Shown here: in pieces, positions 1-64,000 of the stretch
Layout of the letters: each line of letters begins with the position of its first letter
Position numbering within the stretch: position 1 is the first letter of the stretch
Source of the DNA: Ostrea edulis
Lineage: Eukaryota
Direction: 5' to 3'
Assembly (NCBI RefSeq): GCF_947568905.1
Contig: NC_079166.1
Span: 26,784,001-26,848,000, forward strand
DNA: 64,000 nt
Translations under genes and position numbers: made by a program
Notes under the pieces: generated by a model
Seen by the model: the letters and a program-made list of their open reading frames with translations, nothing else
Told to the model about the DNA's origin: nothing
The model's database searches: none

Positions 1-116
1 TTCATACACTAGCAAAGTCATATAGGGCATAGCACAAACAAGACTTAATAATGATAAATATTGCTTTTGTAAATAATTCACTGCCTTGAAATATACTGAA
101 CAAATAATGTTATCAT

Positions 117-460
117 GTAGTTTGATATATAGCATTATACCTGTGAGATGACCTCGTTTGTTTCTGTAGTTTGATATATAGCATTATACCTGTGAGATGA
201 CCTCGTTTGTTTCTGTAGTTTGATATATAGCATTATACCTGTGAGATGACCTCGTTTGTTTCTGTAGTTTGATATATAGCATTATACCTGTGAGATGACC
301 TCGTTTGTTTCTGTAGTTTGATATATAGCATTATACCTGTGAGATGACCTCGTTTGTTTCTGTAGTTTGATATATAGCATTATACCTGTGAGATGTCATC
401 ATTTGTTTCTGTAGTATGAGATATAGCGTTATACCTGTGAGATGGCCTCGTTTGTTTCTG
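117..460. repeat. Intronic minisatellite, 49-bp unit, about 7 copies
   Basis: GTAGTTTGATATATAGCATTATACCTGTGAGATGACCTCGTTTGTTTCT recurs at 117, 166, 215, 264, 313, 362 and 411. Confidence 0.95.
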
Positions 461-651
461 TCGTGGGAATTAAACATCTGGGTATATTTTAATTTGCTGG
501 GATGTGGCAGTGCCATATTCCTAAAATATCAAATATCAACCATTGTTATGCCACACTACAAGAGAAAGTTAAAATAGACATTTCATTTCATTCAATAAAC
601 TATATTTACAATATTAAGAGTAAATCTGGCTCAAATTGAGAATATACAAAC

Positions 652-3600
652 CCTGCTGCCGGTGCAGGTGCTGGAGCTGGTTGTCCAAAGGAACCAGCTC
701 TTGATTTGTTAGCCAGCATCGCACCAGGTACTCCCACGGATGGTGGTACACCTTAAATATATACATAAATATATATAAACAGGTTATCTCCAATACATTT
801 GTGTACTATAAATGTTTGGAATCCACCAAATCTAGTCAATGATGTTTGACCATCATATCAAATCCTCAAATCATGTTTCTCAACCCAGCCCACTTACCCA
901 TCATGGGGACTCCATTAGTCATGATGGGCACGCCCATACTGCTAGGTGCTACCACAGTAGAGGCCATTCCCATCGCCGGCATTCCTAAATTACAGGAACA
1001 TTTTTGCTAATTTTTTACTTGTAAATATCCATGGATATTTCTAACAGGCAAATTAAGAGTTTGTTGACTTTATCATCTTTTCATTTTGGGCAATATTAAT
1101 CCTGAATTAACTGCACTACATGTAATTTTGAAAGAGTGACATCATACTTAGTACGCGTGATATTACAGATATATCGTAAACTTAGTACACATGTGATATT
1201 ACATATATATCGTACACTTAGTACACATGTGATATTACATATGTATCAAACACTTAGTACACATGTGATATTACATATATATCATACACTTAGTACACAT
1301 GTAATATTACATATATATCGTACACTTAGTAAACATGTGATATTACATATATATCGTACACTTAGTACACATGTATATATATCGTACACTTAGTACACGT
1401 GATATTACATATACAGTGGAACCCCGTTATTACGTTCCCCCTTTATTACGTTAGTCCGCATATTACGTTGGAATTTCAAAGCACAAAACCATTTCTTAAC
1501 AAACCTATATAAAATAGACCTCGTTATTACGTTGTCCTAAAATGCAGGGACTCGGTATTACGTTGTAAATATTCCGACAAAAACGTATTAAACCCCTAAT
1601 TATTCAATAGTGATTCTCAAAATAATAAGCCATTCACACCTTGACTGCCTGAGGCAGTCACCACGTAAATTTCCTGGTCTGTTTGGGGATTAGAGACGCT
1701 TGACTGATCATGCTTCGATAGATCTAGCGACATAATACAGGTGAATACCCCGTATAGAAGCCAGTGATAAACAATTAAATAATGTTTATTTAGAAATTGT
1801 ACTCTATGAAATTTACTTCATTTTTCATATTTTGATAATCAAAGAAATAATTTCTCATCCACCTGCGTGTTCAGCATAGTGTGATTACCTTCGCTATTAA
1901 AACTCTATTCACGGACAGCTTTGGTACCAAACAAGAAAGACAAAATTTATCGTAGCAATGTTACAACCGCTTGGGTAACTGTTTGGACATAGGTGACTAA
2001 AGGTGTTCAATTTAAAAAATTGTTCGTTGTTTGGACATGCAGTTTGTGTGTTCGTAAATCTCGTCCATACATACACCAATATATCGGCCGATTTGTGTAC
2101 AGCATTTACCTCAGTGAATATTTTAAAATCCCTTGATGCGCACGTGATTTTAGTGCCATCATTTAGCGTTATAAATGAAATCTTCGTACATCACTATACA
2201 TTTTTTTTATGTGGATTGCGCTTAAATTGTTCTCCGTGCATGTTTATCGTTGATGAGAAGTGTGCAAGTGTTGGGTATCGTGTGCGTTTTGTGTCTATAG
2301 TTTTGTTGTTTTTTGGGTGGGATTTTTTTATTGTGTTGTGTATTGTGTAATTAGAGAACTTAATAAAAACGATGTTTCGTTATTTTTTAATACGAATGTT
2401 GAATACGAACCGGAATGAGTTATTGAGAGAAATTTACATGAACGCATTGTTTTAAAGTTGAACAAAATGGCGGTCCAAACGAATGAAGAAAAAAAGCAAC
2501 GTCTATCAAAACATCCTTATGTATCCTACACCGAAATAAAGAAAAGGGATAAGAACATGAAGAATTACGGACATTAAAGATAAGATGTAACTAAAACAAA
2601 GTATCATAGTCTTTTAAACAAAGAAACAGTAAAGATATATTCACACACCCCTTCACGGAGTACCAACGGACGATATACAATTTCCAAATGGTATTTTTAA
2701 TGGATTTAACTGGGAACGTTTATTACGTTGCCCCCGGTATTACGTTATTTTATCGTGACAAAATGGAAAACGTAATAACGGGGTTCCACTGTATCTCGTA
2801 CACTTAGTACACATGATATTACATATATATTGTACACTTAGTACACATGTGATATTACATATATATCGTACCCATTCCCATCACAGGTTGTCCTGCCGTG
2901 GATATGGCACCAAACGATCCCATGGACGGCGAAGGGTCAGCTTTCAGTGATGGTGGAAGTGTTTTTGGAAGCTCAAATCCTTGCAGCTTCTTTTTTATTA
3001 AATGCATCGCTATTGAAAACTCTTTTTTGTCCATTTTGCCATCACTGTTCATGTCAGCTAGTTGCCTGGAAACACAGACAGAACATATTTGAATGTTATT
3101 ATGCACTGTTCAGCAAAACATTTCCTACCCACGTAACTTTCATGCTAACGCGGTGAAAAATAATTAGGCCCCATTATAGATTTGTCTCGCGTTATCTAGC
3201 TACTTTAAAGTCACAATACTTTTGTTGAACGGGTACAGTTTTAAATTTGCCCACACATAATATACATGTTAGTGAAATGGGTGAAAATAAAGTGAAGAGC
3301 AAAGACCCGCACTTAACAAAATACACAAACATATACATTATATAATTACATATACAATTCACCATGACATGATGAAAAATAACTATGAAATTGAAATTTA
3401 ACATCCACTGATAATTACTATCAGCTATGCACTAGATCTGTCCCACAACTATGGGGTATAAATAAACTCAGTCTAATTAAATTCAGATCTTCTCCAACTG
3501 TTAAACTGGAGAAGGTATAAAGGTTAGAGAAGATCTGATTTTGATTCGATTGAAATAATCTTAGAAAACATTATCCAATACCATCTCACAAATGTTTATG

Positions 3601-6600
3601 CAGTCAATAATTTCCTTTAAATGTAGGTTTATTGAACATGTTTTATCCCAAATCTGTGAGTGTCCTAGGTCCATGTTAAGTGGATATGACATTTCAAATC
3701 AGCGTTTCTTAAGTTGGAGAGGGTGGTTTGTGTCTCTGTGTCTTTGTTGCATGACAACCTTACCATATCTGCCCTAAAACAGCTGTTGGCAACCCCGACT
3801 GCAGGAAAAACCCTCTCGCTTGTTCTCCTGTGAAAATCAACAACAATCTCTTAGATAAAGAACTTAGTCTACATGTAAAAGATTAGCCAGCTTATCTTGA
3901 AATTCTGTTAAAACCTTTACTGAATTCACAAGCACCTGCTGCTGTTGACAGGTTTGGGGAGTTTCTAGTTAAAAACCTTTACTGAATTCACAAGCACCTG
4001 CTGCTGTTGTCAGGTTTGGGAAGTCTCTTGTTAAAAACCTTTACTGAATTCACAAGCACCTGCTGCTGTTGTCAGGTTTGGGGAGTTTCTTGGTTATTGC
4101 TTGGAATTGCCAGGTTATCTAAACATATAACCGGTTTTTGTAGCAGTCATCCCTTGCTACTAAAATCACACTTAATACATGTACAACAGACTGTTCCTTT
4201 AATTCCAATTTTGTAAATGTATTCAAGCTAGTCTCCGAATTAACTGATGTGTACTGTACTTGACATCAACATGTAAAAGAAATTATGACAGCTCTAGTGC
4301 TGTCAAGATTAAACGAAAAGTCGGTAAACTGCAACAAAAACACATTCAGTTCAGTTCATATTTTCCAAATTTCCGTTTGGTTTATGTTTCACAATATCCC
4401 ATTTTCTTTGCTGCAAGCGATACGTTTGGGTCGATATTTTTATCATTATTATTCTAACCAATGAAATATGAATTTCATGTAACATCGGTAATAGTAAAAC
4501 GAAACATTGTGACATGTGCAAATCACAAGGTGAAAATACTTTTAATTATTCTTAGAAGGGGAGAGACAGAAATTTTTAAATTGCAGTGTGCAAAATATGC
4601 AAGTTCGAGTTTACGTATGCATTAGGATCGCGGTAACTCAGTGGTATAGAGTGTTAACTTTGTGACTGGGAGATCGTGCATTCCAGCCCCACTCAAACCC
4701 GAGACATGATTGCTCCATCACCAAATGCAGAACATTCAAAGGTGAAATTAAGTCACAGGTTTTTTCGGAATATGACCTTAAAAACAGAGGTCCCATGTCG
4801 CTAAAGGCACTGACAAGTTTAAGAACCCTTACTGTTACAGGCCTGAGCACCATGCATTGGTCTAACCTTGCTGTACCTAACCTACAGCTTATAGCCAAAT
4901 ATAAACATGGTCAAAACTCTTCAGAGCTTATGTTGCCTATTGCATTGTACATATTAGCTTTGTCTTAAAATAAATATCATTTACCTATTGCTATTTTGTT
5001 ATTAAAATTTGTATAGATCAAAATGCATTAGAAATTTATAACGAATACTAATCACTTCAGGGTCCACATTATTCTTGAATTCACTAACGTATTTTATCAC
5101 ACAAAATAAAACCGAACCAACAAATAACAAGATTTTGTTTCCTGGCATGGATTTCTCAAAATAATCTTATGTCGAAACTTGCACTTACTCAAATTTTGAC
5201 TACTCAAGTGAAGTAAACTCAAACTTAAGTTTGTAATGAGATTTTTTCGAGAAATCCAAGCCTGCCCAGATCTGAACCAGAATTGTGCGAATCACGACAG
5301 CCGTACACAGCCTGAACCAGAATTGTGTGAATCACGACAGCCATACACAGCCTGAACAGATCTGAACCAGAATTGTGTGAATCATGACAGCCGTACACAG
5401 CCCGAGCTTTCACTAACTTCTTACCTGTAATGAAGCCATTGACAGGCTTAAGCTGGAAGAACTGCGAGTCATGCTTAGCACGATCTTCACCTGTTATCTT
5501 CCAGGCTGCTGCCCCTGGAAATTAAAATTAAACCATATCAAATTAACTTACTAACCGACGCAAAGGGCTTGTTAGAATTAGTCTGGGCTAGAAAAAATTG
5601 TCTCAAAAAAATAGCCCCTGCATGGGCTTAAGAAGAATTACGATAGAAAACGGGAATTATAGCCAAAAAAACTATGATTGAATTCACTTTTCCTTCCCAA
5701 ACAAACTATGATCGCGTTAACTTTTCCTTCCATTACCATGTCACTATAACACTTGTTACTTTGACTAGATAACACTGTTGTTGAAAAGCATTTTAGCGAG
5801 TGTGAATATTGTATTCACGGAAATCTTCACCCCCATATCATTTTGCCCCTTTCGCCCCCTCGACGGTGGGCAAATTTAAGACTAGATAAAACTGTCTTCA
5901 CATCTTCGTTTTAACACAATATTTAAAATGAGACGAAACCGTCTGCAAGTGTTGAGAGGTGAAAATAACGGGGTGAAATAATCCTGTATATATACAGCAT
6001 GTCACAGACCTACAACATGAATGCCTTTAAAAGTCAAGTGTGGTGTCGAAGCAAAACATAGGGATGGAAATGAAACTATTGTAAAAGTGGTTACTTACAC
6101 TGGGGGTTAAGTACACGTTTTCCACGACCAACATTACACAGGAGGAGGGGGGGGGGGGATACGCATTAATTTAACTCAATATAATATATATATTATACCA
6201 AATATTCATAACAACTATACGCATGGGGGAAATTTACACACTTCTTTTAGACCGCATTATTAGCGTAAATTTCCCTCATATGTAAATAGTCACTTATACA
6301 GTAAAAACAAGTATAAGATATATGAGGAGAAATTAACCTTTTAAATGTGGCTTTCATATGATGGTAACTTGGACCTAATGGTTTGCACACTGTGTAGCAA
6401 AAAAAAACAAACACCCTGACTTAGCGAATATTGAAACAAAATAATAGGATGATGCCACATTATTCTGATTTTTTATTTGATTTTTCTGGGATAGTAAGAA
6501 TGACAAATCCATTAGCCCTATGGGCTTGTGGCTTAGGAAATTTTTTCAAGATTGACTGTACTGGAAAGTTAAAACACAAAGCCTGGTGAAATAACCACTG

Positions 6601-8427
6601 TGAACTTAATGTGTAGGGGATCTGTAGTGAGACCCTTTAATATGATCAAGGGGTTTGTCACTTCACCAGGTTGAGTGGTTCAATGCCATCTGTGTTTGCC
6701 TTAATTGCTATGATTACAGATCTATTGTCTGATTTGAATATTAGTAGGTAAAACATAGACTTACAGGGAAAGGCAACCCAACAGATTTATACATGATAAA
6801 TGATAGGATTAATTATATGATTAAGATTTGTCATACTATTCTGTTGAAATACGGCCTAGATAAGCGTCAGTATTAATTTGAAAAAGTTAAAAATTGAAAT
6901 TCCTGCGATCTATAGAGGCTGCCATGATGTGTAACTCTTTTCTGTTCAAGACCACAAAAATCAATAATTTTGACGTCACACCGTCTGTTCCGGTTTTGAT
7001 GAGATTCTAAGATCATCAAAGATATGCATGTGGTAGATCTTACGAATAAATAGGTTGATGCCTTCCTGTTAAGCAGTTAATTAGACACTAATGCAAAAGG
7101 GAGATGTGAAAAGAGGTTTTTTTTTCAAAATTCTCGACCCAACCAAGTCATTTGAAAAGAAAAGACTATGTAAACTGTGGATCCATCATTTGCGTAATGA
7201 CAATTTGAGGTTCAAAACATTTGTATGAAGAAATGTTTACCGTCTGCCTGGTTTGCGACTCGACCGAACGTCTTTTCTCAATTTCTTCTTGCGAAAGAAC
7301 AAGCTCAAATCTATATGGCTAAAAACTTAACTGTTCGTGACTTGTCATGTTTACAGTGCTACTGAAGAAATAAACCAGAACAGACGGTGTGATGTTATAA
7401 ACTACACATCAATAGCCGCTCTCTTAGCAGCGGGTAATTTAAAATACATGATAGATTAATATTGATTTAATTGTTAAGCAAGGATTTTTGTAAGACTGTA
7501 ATTCACGATATCAGTAAGTGATACTTTATTCATAAAAACAACAATGTGATTAAGGCTGCTTTTCCCTTTAAAAGTAACTAATTTGAATTGTTAACAAAAA
7601 AAGAAACATAATACAATTCTTACGGCGTAAGTTTGAAAAGCGTTAAATTCATTTTTCTGGTGTAATATAGTTTAAAGTAATGTGTGAAAGAATTATGCCA
7701 GAAGCAAAGGGGTAGACAGCTTTTTGTATGAGAAATGCCATTCCCCCAAAAAGTCTTTTATCATTACGAATTTAACCTTGTGACATATATGACCTTCAAA
7801 AGACTCTGACATCTAATTTGTGAGTTAATTGTGGTTTCACAAGGAGATGAAAATCAACCTTTTAACTTCAAAGATGAGAATTTTTTCCTGTTGTTTTGTA
7901 AATGCTAATTGTGAAATAGATTCAACATGTTGTTCATAATGATAAAAAATTCTAGCACATCTGATTTCGATCAGGAAAAAGAGAGAGGAAAAAAACGGAT
8001 TAATCCAAAAATTTACTGTATGACGGCATGTCATACAAGTATATCATTCAAACACTTAAATAGCTTACATTTTGGTGCTTGAAAATTACTTAAATATGAA
8101 ATATACCTACTTCTTTTTGCTGTTAACAATTTAGAAAGACAATTGTGATAATCATACATGCAGCTTTGAAATAACTTTGCTTGCCTTTTTTTAAGATCAA
8201 TGTAACACATAGACTGCACTTTTACAAGAGGTGCACTGCCATAAAAAAAAAAACACTCCACAATAACCATTTGTTTCTTTAAACAACCTAACAATGAACA
8301 AGCGCCTCCTTACACATTTTGATAAATGATGACACATTTTCAACAATTCCTTTGGAATCATTATAAGTAGGGCCTGTCAGCTTTCTGATCATTTCTTATA
8401 TATAAACTCACCAGCCGCTGCTGCCAT
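652..8427 (-). CDS. ITSN1: Intersectin (EH-domain endocytic scaffold), 5' part only; gene continues beyond the left edge. Coding exons (minus): 8412-8427, 5425-5514, 3764-3827, 2872-3065, 898-984, 652-751
   Basis: Spliced translation [97 protein letters not shown]... matches the first EH domain of intersectins (human WAITVEERAKHDQQF...GDQARNFFFQSGLP...LAQIW.LAD.N.DG.MD..EFSIAM.LIK.KLQG..LP..LPP), followed by an M/G/P-rich linker. All junctions are GT-AG with consistent phases (1,1,2,1,1). The donor at 651 is the least certain. ITSN1 versus ITSN2 cannot be distinguished; invertebrates usually have one gene. Confidence 0.93.
1145..2871. repeat. 36-bp minisatellite in ITSN intron 4, split by a transposon (arms 1145-1413 and 2792-2871)
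   Basis: Unit CTTAGTACACATGTGATATTACATATATATCGTACA. It explains the 12-aa repeat ORF at 1136-1393. Confidence 0.9.
1414..2791. mobile_element. Non-autonomous Tc1/mariner (pogo/Tigger-like) DNA transposon, 1378 bp
   Basis: TIR CAGTGGAACCCCGTTATTACGTT / AACGTAATAACGGGGTTCCACTG, TA duplication at 1412-1413 and 2792-2793, repeated subterminal TATTACGTT motifs. No transposase ORF recognised. Confidence 0.9.
3907..4092. repeat. Minisatellite, about 61-62 bp unit, 3 copies
   Basis: GTTAAAACCTTTACTGAATTCACAAGCACCTGCTGCTGTTG... starts at 3907, 3968 and 4030. Confidence 0.9.
4625..4895 (+). mobile_element. Degenerate tRNA-headed SINE with a Deu/Nin-like body
   Basis: A-box-like GGTAACTCAGTGGTATAGAG head, then TTCGGAATATGACCTTAAAAACAGAGGTCCCATGTC, homologous to the body of the other SINE copies in the window. 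Confidence 0.6.
5142..5264. mobile_element. Small MITE-like inverted-repeat element (about 123 bp)
   Basis: Imperfect IR of about 40 bp: CTGGCATGGATTTCTCAAAA... / ...TTTTCGAGAAATCCAAGCCTG. No TSD recognised. Confidence 0.5.
5267..5403. repeat. About 40-bp minisatellite, 3 copies, close to the ITSN exon 2 donor
   Basis: CTGAACCAGAATTGTG(C/T)GAATCA(C/T)GACAGCC(G/A)TACACAGC starts at 5272, 5312 and 5362. Confidence 0.9.
6972..7398. mobile_element. Old TIR element remnant
   Basis: 26-bp inverted pair TGACGTCACACCGTCTGTTCCGGTTT / AAACCAGAACAGACGGTGTGATGTTA about 375 bp apart, with more diverged inverted similarity extending outward. Ends are uncertain. Confidence 0.45.
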
Positions 8428-9183
8428 CTTGGTTCTCCGATATCAGAATAACTGTTCTTATCTCCACGCAAACTATAATAAAACAAAATATTAAATAAAT
8501 TCATATATCTAAAATCAAACTAAAAATATACCTACACCAAACTTCCATCATTATCATTAAAATCCTAGTATAAATTGTACCGTGGTTATGTAACATGTTT
8601 TGATTGACTTGTTATATTAACAGGTCTGCAGGTCATTAATGCTCCAATCACAACCGCAAATCAAGACCTGCAATCACACTAAATCTGTTAATCAAACTCA
8701 AACTCCTACAGCACAATGCTACAATTGCAGTTTGTATTATATGATGTTTTTTGTTTTTTTTCTGCTACATCTCTTTGAGATGTGATAGTTGATTTATACT
8801 GATGAGTGATGATGCACTACATTAATAACTGAACACACATTGCATCATGTTGGTCAGATTCAGCTGTTTTACTGAGAGTCGACTCTTCAGTACAGTTCAT
8901 TAACACACTGTCCAGGAAACGTGTAACAAATCAGATACAAGATATGGAACGACACACATTACCAAGTATAGATTTTCTGTCTTTGAAATCTCTCTCATGA
9001 ATTATGATATATCTGTTTAGAATTTATTTCAATTTTAGTATCCAATTTCCGTGGTTCATTCATTCACCAGACAATTATCTCTAAAGTTCTCAACAAGTCT
9101 CAGTAGAAGGACATGGAAACTATCAGTAAGACAATAATGGAAATGGATAGGTCATGTTCTACTTAAAAAAACTGACAGCATAG

Positions 9184-10970
9184 CCAAGATTGTCCTTCTC
9201 TCACAACAAAACCAAGATCTCCCTTCTCTCACAGCATAACTAAGATCTCCCTTCTCTCACAGCATAACTAAGATTGCCCTTCTCTGACAGTATAACCTAG
9301 ATTGCCCTTCTTTCACAGCATAACTAAGATTGCCCTTCTCCGACAGTATAACCATGATCTTCCTTTTCTCACAGCATAACTAAGATTGCCATTCTCTGAC
9401 AGTATAACCAAGATCTCCCTTCTCTCACAGCATAACTAAGATTGCCCTTCTCTGACAGTATAACCAAGATCGCCCTTCGCTCACAGCATGACTAAGATTG
9501 CCCTTCTCTGATAGTATAACCAAGTTTGCCCTTCTCTCACAGTATAACTAAGATTGCCCTTCTCTGACAGTATAACCAAGATCGCCCTTCTCTCACAGCA
9601 TAACTAAGATTGCCCTTCTCTGACAGCAGGGCTCAAAATTAGCGAGAAATACTCGCAAAATGCGAGTACATTTGAAAAATAGCGAGTAAAAATAGTGGAC
9701 ACTCGAAAATCTTAGCGAGTGGTGATTTACAAACCATGATCGTATTGTATCCGTTTTATATGGTGATGCGCTATTCGCCTTTCTTAAACTTTCATTCAGA
9801 ATCATACAAACACTTACATGAACGACCGATTTCAACAACCGTTTCTATCCGGATTTTTCTTTTATGATTTTTTAAGAAACTCGGAGTCAAACAAATGCTT
9901 TAGAGGTCGGACATCACATTATGATGAAAAATATCGACATGTGCCACGAGTCCTGTTCACCTATAGGGGTGATTAAATTGAATTCCAAGTATGAGGTTTT
10001 TGTTATTCATTTATCTTTTAAAAAATTCAGAGTCTATGTTTCACCAAGTCTTCCGGAAGTCATTTTTATCAGAATGACCTACATGGTATCTACATTAATT
10101 TATTGTCATATTGTCTTACTGATGTCGGGTTGTAGTGATGATATGAGTGCACTGCTCGGCGCGTAGACCATCATCAAAAAAGTCCATGGGACTCATGATC
10201 GTGCTGCTTATAAACCATGAGTCCGGGATTCGCTTTGAAAAATCACTAATGACACCCCTGATGTGGCATGAAATTGGAAGACAATGGATCTAGACCTGCG
10301 GTAAACAGGTTGTGGATTAGAGGTGCGATGGTCAAGAGACCTAAACATTGCACCATATGACTTACGTAACTTAGTCTCTTGTCCAAACGATTCCTGTTGA
10401 CCCACTAGGATCAATGATGGGGAAAATCATTGATTTAAAAAAAACTATGAAAAAAAGAGCACTGCTTCATTATTCTTATTTTAGCTTGTAGGTTTTCATT
10501 TTAGCCTGTGTATTTTTTACCCACAGACTAAAATTAGACTGTGGTAGAAAAAGTTAATTTCGACCCCTGGACAGTATAACCAAGATCGCCCTTTGCTCAC
10601 AGCATAACTAAGATTGCCCTTCTCTGACAGTATAACCAAGTTCGCCCTTCTCTCACAGCATAACTAAGATTGCCCTTCCCTGACAGTATAACCAAGATCT
10701 CCCTTCTCTCACAGCATAACTAAGATTGCCCTTCTCTGACATTATAACCAAGATCTCCCTTCTCTCACAGCATTTAACTAAGATTGCCCTTCTCTGACAG
10801 TATAACCAAGATCTCCCTTCTCTCACAGCATTTAACTAAGATTGCCCTTCTCTGACAGTATAACCAAGATCACCCTTCTCTTACAGCATAACCAAGTTTG
10901 CCCTTCTCTCAGAGCATAACTAAGACTGCCCTTCTCTGACAGCATAACCAACTGAAGATAGCCTTCTCTG
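9184..10970. repeat. 28-bp minisatellite with alternating A/B variants (56-bp higher-order unit), split by a transposon
   Basis: CCCTTCTCTCACAGCATAACTAAGATTG alternates with CCCTTCTCTGACAGTATAACCAAGATCT on both sides of 9627-10569. Confidence 0.92.
9627..10569. mobile_element. Non-autonomous DNA transposon with CAGGG termini and a 5-bp TSD (hAT5-like), 943 bp
   Basis: CAGGGCTCAAAATTAGC / GTTAATTTCGACCCCTG imperfect TIR. GACAG is duplicated at 9622-9626 and 10570-10574, and the repeat unit shows the empty site. Confidence 0.85.
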
Positions 10971-11242
10971 GACATACAAAGACACTTTTAACAATATCAA
11001 CACAATCGCCCTTCTCAGTCTTCAAAATCAGCCACTGGCTCAAATACCAAATGAAGTAATACTGGAGTTAGGATTATTATATCATTACATATACAAGACC
11101 ATCAGGCCTGTGTTTTTCATCTACATCACTGACTTCATGCTAAAACTATATTACCATAAATTCAAATGGAGTGATGATTCATAATCAATATTAAAGATGG
11201 TGATCCTATATCACTTAAATTGAACTAATTTTGACTAAAACC

Positions 11243-11323
11243 CACAGGCAATATATTACATCGCTTGGGTTCAAATTTACTCTTTAATAATAAATTCGAA
11301 CCCGAGCAATATAACTGCCTGTG
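11243..11323. repeat. About 80-bp imperfect palindrome (probable MITE core)
   Basis: CACAGGCAATATATTACATCGCTTGGGTTCAAATTTA / TAAATTCGAACCCGAGCAATATAACTGCCTGTG. Confidence 0.6.
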
Positions 11324-13011
11324 CTAAAACCCTCTCAATGATTTCATGTACTCTCAAAACTGGAGAAAATAATACTTTATGTTTGATTTGAGTCAGTGAA
11401 TTTCTCTTTCAAATTGATAGAGTAAATAGTCCAGACATAAAAAGACACAAAGCTCCAAAAAGTTTTCCATGAAGACTGTCTTCTCTGGATATTGGAGAGA
11501 ATTCTTACAGTATAACCCAGAGGGACCCCAGCAGCGTAATGAAAACCGGAAACACACTGCTGCTCTACATACCAAATGTAGTGAGGCAGTTCAAAGTACA
11601 TCAGAATCCATCGTCCTCACTGTCTTGCTGTCCTACTTTAATTGTGAAAATACACCTGTTACCCTGCTTTAAGATATGCGTTGACAATAAAATTGTAAAA
11701 AAAAAAAAAAAAAAAAAAAAACAGCTAGAAGTCAGCTTTTACAGCATGCAGAAAATGTAAATAACAGGAAAGTTCCCAAATTTTCCATATCAAAAACAAA
11801 ATGGAGAAATTCTGTATTCTTTTGCAGCGATTAAGTGTAAAATTCAATCATTACTCCAAAGTGAATTTGATACTAGGACTTCTCAAAACATATCACACCT
11901 ATGGTTCACTATAATCATGATAATACTTCACAGTCCTGAATGATAAATATCTGTTTGATTAAGATACGATAACCTTTAGGCACACCATAGATACAGTTAC
12001 TTTTTCACTGCGACTGTTTTCATTCTACTAACAAGAAAATAACACAGGCATCCAAGTTTATGAACCTAAGTTTGCACATAATTAAATATTTTCTAACAAA
12101 ATGAAAGTGAACAAGATGCCATGCAAATTCACAAATAATGGACAGACAGACTCACGAACACTTACAGACAGACAAAATAAAGTTTCAATGTTGCTATGCT
12201 TTGTAAGCACATAAAAATGAAGCACATAAACCTATACAAATGATCAGAATTATTACACAAGTTTTAAAAACTCATCTTGTATACAGATACAAACACTTGA
12301 ACTTTGAACATATTCACATTTCTTAGAATTGATAGATAGTACTGACATTGAAGATTTGATGAAAATTCTGTCATGGACAATATATGGTTAGATAAAAAGT
12401 ATGTAATTGTAATTCTGAATTTGATTTGCCAACCCCAAGACTTTCTCAACTTTTAAGAGCTAGTACAAATAGTCAACTGACCTGTGTTGTGCCAAAATAA
12501 AGAAAGAAAGGAAGGAATCCTGTTAACTTCAGGAAAATGAACCACAAGATTGGGCACATTGTGTTGCAGTAAATTACAAGGTTTTATTTTCATGGTAAAA
12601 TTCTGGCCTGACCTTTAGGACTTGAACAAATTTAAATCATAACGCTCAGTGCAAGAGCTTGAAGTTGCATTTGCGACCCAAAAATTTATATTTTGCAACT
12701 AGAAATTAAATGTAAGTTACATTTCACAGCATAACCAAGATGGATAGATATATAGACATTAGTGGACAATTGGGAAAAAAATATTAATAAATTATCGGAT
12801 GCGCCTTTTCAATTGATTAATCGAAAAATAATCAAATTTCATTCATTTAAAATTTATGGCATAAATATTACACTTTACTTTTTACCCTAAATATCATCTC
12901 AATTAGAATAAATTCATTAGAAATGAGAAGTTAATAATCCCATACTTTCTATTTTGATTTTTGTTTTCCCTGGATAAGGATAGATCTCTTGACTTTTATT
13001 GTTGTTCTTAT

Positions 13012-13231
13012 GGGATGTGGGTTAGAATAGGGCCTCAGTACCCTTTGCTTGTCGTAAGAGGCAAAATCCGAGGCTCCGTGTCATAGCAGGTGTGGCACGA
13101 TAAAGACCCCCTCCCTGTTCAAAAGCTGTAAGCGCCGAGCATAGGCCTAAATTTTGCAGCCTTCACCGACAATGGTGACGTCTCCATATGAGAAAAAGAT
13201 TCTCGATGGGGACATTAAACAATATTCAATC
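13012..13231 (+). mobile_element. SINE, Deu/Nin-like family without a tRNA head (internally deleted copy)
   Basis: GGGTTAGAATAGGGCCTCAGTACC...GCTTGTCGTAAGAGGC...GTGTCATAGCAGGTGTGGCACGATAAAGAC...GCGCCGAGCATAGGCCTAAATTTTGCAGCC...AAACAATATTCAATC. The same family occurs at 31833, 41962, 45932, 47754 and 59371. Confidence 0.85.
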
Positions 13232-13365
13232 TTATTGGATGACTGCTTCGTCAGCCCTTTTGTTTATAGTTAAATTGCGGCAGGAATATTCGTATCATTA
13301 AAAAAATATACCATAATGATGTCAGTGATTTTCAATTTACAAAATGACAACCGATTATTCACATC

Positions 13366-14736
13366 CAGTGCTCGAGCCAATGGCGAATTTTATTCAAAAA
13401 TGGCGAAAAAAAAATTAAAGTGGCGAAAATCCCTCTTTGCAATGAATTGTATTTTAAAATTTCCTTTGTCAGTGACACATTTATCACCTGCTTGTTTATG
13501 CAGTCAAACTCTGTTTATTCAGTCAACGCGTGCGACCGGAAATCTCGCGTCGCTCCAGTGCACACAGAGCTGGTCACGAAGGCCAGATAATAGCTGCAGG
13601 TAATGTATGGCTGCAAAAAAGTCTGTGATTATGTAATAAAGTACATCGGACAGCTGTTTACCCTGCTGTGGTCAATTGTTTAACATTTAAAGTCTTATTC
13701 ATTATCGTGTTATCTCCACATTAATGTCAATTCTTAACCACAGGACCGACCGGTAATTAAATTGGCCGTATTATTGTTTATAATGTATATACATCAATTG
13801 TTTGTTTTTGCGGCCAAGCTCGTTGATTACAATGTTTTGATTGTGATGTGTTTGATTTCATAAACATTGCGGTCGGTCACCATTGATATGGACATAGCAA
13901 TTTTAATATATAATTTTTTTTGAAGTTCTGAAGTTCGGTGCGCAACGGTATAAAAATGCTACAGACTGTGGACAAAAGTATTTGCACGATCGCGTCATTT
14001 TTCAAACGTGTTTATCGAGTATCGTACATTGCGGGTTATCTCTCTTTGCACATACATGAGTTATCCTTTCACTGATGATGTATTTAAAACGTTGAAGGTG
14101 AATTATGTGAAGTAATGATGTTTGTGTTCGTCTGCAACTCTGTTATACATGCAAGGGAGTGATTAGAAAACATGGGTTGGAAACATCGGGACTCAGTAAT
14201 CTCATAAGACTATGCACCCCATACTATTTTGACACTAAACTTGTAGCTTCTGACCCTATAGTCAGTCTAAAATTCAAAAAATATCTGTTTGGCTTTACTG
14301 TCAACCCCACCTGCTTAAACATCCGATTCTGTCCTAATTGCAAAATCTTCCATACAAAAACGGAAGTTCATTAGGGAATGGTTGAGACTCTAATTTGGGC
14401 TTGATGTTTTGGGACATCTCCATTTCGGGCAATGTACACAATGTTTTCACTGAGGGGTGTAGCATCATGAAGTTTATATTTATATCATTATGATTTATTA
14501 TCTGATTTTTGATTTCCATAATAGAATTTATCAAACAAATCAACTTCTTATTATTTCAGAAAGAAGTGTTTAGGTATGGTTGCTGGATATGATTAAGTAA
14601 TGTAACTGATTCAAAATCAGTGTAATGTAATGAATAAAATAATATGATGGAAATAATTGTAAAGCATGAGATTATTTGCGCTGCGCCGCACCACGAAAAA
14701 GTGGCGAAAGGGAATTTTGGTCCAGTGGGAGCACTG
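13366..14736. mobile_element. Non-autonomous hAT element, 1371 bp, 8-bp TSD
   Basis: Ends CAGTGCTC / GAGCACTG. TTCACATC is duplicated at 13358-13365 and 14737-14744. Subterminal TGGCGAA motifs at both ends. Confidence 0.88.
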
Positions 14737-15277
14737 TTCACATCGTTTCAGTTATAGCGACCGACAATCAAAAGTCGGCGACAATCAGTACTCCACAAGT
14801 CTAATAGAAATACATACATGTTTTATTTACAATGTGTTTTCAAAATGGCGAGTAAACTATAGATTTGTTCATGGTGACCAAAAAGTTTGAAATGGTGACA
14901 AAAAGTAACTTTAGGTCGTGATTTGCGACTTGTCATAAACTGCGACTGAAAGCACTGCGAAGTAATGCATTAGCATTATAATTTCTATGTTAACAAAACG
15001 TATTGAATAAATATTCAATACGAAAATCCATTTTTCAGACACCAGTCACTAAAGCTGAGATTTATTGATTTTAAATATAGGCTTTCTCCGAAAACATTAC
15101 GTTGGATGAATTAACTTAAGTTGTTCGACATCCACTTAGAGGACGCAAATCTACATCGAGAACACAATTTAATACACTGAAAATGAATTTAGTGCAGTAA
15201 GTTACTTGTTGGATTATTAATTATGGGCCGTCTGCACTGCTGTCTGATACCGGGATACCAGAGCACCAACAGCTTAC

Positions 15278-15564
15278 CATTTCAGAGCATTATCTGCTTT
15301 TCTTCATCACTGCATTTCTTCAGAACATTATCTGTAACTTTTCAAAATGGTACAGATATCGGTATCAACATAAACTAAGTTGGAAAACCCACTAAAAATC
15401 ACATCAAATACACCCCAACAGTTACCGGAACTTGAACTGGATTGTGGGAAAAGTAGGCGTGATATCAACTTCCTGTTGTAGTCTAGTTTCACTTTACAGC
15501 ATGTGATGTAAAAACAAACGACTGTTGTTAGTGGCTTTCAAGTGTTTAATGCATAGAGAACAGG
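15278..15564. promoter_or_regulatory. Putative bidirectional promoter and non-coding first exon of intersectin, shared with CRYZL1
   Basis: A minus-strand donor ATG|GTAAGC sits at 15278/15277. ETS-like CCGGAA (about 15426) and ACTTCCTG (about 15469) motifs are present. The CRYZL1 ATG is at 15565. A strong minus-strand acceptor (TTTTATTATAG) at 8473-8474 precedes the ITSN ATG exon. The TSS is not determined. Confidence 0.5.
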
Positions 15565-18500
15565 ATGAAAACTCTAATTTTGGATGTTCAAAATGAACAG
15601 GAACCGAAATTCGTTTTAGAATCTAATGTAAACTTTTCTCCCTTGCAAAATTAATATCACGTCTCTGTAAACGTATAAGAAAAGTCTTAGCCACTAAAAA
15701 TATGCACCCTGTGTTTTGAGATTTCTATAAAATCGCGTGGTTTGTATTGCAGGAGGCTGATCCTATCCCAGATAAATATGACGTAGTTGTCCAAGTGAAG
15801 GCATGTGCATTGTCGACGCCTAATATCAAGGTAGCAATATACGCGAGCCAGCGGATCAAAGGATCTAATTATATCTCCCCTCTTTCAGGGGAGACATATT
15901 GTTTTTGTACTGTCTGTCACAAAATCTTGTGATTGCCTCTCCTCCTATATGGCTTATCGGATAGACTTGAAACTTTGTACAATTATATATGCTTCATTGC
16001 CATTTGTAGATGTGCATATTGGTGGAACAGGAGAATTCAATTATAATGTTTATTATATTTAGGGTGTCTGGGTAGCACAGAGGTAGCGCTCTCACTTCCC
16101 ACCGCTGCAACCAAAGTTTGATCCCCATGATCGGCAGTGGTTGTATGTGAGAGAGTATGACGGTTTCCCGTTCGGACACAATTGGGTTTCCTCTGAGTAT
16201 TCAGATTTCCTCCTACATAACTAACCCCCTAACGCAAACATCCATGCATCAAAGGATCCCATTCCGTGCATCAAAGGAGCCCATTGGAAATAAGCTGTCA
16301 AGCTTTCATGGGTTACCCTTGGTATTTATATCTGTATGTATGCATGTATATATTATACCGATACTTATATGGCTTATTCACAGGGGCAAAGCCTGTTTTA
16401 GGCCCAATCTCTGATACTATAAATATTGTATTTATAGTATCACAGAGTTTGGGCCCAAAACGGGCTTAGCCCCTGAGGGCTTATAGGATATATTTGAAAC
16501 TTTGTGCAGTGCTTCATTGCCATTTGTAGATGAAACAGGAGAATCCAATTATTTTCCTTCAATTTATAGTGGATCTAAGAGGGGTGGTGGATGTAAAATA
16601 GCTTGTGAAAATTTCTCCTCCTATGTGGCTTATCAGATAGATTTGAAACTTTGTACAATTACCATTTGTGCATATTGCCGGGACAGGAGGATCCAATTAT
16701 TTTCCTAAAAGTTATAGTGGATCTAAGAGGAGTGGAGGATGGTTTATCAGAGTTCATAATGTCTTCCTGCTCATGCTTTCTCCTCCATACCATGCAGTAC
16801 AATAAGGGGAGGAGGGTTTATTTGGAGTACAGCTTCCAATTTGGGGAGCTGGGGAGACATTTGTTTTTCATAAAAATTTTAATTAGATACATGAACCAGT
16901 CCTTCAATCTGATTAAAATCAAATACTTTGATTCGCATGACAATACATTACCAGAGTGGATCAAAGATCTGATTTTAATCACATTGACCAGACCGTTCGA
17001 TTCAGTTAAAAGAATATAATTCATATTTCTTTTCAGTCTGATTGGTTGATGAATTGGTCAGATTCAATCAATGTGTTCTCACAAAATAGACACTAAATAG
17101 TTAACAGATTGCAGAGTATTTTGTTGAAAATGCCTCTCTCATCATACTGATCTCCTCTCAATATACTGATCTCCTGCATAGAATGCTGAATATCATAATA
17201 TATATCACGTACATTATGAAGCATTATCCTTTTTAAATCTGCCCTGGATTTCTTGTTGTAAAGAGTATTTAATTGAATAAAATATTATATTACAGTACTT
17301 TTATATGAGTTCACAAAATAAGTGCATTTCCAAGTTTGTATAATTAGATATATATCTGATTTAATATGTATACACATTACAACAACTTTTCTGATATTGG
17401 CAGGTTCTTTCAGATGTGTACAGGAAGCACCCTCGCAGTAGATACCCTGTAGGGTATGAGGTGGCTGGTGTTGTCACGGAAACTGGGCCTGGTGTCAGTA
17501 ATGTAACTATTGGTGATTCGGTTGTTGGTAAGTCATTTTTTTGTGTATTTTGTTTTCTCTATTGTCTCTCATGACATAGGTTGAACAGTATGTGTAGAAT
17601 TCACCAATGGCCAATCTTCAGATATTGAAGGGTATTTGTCATTTCTGTGTTTACATCTTTCAATCACATAATTTTGTGATTTTGAACATTTGGAAGAATG
17701 ACTAAGGTTAGAATAAAAGTGCTGGAGATTGCCTCTACTTTATCAACCTGCACTTTGGGCCAATTCATGCAACCTAAGTTTGCTTGTAAAAGACCTTTTA
17801 AAACTGAAAACTTGCATGGAGCATACAGTGGAGTGGCTATCATTTATTGTATCTTCAAGATAAACATAATAAATAATTTATCATATAAGGGAATGGTTCA
17901 CGTTTTTCGAAAGAAATGTTTTTCATTTTTGATGTTACAAATTAAAAATATAGCTTGTTTAATGATGGCAACCACAATTTGGACTGTCTAAATGTGAGGA
18001 TAAGAGCAATATTTTAGCTTTGATTCTGTTATGTAAACAAAGACTCAAGTCTTTTTATGTAAACAAACAAACTAGTGAAACGTTAATTTTGTTATCATTT
18101 TATGTAAAGTATACTTGAGATGTGATATAAATAATAAACTTGGATCAATATCCATTTATTTTGAAAACCCCATAAACTATAACATACCTCAATCTTTGTT
18201 TTCAAAACAAATAACAAACTCTCTCTCTCTATCATGAGCTTCTGTCATGATGAATAACCTGATTTTTTGTGAAACCTTCTAAACATATTGGACAGTAGAT
18301 TTTGAACAATTAAAGTGAAAAACAAAATTTGGACGAAAATCGTGAATCAGTCCCTTTAATGTTAGCTAAAGAAATTTAAATCTAGGAAATTCTTTTATTG
18401 ATATTTTTCACAAGATTGAACCACAAAAGGGCCATAAAACTTTCAACTAACATAGTGTTGAAGTTTGAACTAAGATTCACTTTTATGAAAGGAATATACA

Positions 18501-21500
18501 TGCAGTGATAAAGAAAAATTCTAATGAGAAGTGAAGATTTATGGTCCTATAGCATTGATCTCATCATTTAACCTGGGATTAAATTGTATTAAATATTTCA
18601 TGAGAAAATGCAACTACTTGTATTTACTGAAAGGTGAGCAATGTTGTCCATGGGCCTTGTGTTTCACAGGCCTGTGATCTGTATAATATACTCCCCTTTC
18701 TTGTATTATAATAGGTATTGTGTCCCTGGGAAGTCATTACTCTGGCTGTGGGGAGTATTGTCTACTCTCGGAATATGACGTTGGTAAGTTGACACATTTT
18801 TACCTCTTTTAATGATACTGCAATGTCTTGAGTTCTAAATGTATATCGCTAATGTATGCTAAAATTTTAACATTAGTGCCAAATCTTGATTGTGGTAAAT
18901 ATATCTTATATGAAATGACTAGCACTAAACTCTGAAATCCGCTAATTAAAAGTACACATTCATACAGTTTTCTCAACAGTTACAGGAATATTTTTCATAA
19001 CCAGGATCATAAACTGAAAATTTTTCATCTAAATACATGTACCTGTTGAAATGAAATGTAATCAATAAATCAACATTAATTGTCTAAAGCTAATATGTAT
19101 GCATGTACATTGAAATTTGTTACATGTAAGTAGATTTTATCAATCAAATTTCCTCTCAAATCCGTCTACCATGGTTTATGAGATGTTTTGAAAAATATAA
19201 TTTGAAACTGCAATTAATGTCTGATTTTAAAACACATGGTTCTTAAAAACAGAACAAAGTGAAATGACCAGAGATGGTTTTAATTTGAATTGCAACAAAA
19301 TTTTGCAAATGTATGAAAGCTGTTTTCTGCTCTATTTTCAGTAAAGAAGCCAGACCGGCTGAGTTATGAAGAGGCAGTAGCAGGAATTGGAGACTGTTTA
19401 AAGGCCTATACTGCTATGTACTATCAGGCTCATGTTTGTGGAGGTGATACGGTCCTTGTTATAGATGGTGCCACCTCATTCGGAAATGTTGCCATACAGT
19501 TAGCTAGTCTCTGGGGAGCAAAGGTTTCACAATATTCTTATAACCTTGCACGTGCATCTCAAATGTAGTAATGTTATGGCCATCTGGGAGACTATTTATT
19601 ATGCCACCAATAAGTCTGTAAATTGTGTAACTGAGATTTAATGACGTCCATTTTAAATCATGTTCATGAACTAAATTTCAGGTGATTTCTACGGCTAGTA
19701 GTAATGAAGAAAGAGGAATTCTGGAAAATCTAGACACCCCAATAGGTAATTGTATACAGACTCGTGTACAGTATTAATATATAAAATCTAGACACCCCAA
19801 TAGATAATTGTATACAGACTCGTGTACAGTATTAATCTATAAAATCTAGACACCCCAATAGGTAATTGTATACAGACTCGTGTACAGTATTAATCTATAA
19901 AATCTAGACACCCCAATAGGTAATTGTATACAGACTCGTGTACAGTATTAATATATAAAATCTAGACACCCCAATAGATAATTGTATACAGACTCGTGTA
20001 CAGTATTAATCTATAAAATCTAGACACCCCGAACAATATTTATATATACACGTTCACAAAATACGTTTTAAATGACCTTGACATATATTTGCTTTTGACC
20101 TCAACGTTTCAGTTTTCCTATCTTGAATAGTTCAAAAGTGTTGGTTAAATTCAAAGTTGCACATATAGATGAAGAAACACATAGCAAAGAAAGAAAACTT
20201 GCTTACAGCATTGAATTCTAAATTCTTAAAAATTAGTATTTAGAGTACATGATAGATTAATAGGCACTTTTTTCTCTTCATGTATCATACCTATTGACAT
20301 TGACATATTGAATTCTATTCGTTCGGATCCTTTTGAGGTTCTCTAATCATCAACCTTTTATCAGCACAGATAATTGACCTTGACCAGAGAAGTAACATCC
20401 TGGTCAGCAGTGTGATGGAGGAGACAGGAGGTGTGGGGGTGGATGTTGTCGTTGACAATGGGGGTAAGGAAAGTTTGCAAGATTTATCTATTGATTTACT
20501 GACAAAGTTAATAGATTCTGATGTTTTTTATCCTGTAATACCATGAATTTTATTTTCTTAGTCAGACAATTTAATGATGAAGAGGACCAGAAGGTTGTGG
20601 GTGAAAACTTAAGGTATCCCAAACCACACAAGCATGATGTCATTTCCTGTCTAGGGGCCTCTGGGAAGTGGATTACACAACAATCTTCTCTTCAGGTATT
20701 GATACTGATAAAATCAAATATATTATGCTGTTTGTAGATATCTGGATTTCTAGTCAACTCGTACCCTGACCGACTCGTACCCAGGTCAACTCATACCCCA
20801 TAGGTCAACTCGTACCCAAAAGGCAAAAGTCATCTCGTACCCAAGAATCTTCCCATAATGCAATATATCTATGCGCATATAAGTGACATATCGCTTAGGT
20901 ACGAGTTGTCATCAATTAAAGAGGAGGAGTCAACTCGTAACCAGATTCTTGGGTACGAGTTGACTTTTACCTTTTGGGTACGAGTTGACTTATTGGGTAC
21001 GAGTTGACCTGGGTACGAGTCGGTCAGGGTACAAGTTGACTTGACTCCGATATCTGTACTGTGTCTTTTTATAGTTGCTGTATCCATCGAGTTGAAATGG
21101 TATAGGTCTATACAAGTACATGTATTTGTTGAGAAATAACATCACATTGGATAAAGCAAATAAAAGTAATGGGATTCAAGAGGAACGGAGTGAACTAAAC
21201 TGTCTGCATTACCTGACATTGCTTGTGTATCCATTTATCAATATAAAGTACCTTTGTAGGTCTTTAAAATGTGAATCCAATTATCTCCCCTCCATGGCTC
21301 TAGCAATCATTTAAACAATAAAATACTTTCTTTGTTGTTTCATTAGGTTGCTGAGGGTAGCAAGCATTGCAGGAAAAACAGAAAAAATTCATAACCCACT
21401 TTTTTCTGCAATGATTACTACCGTCATCGTCTATTAAAACAACAAGGAGAGACATTTTATTTTGAAATAAATAATAAAATCTTTAAAATACATGTATGAA

Positions 21501-24500
21501 CTTTTAAGTACTAAAATATCACATCCTTGACCCATTTTGAACTTTAAACCCTTTGACCTTGATGAGACTCCATATCTATTATAAATGATAGTGCGGAGTG
21601 GTGGTACTAAAAATATGGATTGAAATAATTTGAAGCAAACATGTTGTATTCATTGTCACAGAAATATAAGAGAAAATATTCAGTGAATGTAAATATATGA
21701 ACAAACCTGAAACCACAATACTCAAGGATACATCAATATCAATTTGTCAATCTGTAGACTTCAAGTTCATAAACAAAATAGGTTTCCTTATAATATATTA
21801 ACAATTCAATCCAGAGATAGAGTGACATTGTATCATTTAACATGTTGTACAAACCACATGTCCAAGAGGGATAATATAACCAGAGATTGTAATGTATAAA
21901 TGTACACAAAATTTTTATGTAAATAACAAACCATCTTATGAATGATTAAAATAAGCCTCTGATCTATCATTGCATCAAAACATCATGATTTATAATTCTA
22001 CGTTACAGTGTACCATTTTAACACTTGTATTTAATCTTCTGTCTTTTTAAGTTGGATCCACCAGACTGCCAGCGATTGTTTCTTCGAGGAGGAAGCGTTC
22101 ATTTCCTGTTTGAGAACATATGGACTCTGGCATACTCCCAACATGGACGATTTCAGCGTTAGTATTTAAAACATATCGTCATGCCCCTCTGAAAATATCA
22201 ATACATATCCTTCCAAGAAAATATCACTATTATTTTTCTGAGTCATTCAATATCACCATCATCATTCTTCTTCTAAGTTAGACATGCAAATCGATCCTCA
22301 AAATTCAGCATTGGGTCAAGACTAATCGAACCATCTATAGACAACAGACAAATTTTTTTCCCCAATTTCATATTCAGTTGACCTTCGGTATCTTGAACAT
22401 CAGTATCTCGAATACAATGAATATATTGAAGTGAGTTGGAAGTCCTCACTACATTTTCTCGATGTATTTCAACCTCAATATCTCGAACTATCGGATATCT
22501 CAAAATGTTTTTTCTTGGCAATATAGGGTTCAATATAACATGATTTGACTGTAATTCTATCAAGCAATCACTGGTTGTAAGGGGAGAAATCAAAAGATCA
22601 ATTTTGGATAAAAATCTAAATTCGGATAATTAGGGGTAAGGGGTGAACATTTCCCTAAGTTTCTGTCATCCGACATTGATTACACAGTTAATGTAGTGGA
22701 AGGAGAAAAAAGACAAGTGACTGTTAAAAACCATTTTGCATTTTAATGAACATTTAATAGTTTTAATCTACATTTTTATTTGTGAATAAACATTAAAAAA
22801 GGTATACAGTGTTATTTATACTAGTTTGTTCTTACTTGTTAATCGATTAGTTTCAACAGTCATCATATTTAGTTTTAAAGTAGGGGGGGGGGGGGGGGGG
22901 GGGGGGGAGGGAGTCTTGGTAAAAACTATGTGAATTTTGATTTTTATCAGACATTGAACTTTTGATCTCGCATCTAAGATGTTAATTTACAAACATCAAC
23001 ATCTCTGTAAGCACAACTAACAAAATGCATATAACCTACACATGTACATAAGATATTTTCTATATCTACTTGTAGAGTATGTGTACATGTATTCAAAGGT
23101 ACACTACTACTTTATGTAATCATAAATATGATACATGTATATTTCAGGATGTTCATTTGATTTTGCAGTTGCCCATCTATGACTTTCTGAGTCAAAGGAA
23201 TGTAATGTTTATTTATAACTTGTATAATTTCCATTTGTAGACATTCTCCAGGATACAATAGAAAAACTGGAACGAGGAACAGTCAAGTAAGTTAAAATAT
23301 TTGTACTCTGAATAAATTACACACACACCCTCCCCCAGATTACTTATACAGTCAAATAAGTTAAAAACTTGTACTACTAATCCTCTGAATTAACCCTAAC
23401 CCCCTAAGTTTACTGATACTACTAATCCTCTGAATTAACCCCCACCACAAGATTACTGATCCTACTTCCTCTGAATAAATTACCCCACGTAGAGATTGTT
23501 GACCCTGCTTGGACAACATTACAAATTTCAAGATCACCACCAATTGTATAAAATAAAAATACGCCCATTTCATTGCTCTTAAAACAATTCCAACATTCAA
23601 TGTCTTTACATAATATAAATTTTACCCAAAAAACACGAAGATGTTTAACAACTTTCAATTTCCATGAAAATATGCATGTCCCCAGTATTCATACTATTAA
23701 CTGTATGAAACAATTCATCTTCCCAAGTCAAGGGTTTCTGATCGCTTCCCTCCACATATGTGGGAAGATGGAAACAATTATAAATACTGGGAGAGTAGTC
23801 ACACGGAGAAACCGTGCACCCTCACCTTACAATCTAATTTCACATAACACTGCATAAAGTTTATATAAACAGGGAAGCGAACCATGACAAAAGTTGAATC
23901 AAAGTTTGCATTTTCCATATAGGAGGAACATAGCAACTTTTAATTCAGTCTGTGAAAGCCACTAGCTCTCGACATTTTTCTAAAATCTAATAATAAAATA
24001 TTATTCCTGTAAACACACTATTCACATGAATAGGTTTTTTACAGGAAGAAAAACATGTTTTATTATAGATGTTTAAAACATTGAGAGTCTGTGGTGAAAA
24101 CATACATGAGATAACACCAACAGTGCAAAAATAAACACAGATGCACCAACACAGGGTAGATGGACAGACAAAGCTGTATTAAACTTCTATTGATAGGCAT
24201 ATAAAAATTACAGCTTGGATTTCATAAAAGTTAAGTGTGATGACTTGCAAACTATGAGCAAATCTTGGAAGCAATCCATGAATGCAAGTTTCCTGTGGTG
24301 TCCATTCTCCCCGCCGCTCGTATACATTCAAATCTGCATCAATTTATCAAAATTTAAATTACTTGGCAATAATACAAAATAATTTTGCCATCCTTCCTAT
24401 TTTTCAGGTGTAAAATATCAAAAACTTTCACACTCGATGATGCAGTTGATGCCATGAAAAATCTAGAAGAATTTCGTACGGGAAAAGTCATAGTCAAGAT

Positions 24501-24504
24501 CTAG
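15565..24504 (+). CDS. CRYZL1: Quinone oxidoreductase-like protein 1 / FERRY subunit Fy-4, 353 aa. Exons: 15565-15627, 15753-15830, 17404-17527, 18715-18783, 19342-19523, 19682-19745, 20365-20463, 20562-20695, 22052-22157, 23241-23286, 24408-24504
   Basis: Eleven GT-AG exons give 1062 nt in one frame ending TAG. Motifs VQVKACALS, YPVGYEVAGVV, KPDRLSYEEA, KAYTAMYY, VLVIDGATSFGNVAIQLA..WGAKVISTA, EETGGVGVDVVVDNGV, KPHKHDVISCLGASGKWIT, LQLDPPDCQRLFLRGG parallel human CRYZL1 (VKACALS, DGASAFGTIAIQLA, EETGGLGVDIVLDAGV, PHKHDII.LLGVGGHWVT, LQLDPPDS..LFLKGA). Confidence 0.95.
16062..16330 (+). mobile_element. tRNA-headed V-domain SINE nested in the HINE
   Basis: GGTAGCACAGAGGTAGCGC A-box-like and AGTTTGATCCCC B-box-like motifs. 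GGGTTTCCTCTGAGTATTCAGATTTCCTCCTACA resembles the V-SINE consensus GGGTTT.CTCCGGGT.CTCCGGTTTCCTCCCAC. Confidence 0.6.
16381..16475. mobile_element. 95-bp palindromic MITE nested in the HINE
   Basis: CAGGGGCAAAGCCTGTTTTAGGCCCAATCTCTGATACTATAAATA pairs with TATTTATAGTATCACAGAGTTTGGGCCCAAAACGGGCTTAGCCCCTG. Confidence 0.75.
19725..20030 (+). repeat. 58-bp minisatellite (5 units plus a partial) containing the end of CRYZL1 exon 6 and its donor
   Basis: TAGACACCCC recurs at 19731, 19789, 19847, 19905, 19963 and 20021. Confidence 0.95.
20744..21048. mobile_element. Foldback-type MITE (about 305 bp) with about 100-bp TIRs built from GTCAACTCGTACCC repeats
   Basis: Left arm 20753-20849 and right arm 20944-21040 are reverse complements. 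Flanked by GATATCT(G) at 20737 and 21049 (7- or 8-bp TSD). Confidence 0.85.
22375..22551. mobile_element. Degenerate Tc1/pogo-type MITE
   Basis: CAGTTGACCTTCGGTATCTTGAAC / GTTCAATATAACATGATTTGACTG+TA, with internal ATATCTCGAA motifs. Confidence 0.55.
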
Positions 24505-25795
24505 AGTGCATTTCTCTTTCTCATCTTCACATTCTTTTGTCCCTGTTATACTATATGTTGTGGTTGGTATTTCTGTATAAATTGCATGCAAGGTTTTTCT
24601 CTGCAGAAAGAATAAATGAGAAAAATATTGGTTCCTCCAAATTTATTAACATCACCAAACGGGATCTGAGGTATAATTTTTTTCTTTACCAGTGTGAAAC
24701 CGTTAACAGGCATAGAACAAGAACACAATGATTTAGACCTGAATCATTGACAACCATTGAAGCTGCACGTGTGCGTGGGCTGACATCGATTACACCAACA
24801 GTGTTTATATTTAAAAAGGGGCAAAACTCTTGCACAGCATGCACAAACATTTGACTAATACACCCAAATACTTGGAAAAAAATTCAAGCCATTTCCACAA
24901 CTGTTAGCCTTGGGTATATCATATAAACCAAATAAAAGTTAGAATATTCATTGCATAACAAATGTTTAGATTTAAATATTTTTTTCTTGAGCTCCATAAT
25001 AATGCTTTAGCTCTGGTCAATTTTAAAAACAAAAAAGAGAAACCAAAACATCTAAAAGCGATCATTTACAAAACATAAAAAGATCATTTAAATCAATGAC
25101 TTCAAACATAATCAAATACATAAAATACCTCCACGCTATTACCGGTAAACAGCTGATAGCTAATTGAAAGCTGGAATGGAAATTGACAGAAAAATTTCAA
25201 ACACATGTAAAATGTCAAAAGTTTTAGACAAGATTTATAAACACAACATATATTGTCTATCACTTTTCTCAAAATGCAAAAAGTTCTCGGAGCCAGTTAT
25301 CAAATCCTTAATGTTTCTTTAACATTTGTCTTCAAGTCCTGGGCATACATAATCAAGTCTAACTTGACATCCTATTCTTAAACTAGAGGAGCAAACTCGG
25401 TTTAGTCCACAATTTACTTGCATAAGTACACATAATTTGATTACCAGACTTCAAAAGGCAACCTAGTATCTGACTAGATCGAGTACAATGGTTTCATTTA
25501 GGTACCTGTATTGGTACACTGTATATTGAATGCCGCCAAGGACAAAACACGTAATGAAAAAAGAAATCGCTGTTAGAAGATCATCCACATATTTACATGT
25601 AATGAAAACAGGGTACTTGCCCATCATCATGAATGAATGAATACAAATACTTTTATAAAACATGAACATGGAAAGTCTACAAATCATGCAGTATTTAAGC
25701 TACTATCATGTACAGCACAGTACACATGCACTCGGAGTCAAACCACTCGAACAACATGGATATGTAGACAAACGCGGGAACATACGGTGGCTAAA

Positions 25796-27832
25796 TCATT
25801 GCGTCTTCTTTTCCCGGGGTTTCCATGACTTCAGAAGTTGATATGAAAAGTACACACCAAATGCATGAACCTGAATGGCTATGAAAAGAAATAGGTAGAA
25901 CACGAGAACTGCCGGGTATCCAAAAAACTGTCCTTGGAATCTTTTTTCATTTAAATATGCGTATAAGTCATCACTTTGTTCAACGAACCCATAGACCACG
26001 GGAAGAATACCGAAAATTACAGATCCCACAACATACTGCTTCAGAAGTCTGATTTCATTCCTGGCCATGGAACGCCACCCTACCATCACCGCCATCAGGC
26101 ACACGACCCACGCATACTCCCAAGGTCGCGGCGGTGGAAAGCTCCATTTTCTTAGCGTGGATACTGGTCCGACACCGAGGAATGAGGTCAGTCCGGGCAG
26201 GATTCTCACTATCATCAGCAGACCCAAGGAAAGATGAACAATAAGGTCGGTCCGTAACCGGGACTTGTTCAGGGAACTACAACGAAAACGAACCCATTTG
26301 AAGAATAATACATAGAAAGTGTGTATGTGCATCACAAGCAAAGTGCCATGTTTTATGATCACCATACTATCCAATTCAATCATGTGCCTGGGTTAATAAA
26401 TACTGAATACTGTATAGCATACAATTCTATTTCCTTTCAGTTTTTGCAGATGAATTCCAAGACTGCAGTGAAAATGTAACAACACTCTGGACATAATATG
26501 GTACATTTCTTATGCAGTTAGACCTCCAGATTTTTCCCCCTCTGGTTTTAGCGTTTAGTCTAATGGTATTCAATTGACAAATAATATTTTGATTTAATAC
26601 AATGATACAATACCTACATCAATCAAGTCATTGCCATTATATCTCACTGTTGTGTTTTATGAAAAGCCAGCGGGGGTCAGAATTCTATCCCTGTAGCTGT
26701 GTATTTACACAATGTACCACAGAGCAACACGTGATGAGTTTCAAATGACCATGCAGGAACGAGTAGTTAACACAGACAAATGGTTTTTAAGGAGAACAGA
26801 ACATTTTGACCTGGAACAGTGCCCTTGATGGAATGTGTGATGTGAGAACAGAACAATTTTAGTTCAGAATGGAATGGTTCATTTGGTATTATATAGTAGC
26901 TTTACTTTAAGGTTTGCAGTACATTTCACCCACCTGATATCATGTATGCATATCATCAAATATTTACATTTCCAGTGTTTTTGCCTTTGGTATATTTTTA
27001 CAAATTGTAATGATAGCAATTTCCTCATGATTTATTGCAGTTGTGAACAATGAGCGTATGAATCTTGATATGTATAGTAGTTAAGGCTATATTGACAGTG
27101 TCTATCAGCCTGGATAGCTCAGTGGTTAGAGCACCTGACTAGTAATTCAGGGATCCTGGGTTTGATTCCCGATCCTGCAATAGATGTTCTCCTTTCCCCA
27201 CATTACAAAAGTATCGTACATCTATCTTTACGGCTAGCAAATGTTGACAGAAATGAAAGTAGAATGTAACTATAAGAAATAAATCTCATATCTAAAAAAT
27301 ACATGAACACCATTACTAATGCACTTTGTGAAGTGTCACAGTTTATACCTTCATGTACTGCATTTTAAATATACATGTGGTATATATCAGCACTCAATAT
27401 ACAGATCTACATCATAAATCAATCGTTTTTTGACAAATCCCTTAGGTTTTACATCACAAGTTTCACACAAAATATAAATGAAAATATGTCATTTTCAATT
27501 GTGAGAATTATTTACAAAGAACTTACTCTTTCATCCACGGTGCACTGTTAAACATTTTCACTGATACCGTAGCCTCCCTAAAACCCAACTACTTGTACAT
27601 ATCTTCTGGCAGGAAATACTATAGCCTACCAGTAACATCTGATACAATATCTCGAGATGCTGCACATTATTTAATTTACCATCAGACAAAACACAGACCA
27701 TCACGTTACATCAATACAATAACGTAGAGCTTTGACCTCATACCTAAATTTATATTGCCAGGCAACACTCTCCCTGTGCCAGTGATCGCTCCCGTCCGTA
27801 CCAATAGGTCGAGATCCATATTTGGATGCCAT
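25796..27832 (-). CDS. JAGN1: Protein jagunal homolog 1 (ER membrane protein), 189 aa. Exons 27744-27832 and 25796-26276
   Basis: N-terminus MASKYGSRPIGTDGSDHWHRESVAWQY matches the jagunal signature (GTDGSDF.HRE.VA). Exon 2 has WEYAW, four hydrophobic segments, IAIQVHAFGVYFSYQLLKSW and a basic C-terminal tail. A single phase-2 GT-AG intron. Confidence 0.95.
27071..27207 (+). mobile_element. tRNA-Thr(AGT)-like sequence within a short TGTA...TACA unit (SINE head or Helenus-type solo LTR)
   Basis: 27106-27180 GATAGCTCAGTGGTTAGAGCACCTGACTAGTAATTCAGGGATCCTGGGTTTGATTCCC follows metazoan tRNA-Thr(AGT), but the acceptor stem is broken. The unit begins TGTATAG and ends ATTACA. No matching TSD. Confidence 0.55.
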
Positions 27833-28150
27833 GTCGCCGGCTCTCGATTCCGAAATGCAACGTTTCACTTGCCGGGAAAACCTTTTCCGGTGTATCGCTT
27901 AAATCATTAAAGAAATATAAATGAGAACCTTTCAAAATTATATCTTATCGATATGGTACAGCTGGATATGAAAAATATTGTTTTATTCAAAGGGATTGGT
28001 GGACGATAAATCTAAATATTTCATACCGTGAATCAAACAAATAATTTTTTTTAATGTTGTAGGAGATGTAAACAAGTGTCAACTTGCTCAAGTTGTAGAA
28101 GGTTTTCGTGATCTTTTTTTAAACATTTTCTGTAAGTTTCAGAATTCCAG
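27833..28150. promoter_or_regulatory. Putative bidirectional promoter between JAGN1 and IRAK1BP1 (318 bp between start codons)
   Basis: Divergent ATGs at 27832 (minus) and 28151 (plus). CpG-containing stretch with a TTCCGG ETS-like motif near 27886. Confidence 0.55.
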
Positions 28151-29214
28151 ATGAGTTTATTTAAACCATCTCATGTTTTTGCTAATCTTCCTGATACAGC
28201 ATCAGAAATGAACAAGATGAATTCATTCGCAAATAACGAGAACCAAATAACAGAGGCCAAGATTGACAACCGTGTAATCCAAGTTTCCTCTGTTGGAGTA
28301 GTGACGTTGCCTCCTGACAGATGCAAACTAACCGCTAGAATAACATCAACAAAGGAAAATGTTTCAGACGTTAAAGAGAGCACCACAAGAAGACTAGATT
28401 ATATAATACAGACGTTTCATAATCATTCAGTAAAGGTTAGTGATTCAAGTTTTTAAGGCAATTGATGTGAAATGTTAGGTTAGAATCCATTTGTGATGGG
28501 TGTGCAAACTTTTTCATAATGATTATGTTAGGGTTGTGTATTGGTCAGATTTTTTTGTGATGCAATGTATAATAATTTGAATAAGCAATTTATACTGAAT
28601 TCATTTTATGAAGTAATTCAAATTACATTGTACCAAATGAAAACTTTTAATCAATAAATTAGTCTATTACACCATGGCCAAACGTCATTTGGATACACCC
28701 ATTCCTATGCAGGATACAATCGTGCTTTTAACACAGAGTACAACCAACCACTACGGCAATTTATTATGGAGAATGTAGATGTCCATGAAGAGGGGTTAGA
28801 AAGTGGCCCAAATTTTTATTTATACATATAATATTAAGAATAGATAAAGCCTATCAGGTGATGGGATGAATTCTGGTTTGAATGATGATATAACATTCAG
28901 TCAGATCCCATACCACTTTCTCAACCACTTCAACTTCAACAGAGACTCTACAAAATTTTGTGTAAATTGGTCTCAGTCCTTCGTTTTCTTCATTTTGTTA
29001 GAAATAGAAAACTTCACAAAAAATTCAATATAACCACTGAAAGACAAAATTATTAGAAATGTATACCATAAACATCAGGAAGAAAACTTTACAATTATTT
29101 TTTTTTTTTTTTTTTTTTATTTCACTCAATCAACATACATTTGCACAAAAGTAGATACAAAAGAATATGAATATATTTAAGCGTACATATATATATTATA
29201 ATGTTCATTTTCTT

Positions 29215-29265
<51 letters not shown>

Positions 29266-29767
29266 GGAGTCAATTGACTAATGGAGACCATTTTTCCCAG
29301 TCCATTTTAAATTTATCTAATTCATTTCTTTCCTTATAACTATCCAGGTTGATTTGATACAATTGTTTCCAATCATTTATAAGGGCTTTAAGTGTTAGCT
29401 GATTTTTTTGACATCTATTCCTATATATATATTTTTTTATTATTATAAGTAATGCATTGTATGACCTTAAATGTTTTTGTTTTGTATCACCAAATATAAA
29501 AGTTTTGACATCAAATTCTATTTTAATCTCCTTTGAATTGACTTTACAATTATGACGATCATTAATGATAATCATTAATCAGACTATAATGCTGGACACC
29601 CACCATTTGAGATGTCATTGAAAGTATAACATAGGATACACCAATCCTAATACATTGACAATTTGCAACGATGCATGTTTAAATATCTTTTGTGTTCCCA
29701 TCTGGTGTTGTCATGTTTTTAAAATTTGAATGCTGAACGTCATTGTTTATTACAAGATATACGACCT

Positions 29768-29815
<48 letters not shown>

Positions 29816-32800
29816 TTATTTTTGTACACATACCGGTATATCAGATATACAATAATATTATATCCAGAGAAGAAGGGGGAAAAAAACAAAGCATATGAGC
29901 TGAAGGTATGTGTGGTTTGAGAAAGAAAGCTAGAAGAAGAGGAAGAGAGAGAAGTTAAGAAAACAGAAGGTTCCATCGATTCCATTGGGCATCAAACTTT
30001 TCCTTTTTACCATTTTTATACGAAATAAATTTTTGAGTTTCATAAAAAAAATTCATTTGTGAAATTGCAGCACGCACACTCAAGGACTTCTCAGTGCATC
30101 TTGCTGTGTACACATAGTATTTAAGACCTAAATTATTATTATTATTTTTTTAAATATATATATATTTTATTTTCCAGAGCCTATTCTATAACAATAATGA
30201 TAGTAATAATAAAATACACTATAGGGTACATGTAGCTGTCAGGGATGAAGCCCTGGCTAAGCTCCCTCAAAATTTAACAAGACATTTCCTACTGTGCCAT
30301 GCAGGGCACATTCTATAAATTCTATTCTATAATGTACAAGCTTAAGTATATTTATCTGTCTAGCGTATTATAATGTATATAAAAAAAATTATTATATGTA
30401 TCAATTATGATATTTGTTTGGATAAAAAAAAACCAAACCATGCATTCTAGTATACTTTTTTTTTAAAGAAAAAGGAACATCACTATAGATGAGATGATTT
30501 AAGATTTGATTCATAAAAAATAATGTTATTTAAATAGACTGAAGAATTAATATACCGCTCATGCTGCCTTAAAAGTCCACACACACCAACTTAAGAGTCC
30601 ATAGATGACCCTTAGGCAGCCAAGCTGGGAGACAGGTTACTCCCGGAAGTAGCGGTTTATTAAATACATTTATAATATTGATTTCAATCACACACAAAAA
30701 TAAACCTTGTTACTATGAATAATTTCATAGTGTGTATTATAAAAATATACAATGTGATGACAGTATACACACATATACATATACACACACGAGTCCATAG
30801 ATGACCCTTAGGCAGCCAAGCTGGGAGACAGGTTACTCCCGGAAGTAGCGGTTTATTAAATGCATTTATAATATTGATTTCAATTATAACAATTAATATA
30901 CCGCTCATGCTGCCTTAAAAGTCCACACACGCCAACTTAGAGTCCATAGATGAGTCCATACACACACATATACATACATGTCACAAAACATTACCTAGTT
31001 TTTTCTATAACATCCATATTTAGATTACATTTACAGTATTTCAAAATTTTACACCAAAATAAAACTTTTTGTTTGATATGGTTCTGTACATTGTATTCCT
31101 GTTTATCCACATTTTCTAGTCTACAGAACATCTTTTAAGAGCAACAAAAGATATGATATTGCTTAACAATTGTATCTTTCTGTTATTTTCATGATGAAAT
31201 CCAATCAATATATCTTTCCATCCTATGTTAACTTTTGTGGTGAAACTTACAATTTTCCAAATGTTTTGTACATTTTTACATTTGAAAATCAGGTGTTCAA
31301 TATTTTCAGTCATATCACATAAAAAACAATTTCCATTTTGCTCTTTCTTCCACTTGCTCAGCATTTATTTGATTTGTTGAATATATATATCTGTTTCCAA
31401 TCTTCTTGGTTTATTTCATATTCAGTTTGAATTTTTTTCTGATACAGGGGATATATAAATTTACTTCTTAATAAAACTTCATAAAAGATATTACATCTTA
31501 TATTATCTAAAATATGATACTCGTTTTTATGAAATAAGAATGTTCTTTTATTTTTTATGTTAACAAACTTTGCCTAATTTTTTAGTTTTTCAATTAGATT
31601 TTTGAAGACTGATTTAACAACCTTATATTCATTCACATATATACATGTAAAAAGTACATTAAGTTGTAAAGCTTACGACATAAATTATAATTGTTCCAAA
31701 GGGGAGAAAAATTTCAAGAGGGCTTTAGTACTACATTCCATGTCTCCACTTTCAATAGCATGTAAACCATAGGTGCCAAGCTCGAGTTATTACATTGTAC
31801 CACAAAAATTAATCAATTCTTCTATCAGTGGGGTCCTGTGGGGATCCAGGTTCGAATAGGTCCTCAGTATCCCTTGCTTGCTGTAAGAGGCAACTAAATG
31901 GGGTTCCCTCTCAATTTATTCTGTTTGTGTGTGGTATAACACCAAACTTGTAGACATTTTTAGCTATATTGATTTCATACATCATGTATAGCTTTGTTAT
32001 CAAGAGAGGAAGAATCCTATTGATATTGAAGTTACAGATAAAGCTTGTAGACACTCATTGTAAAGGAATATGCCCTGTCTTGTGGAGCTTGTGATTTTTG
32101 GCCCAAGTTGACCTGACAGGAGACCTGTATTGATGTATCAGTATATTAGAACACAAATCTGATTTATCTATTCACTGTTAAACGATCCTTTGTTTCATTA
32201 TAGGATTCAGACATCCAGATTAACAAAAGCATGCGCCGTGTGGAATCCATGTATCAGATGGATGTGGAGGTATCCGCACTATTCATCGACCTCCATAAAT
32301 GTCAAAATGTTTCCAACCTTCTAGTGGAGAAACTGGACCCGACTGTGACTGTGTGTCTGCCCGATTTCTTTCACTCATCCGTAACTCTGCAGAATCTAAG
32401 GTGGGTCTCTCCTGCCTTTCTCTGTCCATACACATTGCTGAAACAGTCCTGTGCTGTCAGTTTTTCATATATCTCTTTCATGCTTTGGATATAATTTATA
32501 TAGTCATTGTGCTCTATGGTGCATACATGTACAGTATATATTAATTGTCTTGTACTGCTACGTACAAAAAAGTATTAAAAGCCAGGCTGTTTACTTGCAC
32601 CCATTTATTATTAAGTGCAAATTTTACTCTATGTGTGTATATTATGTATTTGTTTTGTGATGCGTCCACATGCACTAGCACACCATGTGTAAATCAGTAT
32701 TAAATTAGCCATTTCCAAGTAATATGGATGTATTTTGAAGACAAGGAGTGAGATGGATATTTCCATAAATTATATAGCCATAGGTTTTTCCATTTATATT

Positions 32801-33377
32801 TCAAATGTTATTTGAAATAATAGCTGAACTTCCTGTCATAAGGTCTCGACTCACCTTTCTAATACAGGACATGATGCAATTTTAAAGAAAACTATAAGCA
32901 GTATGATTTTAATATTGACAATTTCAATAATTTGTTCATGTGTGTAAATTTTGCCATATGTTCACATGGCTGATGATACACAGGAGTAAATTTACTCATA
33001 TGTAAAAGTATATTAATTTTCACCTAGTCGAACTACATGCATATGTTTCACTAGGAGTAAAAATACTCACATGCAAACTTTACTTTCCCCCAGTTCACAT
33101 GCACCAATATACACTAGGTGCAAAATTTGTGTAAAATGGTGAATGTGAACATGGCTTAAGACCCAAAAGTAATACCATACAGTTTCTTCACGGATCACTG
33201 GATGTGGGCAGAGCTCATCTATGGTCATTGTTATTTACCTGGAATTTACCTGACCAAATGATCAGGGTGTTATGTATACTTTTGATATACACAGGACATG
33301 TGAGTTTCAGTGTGATAGTGTTTGTATAATGGTTGTATCTCTAAGGGTAGCTGACACCCATCTACACCCACCACCAC

Positions 33378-33426
<49 letters not shown>

Positions 33427-34428
33427 TCTCATTCATTGGCTGCATGAATAATTTCTTTTATAAATGTAGAGCTAATCATAGATTAATAATATAAATTATT
33501 TCAGTAAGTTACAAGTTTTAAATTTCTGATTGTGTAATTTATAAAACATGCATATAGAGGAGAAAAGAATACAATTACATTAAAATTGCATTGGAGGAAA
33601 TAGCAGTTGTGGACAGGTCCATGCTATCAAAACTCAGGTATACTGGACTTCCTCAAGATCTAAAGAATGGCTGTACTAATTGACTGTTATTGCTATTGAA
33701 ACACCTCTCTGGAGTCCCTCCAGACCACAGTCTCTGCAGATGTCACTCCCCCTGAGATCTATTGTTAAATGTTTGAATGACAGGTGGCTTACCATTTGGG
33801 GGTGTTAACTTCAAATTGGGTCTTTAAAAGTGTGTATGTACTGCTGTGTGTTCTGTACAAGTATTATGTGTGTGTGTCCCTTTTGTATGTTATGCATAGA
33901 AGTATTTTTTTTTTGACAACATATATTCAGGTAGTTAGTCAGGATTTTTACACATCCCTTACAAGCCGACCTGACCTGGGGGTACTGGGGTTTAATATTC
34001 CCACTCTTTCACTCACACATTCTCATGGACAGACATTCACTCTAAATAGTATATTTTAAGTATTTATTTTGGTATAAATGGAAATCTGACTTTAAATCGT
34101 ATTTTCTTGAAGTCAATGATACTGCAGCTGTTAATGATGCTGTTTTCATTTCAGACACCAAGCTAGTTTACTTGCCATTCATAATGCAAAACAGAAAGCT
34201 CAAGAAATGGCTAAGTTTGTGAACCAGTCTGTCGGGCGACCCATCAGCATCAAGGAACAAGAAAACAAGGAATGGCAGGGGACCGAGGACTCTCCCGAGG
34301 AATTCAATACCCCCAGAACTCTACAACAGAAACTAAACAATGCAAGTGTGACTGTCTCTAGCAAAATCTCTATCACTTTTGAACTGAAACCGAAAGTGAA
34401 AAAGTCAGGACCAGATGCCAAGAGTTAG
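28151..34428 (+). CDS. IRAK1BP1: IRAK1-binding protein 1 (SIMPL domain), 251 aa. Exons 28151-28435, 32204-32400, 34155-34428
   Basis: RVIQVSSVGVVTLPPDR...TSTKENVSDVKESTTRRLDYIIQ, RRVESMYQMDVEV, NLLVEKLDPTVTVCLPDFFH, QASLLAIHNAKQKAQE...VGRPISIKEQENKEW and KISITFELK align with human IRAK1BP1 motifs. 756 nt in frame, GT-AG junctions. Confidence 0.93.
29098..29535 (-). pseudogene. L1/Tx1-type LINE 3' end (ORF2 C-terminus, (TC)n, poly(A))
   Basis: ...FIFG...YNALLIIIKKYIYRNRCQKNQLTL...FKMDWEKWSPLVN* is a typical L1/Tx1 ORF2 tail. T-run at 29098-29119. Confidence 0.75.
29769..30130 (-). pseudogene. Second L1/Tx1-type LINE 3' end
   Basis: LGLKYYVYTARCTEKSL...(frameshift)...KNGKKEKFDAQWNRWNLLFS* (stop at 29955-29957), with a long poly(A) tail (T-run from 29769). 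Confidence 0.72.
30131..31640 (-). pseudogene. Third L1/Tx1-type remnant with CCHC knuckle and long 3' UTR
   Basis: NCFLCDMTENIEHLIFKCKNVQNIW (Cx2Cx8Hx4C, zf-RVT-like) at about 31230-31335 and degraded upstream ORF2. AATAAA (30166-30171) and an A/(TAA)n tail. The assignment of 30131-31000 as its UTR is inferred. Confidence 0.7.
31833..31903 (+). mobile_element. 5' fragment of the headless Deu/Nin-like SINE
   Basis: GTCCTGTGGGGATCCAGGTTCGAATAGGTCCTCAGTATCCCTTGCTTGCTGTAAGAGGCAACTAAATGGGG. Confidence 0.8.
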
Positions 34429-36232
34429 CACCGTTTTCTTGTGTGTTAGATGGTCTTCGTGTGCGAGATGTCATGCTGAAGTCGATCTGATTTTTATTCA
34501 GAAAGAATAGCACGAGTTTGACTGACAAGCACAAATGTGTCCTAATGAGTTGATAAATTCCATAAACAGTGCAACTTTATATCTGTGATGAAAACAAATA
34601 GATTTTTTTAAAGTCTTAAACACAAGCTAGATACCTTTCTCTCAGTATGTTTGTCTTCTATGTAACTAGTACACTGTTTGCGTATTTGTATGTTTGTTTT
34701 TGGGCGTCGGAAACATAACAAGCTATTATATGCCAACAGATTTCTCAGTTTCGGGGACATGCTATAAATTTGTGTTGACAATGTGCTAAAATAGTATTTT
34801 GTTAACTGTTACAGTGTGTGTGTGGTGGGGGGATCTCATCCTTCCCTACATGGGTTGAATTCACAACTTCTCATTCACTCATTCAATGCTGCTGAAAAGG
34901 GAGTCACCCAGTATCTGCATATGAACATAACAGAAAATGATCAATGTTAAGAGGGGAGGGGGGGAGGGGGGGCAGGCAGACTCCCATCACCCAGATTCTA
35001 TATGTCTGTACAGAGAGCACATCTAGTGTATATTTTACGTATAGTAATGTTTTTCTATTGTTTCTACACGAAATGGCAGAGTAATGTGATAGTAAATATG
35101 TAAATAGTATGCAATGGTATTGTTTTAATTTTTCATATAGAAACGTCAATATTTGAAAATTAGTACATTGGTTAAAATTTTGTTTTACATTATACTGTAA
35201 TATCTTTGGTTTTAAAAATAAGTAAATGTTCAAGCTTAAATTGTCAGATTGTAACAGTATTCATCAGATACAACTGCATCTAAAAATTCTCCTGAAACAT
35301 TTATTTTCAAGTTGGAATTTTTCAGTTTTTTATGTTTACAATTTCTACAATCTGTTTTATCTTCTTTTTTCCCCATATATCGCTTATCCCATCCAAGAAA
35401 TCTAAATATCAAAATTACTTCATATTTAAGGCAATTTCTATATGATCAGTTCAGCTATTCCTAATTTCTTATACACATCACAGACATGTATAATAACATA
35501 TTATTTATGTCTCTGTGTGTATTCATCATAGCGCGATCGATGATATTAAAAACATCTTTATTTTATTACATGCGTACCTAATATTCGGATTCCTTTATTA
35601 TGATTCAAGACACAATGCATACGTTGTTGATAAAAATCAGAAATATTATAAAAGAAAGGAATTTTACAATATGGGAATTGAGATTGCGTTTTTAAAAAAA
35701 ATTAAGGATTTGCACCTGACGTTTTAAAATTGAACAAAAGATGAGAAAACGACTCGGCAAACACAACACCTCGAGAGCATGACAACAAAGATAGAATGCA
35801 TTGAAATCCATCATTTCAACTCGATAAATTTCTCGTTTGACTGCACACGCTTCTGACTAGTGTATTGAGGTAATGAGATTATTGGTGCATTGGCGTAAGG
35901 TGCTAGGGTAACACCGCCTTGGTCACGATTGAGGGATCGCGCGACCTTAAATATGGGATACCGTGTGGCGAATGGACGATTTAAACGACAGATGTTCCTA
36001 AGCGAGATGAATGCTCCAGTCACCAGCTGCGAGAAACAAAATTCACCTCAAAGCAAACAAAGACGCTCCTTCCCCAGGTCTATCCGGCATGTAATGTCAA
36101 ATCCTCCTGTCGAGGGCTAAAACGGCTGCCAGGCAGACAGATTTGCCCCTCCTGTATTAGACAGAAAGTTTCAATAAAGAAATTCGTCTGTTGGTTTGTG
36201 ATTAGACCACAGATAAAGAATCAGAAGGGGAA

Positions 36233-39133
36233 ATGTTATCAGAAATATTGGCTCTCTTTGTTGTCATTGTTGCCATTCGGAGGTGCACAGGTATGTCATT
36301 TTAAACACAATCTTTAGTTGATTCATTTATAAACTAATCCAGAAATAATTCTCTGTGTACTTTGAAATTTCATTCGCTATTGTCTAATGAGTTCTCGTGT
36401 ATGTGGACTAATTTGCGTGGATCAAGATTTGAAATTCCCACGGTTTTATAATAATTCTTTTTGGTCAATATCCTGATGATGTAGTAACCCAGCTAGTCAA
36501 GTTTAAACAAAACAAAAAAGAAGATATATGTCAAGTTCTGCATTTGATAATGGGAATCGAGTTATCTAGCGGAGGAGACAGAAACGTTTATATTTTAACT
36601 GTTCATACACTGGTTTACGTTCTTTTAATACTGGTACATGTATGCAGGTGCATGGTTATGATAGTAATTCTAATTTACTGTACGTGTTGAAATGAATAGA
36701 ATTTTGAATAAAACTCTGGATCGGAGCAATATTTGTTTTCTTGACAAATGTGTCCAGGGCCTAATTAAGTATGTTAGGGTCTTAATGTCTTTTTCAATCT
36801 AAAATTTAATTTTTTCGTCATGTGGTCATCATTTTTTGAAAACTGAAAATATAAATGAAGAAACTAGTTACATATTTCTAACTGAATAATTGGTTTCAGG
36901 AGAATCCGCCTTTGTTTGTACGGAGAAGGGATCGGGGAAGCAGACGATTGAACTCCATTGCCCTTTTGGAACTGAGATACAGATCAAGGAGTCCGTGTAC
37001 GGGCGGAACAAGTGGCGACAGTGTCTTTACACCGTTGGAGATTGCACGGAACCGGCGGATATTTCGGAGGAGTGCTGCGGACGCAGAAACTGCAACGTCA
37101 CCGTCTGGCGGATTTATTCCATCCAATGCGAATATGTCACGTTTTTCCGTGTAATTTACGAATGTGTGGAAAGTAAGCTATTTCCTTACAAAGATGTAAC
37201 TAAATAGTTAATGTAACATGTAACATGGTGATGTTTTTTAGCCTATATTTAAGAAATAAAATCCCTGAGGTATAAACTGCGACGCTTCACACCGATTCCG
37301 TGACGCTATATATGCATGTGCTTCGTGAAAAGTAGGCTGACATGGATTGTTGTAGTTCAGTAGTTCACACCCTCATGTTTGTTCAAAATGAAGTTTATTT
37401 TATATATATTTACATTAATTACTTTAATTTCTGTCGAATTCCCCAGCCGTTAAAATAGACGGATTATATTCATCTGTAATTTTGTATTCATAAGCGCATT
37501 GTTTACAACTACTTCGCCTCCATGAGGAAACAGTAAAGATATCGAAGGGGAAAAAAACATCAGAAATGTAAATATTGTGAAATGGTTGTAATAATTTTGT
37601 CTGTTGTTTCAGAGGGGGATGCAGAATGCGAGCATGATGAAGACCCAGAAACACACGAACCGGATATCATAGATATTACATCACACGCCAGATTTCCACT
37701 GACGTCAGCTAACCTTTACCCCCTAAATCCAGCCGTACAGAATCAAGTTACTCCTAACAACCATTTCACAGATTTCATGTATCACGGTTCAATCACTGAC
37801 CCAGCGATGCCAAATTCATTACCAGAGGAGGCAGTAAATGATGGTAAAGTGTGTGTGTGTGTGTGGGGGGGGTTAATCTATATATCAGTAACTTCAGAAA
37901 ATGTTGACTGAATCAAGTCCCCCTTTTTGTATTTTCGCCCGGAAAATTGATGTTAGGAATCATAATATACATGTTTGTTTTCTTTTTATTGGTATTCTAG
38001 AACCATTTTACACCCCTGTGTTCAGTAGATTTAATTTCGTAAGAAAAAAAATCACCATCCAGTGGTTGAGTGTCTCTGGTTCCTTTAAGAAATGAATTTC
38101 AATTTTGAAAAAAAAAAAACAACATGAGGGTATGAATTGCATAGCTTCACACCGGCATGCTTCGTGAATCGTGTTAGAGATTCATATAAAGTACATGCCT
38201 ACATGAACCGCTGTACATAGTTCATACCATCACGTATTTTCAAAAATGAAATTTTATTGTTATATTTTCATTCTGCTTTCATTTCTATTGGATTATTGAA
38301 TTATCAGCCGTTGAAATAGACGCACTATATTCATCTAGATTTATACTCGCATTGTGCACAACTGCAGCGCATTCATGAGGAAATGGTTATCATTATAATT
38401 CATATAAATGTAAATATTTTTATTTAAACACTGACGATGCTTGTACAGTTACCCGTTACATTTATTTTACGCATGGTATTTCTCATGTGATCTCTCTTTT
38501 TTGCACGTGTTTTTATTCCTACACTTTTGTAGATCTGACGTTGATCGTACTGTCCGCTGTCTCCATTGCTGTCTTGCTGGTCTGTATCATCGTCGTCGTT
38601 TTCGTCCTTAGAAAGTTTAAATGGTAAGAAAGCAATGATGGAATACTTTTTTCAGTTTAGTAAAAAAAATATTAATACTCAGGCTTTGCTATATAAATAA
38701 ATTCTTTTACAGGCAAGGAGAAAAAGCATGTATTTTAAGTCTATTTGTTGGTTGGTGCAAACGACATCCTCCAGACGGATGCGAAAATCCAGATGCTGAA
38801 CGACCTTCAATGTCACGTGATGTTAGATTTTCCACGAACGGAAATGACGTAAATCGACAAAATTTTGAAAATTTAAATAAAGATAAAGTGGCGTCATCAT
38901 TGACTAGAGTGGTACCACGTGACGTTAATCACAATAATGAATGTGATGGTGGCCAGGGAGATTCCTCGGACACGAGTTCTGACAATCATTATGTTGTCTT
39001 TGAGAACATCAAGGGAGAACCAACGGGAAACCCTGTTCTTCCGCCTCCAATCGCCGGACGTGTTGTTCTGGACCAGAAAGCATACAACAGTACCCCTGTG
39101 GTCTCCGAGGGGCCGGGTACCACTGCTGTGTGA
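36233..39133 (+). CDS. Uncharacterised type I membrane protein: signal peptide, SUEL/Gal_Lectin-like domain, stalk, TM helix and cytoplasmic tail, 357 aa. Exons 36233-36290, 36900-37172, 37613-37843, 38533-38623, 38713-39133
   Basis: 1074 nt in frame, GT-AG junctions. Signal MLSEILALFVVIVAIRRCTG. Exon 2 C..LHCPFGTEIQIKESVYGR...C...C...CCGRRNC...C...YEC has the SUEL cysteine spacing and the YGR motif. Exon 4 encodes the hydrophobic segment LIVLSAVSIAVLLVCIIVVVFVL followed by RKFK. Confidence 0.85.
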
Positions 39134-40054
39134 AAATGTACATAAAGCATATACCCATCTTAATATCTACCTCTGGTCTCGGAGTTACCTGTACATACCG
39201 GACAATCGTTTCAATTTGTGTCATTATACCGGCTACATAACCCACCATACTGCCATCATCTTTACTATATATGCACGGTGCCCCTGTCCTTCAATCTCTC
39301 TGCGTATGGGTATAATATATATTGCTCTATGCAGACAAACTTTACACTTACTGACATGAGCAGTAAGTTTTTAGGGGGGAAAGTATTTCAGTACTACTAT
39401 ATCAGAAGAGGACGTTACGATGGAAACGATAAGCATAATAGAGGACTATACTCTGTGAAATCCTGATTGATTATTGATTGGCGGGGACTCGGTCATGTAG
39501 AACCTTCAAACTTACTGCACCGCTGCCGTGTGAACGATTGTGTCATATCCTGTATATATATATATGAAAGGAAGACTGATGATGATTAGAGCGATTGATT
39601 TCTAATGAGGTGTGAAATGGGGATGGATGATCTTACAGAATGTGAATGATGTCGATGTTTAAAGGTTTGTTCGCTAGTCCGAACTTTCTTACGATGACTG
39701 CAGTCGTTTAGAATCTCTGTGAGCCAGTGATTAAATTAATTTAATTAACCACTACACACATGCTGAAATGTATTTCGGTGTAACCGATATGATTCTGATT
39801 GTATGTCAACCTTCAGCTATGTTTTTTGAAAAGGAAAGTGATTATATATATTCGGATGTTGCTAACAAACCTTTTATTTCATCACCATATTGTTGTTTAA
39901 TTGACAAGCTCTAATTATAGAGATGTCACAATTGTGTCTTTCTACAAATGATTTGTACATACTTTAGGTATAGATTGCATTAAATATGAATAAAAATGTG
40001 GCTGACTTAATTGCTTTTATCAGCTAATGCCATTGGCAAACTTTAATCATCTTC

Positions 40055-40290
40055 CGACCTGTCGCGGTAACTCGGTGCTTATTAAAGCGTCCGCTCGTGG
40101 GTTCAAATTCCGCTAAGCGCCGTGGTTACGTCAAACGTTAGGCGTAGAAATGCGACGACAACAAAACCTCTACAAGTACTCTATTTCACGCTTACATTAG
40201 ATCTACTTTCTGTTTGTAGCAACTCTGTTTCTTTTATGTCTGTACAACGTTACATAATGGTGATGGGATTCAATAAATGAATGAATGAAA
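40055..40290 (+). mobile_element. Degenerate tRNA-derived SINE with a (TGAA)n tail
   Basis: GCGGTAACTCGGT A-box-like and GGTTCAAATTCC B-box-like motifs. Ends AATAAATGAATGAATGAA. Confidence 0.45.
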
Positions 40291-41165
40291 ATGCAAAACG
40301 CTAGATATTTACTGTTCTTTCAGATAAGACAGATTTTTGTTTTTTGGTGTTCTTTCCCTGAAACATGTGGGTAGGGGGTATAGATGTACATCAAAGTCAT
40401 ATTATGACAAACTAATGAAAAATCATATTTCCCTTTTGTCATTATTTATATTTCATATTGGTGTATAGTTTATAAATTACGACCCTAAATTACTTGTAAG
40501 CCATACATACTGATGCTGGTTCACAAAACATGCTCTGAGCAGGTACCCCTTTACTGCCGAGGACATTTAGACGTTGTCTGTCCATCTTAAAAATCTACCT
40601 ATCATATGGGCTATGTACCTTCCCTCTCAGCTACAGACCTATTGCTGGTCCATGTAAGTTTTTATTTGAATTTTCCGCAATTGACCACGTTGCTTAGATT
40701 CGTATTTGCACCCATCTATATACTAGGAATTATGATGATACCTAAGTTCAATTTTGTTTTCATTAAACACATAACATACATCCCAAGATATATTTGCCAC
40801 TGTAGCTATACCTAGCACATTCAAGCCAAAATAACTTGTTTTGTCAAATTATTTATTCAACTACTATCTGAAACACACTGTCATTCCGGGGAAAACTTTG
40901 TTTAAAATCGTAAATTCATAATACTTGTTTAATAATGAATAATAAATATTTATATTTAAAACCTTTTATTCAGAACATTCAGTGTGTGAAGATCTCATTA
41001 AAGGCACATCTCCATCTCCACGGACCAGTATATCAATGCAACAAAATTCTCATAAAATATTAACAATAACGGTGGGTCTTTACAAACTCCACAAATACCA
41101 CAATCTTTCTCCAGAGGACGTATCATGCTTAACTCCTAGTAGGGCACCTGCACTCGTTTAATTAA

Positions 41166-41484
41166 GGAGGCACTCTACATCGCCATAATTGTTGACTTCT
41201 TTTAAAAACATGGAGGAAAAAATTAATATCAGCAATATATGACTTTTCCTTTTCAATTTGAATACCTAGGCGAGTAGCTCAGTAGGTTAGCATACCGATT
41301 GGTGAACTGTAGGTCGCAGGTTCGAGTCCAGCAGGGGTCTAAAAAAAAAATTCAGTCCATCTTCTACTAAAGCTGTATTTTTTGACAAGATAAAGTAAAT
41401 TTGAAAATTTTCAACTTCAAACTATTGTTGTACATATCCTCCACTTTTCATCCATATCAAATTTCTCTGGTGTAGCATACCTCC
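41166..41484. mobile_element. Kolobok-like non-autonomous element (TTAA TSD), 319 bp, carrying an internal tRNA-like sequence at about 41268-41340
   Basis: TTAA|GGAGGCACTCTACA ... TGTAGCATACCTCC|TTAA. Internal TAGCTCAGTAGG (A box) and GGTTCGAGTCC (B box). A diverged partial copy of the right end lies at 57674-57800. Confidence 0.8.
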
Positions 41485-41961
41485 TTAAGGCCTCCTCATC
41501 CTCCCGCGTGAAACGGAAGACTTAGAATTTCATTATGGCGTCGATCAGGAAGGAGTAAATTGATTTCTTATCATGAGAAATAAACTTAAATAAAATCAAA
41601 ATATCATATGTCTAGTGAATTTTTGCAGTCTCAATTCTCATAGCCAATCACTGATAAAGTATTGTTTATCTCTGAAAATGGAAGAACCATAAACAATTTT
41701 AAATCAAGCTTTTGAAAGTTGGAGGGTTTTTTTAGTGTACTTTTAAAATATCTTCAGATTTTCTATTCAAATTTATATAATTTGATTTTACATAGGTTGC
41801 TGATCTTGCAGCATGCGTTATAATGACAAAGTAATTTCTTTGCCTTGAAATTCTAAAATTTATTGTTTGAATAGACTAACATTGATTAAAAGTCGCTACT
41901 GCAGTAACTGCACAATATTCTAATCTTGGACCATCTCCATTGAGTTGAGACTTCCGACATT

Positions 41962-42139
41962 AAAAACCGAAGCCCCGTGTCACAGCAGGTGTGACACGAT
42001 AAAGATCCCTCCCTGCTCAAAGGCCATAAGCGCCGAGCATAGGCCTAAATTTTGCAGCCCTTCACCGGCAGTGGTGACGTCTCCATATGAGTGAAAAAAT
42101 TCTCGAGAGGGACGTTAAGCAATATTCAACCAACCAACC
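41962..42139 (+). mobile_element. 5'-truncated Deu/Nin-like SINE
   Basis: AAAACCGAAGCCCCGTGTCACAGCAGGTGTG...GGGACGTTAAGCAATATT(CAAC)n. Confidence 0.88.
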
Positions 42140-43678
42140 GACATTTGTCAAAACGCCAAAGGTTAAGTTTACAAACTTTGCTATATATAATGTAACAGAT
42201 TTGTTGACGCACTATAAAGTCGCTAGATATTTTTCTCTTCATAATTGCTACGGAGATAACTAGCTGCCAGTTGATTTCTAAATCAAAACGTTATACTATT
42301 AGACTAAGGCGAGATTCATTGAATGTTGTGGATACAAAATAGAGAGAATGGGTCTTTGATTTTTTGGTCAGCCTTATAATACTTGCTGTCTGCTTCAAAG
42401 GTCAAAAGATCAATCAATGTGCCAGCATTCGCAGGGAATTGACAGTCTGAAACGGTTTCTCTGTAATAGATGATAAATACAGGAAACCGTCAGAGAAACT
42501 GTTTCGTCTCCAGTCGTTCATTCAGCATCAAACAATCAGAAGAAGGACACGCTTTATCTCTATGTCTGAGCGGAAGACGAAATGTAAATTAGGCGTGAAA
42601 TGAGGATAGAAGACTCCACAACATGTGAATGAACATTCCTACACTGATTTCGATGATTAATTTTGTGTTTAATAGTTAATTCCAGTCTCCACAGCGTATA
42701 GGGTGTGCTGGGAGTGTTAGAGAATCGTTTTATTTTATCCCCATGTTGTTTTTTCAAATGGCTGGTAATCAGGAGTCTAACAGCCCACAGAAGACCTGTC
42801 ACCCTTAAACGAAGAGTTGTATCTCGTGTCTTACTCTACAAACGAATTGTAAATTTAAATTTATGTATGTAGAATATATACAAATATAGATAGATTGATT
42901 GATAGACAGATAGGTAGGTAGATAGATAAAATATAGATAGATAGAGACAAACAGAAAGATAGACATTTGACCATAATTATGTATAATTGAATATGATAAA
43001 ATACTGAATATGTGTATAGACAAACTAGATACGTATTACACGTGTTTTAGAATTCATTTGATTTACATTAGCTGACGAGTATACATGTACAATGTATACA
43101 TACACGCTGCTTCATTTCATATTATATCTCGATACATACATTATCATCTATATAAAGATTATATTGTCCAGAAATTCGTTAAATATTCCTAGTCTCACTC
43201 ATTCCTTATTTTAAAGGTAATATCATTGCAGAACTGACATGAAATAGTCTTGATGCATGTGAATACTTCTCGTCTCGTGAGAGTTCAGTCACGTGTTTAG
43301 GGTGGCCACACCACCCGTCATCTGATACCATGTGTTTATTTCACGCGGTTCAGCGATGCAATTATAACGTATTTACATTAAATGCTAGGATCGTACCTGG
43401 TCAATTCCAGACTTTTGGGGGTATTCAACAATAACTAATTTAAACTAATTGGTATGATTTTAGTGGACTGCCAAAATATACAAATATGTCCTAACCTTAT
43501 CTAGGTTAATTATAATCAAACAGATAATCATTATATCAATGAGTCAAGCAACGATAAACTGGTAATGCTAACTTAACAAAATGTAGAGCCCAGTCGCCCT
43601 CGGATTACCCCATATACTGTAGGACGCCTTATTCAGGACGGACAGTATATGTGGTAGCCTTTCAATCACTACACTCAC

Positions 43679-43970
43679 TGTAGGATGCCTTAATCAGGAC
43701 GGACAATGAGTATAGCGGCCTGGACGACGGTCTGTTCAGCCAATGCGGACGACACCAAAATCAAACTATGGCTAGCCTCTTTACTGGAGGTCAACCTCTT
43801 CGTGGCAGGCCAGACTTCTGATGGCCTTCCAAATTCACTCTCTAACTGTAAGAACAGACAAGGAATTGTACTTTATTTAATTTACAAACTTAAAGTTTTC
43901 TTATTCCTTCCTCTGCTGAACGCTAGCAACAATGACACAGACGACTGCGGAGTCTCAGTATTATACCACA
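43679..43970 (-). mobile_element. Possible LTR remnant (TG...CA, AATAAA) next to the Gypsy gag fragment
   Basis: The minus strand starts TGTGGTATAA and ends GGCATCCTACA, with AATAAA at 43872-43877. A partial duplicate of the end lies at 43616-43644. No PPT, PBS or TSD found. Confidence 0.3.
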
Positions 43971-44237
43971 AATGAGATCACGTGATGTAAACAGTGACTA
44001 ATTGAGAACTCCGCATGGTCGTACCTCAAATATCCGGAATCATTACACTACCCATGCCTCCGATGACGTGCGTCCCACATGTACAACTTGGAAACTAAAC
44101 AATTCTTCTATTTTAGACAAAGGTTTAATAAACGACAGAACGAACAATTTCAAAGCTATTTACAAAGCATTCCTTTCTCTCTTTTTTTAAACAACTATAT
44201 ATTCAACTATGTACCGTTAAGCACAACCACTGAAAAG

Positions 44238-44490
44238 TCAGGAGAATTCTGTTATCTCTATTCTTATCTTCACAGATTGCATCTCCTTTTTGATATCCTG
44301 GACTGCTTCCAGGAGGGAAGCAATAGTATCTCCTTGGTCCTCCTTTTCCTCTGGTTTCACCTCCCTCTGATAACCTTTGCTCTCAGTAAAACGTCGGTCA
44401 GCTGCATTGAATGTATCGAATTCAATGGCATGCCTAATTGCATCATTCAAGTCAACTGGCCGGGCTTGTTTAATGCGCAATCGCATCAGA
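44238..44490 (-). pseudogene. Gypsy-type LTR retrotransposon gag fragment
   Basis: MRLRIKQARPVDLNDAIRHAIEFDTFNAAD followed by a coiled segment resembles the gag C-terminal region of invertebrate Gypsy elements (recalled motif). The upstream part of the listed ORF is not gag-like. Confidence 0.55.
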
Positions 44491-45180
44491 ACCCATATAT
44501 ACTGTTTGTATGTATAGTCTCGCCAATCATTTAGGAAATGTTCTTGATATCTAGTTTCTTTCGATGGCTTCTTAGATAACTTGAAACAGAGTTTGATTCC
44601 ACGTGGAATACCTTTGACGAGAAGATAGGCGAAGATTTCTCCGAAAGTCGATATCATAAACAATAACTCGCTTTTAGTGAACCACTTTATGAAAATTTTA
44701 ATGAAGCAGTATATATATAATTTAGATTAACATCTTTGAGGTACGGATTATATAATTCTTTTACATTATATTTTTTCCCCTTCAAAACTTCTTGCGGTAC
44801 AATTCTTCTAACCCGTATCAGCAAATTAAAAATAGCATAGACTATCACGCCTCAGATAAAATTGTTGAAATCTAATTGGTCAGATCTTGGTCACATGACG
44901 CCGTGAAGAAGAAAAAGGTATAAAGCGAGAAAAATCCGTATTGAGCGAGTAATTTATTGTCGGGTTGTGACAAAATTGGCGAAGCGATAAGTTGTATGAT
45001 ACAGACCCCCACATATACAGTTAGAGGTTTCCAACGTGATAAATTTGTTATAATACAGTTAGTTAGTGACCTGATACGGAAAAAGAAAAGAAAACTCGTA
45101 TCGGGCGAGGCTTCTTCCAGATACCGCGGGTTTTCTTTTCACACCATGTCACTAATTAAATGTGTAACTAACAGTGTCAA

Positions 45181-45276
45181 TGTACATGCAATCTGACTAA
45201 AGCACAGACCTATATTACATGTGTATATATATAGGTATTTAATATAGGTCTGTACTTTAGTCAGATTGAATGTACA
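45181..45276. repeat. 96-bp hairpin (37-bp arms, 2 mismatches, 22-nt loop)
   Basis: TGTACATGCAATCTGACTAAAGCACAGACCTATATTA / TAATATAGGTCTGTACTTTAGTCAGATTGAATGTACA. Confidence 0.9.
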
Positions 45277-45678
45277 CATAATGCAGTACACGACATTTTC
45301 AAAATAAAAAATATATACAAAATATGTTAAAATGGAAAATTTCCTAGTGTTTTATTCAGAATGATATTGTAACGTGCACAGAATTCTATCACACCTACAG
45401 TAGCTATACACAACACAACACCCACTCAAGCCCTCAGCTATTTAAACACCAGACTCACAAGTTACATCAATTACCTGAGCGTTAGTTAAAAGTATCATTA
45501 GCCCTGAGGGCTACAAAATCTATAATACGTTTGTAAGCTAAATTCTAATATTCAGCAGCAGCACACCGGTATAAACATACCTGTGATAATATTTCAATCA
45601 CAATTGTGTAAAATGCCTTTACAATGGCGTGATTTTAGTGTGAAATCTGTAAAGTTTGCAAAATGTGGTACAAAATCT

Positions 45679-45795
45679 CGATCTAATTAAAATTAGATCC
45701 TATGATCCGTTCATCTACTATTGCTCCACATAGGATCATCCTATGTGTAGCGATAGTAGATGAGCGAATCATAGGATCTAACTTTGATTAGATTG
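45679..45795. mobile_element. 117-bp fully palindromic MITE with a 10-bp TSD (MULE-like)
   Basis: 55-bp arms 45681-45735 and 45739-45793 around a 3-nt loop. TACAAAATCT flanks both sides (45669-45678 and 45796-45805). Confidence 0.85.
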
Positions 45796-45931
45796 TACAA
45801 AATCTGTACAGAATATCGATCATAAAATGCTTTTATACGTCTATATAAGTATAGGCCTAATGCTGAGAGGTATATTCACATATTCCATGATTTGAACCTT
45901 TAAATATAGCATAATTTCTAACCATACATGG

Positions 45932-46203
45932 TCCTGTGGGGATCCGGGTTAGAATAGGTCCTCAGTACCCCTTGCTTGTTGTATGCAGGCGACTAAATGG
46001 GGTGGTCCTTCCGATGATACCACCAAAACGAGACCTCATGTCACGTGGTACGATAAAGATCCCTCCCTGCTCAAAGGCCATAAGTGCCGAGCATAGGCCT
46101 AAATTTTGCAGCCCTTCACTGGCAGTTGTGACGTCTCCATATGAGTGAAAAAATTCTTGAGTTTGGGACGTTAAACAATATACAACCAACAAACCTACCA
46201 ACC
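45932..46203 (+). mobile_element. Headless Deu/Nin-like SINE, near full length
   Basis: Starts GTCCTGTGGGGATCCGGGTTAGAATAGGTCC, ends AAACAATATA(CAAC)n. Confidence 0.9.
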
Positions 46204-46469
46204 TAATCATACATGTACATAGACAGGTAAATTGCATTTGCCAGTAGTAAAGAGTTAAAGAAAATTCAGGTGATCACATTTAATGACGCAACCAACGTAG
46301 AATTAAAGTGATCATGGATTTTTCATCAATTATTCCAACTTAGCATTTGAAAGATAATATTTCAAAAACGTTTTCAAAGTCATAAAAAGATGTTTTCTTA
46401 GAAATTGACCTTTTCATCATTGTAATTATAAGATTTCTATACAGACTACTGTACAGTGCCAAAATATTT

Positions 46470-46685
46470 TGCCACACCACTAAGGTCCCTGGGTACAGGA
46501 GTCCTGAAAATTACAATTTATGTCCCCCTTGTCCCAAAGATGCTTCATACCAAATTTGAAAAGTATTGGAATGGTAGTTATCAAAAAGAAGTTTAAAATG
46601 TCGTTATTAATGGACTACACACGTCAACAGATGGAAGCAGATCAATAGCAATAGGTCTTTTGACTGAACTCAGGTGACCAAAAAA
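46470..46685 (+). mobile_element. 3' part of an oyster-type Helitron/Helentron non-autonomous element
   Basis: ...GATGCTTCATACCAAATTTGAAAAG...CAATAGGTCTTTTGACTGAACTCAGGTGACCAAAAAA. The terminus resembles the recalled CAATAGGTCACCTGAGTGACTCAGGTGACCTAAAAA stem-loop end. Confidence 0.6.
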
Positions 46686-46886
46686 GTAGCACCTTCAAAC
46701 ACACGTGTAAAAATTCTAATAAAGGCTAACAAGCACATAACACCAAAACTAAAATGGCTACATTGGCGATTTGTCCATCATACATTGTATGGCATGAAAT
46801 ATTGAACCAACAAGAAAATATCTCAAATGACTTTTACAAAACAAAGCAAAAAAACAAAAAGAACACAAATATTGATATGAACGCAT

Positions 46887-46887
<1 letters not shown>

Positions 46888-46928
<41 letters not shown>
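46888..46928. repeat. (CT)n microsatellite just after the FRRS1 stop codon; other simple runs include (GA)n about 29220-29260, (CT)n about 33390-33422, poly(G) about 22882-22907 and poly(A) about 11697-11721 and 49322-49357
   Basis: Read directly from the sequence. Confidence 0.95.
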
Positions 46929-46929
<1 letters not shown>

Positions 46930-46933
46930 GATG

Positions 46934-49315
46934 CTACGCTGTTGCCACCATATATATGAGTACCGCAGAGTATGACGTCATACACAGGAAATGAAGTACC
47001 AGAATCGACTGTTTGAAAGAGTTTCCCTGTAAACAACAGCAATCATAATCGATGAAATAATACAAGGAATGTTTCCATTTCAGTACACGGTTTCGACATT
47101 AGCTGAATGACAAAATATTGATACCTTTCATATAATTTATATTAACCTACCTCAGTGTGCGATTGCGCTTGCGGTGAATATTCAGTCACAGCTGATTTGA
47201 GAATATATTGCTTTTCTATGTCATCCTCTAAAAATAGCATCGATTTCCAAGTCAAAATGATCATCTATAAACAGAGTTCTTGAAAAAGTGCGTGAATTGT
47301 TAGAAATCATTACCGTAGCTCTTTCTGTACTGTTTTTCACATTCTAATATAAATTCTATGAGGGCGTATGTAGTAGCGTAAGCTATGACGACATATGAGG
47401 CTTCAACGGGTGTATTTGATTTTTCCAGATTCACTCCGAAATATATTGTGGTAGCTGAAAAAGGAAAAACATGATAACATATACAAATGGCACTATGAAA
47501 ATGTCTACGAGCAAGATTTGGCCTGATTTGTTTATCAAATAGCATTTTGCATAGGCGTGAAATGAGGATAGAAGAATCTACAATTAACTTTGGTTAAGGA
47601 ACAGGAAGCAATCTTTGGTCAGGCATGAGCTTGTGAAACATAAAGACAATGCCACCGACCTTGTGCAAATGACGTTTATATAGGGTACGTCAAGACTGAT
47701 TTGTGTCCAGCATTCCGTATCAACCATAAATGTATCTATTGCAGGTTGATAAACCCCGTGGGGACCCGGGTTAGAATAGGTCCTTAGTACCCCCTTGCTT
47801 GTTGTAAGAAGCGACTAAATGGGGCGGTCCTTCGGATGAGACCGCAAAAACCAAGGTCCCGTGTCACAGCACGTGTGGCACGATAAAGACCCCTCCCTGC
47901 TCAATGGCCAAAAGCACCGATCATAGGCCTACATTTTGCAGCCCTACATCGGCAGTGGTGACGTCTCCATATGAGTGAAATATTCTTGAGTTGGACGTTA
48001 AACAATATTCAATCAATCAATCTTTCGAACACGTGATTTTCTATTTTTACACGTTGTCTGTTAATAAAAAAAAAAACCAAAAAACACAATCATTCGATCT
48101 CACGATCTGACGCCGTTTGCTTTACATTCACACATCCTCCCACACCTGTCTTATTTTGTCCACAATTGCATGTAATATTAATATATGATGGGATAATAAT
48201 TTCCATGTTTTCCAATTGGTTGAAATCGAACAGCCTTGCAAAAAGACATTATATTCACCGGCATGTGCCTTCGAGGTGAATGTAATGTGTGATTTCTCCA
48301 ACATCGGGCCAAAAATGAATTAGGAATGACAAATTTGATTATCATTTATACCACTTAATTAAAGAAAATTTGACTATGTTGCACTTTAATCAATGTGTAA
48401 ATTAAAGGACTTTGAACGTTTTCTACCAAGAAACGTAGTACAGCATTGGTTGAATCATATATAAACAGTAATACCGAGTTTGACATCAAGATAATCGATC
48501 AGGTATGATTCAGAAAGTTCTACGTGTTTTGATGTTTTGAATTATTTAGTCATATATGTGTAGTAAACAAACACTCGTGTCCCTAGCCTAGAACAGGACT
48601 GTGTTGCAGGATTGCTGTATACAAAGATGGCCGACCAGGTATCACTTCGTAAGCTCTAGTAGCCAGTATCGATGTTTTGAAATATTCAGTCATATGATGA
48701 AACAATTATTGACATATGATATTGATCGTTGTTCGTTATCTTCTTATTTTCTAAACTAGCAGCAAAAATATAGCCCTCTCCAATTTTTGGGGGAGGGGGG
48801 GGGGGGCTACGACTCCTTAGGATCTCAGTAATGGTGCAGACGTGGGAGGGATTCTAAACGTTTGCTGGTTTTCTTTACGTAAATGAAATTATATTCTATG
48901 TTTTTAAGTCTATATATGAATTTACAACCGGCAACTTACGATTTGTGAGACTCTATTCTACCGTTTTTAACAAATTTCCATACATGTATATCAATTTCTC
49001 GATTCATATTACAGTGTGCCATATTTGATGTACTTCCGGTTGTCAAGATAATTGCATATGCCCATATCAAGTAGGGTTTACATCAATGGATGAGTACGGA
49101 GGAGAAAGCGATTTCGTCGGTTTAAATTTTATATAGAGTTAAAAAAAAAACCAGCAGAGTTTATTTTTTTTCTGCCACCGTATGATTTTCGTTTCTTTGT
49201 CGGAATGGCTCGAGTAAATTAGATTGTCAAAGTTTAGGAATTCAGTAGATCAACCTACGAGATCTCGCGATAACAAGCAAGGCGGAGCAGACGAAGAATT
49301 TTGCATGCTGTACAT

Positions 49316-49359
<44 letters not shown>

Positions 49360-52300
49360 ACCTTTATTGGACATTGCCCAAGCGCAACGCTATACTCTTT
49401 TTAGTGTGAACAACATTAGAGGGAAATGCACGGATATCTTCATAGGTTATTTATAAAAATATTTTGCACCATTACCGCGATTCTATGAAATTGTAGCCCT
49501 CTCTCGAAAATGTCAGAATAAAAAAAAGAGGGTTACATTATTGCAGCCATTTCTACGTCAATACGAGACTTTAGCTACACTTGTAGTACAATATTGACCT
49601 CACCCTCCTGACTAGTTGAATATTGTACCTCTCAGATACTATTGGCTTCGACATCGTATGTACTTTAAGACTATCAATGATTGTTTATCACAACTGTGTT
49701 TATAGTTGTAGATAAGGCCTTTGAGGATTATTCATGTGTAACACATTTTTTAGTAAGTGGTACATATTTTCGCGTGAACTTGTATATTTGCGCGTCTTGG
49801 AGCAGTTACTCATACATGGTGTAAATATTGGTAGTAAATATTCAGTGTTCATTTGAGACTGATTGAATCAGATCATTGTATTTCCTTCAAAAAGTTGTAG
49901 TCCAGAACATGGAATGACGGACAGACATAGACAATATGATTGACGATACGAGTATTCTCATATTAGACAACTATCGGGCAATATTACTAGTTCTCCAGTG
50001 AGGCGAGCTTAGTCATGATATATAACAATCGGGCAATATTATGAGTATTCCACTAAGGGGAGTATAATCATGATATAGAATTATCGGGCAATATTACTAG
50101 ATATCCACCGAGGCGAGCTTAGCCATAATACGCAACAATCGGGCAATATTATGAGTATTCCACTACGGGGAGTATACTCATAATATAGAACTATTGGGCA
50201 ATGTTACCAGGCGAATATAGACGAATCAGATAGATCAAATCGCATACTGTAGATGCAACAAAGAATGTCTGTTGATACCACTTTGAAATGTGCAATGACT
50301 TTGGTAAATGCGGTATGAAAGGTGAAGATAACAAACAGTGATCAATCTCATAATTCATATAACCAATACAAAATAGAGAGTTGGGCAAACACGGACCCCT
50401 GGACACAACAGAGGTGGGATCAGGTGCCTAGGAGGAGTAAGTATCCCCTGTCAACCGGTCACACCCGCCGTGAGCACTATATCTTGATCAAGTAAACGGA
50501 GTTATGCGTAGTCAAATTCAGTGTGCCAGTATACATTTTTTGAATTTTACTTTGAAATCATAACCAATCTAATAAAGATTATATGTTAAACCCCTAACAA
50601 ATTCCGCATATATGCGAGCGGATCTAACATAATATGTATACGGTATGACCGTTGGACCGAGCGAAGAATGTAATGGTCATTGAAGTGTCCCAAGTGGTAA
50701 TCATAATTCCTTTAAGTACGGTAGATTATGATTCATTTAAAAATATATATTTTGAATGAAATTTTCCTTACGCTAAACACCCAGTAACATCTAAGTATTA
50801 AAGGGGTTTATATGGGGACAATAGTTTTACGGGATCCGTCTATTCATTGAACGCGGGAAATAAAACGCAAGGCGACGTAAACGGTGCATCGTGACGTCAC
50901 ATTTAGCCTCGATTTTTTTCTCTTTTTCAAAGCAAACAATTATAAACAACAATAATACATTCCGTATGCAATGAAAAAGGCCGTTAAAACTAAACAAAAT
51001 TAACCAATGAATTCAAAATGGTAAAAAAGTAACCGTGATCTTATTCAAAGAAACTCATGAACTCGTTCATCTATTTAGTCGTATTACGGTTTTATATGTA
51101 TTTATTTGCTAAAACCTGTTACAATGATAATTATACTATTCACTTTGAACAAACTGAGTGTTTAAATTAGAATTGCACGTCAGAGTCTTCTATTATTGGC
51201 ATTCAAAATAAAACACGAATAACTGTTGAAGCGGGTAATGAAAAAATAAATGGCGGCGCCCATATGGATCACGAAAATTTCAGTGAACGTATATAGAGAT
51301 TATCTCTTTTTCTTTTGCTGATTTTGACTTTTTTCTTTTACATATGTGTTACCTTTAGAGCCTTGCTTCGCGGACGGGCCTTCGGCCCGTCCGAGCTTCG
51401 CTCGGTATAATTTAATCGGATTGCATTTCCAAGCAATCTACACTAGTTGACGTTAAATATACATACCTGCTAAAATTTGTGCTGACATCCCCACGAACAT
51501 ATGTGAATAGTGAAATACGTGTCGGTATTTGTGTCCCGGTTTACAGCGGAATAGAGCCATCACTGGCTGTAAAAGAGACGGAGTGGGGGCTTTCAACATA
51601 CATGACAACAGAAATCCCGAAGTTTGAATAGAATGCACGATACTTCCCCGAGACCGTCATAATGAATTTGATCATGTGACATGACCTCGGTTATTTGAAA
51701 TATTATAACAGAAACATAGTGACGTAATATGGTACATACGTTCACCAGGCTTAGTGCCATGACTGTGATCCCGAGAATTGGATGGTATTTCAGGTATACA
51801 CTTCCATCAGTCATCTGAGAAGATAAAAGATCTGTATAAAATTTCATCATCACTAACGTGTAGTTCTCGACATCTGATAAAATCGAGTATACATGTACCT
51901 GGAGAAGAGTTCCGACTTTTATGAATATAATGGCAAAGGCAAGTCCCGTGATAAGAAACACCGACGACATAAGTATTCTGTGAATCTGAAATCAAATGAA
52001 ATGTGTAATACAAGTGTTACTGTGAATCCGAAATCAGATGATATGTGTACATGTATCACAAGCGTTTCTGTGAATCTGCAATCAAATGAAATGTGTATTA
52101 CAAGCGTTTTTGTGAATCCGAAATCAGATTATATGTGTATCACAAGCGTTTCTGTGAATCTGAAATAAGATGACATGTGTATTACAAGCGTTTATGTGAA
52201 TCTGAAATCAGATGAAATGTGTATTACAAGCGTTTCTGTGAATATGAAATTAGATGAAATGTGTAATTACAAGCGTTTTTGTAAATCTACAATTAGATGA

Positions 52301-55300
52301 AATGTGTATCACAAGCGTTTATGTGAATCTAAAATTAGATGAAATGTGTATCACAAGCGCTTCTGTAAACATTTCACGAGCGCCCGCAACAAGAAAACAG
52401 ATTACAGTACACAGTTTATTTTTCACTTTCATTTGGTATTCGCGTTTTTTATATAAGTAAGTTTGTGATCATTGCAGTTTTTACATTAGGGAAAAATTTT
52501 GGGGGAGGGGGGTAACAAAATCAAGGCATGTTTAGAGGTAGATATATGGAGCTTTGTAGAACAGTGTAGTACGTAACGAAAACCAGCTTTAATAAACAAC
52601 ATTAAGGCCAAAATGTGATTGGATAACTCACAGCGAACCAGACTTTGACTCCGCAAGGCATCGATCCCTTCCAGTTTGACTTATAGTAGCGCGCAATAAT
52701 TATACCCAGACTGGACAAAAGAATCCACGCAAAAATCATCAGGCTGCCTAAAAAAGTATTTCAAATTTTTAGGTACTGCATTGTAACATTTTTAAAGGTC
52801 AATGTGAGATAGGTAATATATATGTCTATGTCATATTTCTCCGACATTAATTAAGAAAACCGTTATTGACATTCCATGAAACGCCTTAAAAACAATTTAC
52901 TTAACATTTTAAAGATAAGGAAGTATCGTGTGGTGACACTTATAATTGATTGATACGGATTTCTCTTAATTTGACTAAGATTTGAGAGAAACTAATTGCT
53001 TAATGGTTACCGTGTAATTTGTACATCAACATGGACTCATCGCCGGCCCCGACATCTTGATTCAAAAGGAAGTCCACTTTAGCTGCACTGACAACAGGTG
53101 TATGTTCGTGTCGCTTAGGTTTCCCTGTCAAAATACGTAAGATCGAAATCATTATATTTCGTCTTTAATTCCCTCGCGGTTTTGATATTTAGTATGTCCA
53201 ACGAGATCTCATTTACTGCGTTAGGGCAACTTTTCATTTAACTATCACATATAGTGAGTTCAGGCACGTAGCGTATTTTTTAAAGTAAAGGGGTAGGAAG
53301 GGGGAGCAAACAGAGAAAAAATCTTGCATTTCCACTACCCTTCACTGCTACCATAAAAAAGTGACAAGTTAATTATTTCATCTTTGCATGTGATAATAAC
53401 GCGAAAAGTACGCCACATGTCAAGAAAAGGGTGTGTGTGGCAAAAGTGGGGGCGTGGCTACACGTAGGTGACTGGAGATTGATGCATAAAAGTAATGTCG
53501 GAATTGTTATAATGACTCGAGAAAATCTCACAAGCTGAATAAATATCCACACACAGCAGAAGAAATAATTCTTTTTTGTTTCATCGGGTGATGAAAGTAG
53601 CTAGCATTGCAGAAAAATTTGCATAACCCGTGATGAAACAACAAAGAAAGACATTTTGTTGTTCATGATATTATATTTTTATGCATCGTTTAGAATATAA
53701 ACTAGATTTAAGTACTTAAATATTATATGATTGACCCATTCGCTACGTTCACTTTGATGATGCTCCATATTTGGTAATGATTACACAGGCAGAGGTGGTA
53801 CTAAACGCCGGATCGAACTAGTTTTGCAGCAAGCATGCATTCATTGTCGCAGATAAAAGCAGTGTCAATTTCAAAAGTAATATAAGAGAAAAGATCCAGT
53901 GAATGTAAATATATGGTATTGTGATTTGATTTTTTTTTTTGCGTCGTCATCTGCGACTAACCCACCAGGAATTTAATCTAATACCTCGTGTTTTAGCACT
54001 AAGGTATTCGCTTGCGACAATCTGAAAAATCTTCAAATATTTTTGTATCAGAAATGAATCACTAATTTGTATACAAGAGTTTCCCAACTGACGCATAAGT
54101 TTCCTAACTCATTTTTCTTAAGAGTTCTAAAATTGTATAGTTCCAATGTCCCGTATTCCGTAAAGTTTTTTCGAATTGAATCTTGGATTTATTGACATGT
54201 ATAGAAGAACTATAGAAGAGTCATCATCAAATTGTACAAAGGTTGACCTTGGTCACTAGGAAGTAGGGGCGTCTACGTGAGAAGGAATACCTCTTCCTGT
54301 GGCTTTAATCTCGACATTTAGATAAATCGACGACGTTTTATATAACAACAATAATAATTTTCATTCTTATGTCGATTTGATGTATCCCTGTGAAGTCGAA
54401 ATGAAAGACACCATAGAGTCTTCCACACCTGCTTCATATTTGAATATTTTTTTTAACATGCATGTTAACGCAAACCAACAACTCAACTTTATGACATATA
54501 TGGAATGATTTCAGCTTCTCCATCGTCAGCTTCCCATATTTATGTAGCAATATCCATTATCACCTGCATATGCACTTCCGTTCCAGTTTTAATTTTGGTT
54601 AATTAAAAGGTTGAGGATAACGAACAGTGGTAGAACAGAAGCTGTCATTGGTTAAAAAGACCACCCTATTCGTTTGATTTGTTTTTGAATTCTGCATTGA
54701 ATTCCTTCAATAGCAAACAACAAAAAGTATCTATTTGGGGAATGTTGTTAGAAAGTCTCTATCAATAGGGGACTGATCTCTACTAGAGGGACAGTCGTAA
54801 CAAAACGTCTCTATTGGGAGGTGGGGGTAGGTGGGGGTCGTAACAAAAGACTGTTGATAATGTATTTTTAGATTCATAAATTTATTTATTTATTTTTCGT
54901 TAATTTTCCAAATATTTTACAGAATCCATGGTTATGATACTCCGTGTGAGGTTTCTGTTGAACAATGAATGGGTAGAGCGTTTATATATGTGTGTACAAT
55001 GTGTACCGATTATGAGAGTAAAACATTTTGTTTTCTTATTCTACTCATGAAACTAACCTTTCAGTAACTTCATTTTTATAAAAATTATATCAGAATAAAT
55101 ATCTTTAAATACCTGTATTCAAAATTGCAGATGTTATGAGAACTTTATTACACGTGTAAATGGATTTTCTCTAATAATAAGATTAAAGCATATTTATTAA
55201 AAAGTGTGTCGGTCCCTAACTTTTGGCCAGGTGCGTACATATAAGACGATGCTTACAGATTCGGAAACTTTGTTGATTCTACGGATGTGTTATACTAACA

Positions 55301-58300
55301 GCATCTTCGTTATTCAAGAGTTATGAGAAGGGATTGGAAGTTTTGGTTAGCAGTAATGTACAACAGAGAAATTTGTATTTTAGAACAAGTTTAATATTAC
55401 TTACCACTTCTGATAGGGCCGTTTCCCAGTAAGAGATAATATTTTCGTGAGAGACTGTACACGTCTCCCAAATCTCCAGTTACGTTAATTTGGCGCGAAA
55501 ACGAGCATGTCATAACTGTATCCACGATACTTGCAGTCATGTTTAGTAACCCAAGCGTGGTCTGAAAACGGATACATAGAGACATCTAGTTACAAAACAT
55601 CTAAGAGATTTCTCTAAGATACATCTGATATCGTTTTAGATAATGCTTTGTAATATTGTGTCATGATGACGTAGTTCGTATTTGAATACAACCATTCACA
55701 GAACGATTCATAAACTAAAAATAAAATCTTACGTTTGGCAATGGAGAGAACGAGTAGCCATTATTGATACCCTCTATAACACTGAATATTGTATTGTCGT
55801 ATAGGCACATCACAACACTTGTTCTTGCCTGAAAGTATATACACATTTCTTTCTTTCTTCTTCTAAACACTACACACAAACACACAACAGCATGTTAGAG
55901 AGGAAAGCACAGACCATTTTTCCATTCGGGGAGAGTCCTATCGCCACCCATCTGTGGTCTGGATTTGTTGGGCGTGACATGATTCTGAAGTCCACCACGT
56001 TTTCATGTCTTCTCCACAAAACCACTGCGTCACACGCGTCACCGGAGCAGGATTTGAAACAACCAAAGCCTTTCTCACAACGAGGCATGTCGGAAGGCGT
56101 CTGGAATGGATAGGAGCGGTGTCTTTTGAACACTACTTATACATGTATGATAAAAAAAAAAGAGATGATCTCATACAGTAACAATAGTTATATAAAAAGA
56201 AAAGGATACATACACATGTGTTCAGTTCAAACATATATTGAATACTAGTACATTCACGAATCACAAGCCCTTTCTGGATATTTGACATCCATCTTCAGGT
56301 GTACGTCATGTGAATGTCTACTCTATCCTTCCTTTCTCTCTGAACATACTGTAAACCAACAATTTATTCGCGGCTATTTTATTTCGCGATTCATCTGTGG
56401 TAAACTGGTTTGTGGCGAGTAATTCACGCGATCGAGTCTTTTTCGAGCAAATGATAGACATTGAAGGACTGGTTCGCGAAGACAAATATTTGCGACGATG
56501 AGGTTCTCGCGAAATTTTCGCGAATAAAAGTTGTTTTACAGTATATGTAAGTATAAGATTATTGGTATGCATTTTGAATGTTTCAAAGACATGTTTACAT
56601 TCATACCTGTGTGGTGCCCGAAGAGAGTGACGTGGTGATGTGGGGCGGATTGGTGGTGACGTCAGTGGTATTACCAGGGGGTGGGGACGGAACAATGTAC
56701 TCAACGTGTAAAGACTGGGACTCAATGTTTTCCCAAAACGTCGTGTAAGTCTGCACGACTGTAGCTCTACAACAGGGACACAGATTCATCAAAACAAACA
56801 CTACATCAGTATACATGTACAGATACACTGTGTGAATAAACAAAAATGAGTTCACAAAAATTTTATCCACTGAACAATTCATGATATACCATGTAGACGC
56901 AAATCCGTCAAATTTATGTTCGGGTTTACGGTACTTTAGGGCGTAAGACTATCAGCGTTTATGGACGTAGAATATCCCCCGCAGGTTTTTATGTGTTCGA
57001 CAATTCCTGATCAGTTTAATAGTACGTGTAGTATAGTGTTGGTTTTAAACCAGTGGTCCTTTTCACAAAATATCTTACGGAAAATTTTAAACAGCAGAAA
57101 ATATTTTATAATTCTTCACTCATGATATATTGTATCTCTGAATGAACAAAGCTAAGTGTATACATTGTGAAAATGGACATTCTTCCCCGGGGCACAGTTG
57201 CACTTGGTTGAATGTAAGGCAGAGACAGTTTTTTTTAAAAATCTTAGTCGTAAGATTTGTTTGTGAAAATGACCGCCGAGCCTTACCTGAACTTCACTGT
57301 TCCACTAAATGTTGAAGTAGGTTTCCAGGAGAGACTGATAGACGATTTTGGCTTTGGATCAGAATGCGTTGCGCCCTGCAAATAACGGAGAGAACATATT
57401 TCTATATATATCTAAACATGAGATTATGTAAGAGTCTTCAAAATATAGCCACGTTCGACTTACACCACTACAGGTCTGATGAGCATTGCTCGGTACAGTA
57501 AATTCACCTCCCGAAAACCTAATGGTATCTGACAGGTTTGTGAAAACCTCTATCAGGAACCCGTCAAAAGTCGTCCCATTCTGATTGTCGCCGGATGTGA
57601 TTGTTACTGAAAAGAGAAGGCATATAGAGAGTGTAAAAATTAGTGTAAGGGAAATCTTTTTATGTAAATTTAAGGGAGGAATGACACCCAAAGAAATCTG
57701 ATATGGATAGAAAGTAGAGGATATGTACAAAAATATTGTAAAATTGAAAATGTTCAAATTTACCCTGTTTACTTAAAAAATGCAGTTCTAGTAGATAGTA
57801 ATCGGGGGGGGGGATTAATATACCATACAAATTCATAAAGGAAAATCATATGATATGCGGTATAATGTTGGATGAATTTCTGTGAAAAATGTTTCATGGT
57901 ACATGTAAAAGAGATGAAGAGAAAACTAATGAAGCACTTGCAAAAATCTTCTCTGGATTAGTCCGCTGCGCTTTGTACAGCTCTCATTATCAAAATAACA
58001 AAAACCGTAAAATCCAGTCAGTGGTTTGGCAAAATCTTGAATATACTTACTTAAGGTAGCTCATTACACCAAAATTTTATTTAATGGCTCGTTAAAATAT
58101 CTCTTATGAAGTATGATTTCACCATCGAAAGAATGATACAAGCTCTCAAGTATTTTATATGCTTTTTTTTTATTATTCATCCCGGAATGATGAAAAAGGT
58201 CTTTTATTATCAAATAAGATATTCTAGAGTCCAAATGTCGCTGTTATTTGGTACATGATTTGAATATCTAATAAAACATGCCTAAAAGACTCAGATATAG

Positions 58301-59850
58301 ATTCTAAACCTTATAATATTTTAGTAAAAAACAAAAGGAAAATTGAAAACGCTATTCGTTAATATTTTTTAAACCTACAGATAAAATCTTCACAAAACAT
58401 GTCAGTTAGAAAAGAGATACATCGAAGAAATATATTTAAAAAAGAAATTGAAACGAAATGACCAAATTCCAGATATAATCACTATATTCAAACTGGAGAA
58501 AAAAGTACCGATCCCGATCAAAATTGATAGAAATGACTAAAATAATCATATTGTTGCCCATTGTATGCACTGTTCATCAAGAAATTAGTTTCCTTTGTAA
58601 AGTCGTTTAATTTGTCAACTATTTTACATCAAGGGAATGCAGTTTTCCGATTACAATGCTCTCTATGACTCCTTTTTTATTCCGATCGGGCTTGGTTCAA
58701 ATTTGAAAATTCGTAATATTTCTGAATTTTGACAATTTCATTTCAATTTCTTTTTAAAATATATTTCTCTGATATATCTTTTTTCTAACTGACATGTTTT
58801 GTAAAGATTTTATCCATAGGTTTAAAAAATATTACCAAATAATTTATGTTTTCAATTTTCATAAATATTTTTTAATTTAAAGAATTAGAATTAGAATCTG
58901 AGTCGTTTAGGTATGTGGTTTTTTTTTTTAGATATTCATATTATGCATCAAATCACAGCGAAACTTGAACTTTAGAGTATCATATTTGCAAACATAGTAC
59001 CTTTTTATCCTTCCGGGAAAAGAGCTTGTATTACTCTTTTGTTGGTGAAATCATTCTTTATAAGAGGTCTTTTAACGAGCCATTAAAAACAATTGGTGTG
59101 ATGAGTTATCTTAATTGGAAGTGATTGATAAAGTCCAGTCTCCTGGGAAATTAAATCTATTTGTTCAGTGCACTATCCACTCTGTTGTTTGGACTTTATA
59201 ACGTGAGTTTGCATGACAAGTCACCGGAATACAGATATAAGTGCATTTGTATTTTAAAAATAATTCACATATTAGAAACTTACAATTTGAATAACATGTT
59301 CTAAAATTAATTTCACCTAACCTCATTCGTACAGAACAATGACATTTCAGACATTTTCGGTCCCCTCTAATCCTGTGGGGGTCCGGGTAAGAATAGGTCC
59401 TCAGTACCGCTTGCTTGTCATAAGAGGCGACTAGATGGGGCGGTCCTTCGAAAGAGACCGCAAAAACCAAGGTCCCGTGCCACAGCAGGTGTGGCACGAC
59501 AAAGATCCCTCTCTGCTCAAAGACCATAAGCGCCAAACATAGGCCTAAATTTTACAGCCCTTCACCAACAATAATGACGTCCCCATATCAATGACATATT
59601 CTCGAGAGGGAAGTTTTAAAACATTATACCACCAACCAACCGTCCTCCGAAATACTTTGCAATACATACTTGTAAGATTTTCTTCTGCAGTGAAATTGGA
59701 AGAAGACAGTTTAATGACGTAAGGCGGTGACGTATTTTGGGGACCAACACCATGGTTGGGTGTCATGGAGTTGCAGGCAGAATCAGGAGCTCCAGAAGGA
59801 TATCCATAGCAACCACAGAGAAACACCAAACCTAAGTAGACGACGATCAT
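46934..59850 (-). CDS. FRRS1: Ferric-chelate reductase 1-like (Reeler + DOMON + cytochrome b561), 592 aa. Coding exons (minus): 59670-59850, 57464-57606, 57287-57375, 56607-56766, 55915-56100, 55733-55828, 55405-55561, 53011-53124, 52632-52747, 51899-51985, 51740-51814, 51467-51566, 47314-47454, 47151-47191, 46934-47026
   Basis: Fifteen GT-AG exons give 1779 nt in frame ending TAG. Signal peptide, then Reeler ([18 protein letters not shown]...[13 protein letters not shown]), DOMON ([12 protein letters not shown]...GKPKRH) and b561 with four His ligands ([34 protein letters not shown]). The 41-nt exon 47151-47191 and the GTCTGT donor at 55914 are the weakest elements. A non-coding upstream exon is likely (acceptor at 59856-59857). 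Confidence 0.92.
47754..48022 (+). mobile_element. Headless Deu/Nin-like SINE, full length
   Basis: CCCCGTGGGGACCCGGGTTAGAATAGG...GGTCCTTCGGATGAGACCGCAAAAACCAAGGTCCCG...AAACAATATT(CAAT)n. Confidence 0.92.
49945..50215. repeat. 55-bp subunit array with alternating A/B variants (110-bp higher-order unit)
   Basis: AT(C/T)GGGCAAT recurs at 49973, 50028, 50083, 50138 and 50193, followed alternately by ATTACTAG.. and ATTATGAGTATTCCACTA.. Confidence 0.88.
50313..50527 (-). mobile_element. 3' terminal region of an abundant oyster retroelement family (Penelope-like by recall)
   Basis: About 215 bp closely similar to 62310-62515. The Penelope-like assignment rests on recalled linkage of this UTR to RT ORFs like the fragment at 54311. 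Confidence 0.65.
50632..51410 (-). mobile_element. Helentron-like non-autonomous element (subterminal IRs plus stem-loops)
   Basis: ACCGAGCGAAG (50656-50666) and CTTCGCTCGGT (51396-51406) are inverted. A 9-bp GC hairpin lies at 51371-51393 and a small stem-loop ACGGTATGACCGT at 50640-50652. Confidence 0.5.
51970..52372 (-). repeat. 42-bp minisatellite, about 10 units, containing the acceptor and start of FRRS1 coding exon 10
   Basis: TGAAT(C/A) anchors at 51981, 52023, 52071, 52113, 52155, 52197 and 52239, with further units near 52282 and 52324. Confidence 0.93.
54311..54572 (+). pseudogene. Penelope-like element reverse transcriptase fragment
   Basis: Degraded [43 protein letters not shown]......YD...[21 protein letters not shown]. 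This is the YIDD catalytic region (Y mutated to stop) and thumb typical of PLE RTs. Confidence 0.8.
56349..56541. mobile_element. 193-bp MITE with TA TSD
   Basis: TA|CTGTAAACCAACAATTTATTCGCG ... CGCGAATAAAAGTTGTTTTACAG|TA. Confidence 0.88.
57674..57800 (-). mobile_element. Diverged terminal fragment of the 41166-41484 Kolobok-like family
   Basis: AGAAATCTGATATGGATAGAAAGTAGAGGATATGTACAAAAATATTG matches the reverse complement of 41400-41484. TTAA at 57670-57673. Confidence 0.65.
58055..59110. mobile_element. Kolobok-like foldback element, 1056 bp, TTAA TSD, arms about 470 bp
   Basis: TTAA|GGTAGCTCATTACACCAAA...AATGGCTCGTTAAAA / TTTTAACGAGCCATT...TTGGTGTGATGAGTTATC|TTAA. Inverted similarity continues inward to about 58520 and 58675. 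Confidence 0.85.
59371..59641 (+). mobile_element. Headless Deu/Nin-like SINE, full length, ending about 30 bp from the donor of the first FRRS1 coding exon
   Basis: TCCTGTGGGGGTCCGGGTAAGAATAGGTCC...AAACATTATA(CCAA)n. Confidence 0.9.
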
Positions 59851-61297
59851 TCTGGCTGAAAAATGAAGGATTAGAATATCAAATAAAATATTTATAAACG
59901 ATGCATTCATTTCGTGCAGACGTACAAGTCAAAATCAAATATCTGTACACACTTACTATTGACAACCAACGTGAATGAGAGGCCCAGCTATTCTAATACT
60001 TGCACAATTTTATCAACTCAAATTTAAAGATTATCCAAGCAGTAATCCACGAGTTCTATCACATGATAAGTTTGTCACGTGTATCTGACTTAAGTACAGG
60101 GTAAACAATGACAAATCATAATCAACTTCATTTAACTCCAACATTAATTGGAATAGGAAAATTAAAAAAAAAAAATAGAAAGAAAAGCGTGCACCAAATA
60201 TATACGTATAAACATTGTTTTCTTACAGTACAATCCGTTCTCCTGACTGAATTGCATATATATTCTAATCTCACCTATATAATACACCTTTTGTTTACAG
60301 TTGTTATCATTTAAGAATGCAGTCACAAGCATAATTACAGGTGAACTGAATGCAGAATATACATTTGTAAGTAAAAGTGTACAGAGTAGTAGGTTGTTTA
60401 AGTACTAGTGTACTATCGATAACGCTGGTCAACGAGACACAGACACTGAGGTACGCAAAACACTGATGCAGTGCATGATCTGGAAATCACAAAGGCATCG
60501 TGTTTACCGGGGAGAAAACCCATTAACGAAGTACATGTAAAATGATTTAGTCCAAACATCCCAATTTAAAGCTTATTTTTCTGTAAATATTGTCTGAAAT
60601 ATGACCCCCCCCCCCTTCTCTGTGCATGTAGGCTTATATTCTATAAAACCACGATAAATATTGTTTAAAATGTCACGATAAAAATTGAGAAAAGAAAATT
60701 GAATTTTGAAACCACCAGCAGAAAAACGTAATCCAGTCTGGAAACTTACAAAATCCAATCTGGCAAAATACGTAATCCAGTTCGGCAACATTCACGTGAT
60801 GAATTCTAGTCGGCGCGGGACTTATATGGACTGTGTCTTTTCATCGTACCCAGGCCCCTCTCCCTTCAACAGAATCGATGAATTATGCAATGGCGGCTCT
60901 AGAGGGTTGTAACGAGGGTTAGATCCACCACTGTTTTGATGGTGGTTTGGGTAGGACTTTTGAATGCTGGTGGATGCACGTATTGAAATTATCACTATGT
61001 ACAGTAAATGAGTGAAGGCCTCGATCACGTTTCGTTAACGGGCGCGGATCATCACACTAAACTTGACGCGGTGATGATCCTTGTGTACGTATCAACAACG
61101 TGTTATTGTGATATATGTAGGTTGATACTATTTGGACGAGAGCAACGAGTGCTAAACAAATTCTAAACAAACGTCACCACGAACGGAAGTGTATATGATG
61201 GCAAAAAATAACGTTGTTCTCTTAGGGCTCTTTGATTCGTTCGTAAATTGTTTAGAGTATTCTTCCTGTTCGGAAAACGTCGATGTCAAAACTGATT

Positions 61298-61372
61298 GCG
61301 GTACATGTAGCTCAGTGGTAGTGCGTTCGTTTCAGAACCGGAAGGCCGTGAGTTTTCGTTTTCATCCCACGT
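61298..61372 (+). mobile_element. Isolated tRNA-like SINE head
   Basis: GTAGCTCAGTGGTAGTGCGTTCG A-box region. The B box is degenerate and there is no intact cloverleaf. Confidence 0.4.
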
Positions 61373-61521
61373 GTTTACATTGTAGCTGATATATTGCAGC
61401 CAGACAGATTAATGTGATTCTTGAACAACGTTTAATTCAATTTTAAAAAGGATATCGCACTATTAGAAATCGTTTGTATTCACCTTTTATGAAACTAAAA
61501 GATAGTAAGCTTATAACTTAA

Positions 61522-62060
61522 GGTAACTCCATCCTCGCAGTTTTGTCTTACACAAGTTTTAAAAGTGTATTTATTTCCATTTATTAGCGTTAAAACTAAC
61601 AAATTATCAAAGAAAATACATAGGTCATCATACGTTTTAAGATGCGAGACGTACATAAACAGAATCATATATCACCGTCAGAAAATTAAAATTTTCTTTA
61701 AACAACGTTATCAAAATTTCATACAAACTGGTTATGACAATATGACAGTATTCATAACAATTTCATGAAACTGTATCTTCACAAAAATATACAAAATGTC
61801 TGTAAAAAATAAAGGAAATATATCGCATAATAGACTTGATAGAGAAATCAATAAAAACAGAGTTATTGTCCTTGGATTCAATATTTTAAAACTTATCATT
61901 GATTATTCATCTATAACTAATACTTTTAAGATAGTGTATTAAGATATTTTACAAAACCTATCGGAAAAGACTCCAACAAAACATATTCCTATCATGCATA
62001 AATCTAAATAAATCATTGATTTTACAAAATCTGATGACATCACAGGGGGGTGGAATTACT
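61522..62060. mobile_element. Kolobok-like non-autonomous element, 539 bp, TTAA TSD
   Basis: TTAA|GGTAACTCCA ... TGGAATTACT|TTAA. Confidence 0.65.
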
Positions 62061-62092
62061 TTAACAAAACCCAAAATTACATTTCCGTCCCT

Positions 62093-62515
62093 TGTATGAA
62101 AGGTGAAGATAACGAACAGTGATCAATCTCATGACTCCTATAAAGGTGAAGATAAAGAACAGGGATCAATCTCATAACTCCTATAAAGGTGAAGATAAAG
62201 AACAGTTATCATCTCAAAACTCCTATAAAAGTGAAGATAACGAACAGTGATCAATCCCACAGCTCCTATAAAAGTGATGATAACGAACAGTGATCAATCT
62301 CGTAACTCCTATAACGGTGAAGATATCGAACAGCAATCAATCTCATAACTCTTATAAGTAATACAAAATATATAGTTGGGCAAACACGGACCCCTGGACA
62401 CACCAGAGGTGGAGTCAGGTGCCTTGGAGGAGTAAGCATCCCCTGTCGACCGGTCACACCCGCTAAGAGCGTTGTGTCTTGATCAGGTAAATGGTGTAAT
62501 CCGTATAATCAAGTG
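62093..62515 (-). mobile_element. 3' region of the same Penelope-like family as 50313-50527, with its terminal 43 bp in 6 tandem copies
   Basis: AAAGGTGAAGATAACGAACAGTGATCAATCTCATAACTCCTAT units start at 62099, 62142, 62185, 62227, 62270 and 62313. Confidence 0.8.
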
Positions 62516-63433
62516 AGGAAGTCTTAAAATCAGCTGTCCCTGTCTATTATTTCGAATCCAATCATTTTACCTTAGATATCTTTACTAATACGCCAGTTTT
62601 AAGATAAGAGTTCTTCTGTGTAGGAGATGCATTTAGTGGAACTTTTAATGCTGAAGTGGGACAAAGTGGACCTACAGTCAGTGTGGAATACAATGAAATG
62701 TATTGAAAGTGATTTCTCTTTAAGTGTGTAAATGTAGGAAATACAAAATACTATCGAAATAGATATTTTATTAAATTGGAAACATACAAACAGTGTCATA
62801 TTTACAAGTAATTTCCTGAATATGATACGTAAACTGTACAAGCAATGAAATAAGGTCATATAATAAGAATTCCATTTATTTGATTACTTCCCGAATGCTT
62901 ATTATAAAGAGATTTGGCCCACTCCCGCATGTAAACAGATTGTTTCGCGCTTTATTATGTACATCTGTACGAGAGTTCTCCAAACGAAAATAACTCGGAC
63001 GTGTCTCGAAACCGGCGCATTGAAATAATAAGTAAACCATTTCCTCATGAATGTGAACAATGTTCGTATGCATCTTGATAAATATAGTGCGACTATTTTA
63101 ACGACTGGGATATTCCCACAGAAATGAAAGTAGAATGCAGATATGAATTGGTTTTCATTTTTGAAAGTACAAATGTACATGAGGGTATGAACAGCACCGC
63201 TTCACGCCAGCATGAGTTTCATGAAGCGTTTCCTAAAGCATCGCAGTTCACGCTCTCATGCATTTCCAAAAGTGAAATTCATTTCTCAAATATGTTGTCT
63301 ATAAATCGGGAACATTCTGCCCTACTTTTTTGACTGCCTTTGTCTTAATGTTTAGACAACTGAAAAGTCAAAATTTAGCTTGAGTTCAAGGTCATGAAAC
63401 AATGATAAAGCCACAATCAGGTGCATAGTGTTT

Positions 63434-64000
63434 CACGTACAGTGGTACATTGTAAATAATACATACGTACAGTGATATATTGTAAGTAATACATACGTAC
63501 AGTGGTACATTGTAACTAATACATACGTACAGTGGTACATTGTAACTAATACATACGTACAGTGGTACATTGTAACTAATACATACGTACAGTGGTATAT
63601 TGTAACTAATACATACGTACAGTGGTACATTGTAACTAATACATACGTACAGTGGTATATTGTAACTAATACATACGTACAGTGGTACATTGTAACTAAT
63701 ACATACGTACAGTGGTATATTGTAACTAATACATACGTACAGTGATACATTGTAACTAATACATACGTACAGTGGTACATTGTAAATAATACATACGTAC
63801 AGTGGTACCTTGTAACTAATACATACGTACAGTGATATATTGTAAGTAATACATACGTACAGTGGTACATTGTAACTAATACATACGTACAGTGGTATAT
63901 TGTAACTAATACATACGTACAGTGGTACATTGTAACTAATACATACGTACAGTGGTATATTGTAACTAATACATACGTACAGTGATACATTGTAACTAAT
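63434..64000. repeat. 30-bp minisatellite, at least 18 copies, runs off the right edge
   Basis: GTACAGTGGTACATTGTAACTAATACATAC, highly homogeneous. Confidence 0.97.

What the first reader, a model, noticed from the sequence alone, without database searches (positions are those of the whole stretch)
8412..15830. Intersectin and CRYZL1 are head-to-head, as on human chromosome 21
Sequence: ITSN (minus) and CRYZL1 (plus) diverge. A candidate ITSN non-coding first-exon donor (15277) lies only 287 bp from the CRYZL1 ATG, with ETS-like motifs between. Known: human CRYZL1 and ITSN1 are adjacent and divergently transcribed at 21q22.11. Both act in the endocytic pathway (ITSN is an endocytic scaffold; CRYZL1 belongs to the Rab5-effector FERRY complex). 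Inference: the pair has been kept as a shared bidirectional promoter since the bilaterian ancestor, despite heavy transposon traffic in the 6.8-kb ITSN 5' intron.
Basis: partly seen in the sequence, partly recalled or inferred. Interest (0 to 1): 0.75.

Follow-up and report, generated by a model that had tools for sequence, protein, structure and literature searches.

The report
Ancient intersectin–CRYZL1 head-to-head gene pair
In the flat oyster, the endocytosis gene intersectin and the quinone-oxidoreductase-like gene CRYZL1 start back to back within about 70-300 bases, and the same arrangement occurs in a brachiopod, a ribbon worm, two echinoderms and a fish, so it is an old but ordinary type of conserved bidirectional gene pair.

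Summary
The window is Ostrea edulis (identical to GCA_947568905.1). Intersectin (ITSN, minus strand, ATG 8427) and CRYZL1 (plus strand, ATG 15565) diverge.

Spliced RNA-type contigs from two runs of a close relative cover 15278-15408 and stop exactly at 15278. One of these contigs continues for 1,256 nt that lie outside the laid stretch. CRYZL1 contigs begin at 15475 and splice 15627>15753. The two transcribed regions are therefore about 66 bp apart.

I could not show directly that the 15278 exon joins the ITSN ATG exon at 8472. Only one 6-kb read-laying run was allowed.

The same divergent CRYZL1-ITSN adjacency is present in:
- Lingula (brachiopod)
- Lineus (nemertean)
- Acanthaster and Anneissia (echinoderms)
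- the teleost Antennarius

Cattle have the same gene order. The pair therefore dates at least to the protostome-deuterostome ancestor. I did not see CRYZL1 within 10 kb of ITSN in an annelid, a tunicate or a spider.

All positive species have a tiny ATG exon preceded by a predicted acceptor, which points to a conserved non-coding exon 1. The ETS-like motifs are oyster-only and weak evidence.

This is a new member of a known kind (conserved 5'-5' microsyntenic pairs) and of moderate interest.

The parts
8412..8472 (-). ITSN exon 2: 45 nt of 5'UTR, ATG at 8427-8425, then MAAAAG. Predicted acceptor AG at 8474-8473 after a T-rich tract; donor GT at 8411-8410.
   Evidence: Sequence. CDS start of the RefSeq model: L003 position 10001 equals window 8427.
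8473..15277 (-). ITSN intron 1 (5'UTR intron), 6,805 bp. Satellite arrays at 9172-9628 and 10570-10951. High-copy repeats at about 9900-10700 and 12700-14900. Single-copy stretches at 10700-12700 and 14900-15277.
   Evidence: Tandem repeats. DNA-run depths. No Rfam family.
15278..15430 (-). ITSN non-coding exon 1. RNA contigs align to 15278-15408, with 11-22 further unaligned contig letters upstream. Donor ATG|GTAAGC. Seven short upstream ORFs.
   Evidence: table 8: records 6 and 13. Bin depths are fully accounted for by these pieces. Sequence.
15409..15474 (.). Gap between the two sets of RNA contigs; putative shared core promoter.
   Evidence: the depth in bin 15300-15499 is fully explained by the exon-1 and CRYZL1 pieces.
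15425..15432 (+). ETS-core match CCGGAACT.
   Evidence: 8 such matches in 64 kb, both strands.
15468..15474 (-). ETS-core match AGGAAGT.
   Evidence: 16 such matches in 64 kb, both strands.
15475..15627 (+). CRYZL1 exon 1: at least 90 nt of 5'UTR, ATG at 15565, 21 codons.
   Evidence: records 7 and 14. Sequence. 100% match to L003.
15628..15752 (+). CRYZL1 intron 1 (GT..AG).
   Evidence: table 5: the joint 15627>15753 appears in X1 and X2 only.
15753..15830 (+). CRYZL1 exon 2 (EADPIPDKYDVVVQVKACALSTPNIK).
2872..5514 (-). ITSN exons 3-5 (5425-5514, 3764-3827, 2872-3065), encoding EH domain 1. Further exons lie at about 893-990, 650-752 and 433-520.
17395..22159 (+). Further CRYZL1 exons lie inside these open stretches: 17395-17571, 19317-19565, 20337-20543, 20522-20734, 22022-22159.

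Best explanation
This is the 5' junction of two divergently transcribed Ostrea edulis genes, intersectin (minus strand) and CRYZL1 (plus strand).

ITSN starts with a non-coding exon 1 at 15278 to about 15430. That exon is spliced across a 6.8-kb repeat-filled 5'UTR intron to a 61-nt exon that carries the ATG (8472-8412). CRYZL1 transcription starts at or before 15475.

The two transcription units are therefore separated by roughly 45-66 bp, which makes this a bidirectional promoter.

The head-to-head arrangement was inherited from at least the protostome-deuterostome ancestor. It is most simply retained because the two core promoters overlap: any breakpoint or insertion between them would decapitate one gene. 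The neighbouring ITSN intron and the flanks are free to change.

Shown:
- gene identities
- use of the donor at 15278
- CRYZL1 splicing
- the short gap between RNA contigs
- the adjacency in six animal lineages

Inferred:
- the exon 1 to exon 2 join
- the exact TSS positions
- promoter sharing in the other lineages
- the reason for retention
For: Gene identities.

RNA-type contigs from two runs end exactly at 15278, and one continues 1,256 nt beyond the laid stretch. The CRYZL1 contigs start at 15475/15480 and skip the GT..AG intron. The DNA runs are contiguous and single-copy there.

No protein-coding gene is annotated between the two CDS starts in the RefSeq-derived gene list.

A divergent CRYZL1 orthologue lies 2.1-4.2 kb (ATG to ATG) from ITSN in Acanthaster, Anneissia, Lingula, Lineus and Antennarius. 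Orthology is confirmed by colinear tblastn hits that include the CRYZL1-specific exons E7 and E8.

All of these species share a tiny ATG exon (ATG plus 1-9 codons, phase-1 donor) with a polypyrimidine-AG 20-50 nt upstream of the ATG. This implies a non-coding exon 1 further upstream in each.

ATP5PO (OSCP) sits on one side of the pair in Lingula and Lineus and on the other side in Acanthaster. The pair therefore moved or inverted as a unit.

Cattle gene order is ATP5O-ITSN1-CRYZL1-DONSON (PMC6116989).
Against: - The link to ITSN exon 2 is therefore indirect, and an additional TSS near 8.5-8.7 kb is not excluded.
- Contigs cannot define transcript ends or strand. Here the strand rests only on the splice consensus.
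- The RNA-type runs belong to a differently labelled organism: 94% identity in exon 1 and 98% in the CRYZL1 piece (5'UTR plus first coding exon).
- No CRYZL1 exon was found within 10 kb upstream of ITSN in Paralvinella and Styela, and none is listed for the spider.
- Exon 1 carries seven upstream ATGs, which is unusual for a well-translated mRNA.
Confidence: 0.75

Rival explanations
1. The pair is kept together by selection for co-expression, because both products act on the endocytic/Rab5 pathway (ITSN as scaffold, CRYZL1 as the FERRY subunit Fy-4). In this reading the shared promoter is a functional co-regulation device and not only a structural constraint.
For: Both genes are represented in the same two RNA-type runs. 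CRYZL1 is the Fy-4 subunit of the Rab5 effector FERRY (bioRxiv 10.1101/2021.06.20.449167). The pair survives rearrangements of its neighbours.
Against: No expression correlation could be measured, because contig depth is not a measure of expression level. No promoter motif is shared across phyla. Many conserved 5'-5' pairs have no functional link (Irimia 2012, PMC3514665). The FERRY paper reports Fy-4 binding sites on Fy-2 only from chordates onward, so a FERRY role in oysters is itself unproven.
Confidence: 0.25
2. The exon at 15278-15408 belongs to a divergent non-coding transcript of the CRYZL1 promoter (a promoter-upstream antisense lncRNA). The real ITSN TSS then lies just upstream of 8472, and the two genes are neighbours at about 7 kb and do not share a promoter.
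For: The join to 8472 was not observed (one search covers only 9900-15899). Exon 1 has seven uATGs. RefSeq lists two accessions for the same isoform X1 protein, which hints at alternative 5' ends.
Against: The X2 contig continues 1,256 nt beyond the donor, and none of its other pieces is listed in 9900-15277. The ATG exon has a strong polypyrimidine-AG acceptor 45 nt before the ATG, and the same micro-exon architecture recurs in six other species. That makes an upstream non-coding ITSN exon expected. No other gene is annotated in the interval.
Confidence: 0.12
3. The adjacency is coincidental or arose independently in oyster and vertebrates.
For: It was not seen within 10 kb in an annelid, a tunicate and a spider.
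Against: The same two orthologues lie in the same divergent orientation in six lineages from both sides of Bilateria, with conserved exon architecture. Independent origin that many times is not credible.
Confidence: 0.02

Closest known systems
Vertebrate CRYZL1-ITSN1 head-to-head pair (human 21q22.11; cattle BTA1; teleost Antennarius striatus)
   Same: The same two orthologues are adjacent. The orientation is divergent in the teleost. Cattle order is ATP5O-ITSN1-CRYZL1-DONSON. The sea star even shares the vertebrate continuation ITSN-ATP5PO-MRPS6 (the human order is from my own knowledge).
   Different: The oyster has no ATP5PO nearby. Its ITSN 5'UTR intron is 6.8 kb of repeats, and there is no CpG island. 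Human orientation and TSS overlap are from memory and were not tested here.
Conserved ancestral microsyntenic pairs (CAMPs) in 5'-5' orientation, e.g. HSPD1-HSPE1 (Irimia et al. 2012, PMC3514665)
   Same: A non-paralogous gene pair is kept adjacent and divergent across protostomes and deuterostomes, with a very short inter-TSS distance typical of bidirectional promoters.
   Different: ITSN and CRYZL1 are not named in that paper's main text. Its supplementary lists were not available, so prior listing cannot be excluded. Co-expression was not tested here.
ETS/GABP-type bidirectional promoters of mammals (recalled from the literature, not checked here)
   Same: Two ETS-core matches lie in the 66-bp gap between the divergent transcripts. 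There is no TATA box.
   Different: Neither match is the full CCGGAAGT consensus. There is no CpG island. No equivalent motif occurs near the CRYZL1 start in five other species.

Membership tests
Bidirectional promoter (divergent genes with TSSs under 1 kb apart) | The two genes lie on opposite strands and are transcribed away from each other. | tested here: met
   ITSN exons are on the minus strand and CRYZL1 exons on the plus strand.
Bidirectional promoter (divergent genes with TSSs under 1 kb apart) | The transcription start sites are less than 1 kb apart. | tested here: inconclusive
   The RNA-type contigs end 66 bp apart (15408 against 15475), and donor to CRYZL1 ATG is 287 bp. Contigs cannot map true 5' ends, and the exon 1 to ITSN join was not seen. 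CAGE is needed.
Bidirectional promoter (divergent genes with TSSs under 1 kb apart) | One intergenic segment drives both genes (reporter or deletion test). | not testable with these tools
   This needs a two-way reporter assay or a deletion of 15409-15474.
Conserved ancestral microsyntenic pair (Irimia 2012) | Orthologous, non-paralogous genes are adjacent in several lineages spanning protostomes and deuterostomes. | tested here: met
   Positive in Ostrea, Lingula, Lineus, Acanthaster, Anneissia and Antennarius. Not seen within 10 kb in Paralvinella, Styela and Larinioides.
Conserved ancestral microsyntenic pair (Irimia 2012) | The relative orientation is conserved. | tested here: met
   The pair is divergent (5'-5') in all six positive species (same calls).
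Intersectin | The N-terminal EH domains are closest to ITSN, not to EPS15, EHD or REPS. The full EH-SH3x5(-DH-PH-C2) architecture is present. | tested here: met
   The PDB best hits are the ITSN1 EH domain. The window exons are 94-100% identical to O. edulis intersectin-1-like, whose Pfam list is EH, SH3, RhoGEF, PH and C2. Only the N-terminal exons lie in the window.
CRYZL1 (quinone oxidoreductase-like 1, FERRY Fy-4) | The sequence is closest to CRYZL1 among MDR proteins, including the CRYZL1-specific C-terminal exons. | tested here: met
   7nd2_C is the best match for exon 5 (5e-14, against 1e-3 or weaker for other MDR proteins) and the only match for exon 7.
CRYZL1 (quinone oxidoreductase-like 1, FERRY Fy-4) | The protein assembles into the FERRY complex with Fy-2 and Fy-5. 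| not tested
   This lies outside this finding. The FERRY paper places Fy-4 at the chordate origin.
ETS-driven bidirectional promoter | Conserved ETS/GABP sites lie between the TSSs. | tested here: not met
   Two core matches occur in the oyster. None occurs within 700 bp of the CRYZL1 ATG in the five other species.

The most novel reading that the evidence does not exclude
CRYZL1 and intersectin form an ancient co-regulated endocytic unit: one promoter co-expresses an endocytic scaffold and a Rab5-effector (FERRY) subunit. The unit would have been under selection as a unit since before the protostome-deuterostome split. That is older than the FERRY paper's chordate origin for Fy-4, and the unit may be pre-bilaterian.
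Probability: 0.25. Interest if true: 0.6.

Novelty: new member of a known kind. Interest (0 to 1): 0.45.

Why it matters
The finding adds a clearly documented gene pair to the set of head-to-head pairs kept for more than 500 million years. Here rearrangements of the neighbours (ATP5PO on either side) and a repeat-swollen intron left the roughly 70-300-bp junction untouched.

It gives oyster annotators an RNA-supported non-coding first exon for ITSN.

It also shows CRYZL1 orthologues next to ITSN in molluscs, brachiopods, nemerteans and echinoderms. That conflicts with the published statement that Fy-4/CRYZL1 appeared with chordates.

Whether the linkage reflects functional co-regulation of two endocytic genes is now a testable question.

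Tried and rejected
- **Look-ups lost to isoforms.** Three look-ups (Haliotis X4, Acanthaster X2, Branchiostoma X19) found nothing, because only the longest isoform of a gene is on record. As a result amphioxus was never tested.
- **Fetching the oyster RNA contig through its protein.** I searched with residues 1-400 of the O. edulis ITSN. No fragment above 63% identity was found, so the exon 1 to exon 2 join could not be read.
- **Looking for a cnidarian ITSN.** The unnamed candidate P0350 turned out to be tunicate-like. No cnidarian, sponge or placozoan locus was obtained.
- **ETS, NRF1, YY1, Sp1, CRE and ZNF143 motif scan** near the CRYZL1 start in six species. Nothing is shared.
- **Rfam scan and inverted-repeat scan** of 8000-16500. 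Nothing was found.
- **ATP5PO in the window or in the wider oyster locus.** Absent.
- **Literature.** Seven full-text searches found no paper that describes this pair as bidirectional or deeply conserved. 'Intersectin' as a word-start term also matches 'intersecting' and was useless. The Irimia 2012 supplements are not held.
- **Spliced models.** They were never joined. Exons were searched one at a time by reference.
Full report
**What the window is.** The window has 35% G+C and no N. The probes I compared (window 8001-8427 and 15201-15600) match locus L003 exactly. L003 is Ostrea edulis assembly GCA_947568905.1, record OX387706.1. Window position 8427 corresponds to the CDS start of the RefSeq intersectin-1-like gene, and 15565 to the CDS start of a 361-aa ADH_N/ADH_zinc_N_2 gene. 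The ATG-to-ATG gap is 7,137 bp in both L003 and the window.

**The two genes.** On the minus strand, the exons at 8412-8472, 5425-5514, 3764-3827 and 2872-3065, and further exons to the left, encode the N-terminus and EH domains of intersectin.
- Their best solved-structure matches are human intersectin-1 EH (2khn/3fia: 2e-13 and 2e-8). These score well ahead of EHD, EPS15 and REPS.
- They are 94-100% identical to O. edulis XP_056016290.

On the plus strand, the exons from ATG 15565 encode CRYZL1.
- Exon 5 matches the FERRY subunit chain 7nd2_C at 5e-14, against 3e-4 or weaker for every other protein.
- The CRYZL1-specific exon 7 matches only that chain.

The divergent arrangement is therefore real.

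**The predicted ITSN first exon.** The minus strand reads ...GAAATG|GTAAGC, with the last exon base at 15278. I laid 9900-15899 with two RNA-type runs (X1 and X2, 'organism A') and two DNA runs (X3 and X6, 'organism B').
- X1 and X2 are spliced material. Both skip 15628-15752 (GT..AG), and neither DNA run does. They also leave the single-copy intronic DNA uncovered.
- X1 record 6 (179 nt) and X2 record 13 (1,409 nt) align to 15278-15408 and stop exactly at 15278.
- Record 13 has 1,256 further letters that lie nowhere in 9900-15899, and 22 letters upstream of 15408.
- The bin depths are fully accounted for by these pieces. No RNA contig covers 14900-15277 or 15409-15474.
- The DNA contigs cross 15177-15762 without a break at single-copy depth.
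- The + strand has AC, not AG, at 15276-15277. The boundary can therefore only be a minus-strand donor.
- The CRYZL1 contigs begin at 15475 and 15480.

The two transcribed regions are thus about 66 bp apart, or about 45 bp if the unaligned contig ends are colinear.

**What is not shown.** I could not see where the 1,256 letters go.
- The loose-end table was truncated.
- A protein-based attempt to fetch the contig failed.

Four observations argue that the exon belongs to ITSN:
- The ATG exon has a T-rich tract and an AG 45 nt before the ATG.
- No other gene is annotated in the interval.
- No other piece of record 13 is listed inside 9900-15277.
- The comparative architecture described under 'Conserved micro-architecture' fits an upstream non-coding exon.

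An alternative TSS near 8.5-8.7 kb is not excluded. RefSeq lists two accessions for the identical isoform X1 protein, which fits alternative 5' ends.

**The intron.** Positions 8473-15277 (6,805 bp) contain two 28/56-bp satellite arrays (9172-9628 and 10570-10951). They also contain repeats whose summed depth in the DNA run X3 reaches 10^5-10^6, against about 50 for single-copy DNA. 'Heavy transposon traffic' is a fair description. The last 380 bp before the donor and the whole promoter are single-copy.

**Motifs.** CCGGAACT (15425-15432, +) and AGGAAGT (15468-15474, -) lie in the gap. Each kind occurs 8-16 times in the 64 kb. There is no TATA box, CCAAT box or CpG island. No ETS core, or any other tested motif, is shared near the CRYZL1 start in five other species. 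I treat the motifs as weak, oyster-only evidence.

**Conservation.** An exhaustive profile-free search with ITSN exon 5, cluster look-ups and a word search supplied named intersectins. I then fetched their genomic loci with 10-kb flanks. The positions returned are CDS ranges.

| Species | Group | CRYZL1-like product | ATG-to-ATG distance |
|---|---|---|---|
| Acanthaster planci | asteroid | 360 aa | 2.5 kb |
| Anneissia japonica | crinoid | 356 aa | 2.3 kb |
| Lingula anatina | brachiopod | 354 aa | 4.2 kb |
| Lineus longissimus | nemertean | 354 aa | 2.1 kb |
| Antennarius striatus | teleost | 425-aa model, no Pfam on record | 3.4 kb |

In each of these species a divergent gene lies upstream of ITSN.
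- In Lingula and Lineus, tblastn with the oyster CRYZL1 exons gives colinear hits of 44-59% identity; hits in the other three species run from about 35% to 65%.
- These hits include the CRYZL1-specific exons E7 (PxKH-D/E-V/I-IS...W-V/I-T) and E8 (DPPD...).
- The teleost gene was identified by tblastn, with exons E2-E8 colinear.
- Cattle gene order is ATP5O-ITSN1-CRYZL1-DONSON (PMC6116989).
- The human arrangement is from my own knowledge and was not tested.

The survey also gave negative or uninformative results.
- No CRYZL1 exon lies within 10 kb upstream of ITSN in Paralvinella (annelid) or Styela (tunicate).
- No gene is listed in the flank for the spider Larinioides.
- These may be losses, longer introns or broken linkage.
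- Amphioxus, cnidarians and other ecdysozoans were not reached.

**Conserved micro-architecture.** In all six positive species, and in Paralvinella, the ITSN start codon sits in a tiny exon: ATG plus 1-9 codons, ending in a phase-1 G|GT donor. A polypyrimidine-AG lies 20-50 nt upstream of the ATG. These acceptors are predictions. Their recurrence implies an ancestral non-coding exon 1 upstream, on the CRYZL1 side. Styela lacks this pattern.

**Neighbours move, the pair does not.** ATP5PO (OSCP) is convergent with the 3' end of CRYZL1 in Lingula and Lineus. In Acanthaster it is convergent with the 3' end of ITSN and is followed by MRPS6. It is absent from the oyster neighbourhood. These states differ by moves or inversions that treat CRYZL1-ITSN as a block.

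**Interpretation.** The best-supported reading is an ancestral bilaterian head-to-head pair whose core promoters overlap. Breakpoints between them are not tolerated, whereas the adjacent 5'UTR intron can inflate with repeats. Whether co-expression of two endocytic-pathway genes is selected is open. Contig depth gives no expression level, and the FERRY paper itself reports Fy-4 binding sites on Fy-2 only from chordates onward.

**Comparison with what is known.** This is the class of conserved 5'-5' microsyntenic pairs described by Irimia et al. 2012. Full-text searches found no paper that names this pair as such, and the relevant supplementary lists were not available. I rate it a new member of a known kind, of moderate interest.

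- Spliced protein models were never joined. Each exon was searched by reference.
- No N stretches were involved.

Noticed in passing
window 116-461: A 49-bp minisatellite (7.1 copies, 96% matches) repeats the 3' end and GT donor of the ITSN exon that ends ...RGHLTG|gtataa (exon at about 433-520, minus strand). This is the same kind of splice-site-multiplying repeat noted elsewhere in this window for CRYZL1 and FRRS1.
   Followed up: partly
L001:2603-47475; L004:1-47031; L005:1-52016: ATP5PO (OSCP) is linked to the CRYZL1-ITSN pair in the sea star (CRYZL1-ITSN-OSCP-MRPS6, as I recall for human chr21), and in Lingula and Lineus (OSCP-CRYZL1-ITSN). The oyster window and L003 have no OSCP.
   Followed up: partly
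window 15565-22159; L001, L002, L004, L005: Clear CRYZL1 orthologues exist in an oyster, a brachiopod, a nemertean, a sea star and a crinoid. The FERRY paper (bioRxiv 10.1101/2021.06.20.449167) states that Fy-4/CRYZL1 appeared with the Chordata.
   Followed up: partly
window 15278-15430 (minus) and 15475-15564 (plus): Both 5'UTRs are full of very short upstream ORFs. There are seven uATGs in ITSN exon 1, each stopped within 10 codons or fewer. There are three in the CRYZL1 leader, including ATGTGA and ATGTAA.
   Followed up: no
protein P0275 (O. edulis ITSN isoform X1) and P0290 (Lineus X1): Each identical protein carries two RefSeq accessions. The transcripts therefore differ only in their UTRs, which may reflect alternative first exons.
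   Followed up: no
L006:3884-6624: The teleost cryzl1 model is 425 aa with no Pfam hit on record, against 354-361 aa elsewhere. It is probably an over-extended or otherwise imperfect annotation.
   Followed up: no
window 28136-34425 and 36890-37204: Downstream of CRYZL1 lie a SIMPL/DUF541-domain gene (Pfam 2.8e-6) and a SUEL-lectin-domain gene (4.4e-6). DONSON, the neighbour in mammals, was not noticed in the window (I ran no search for it).
   Followed up: no
L003:37578-39392 (outside the window): A 604-aa intronless ORF without any Pfam hit is annotated inside an ITSN intron of O. edulis.
   Followed up: no

What the first reader, a model, noticed from the sequence alone, without database searches (positions are those of the whole stretch)
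15565..24504. An intact invertebrate CRYZL1/Fy-4 suggests the larger FERRY complex predates vertebrates
Sequence: a complete 353-aa protein with CRYZL1-specific motifs (DGATSFG in place of the usual zeta-crystallin glycine-rich loop, PHKHDVI, LQLDPPD) in the orthologous genomic position. Recalled, to be verified: the original FERRY description placed the appearance of Fy-4 and Fy-5 at the invertebrate-vertebrate transition, based largely on insects and nematodes. Inference: Fy-4 is ancestral and was lost in ecdysozoan models, so bivalves may have endosomal mRNA-carrying FERRY with four or five subunits.
Basis: partly seen in the sequence, partly recalled or inferred. Interest (0 to 1): 0.7.

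Follow-up and report, generated by a model that had tools for sequence, protein, structure and literature searches.

The report
Oyster CRYZL1 (FERRY Fy-4) gene, already annotated
The window holds an intact, expressed flat-oyster (Ostrea edulis) orthologue of human CRYZL1/Fy-4, but it is already named as such in RefSeq, and the FERRY paper's own supplementary table already lists Fy-4 in molluscs including a bivalve, so the finding is correct but ordinary.

Summary
An 11-exon gene on the + strand (15565-24504, all introns GT..AG) encodes 353 aa with the motifs DGATSFG, PHKHDVI and LQLDPPD.

The protein is 100% identical (353/353) to RefSeq XP_048766060.1, [quoted passage not shown]. Spliced contigs from two probable RNA runs reproduce all seven junctions in the stretch that was laid.

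Orthology to human CRYZL1/Fy-4 is firm:
- PDB best hit is 7nd2_C at 1.6e-76, against 2.5e-20 for the next quinone oxidoreductase.
- The maximum-likelihood tree gives a CRYZL1 clade with 100% support, whose branching follows the species tree.
- The AlphaFold model matches the human Fy-4 crystal structure best (TM 0.88/0.93).
- The four named Fy-2-contact residues are R/D/E/K in the oyster, against K/D/E/K in human.
- Intersectin lies head-to-head upstream, and the two genes are also neighbours in mammals.

[quoted passage not shown] Fy-4 and Fy-5"). The inference that Fy-4 is ancestral also holds. It is not new, however. The paper's Supplementary Table 1 already lists Fy-4 in Mizuhopecten (all five subunits), Octopus, Biomphalaria, Lottia, a sponge and Acanthamoeba. 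RefSeq also names the protein in many bivalves.

Oyster PPP1R21 and complex assembly could not be tested. The scan had not reported this gene before on other DNA.

The parts
15565..15627 (+). CRYZL1 exon 1 (ATG at 15565, aa 1-21)
   Evidence: donor AAT|gtaaac, phase 0. The translation is identical to P0265.
15753..15830 (+). exon 2 (aa 22-47)
   Evidence: acceptor ttgcag|GAG, donor AAG|gtagca.
17404..17527 (+). exon 3 (aa 48-88, GroES-like ADH_N part)
   Evidence: for the splice sites. Pfam ADH_N at 6.9e-06 on this exon alone.
18715..18783 (+). exon 4 (aa 89-111)
   Evidence: RNA contigs cover 18714-18781 and join to exon 5.
19342..19523 (+). exon 5 (aa 112-172); holds DGATSFG at 19464-19484, in place of the usual GxGxxG cofactor loop
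   Evidence: this exon alone hits human CRYZL1 7nd2_C at 2.6e-12, with the next hit at 3e-4. DGA[ST]xxG runs through the family, against GAGGGVG-type loops in the outgroup MDRs.
19682..19745 (+). exon 6 (aa 173-193)
   Evidence: junctions 19523/19682 and 19745/20365.
20365..20463 (+). exon 7 (aa 194-226)
20562..20695 (+). exon 8 (aa 227-271); CRYZL1-specific insert with PHKHDVI at 20624-20644
   Evidence: the only significant PDB hit is human CRYZL1; the insert is absent from the outgroup MDRs. It corresponds to human aa 225-239, which become ordered when Fy-2 binds.
22052..22157 (+). exon 9 (aa 272-306); LDPPD at 22052-22066; R304 (human K299) at 22148-22150
23241..23286 (+). exon 10 (46 nt, aa 307-321); D311, E314 and K315 (human D306, E309, K310) at 23252-23266
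   Evidence: the only candidate with good splice sites and the right phase; joints 22157>23241 and 23286>24408 appear in two runs. for conservation.
24408..24504 (+). exon 11 (aa 322-353, TAG at 24502-24504)
2858..3109 (-). context: intersectin EH-domain exon of the head-to-head upstream neighbour
   Evidence: Pfam EH at 5.1e-07; the best PDB hits are the Intersectin-1 EH domain (2khn, 3fia) at 2e-13. Further EH-like exons lie near 5417-5521 and 334-528.

Best explanation
This is the single-locus Ostrea edulis orthologue of human CRYZL1 (quinone oxidoreductase-like protein 1, FERRY subunit Fy-4). It is an intact, spliced and transcribed 11-exon gene encoding a 353-aa medium-chain dehydrogenase/reductase-fold protein (shown). 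By homology with the solved human complex, it most likely forms a symmetric homodimer that is the central body of a FERRY-type Rab5 effector. Two PPP1R21 (Fy-2) chains would wrap that dimer through linker segments and a 'vertical helix' lying in the dimer cleft, positioning the Fy-2 coiled coils that bind mRNA and Rab5 (inferred). The contact helix (R304, D311, E314, K315) and the family-specific insert that becomes ordered on Fy-2 binding are conserved. This argues that the scaffold role, and not only an enzymatic one, is old. The gene family is ancestral to animals and was lost in holometabolous insects and nematodes. This is already visible in RefSeq annotation and in the FERRY paper's Supplementary Table 1.
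For: - The gene model gives 353 aa, 100% identical to RefSeq XP_048766060.1 of O. edulis.
- Spliced contigs in two probable RNA runs match all seven junctions laid.
- PDB search: human CRYZL1 7nd2_C/8a3o scores 1.6e-76. The next hits are 2.5e-20 (4dup) and 5.6e-20 (human zeta-crystallin 1yb5).
- Word search with the annelid orthologue: CRYZL1-named proteins reach E<=1e-48, then there is a gap to generic MDRs at E>=1e-17.
- ML trees: the CRYZL1 clade has SH-aLRT 100 against MDR outgroups. The window protein sits inside oysters, then pteriomorph bivalves, then Bivalvia (95), then molluscs.
- AF2 model pLDDT is 92.5. The top Foldseek hits are human Fy-4 8a3o_A (TM 0.88/0.93, rmsd 1.9) and 7nd2_C (0.92/0.92). 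Other QORs score TM about 0.77 with rmsd about 4.
- Human Fy-2-contact residues K299, D306, E309 and K310 align to R, D, E and K. The D and K positions are nearly invariant in 47 family members and differ in the outgroups.
- Intersectin lies head-to-head upstream. Mammals have the order ITSN1-CRYZL1-DONSON.
- Table S1 lists all five subunits in the bivalve M. yessoensis.
Against: - No FERRY partner of this oyster was examined. PPP1R21, TBCK, C12orf4 and GATD1 lie outside the window and no reference sequence could be obtained for them. TBCK and GATD1 are known here only from unchecked scan notes.
- The 'P95full' label in Table S1 is also given to Drosophila. It therefore does not show that molluscan Fy-2 carries the Fy-4-binding linkers.
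- The loop equivalent to human 293-297 is only partly conserved (AYSQH against SNVQQ).
- The authors state that Fy-4 keeps a full set of catalytic residues, so a free enzymatic role is not excluded.
- No protein-level or interaction data exist for any mollusc.
Confidence: 0.9

Rival explanations
1. The protein is a true CRYZL1 orthologue but works in oysters mainly as a free NADPH-dependent enoyl/quinone reductase. The FERRY scaffold role would then be a later, lineage-restricted addition.
For: It has an MDR fold with GroES-like and Rossmann domains. [quoted passage not shown] The family exists in amoebozoans and other protists, where no FERRY has been shown.
Against: The canonical glycine-rich cofactor loop is replaced by DGA[ST]xxG throughout the family. 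The residues most specifically conserved against other MDRs include the Fy-2-contact D and K and the LQLDPP/insert region. The presence of P45 tracks that of P25 across most species of Table S1.
Confidence: 0.15
2. The gene belongs to another MDR/QOR subfamily (zeta-crystallin, VAT1, PIG3) and only resembles CRYZL1 superficially.
For: It shares generic Pfam domains (ADH_N, ADH_zinc_N_2) with all MDRs.
Against: There is a 56-order E-value gap between human CRYZL1 and the next PDB hit, with CRYZ, VAT1 and PIG3 all weaker still. The clade has 100% support. The structural best hit is human Fy-4. The family-specific insert and motifs are present.
Confidence: 0.01
3. The locus is an unexpressed or decaying copy, and the intact reading frame is fortuitous.
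For: None found. A minisatellite does repeat the exon 6 donor five times.
Against: The ORF is intact across 11 exons. It is 88-90% identical, without gaps, to other oyster orthologues. Exon-only coverage and exact spliced joints appear in two runs.
Confidence: 0.01

Closest known systems
Human CRYZL1 / Fy-4 (UniProt QORL1_HUMAN; PDB 7nd2 chain C, 8a3o)
   Same: The two have the same length class (353 against 349 aa) and about 40% identity over nearly the full length. They share the MDR fold (TM 0.88-0.93), the DGA[ST]xFG loop, the PHKHD insert, LQLDPPD, and the contact residues D, E and K, with R in place of K299. Both have intersectin as a neighbour.
   Different: The oyster insert is 4 residues longer and more acidic. 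The loop equivalent to human 293-297 differs. The downstream neighbour is Jagunal/SIMPL, not DONSON. No complex data exist for the oyster protein.
RefSeq XP_048766060.1, quinone oxidoreductase-like protein 1 isoform X2 [Ostrea edulis]
   Same: Identical, 353/353 residues. It is the same gene.
   Different: Nothing differs. RefSeq also predicts an isoform X1 (361 aa) from an alternative first exon at 16157-16321.
Bivalve CRYZL1 orthologues (Crassostrea gigas XP_011451160.1, Saccostrea, Mizuhopecten yessoensis, Pecten, Ruditapes, Mya)
   Same: Identity is 88-90% to other oysters and about 60% to scallops and ark clam, and all align end to end. Most are already named quinone oxidoreductase-like protein 1.
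   Different: Only ordinary species divergence.
Zeta-crystallin / NADPH:quinone oxidoreductase (CRYZ, PDB 1yb5)
   Same: Same MDR superfamily fold. 1yb5 was the molecular-replacement model for the Fy-4 crystal structure.
   Different: E-value is 5.6e-20 against 1.6e-76, and TM is 0.74 with rmsd 4.4. CRYZ has the canonical glycine-rich loop and lacks both the PHKHD insert and LQLDPP.

Membership tests
CRYZL1 / Fy-4 orthogroup | MDR two-domain fold (GroES-like plus Rossmann) | tested here: met
   Pfam ADH_N 3e-09 and ADH_zinc_N_2 3e-09. AF2 model pLDDT 92.5.
CRYZL1 / Fy-4 orthogroup | Closest solved or known protein is CRYZL1, not CRYZ, VAT1 or PIG3 | tested here: met
   7nd2_C scores 1.6e-76, against 2.5e-20 for the next hit. 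The top three Foldseek hits are human Fy-4 chains.
CRYZL1 / Fy-4 orthogroup | Falls inside a supported CRYZL1 clade whose branching follows the species tree | tested here: met
   The clade has SH-aLRT 100, Bivalvia has 95 and the oysters have 100. The outgroups were metagenomic MDRs, not the oyster's own paralogues.
CRYZL1 / Fy-4 orthogroup | Family signatures: DGA[ST]xxG loop, 20-35 aa insert ending in PHKHD, LQLDPP | tested here: met
   All three are present in the window protein and in nearly all of the 47 family members aligned. They are absent from 9 outgroup MDRs.
CRYZL1 / Fy-4 orthogroup | Conserved neighbourhood with intersectin | tested here: met
   Intersectin-type EH exons lie on the - strand upstream. 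The mammalian order is ITSN1-CRYZL1-DONSON. DONSON was not found downstream; Jagunal and SIMPL lie there instead.
CRYZL1 / Fy-4 orthogroup | Intron positions shared with human CRYZL1 | not tested
   No human gene structure was available in the tools. The oyster intron phases are recorded.
Five-subunit FERRY complex | Fy-4 surface that contacts Fy-2 (human K299, D306, E309, K310; loop 293-297; segment 225-239) | tested here: met
   The four charged positions are R, D, E and K. The D and K positions are nearly invariant in the family. The insert is present and the loop is partly conserved. Only the residues named were tested, not the whole interface.
Five-subunit FERRY complex | PPP1R21 (Fy-2) with Fy-4- and Fy-5-binding segments in the same genome | not testable with these tools
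   It lies outside the window and no PPP1R21 reference sequence was obtainable. Table S1 gives 'P95full' for M. yessoensis but also for Drosophila, so the label is not discriminating.
Five-subunit FERRY complex | TBCK, C12orf4/FERRY3 and GATD1 present in the same genome | not tested
   Unchecked scan notes mention TBCK and GATD1 exons elsewhere in this genome. Nothing was found on C12orf4 or PPP1R21.
Five-subunit FERRY complex | Physical assembly, Rab5-GTP binding and mRNA binding | not testable with these tools
   This needs biochemistry or multimer modelling.
Zeta-crystallin-type NADPH:quinone oxidoreductase | Canonical glycine-rich cofactor loop and closest similarity to CRYZ | tested here: not met
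   The loop reads DGATSFG. CRYZ 1yb5 scores only 5.6e-20.

The most novel reading that the evidence does not exclude
CRYZL1-type proteins that carry the family signatures are not confined to animals. The signatures are the DGASxxG loop, LQLDPP and the QQGRYLH-IL.D...K contact helix. They occur in the amoebozoan Balamuthia mandrillaris and in several protist transcriptomes, where they branch below the metazoan clade. Table S1 also has a row giving all five subunits in Acanthamoeba. Together these would make the Fy-4 module, and perhaps the whole five-gene FERRY set, older than Metazoa. It would then have been lost repeatedly (fungi, nematodes, flatworms, Holometabola). That is the opposite of the 'chordate innovation' stated in the paper's main text.
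Probability: 0.55. Interest if true: 0.35.

Novelty: already known. Interest (0 to 1): 0.12.

Why it matters
The finding has modest value. It shows that the sentence in the FERRY paper dating Fy-4 and Fy-5 to the origin of chordates does not match the paper's own supplementary table or current genome annotation. Invertebrates with the full gene set, such as oysters, scallops, octopus, annelids, cnidarians and sponges, could therefore serve as comparative systems for endosomal mRNA transport. Drosophila and C. elegans, in contrast, are reduced cases. No new gene, family or mechanism emerges from this locus.

Tried and rejected
- The spliced 353-aa protein had no reference and I did not paste it, so the first external searches used single exons. 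This was resolved when the identical RefSeq protein P0265 turned up in a cluster look-up.
- The final Mol Cell versions of both FERRY papers are not held. The statements cited come from the last bioRxiv versions of July 2022.
- P0124 was first taken as an outgroup. It proved to be a very long branch (4.85) that jumped into the ingroup, so it was left out of the second tree and ignored.
- A search of scan notes for PPP1R21, C12orf4 and FERRY found nothing. Only first-reader notes on TBCK and GATD1 exist.
- DONSON was looked for downstream of CRYZL1, as in mammals, and not found. The ORFs there are Jagunal and a SIMPL-domain exon.
- I considered and rejected a pseudogene, another MDR subfamily, and a gene-model artefact at the 46-nt exon 10, which is confirmed by spliced contigs.
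Full report
**Observation.** Three-frame translation of 15400-24700 on the + strand showed a series of open stretches with MDR-like peptides. Using splice-site and phase rules I assembled 11 exons: 15565-15627, 15753-15830, 17404-17527, 18715-18783, 19342-19523, 19682-19745, 20365-20463, 20562-20695, 22052-22157, 23241-23286 and 24408-24504. All introns are GT..AG with pyrimidine-rich acceptors. The only non-obvious exon was the 46-nt exon 10. It was the single candidate with a good acceptor, a GTAAGT donor and the required phases. The window contains no N runs.

**Identity of the gene.** The spliced protein had no reference, so I first searched single exons.
- Exon 5 alone hits human CRYZL1 (PDB 7nd2_C, the FERRY cryo-EM structure) at 2.6e-12, with the next hit at 3e-4. 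Exon 8 has human CRYZL1 as its only significant hit.
- An exhaustive HMMER search with exon 5 returned 161 proteins (collected). The full-length ones score 1e-45 to 1e-107 against the assembled protein. Where named, they are 'quinone oxidoreductase-like protein 1' from a spider, a sea cucumber, a sponge, hemipterans, damselflies and frogs.
- A word search with the annelid orthologue listed the same name for many molluscs, including the bivalves Ruditapes, Saccostrea and Mya. CRYZL1-type hits reach E<=1e-48, and then there is a gap to generic MDRs at E>=1e-17.
- A cluster look-up showed Ostrea edulis XP_048766060.1 (isoform X2, 353 aa). My hand-built protein is 100% identical to it over 353/353 residues.

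The window is therefore Ostrea edulis, and the gene is already annotated in RefSeq under the CRYZL1 name. Other oysters are 88-90% identical without gaps, including C. gigas XP_011451160.1. Scallop and ark clam are about 60% identical.

**Expression.** Two runs of one study (X1 and X2, guessed to be RNA) cover only the exons of the 18700-24520 stretch. Their contigs join 19523>19682, 19745>20365, 20463>20562, 20695>22052, 22157>23241 and 23286>24408, all GT..AG. They also join exon 4 to exon 5 with three variant letters at the joint. A DNA-type run (X3) covers the introns as well. The RNA contigs differ from the window at several third-codon positions, so they come from another population or a close relative. 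Because they are contigs, they show presence and splicing, not expression level.

**Orthology tests.**
- With P0265 as the reference, the PDB search gives human CRYZL1 at 1.6e-76. The next hits are a bacterial QOR at 2.5e-20 and human zeta-crystallin at 5.6e-20. VAT1 and PIG3 are weaker still.
- A maximum-likelihood tree of 47 family members plus metagenomic MDR outgroups gives a CRYZL1 clade with SH-aLRT 100. Its internal branching mirrors the species tree, with deuterostomes, arthropods, and nemerteans/brachiopod/annelid/molluscs. The window protein sits within oysters (100), then pteriomorphs (99), then Bivalvia (95).
- An AlphaFold2 model built on a 45-sequence alignment has mean pLDDT 92.5. 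Its best Foldseek matches are the human Fy-4 crystal structure 8a3o_A (TM 0.88/0.93, rmsd 1.9 A) and 7nd2_C (0.92/0.92). Ordinary quinone oxidoreductases follow at TM about 0.77 and rmsd about 4 A.

The tree has one limit. The outgroups were not the oyster's own MDR paralogues.

[quoted passage not shown] The PDB SEQRES index is UniProt+7, because all four named residues then fall on K, D, E and K in the printed alignment. In the oyster these positions are R304, D311, E314 and K315.
- Across 47 family members the first position is R or K in all but one.
- The D position is D in 44 of 47.
- The E position is acidic in most.
- The K position is K or R in 46 of 47.
- In the nine outgroup MDRs the D and K positions are hydrophobic or polar.

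The family-specific 20-35 aa insert ending in PHKHD and the invariant LQLDPP are present in the oyster and absent from the outgroups. The 293-297 loop is only partly conserved. This supports an old, conserved Fy-2-binding surface, but only for the residues named in the paper.

**Neighbourhood.** Upstream on the - strand there are EH-domain exons whose best solved relatives are the Intersectin-1 EH domains (2e-13). The arrangement is head-to-head with CRYZL1, in agreement with scan note s1-274722. Mammals have the order ITSN1-CRYZL1-DONSON. Downstream in the oyster there is a Jagunal ORF (25796-26383, - strand, 1.2e-41) and a SIMPL-domain exon (28151-28456), not DONSON. Only the intersectin side of the synteny is therefore kept.

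**Comparison with the literature.** [quoted passage not shown] The survey, however, used PorthoMCL on all UniProt eukaryotic reference proteomes. Its Supplementary Table 1 lists P45 (Fy-4) in many non-chordates:
- all five subunits in Mizuhopecten yessoensis (a bivalve, taxid 6573), Octopus bimaculoides, Biomphalaria glabrata, the sponge Amphimedon and Acanthamoeba castellanii;
- four subunits in Lottia gigantea;
- further rows that I did not look up by taxid.

The taxids named above were checked. Model Holometabola and C. elegans lack P45 and P25 in the same table. Later reviews that I could read do not revisit the evolutionary statement. The final Mol Cell text is not held. One caution applies. 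The table's Fy-2 column reads 'P95full' for Drosophila too, so it cannot be used as evidence that molluscan Fy-2 carries the Fy-4-binding linkers.

**Mechanism.** Shown here: an intact, spliced, transcribed CRYZL1 orthologue with the Fy-4 fold and a conserved Fy-2-contact helix and insert. Inferred from the human structure: it forms a homodimer at the core of a FERRY-type Rab5 effector, and two PPP1R21 chains embrace that dimer and carry the mRNA- and Rab5-binding coiled coils. The main rival is a free NADPH-dependent reductase role. It is kept alive by the authors' remark that Fy-4 retains the catalytic residues. It is weakened by the replacement of the glycine-rich loop throughout the family. 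Scan notes mention TBCK and GATD1 exons elsewhere in this genome (unchecked).

The family is not confined to animals. A Balamuthia mandrillaris protein (P0024, 34.5% identical over 365 alignment columns) and several protist-transcriptome proteins carry the DGASxxG loop, LQLDPP and the QQGRYLH-IL.D...K helix. They branch below a supported metazoan clade, inside the family and away from the MDR outgroups. Together with the Acanthamoeba row of Table S1, this suggests that Fy-4, and possibly the whole gene set, predates Metazoa. It is a modest correction of a published sentence, not a new system.

**Verdict.** Interest is low. The scan had not reported this gene before on other DNA.

Noticed in passing
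window 19725-20030: A 58-nt minisatellite (5.3 copies, 97% matches) begins inside exon 6. Each unit repeats the last 21 nt of exon 6 plus its GTAATT donor. The spliced RNA contigs use only the first donor (19745|19746). This agrees with scan note s1-274805.
   Followed up: partly
window 16157-16321: The alternative first exon of RefSeq isoform X1 (P0266, 361 aa) lies in intron 2. It replaces aa 1-47 (the first GroES-like strands) with an unrelated 55-aa peptide. The isoform would lack part of the N-terminal domain, and no read support was examined.
   Followed up: partly
window 25796-26383 (- strand): A 195-aa single-exon ORF matches Pfam Jagunal at 1.2e-41. It is the convergent downstream neighbour of CRYZL1, where mammals have DONSON.
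   Followed up: partly
window 28151-28456 (+ strand): A 101-aa ORF begins a SIMPL/DUF541 domain (Pfam 2.5e-06). It is probably the first coding exon of an IRAK1BP1-like gene.
   Followed up: no
window 20650-21040, 21235-21820, 22600-22990, 23575-23770: Introns 8, 9 and 10 hold very high-copy repeats. Summed contig depth in DNA-type run X3 is 8,000-55,000, against about 85 elsewhere. Two 16-nt tandem arrays lie in opposite orientation at 20753-20818 and 20975-21040, and a 29-nt G run at 22883-22911. These are probably transposon remnants.
   Followed up: no
Supplementary Table 1 of bioRxiv 10.1101/2021.06.20.449167: The table contradicts the paper's main-text statement that Fy-4 and Fy-5 arose with chordates. 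It also has false negatives. Branchiostoma floridae (taxid 7739) is 'NA' for P45, although a Branchiostoma quinone oxidoreductase-like protein 1 exists (P0201). 'P95full' is given even to Drosophila.
   Followed up: partly
window 18746-24474 (exonic sites): RNA contigs of runs X1 and X2 differ from the window at eight exonic sites, mostly T>C (for example 19415, 19445, 19469, 19490, 22102, 24474). The DNA run X3 carries a different set of variants. This suggests a distinct population or sister taxon, not RNA editing, but it was not resolved.
   Followed up: no
P0024 (Balamuthia mandrillaris KAL6080396.1) and protist proteins P0091, P0135: These are non-metazoan members of the CRYZL1 family with the family loop, LQLDPP and the contact-helix signature. 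They branch below the animal clade.
   Followed up: partly
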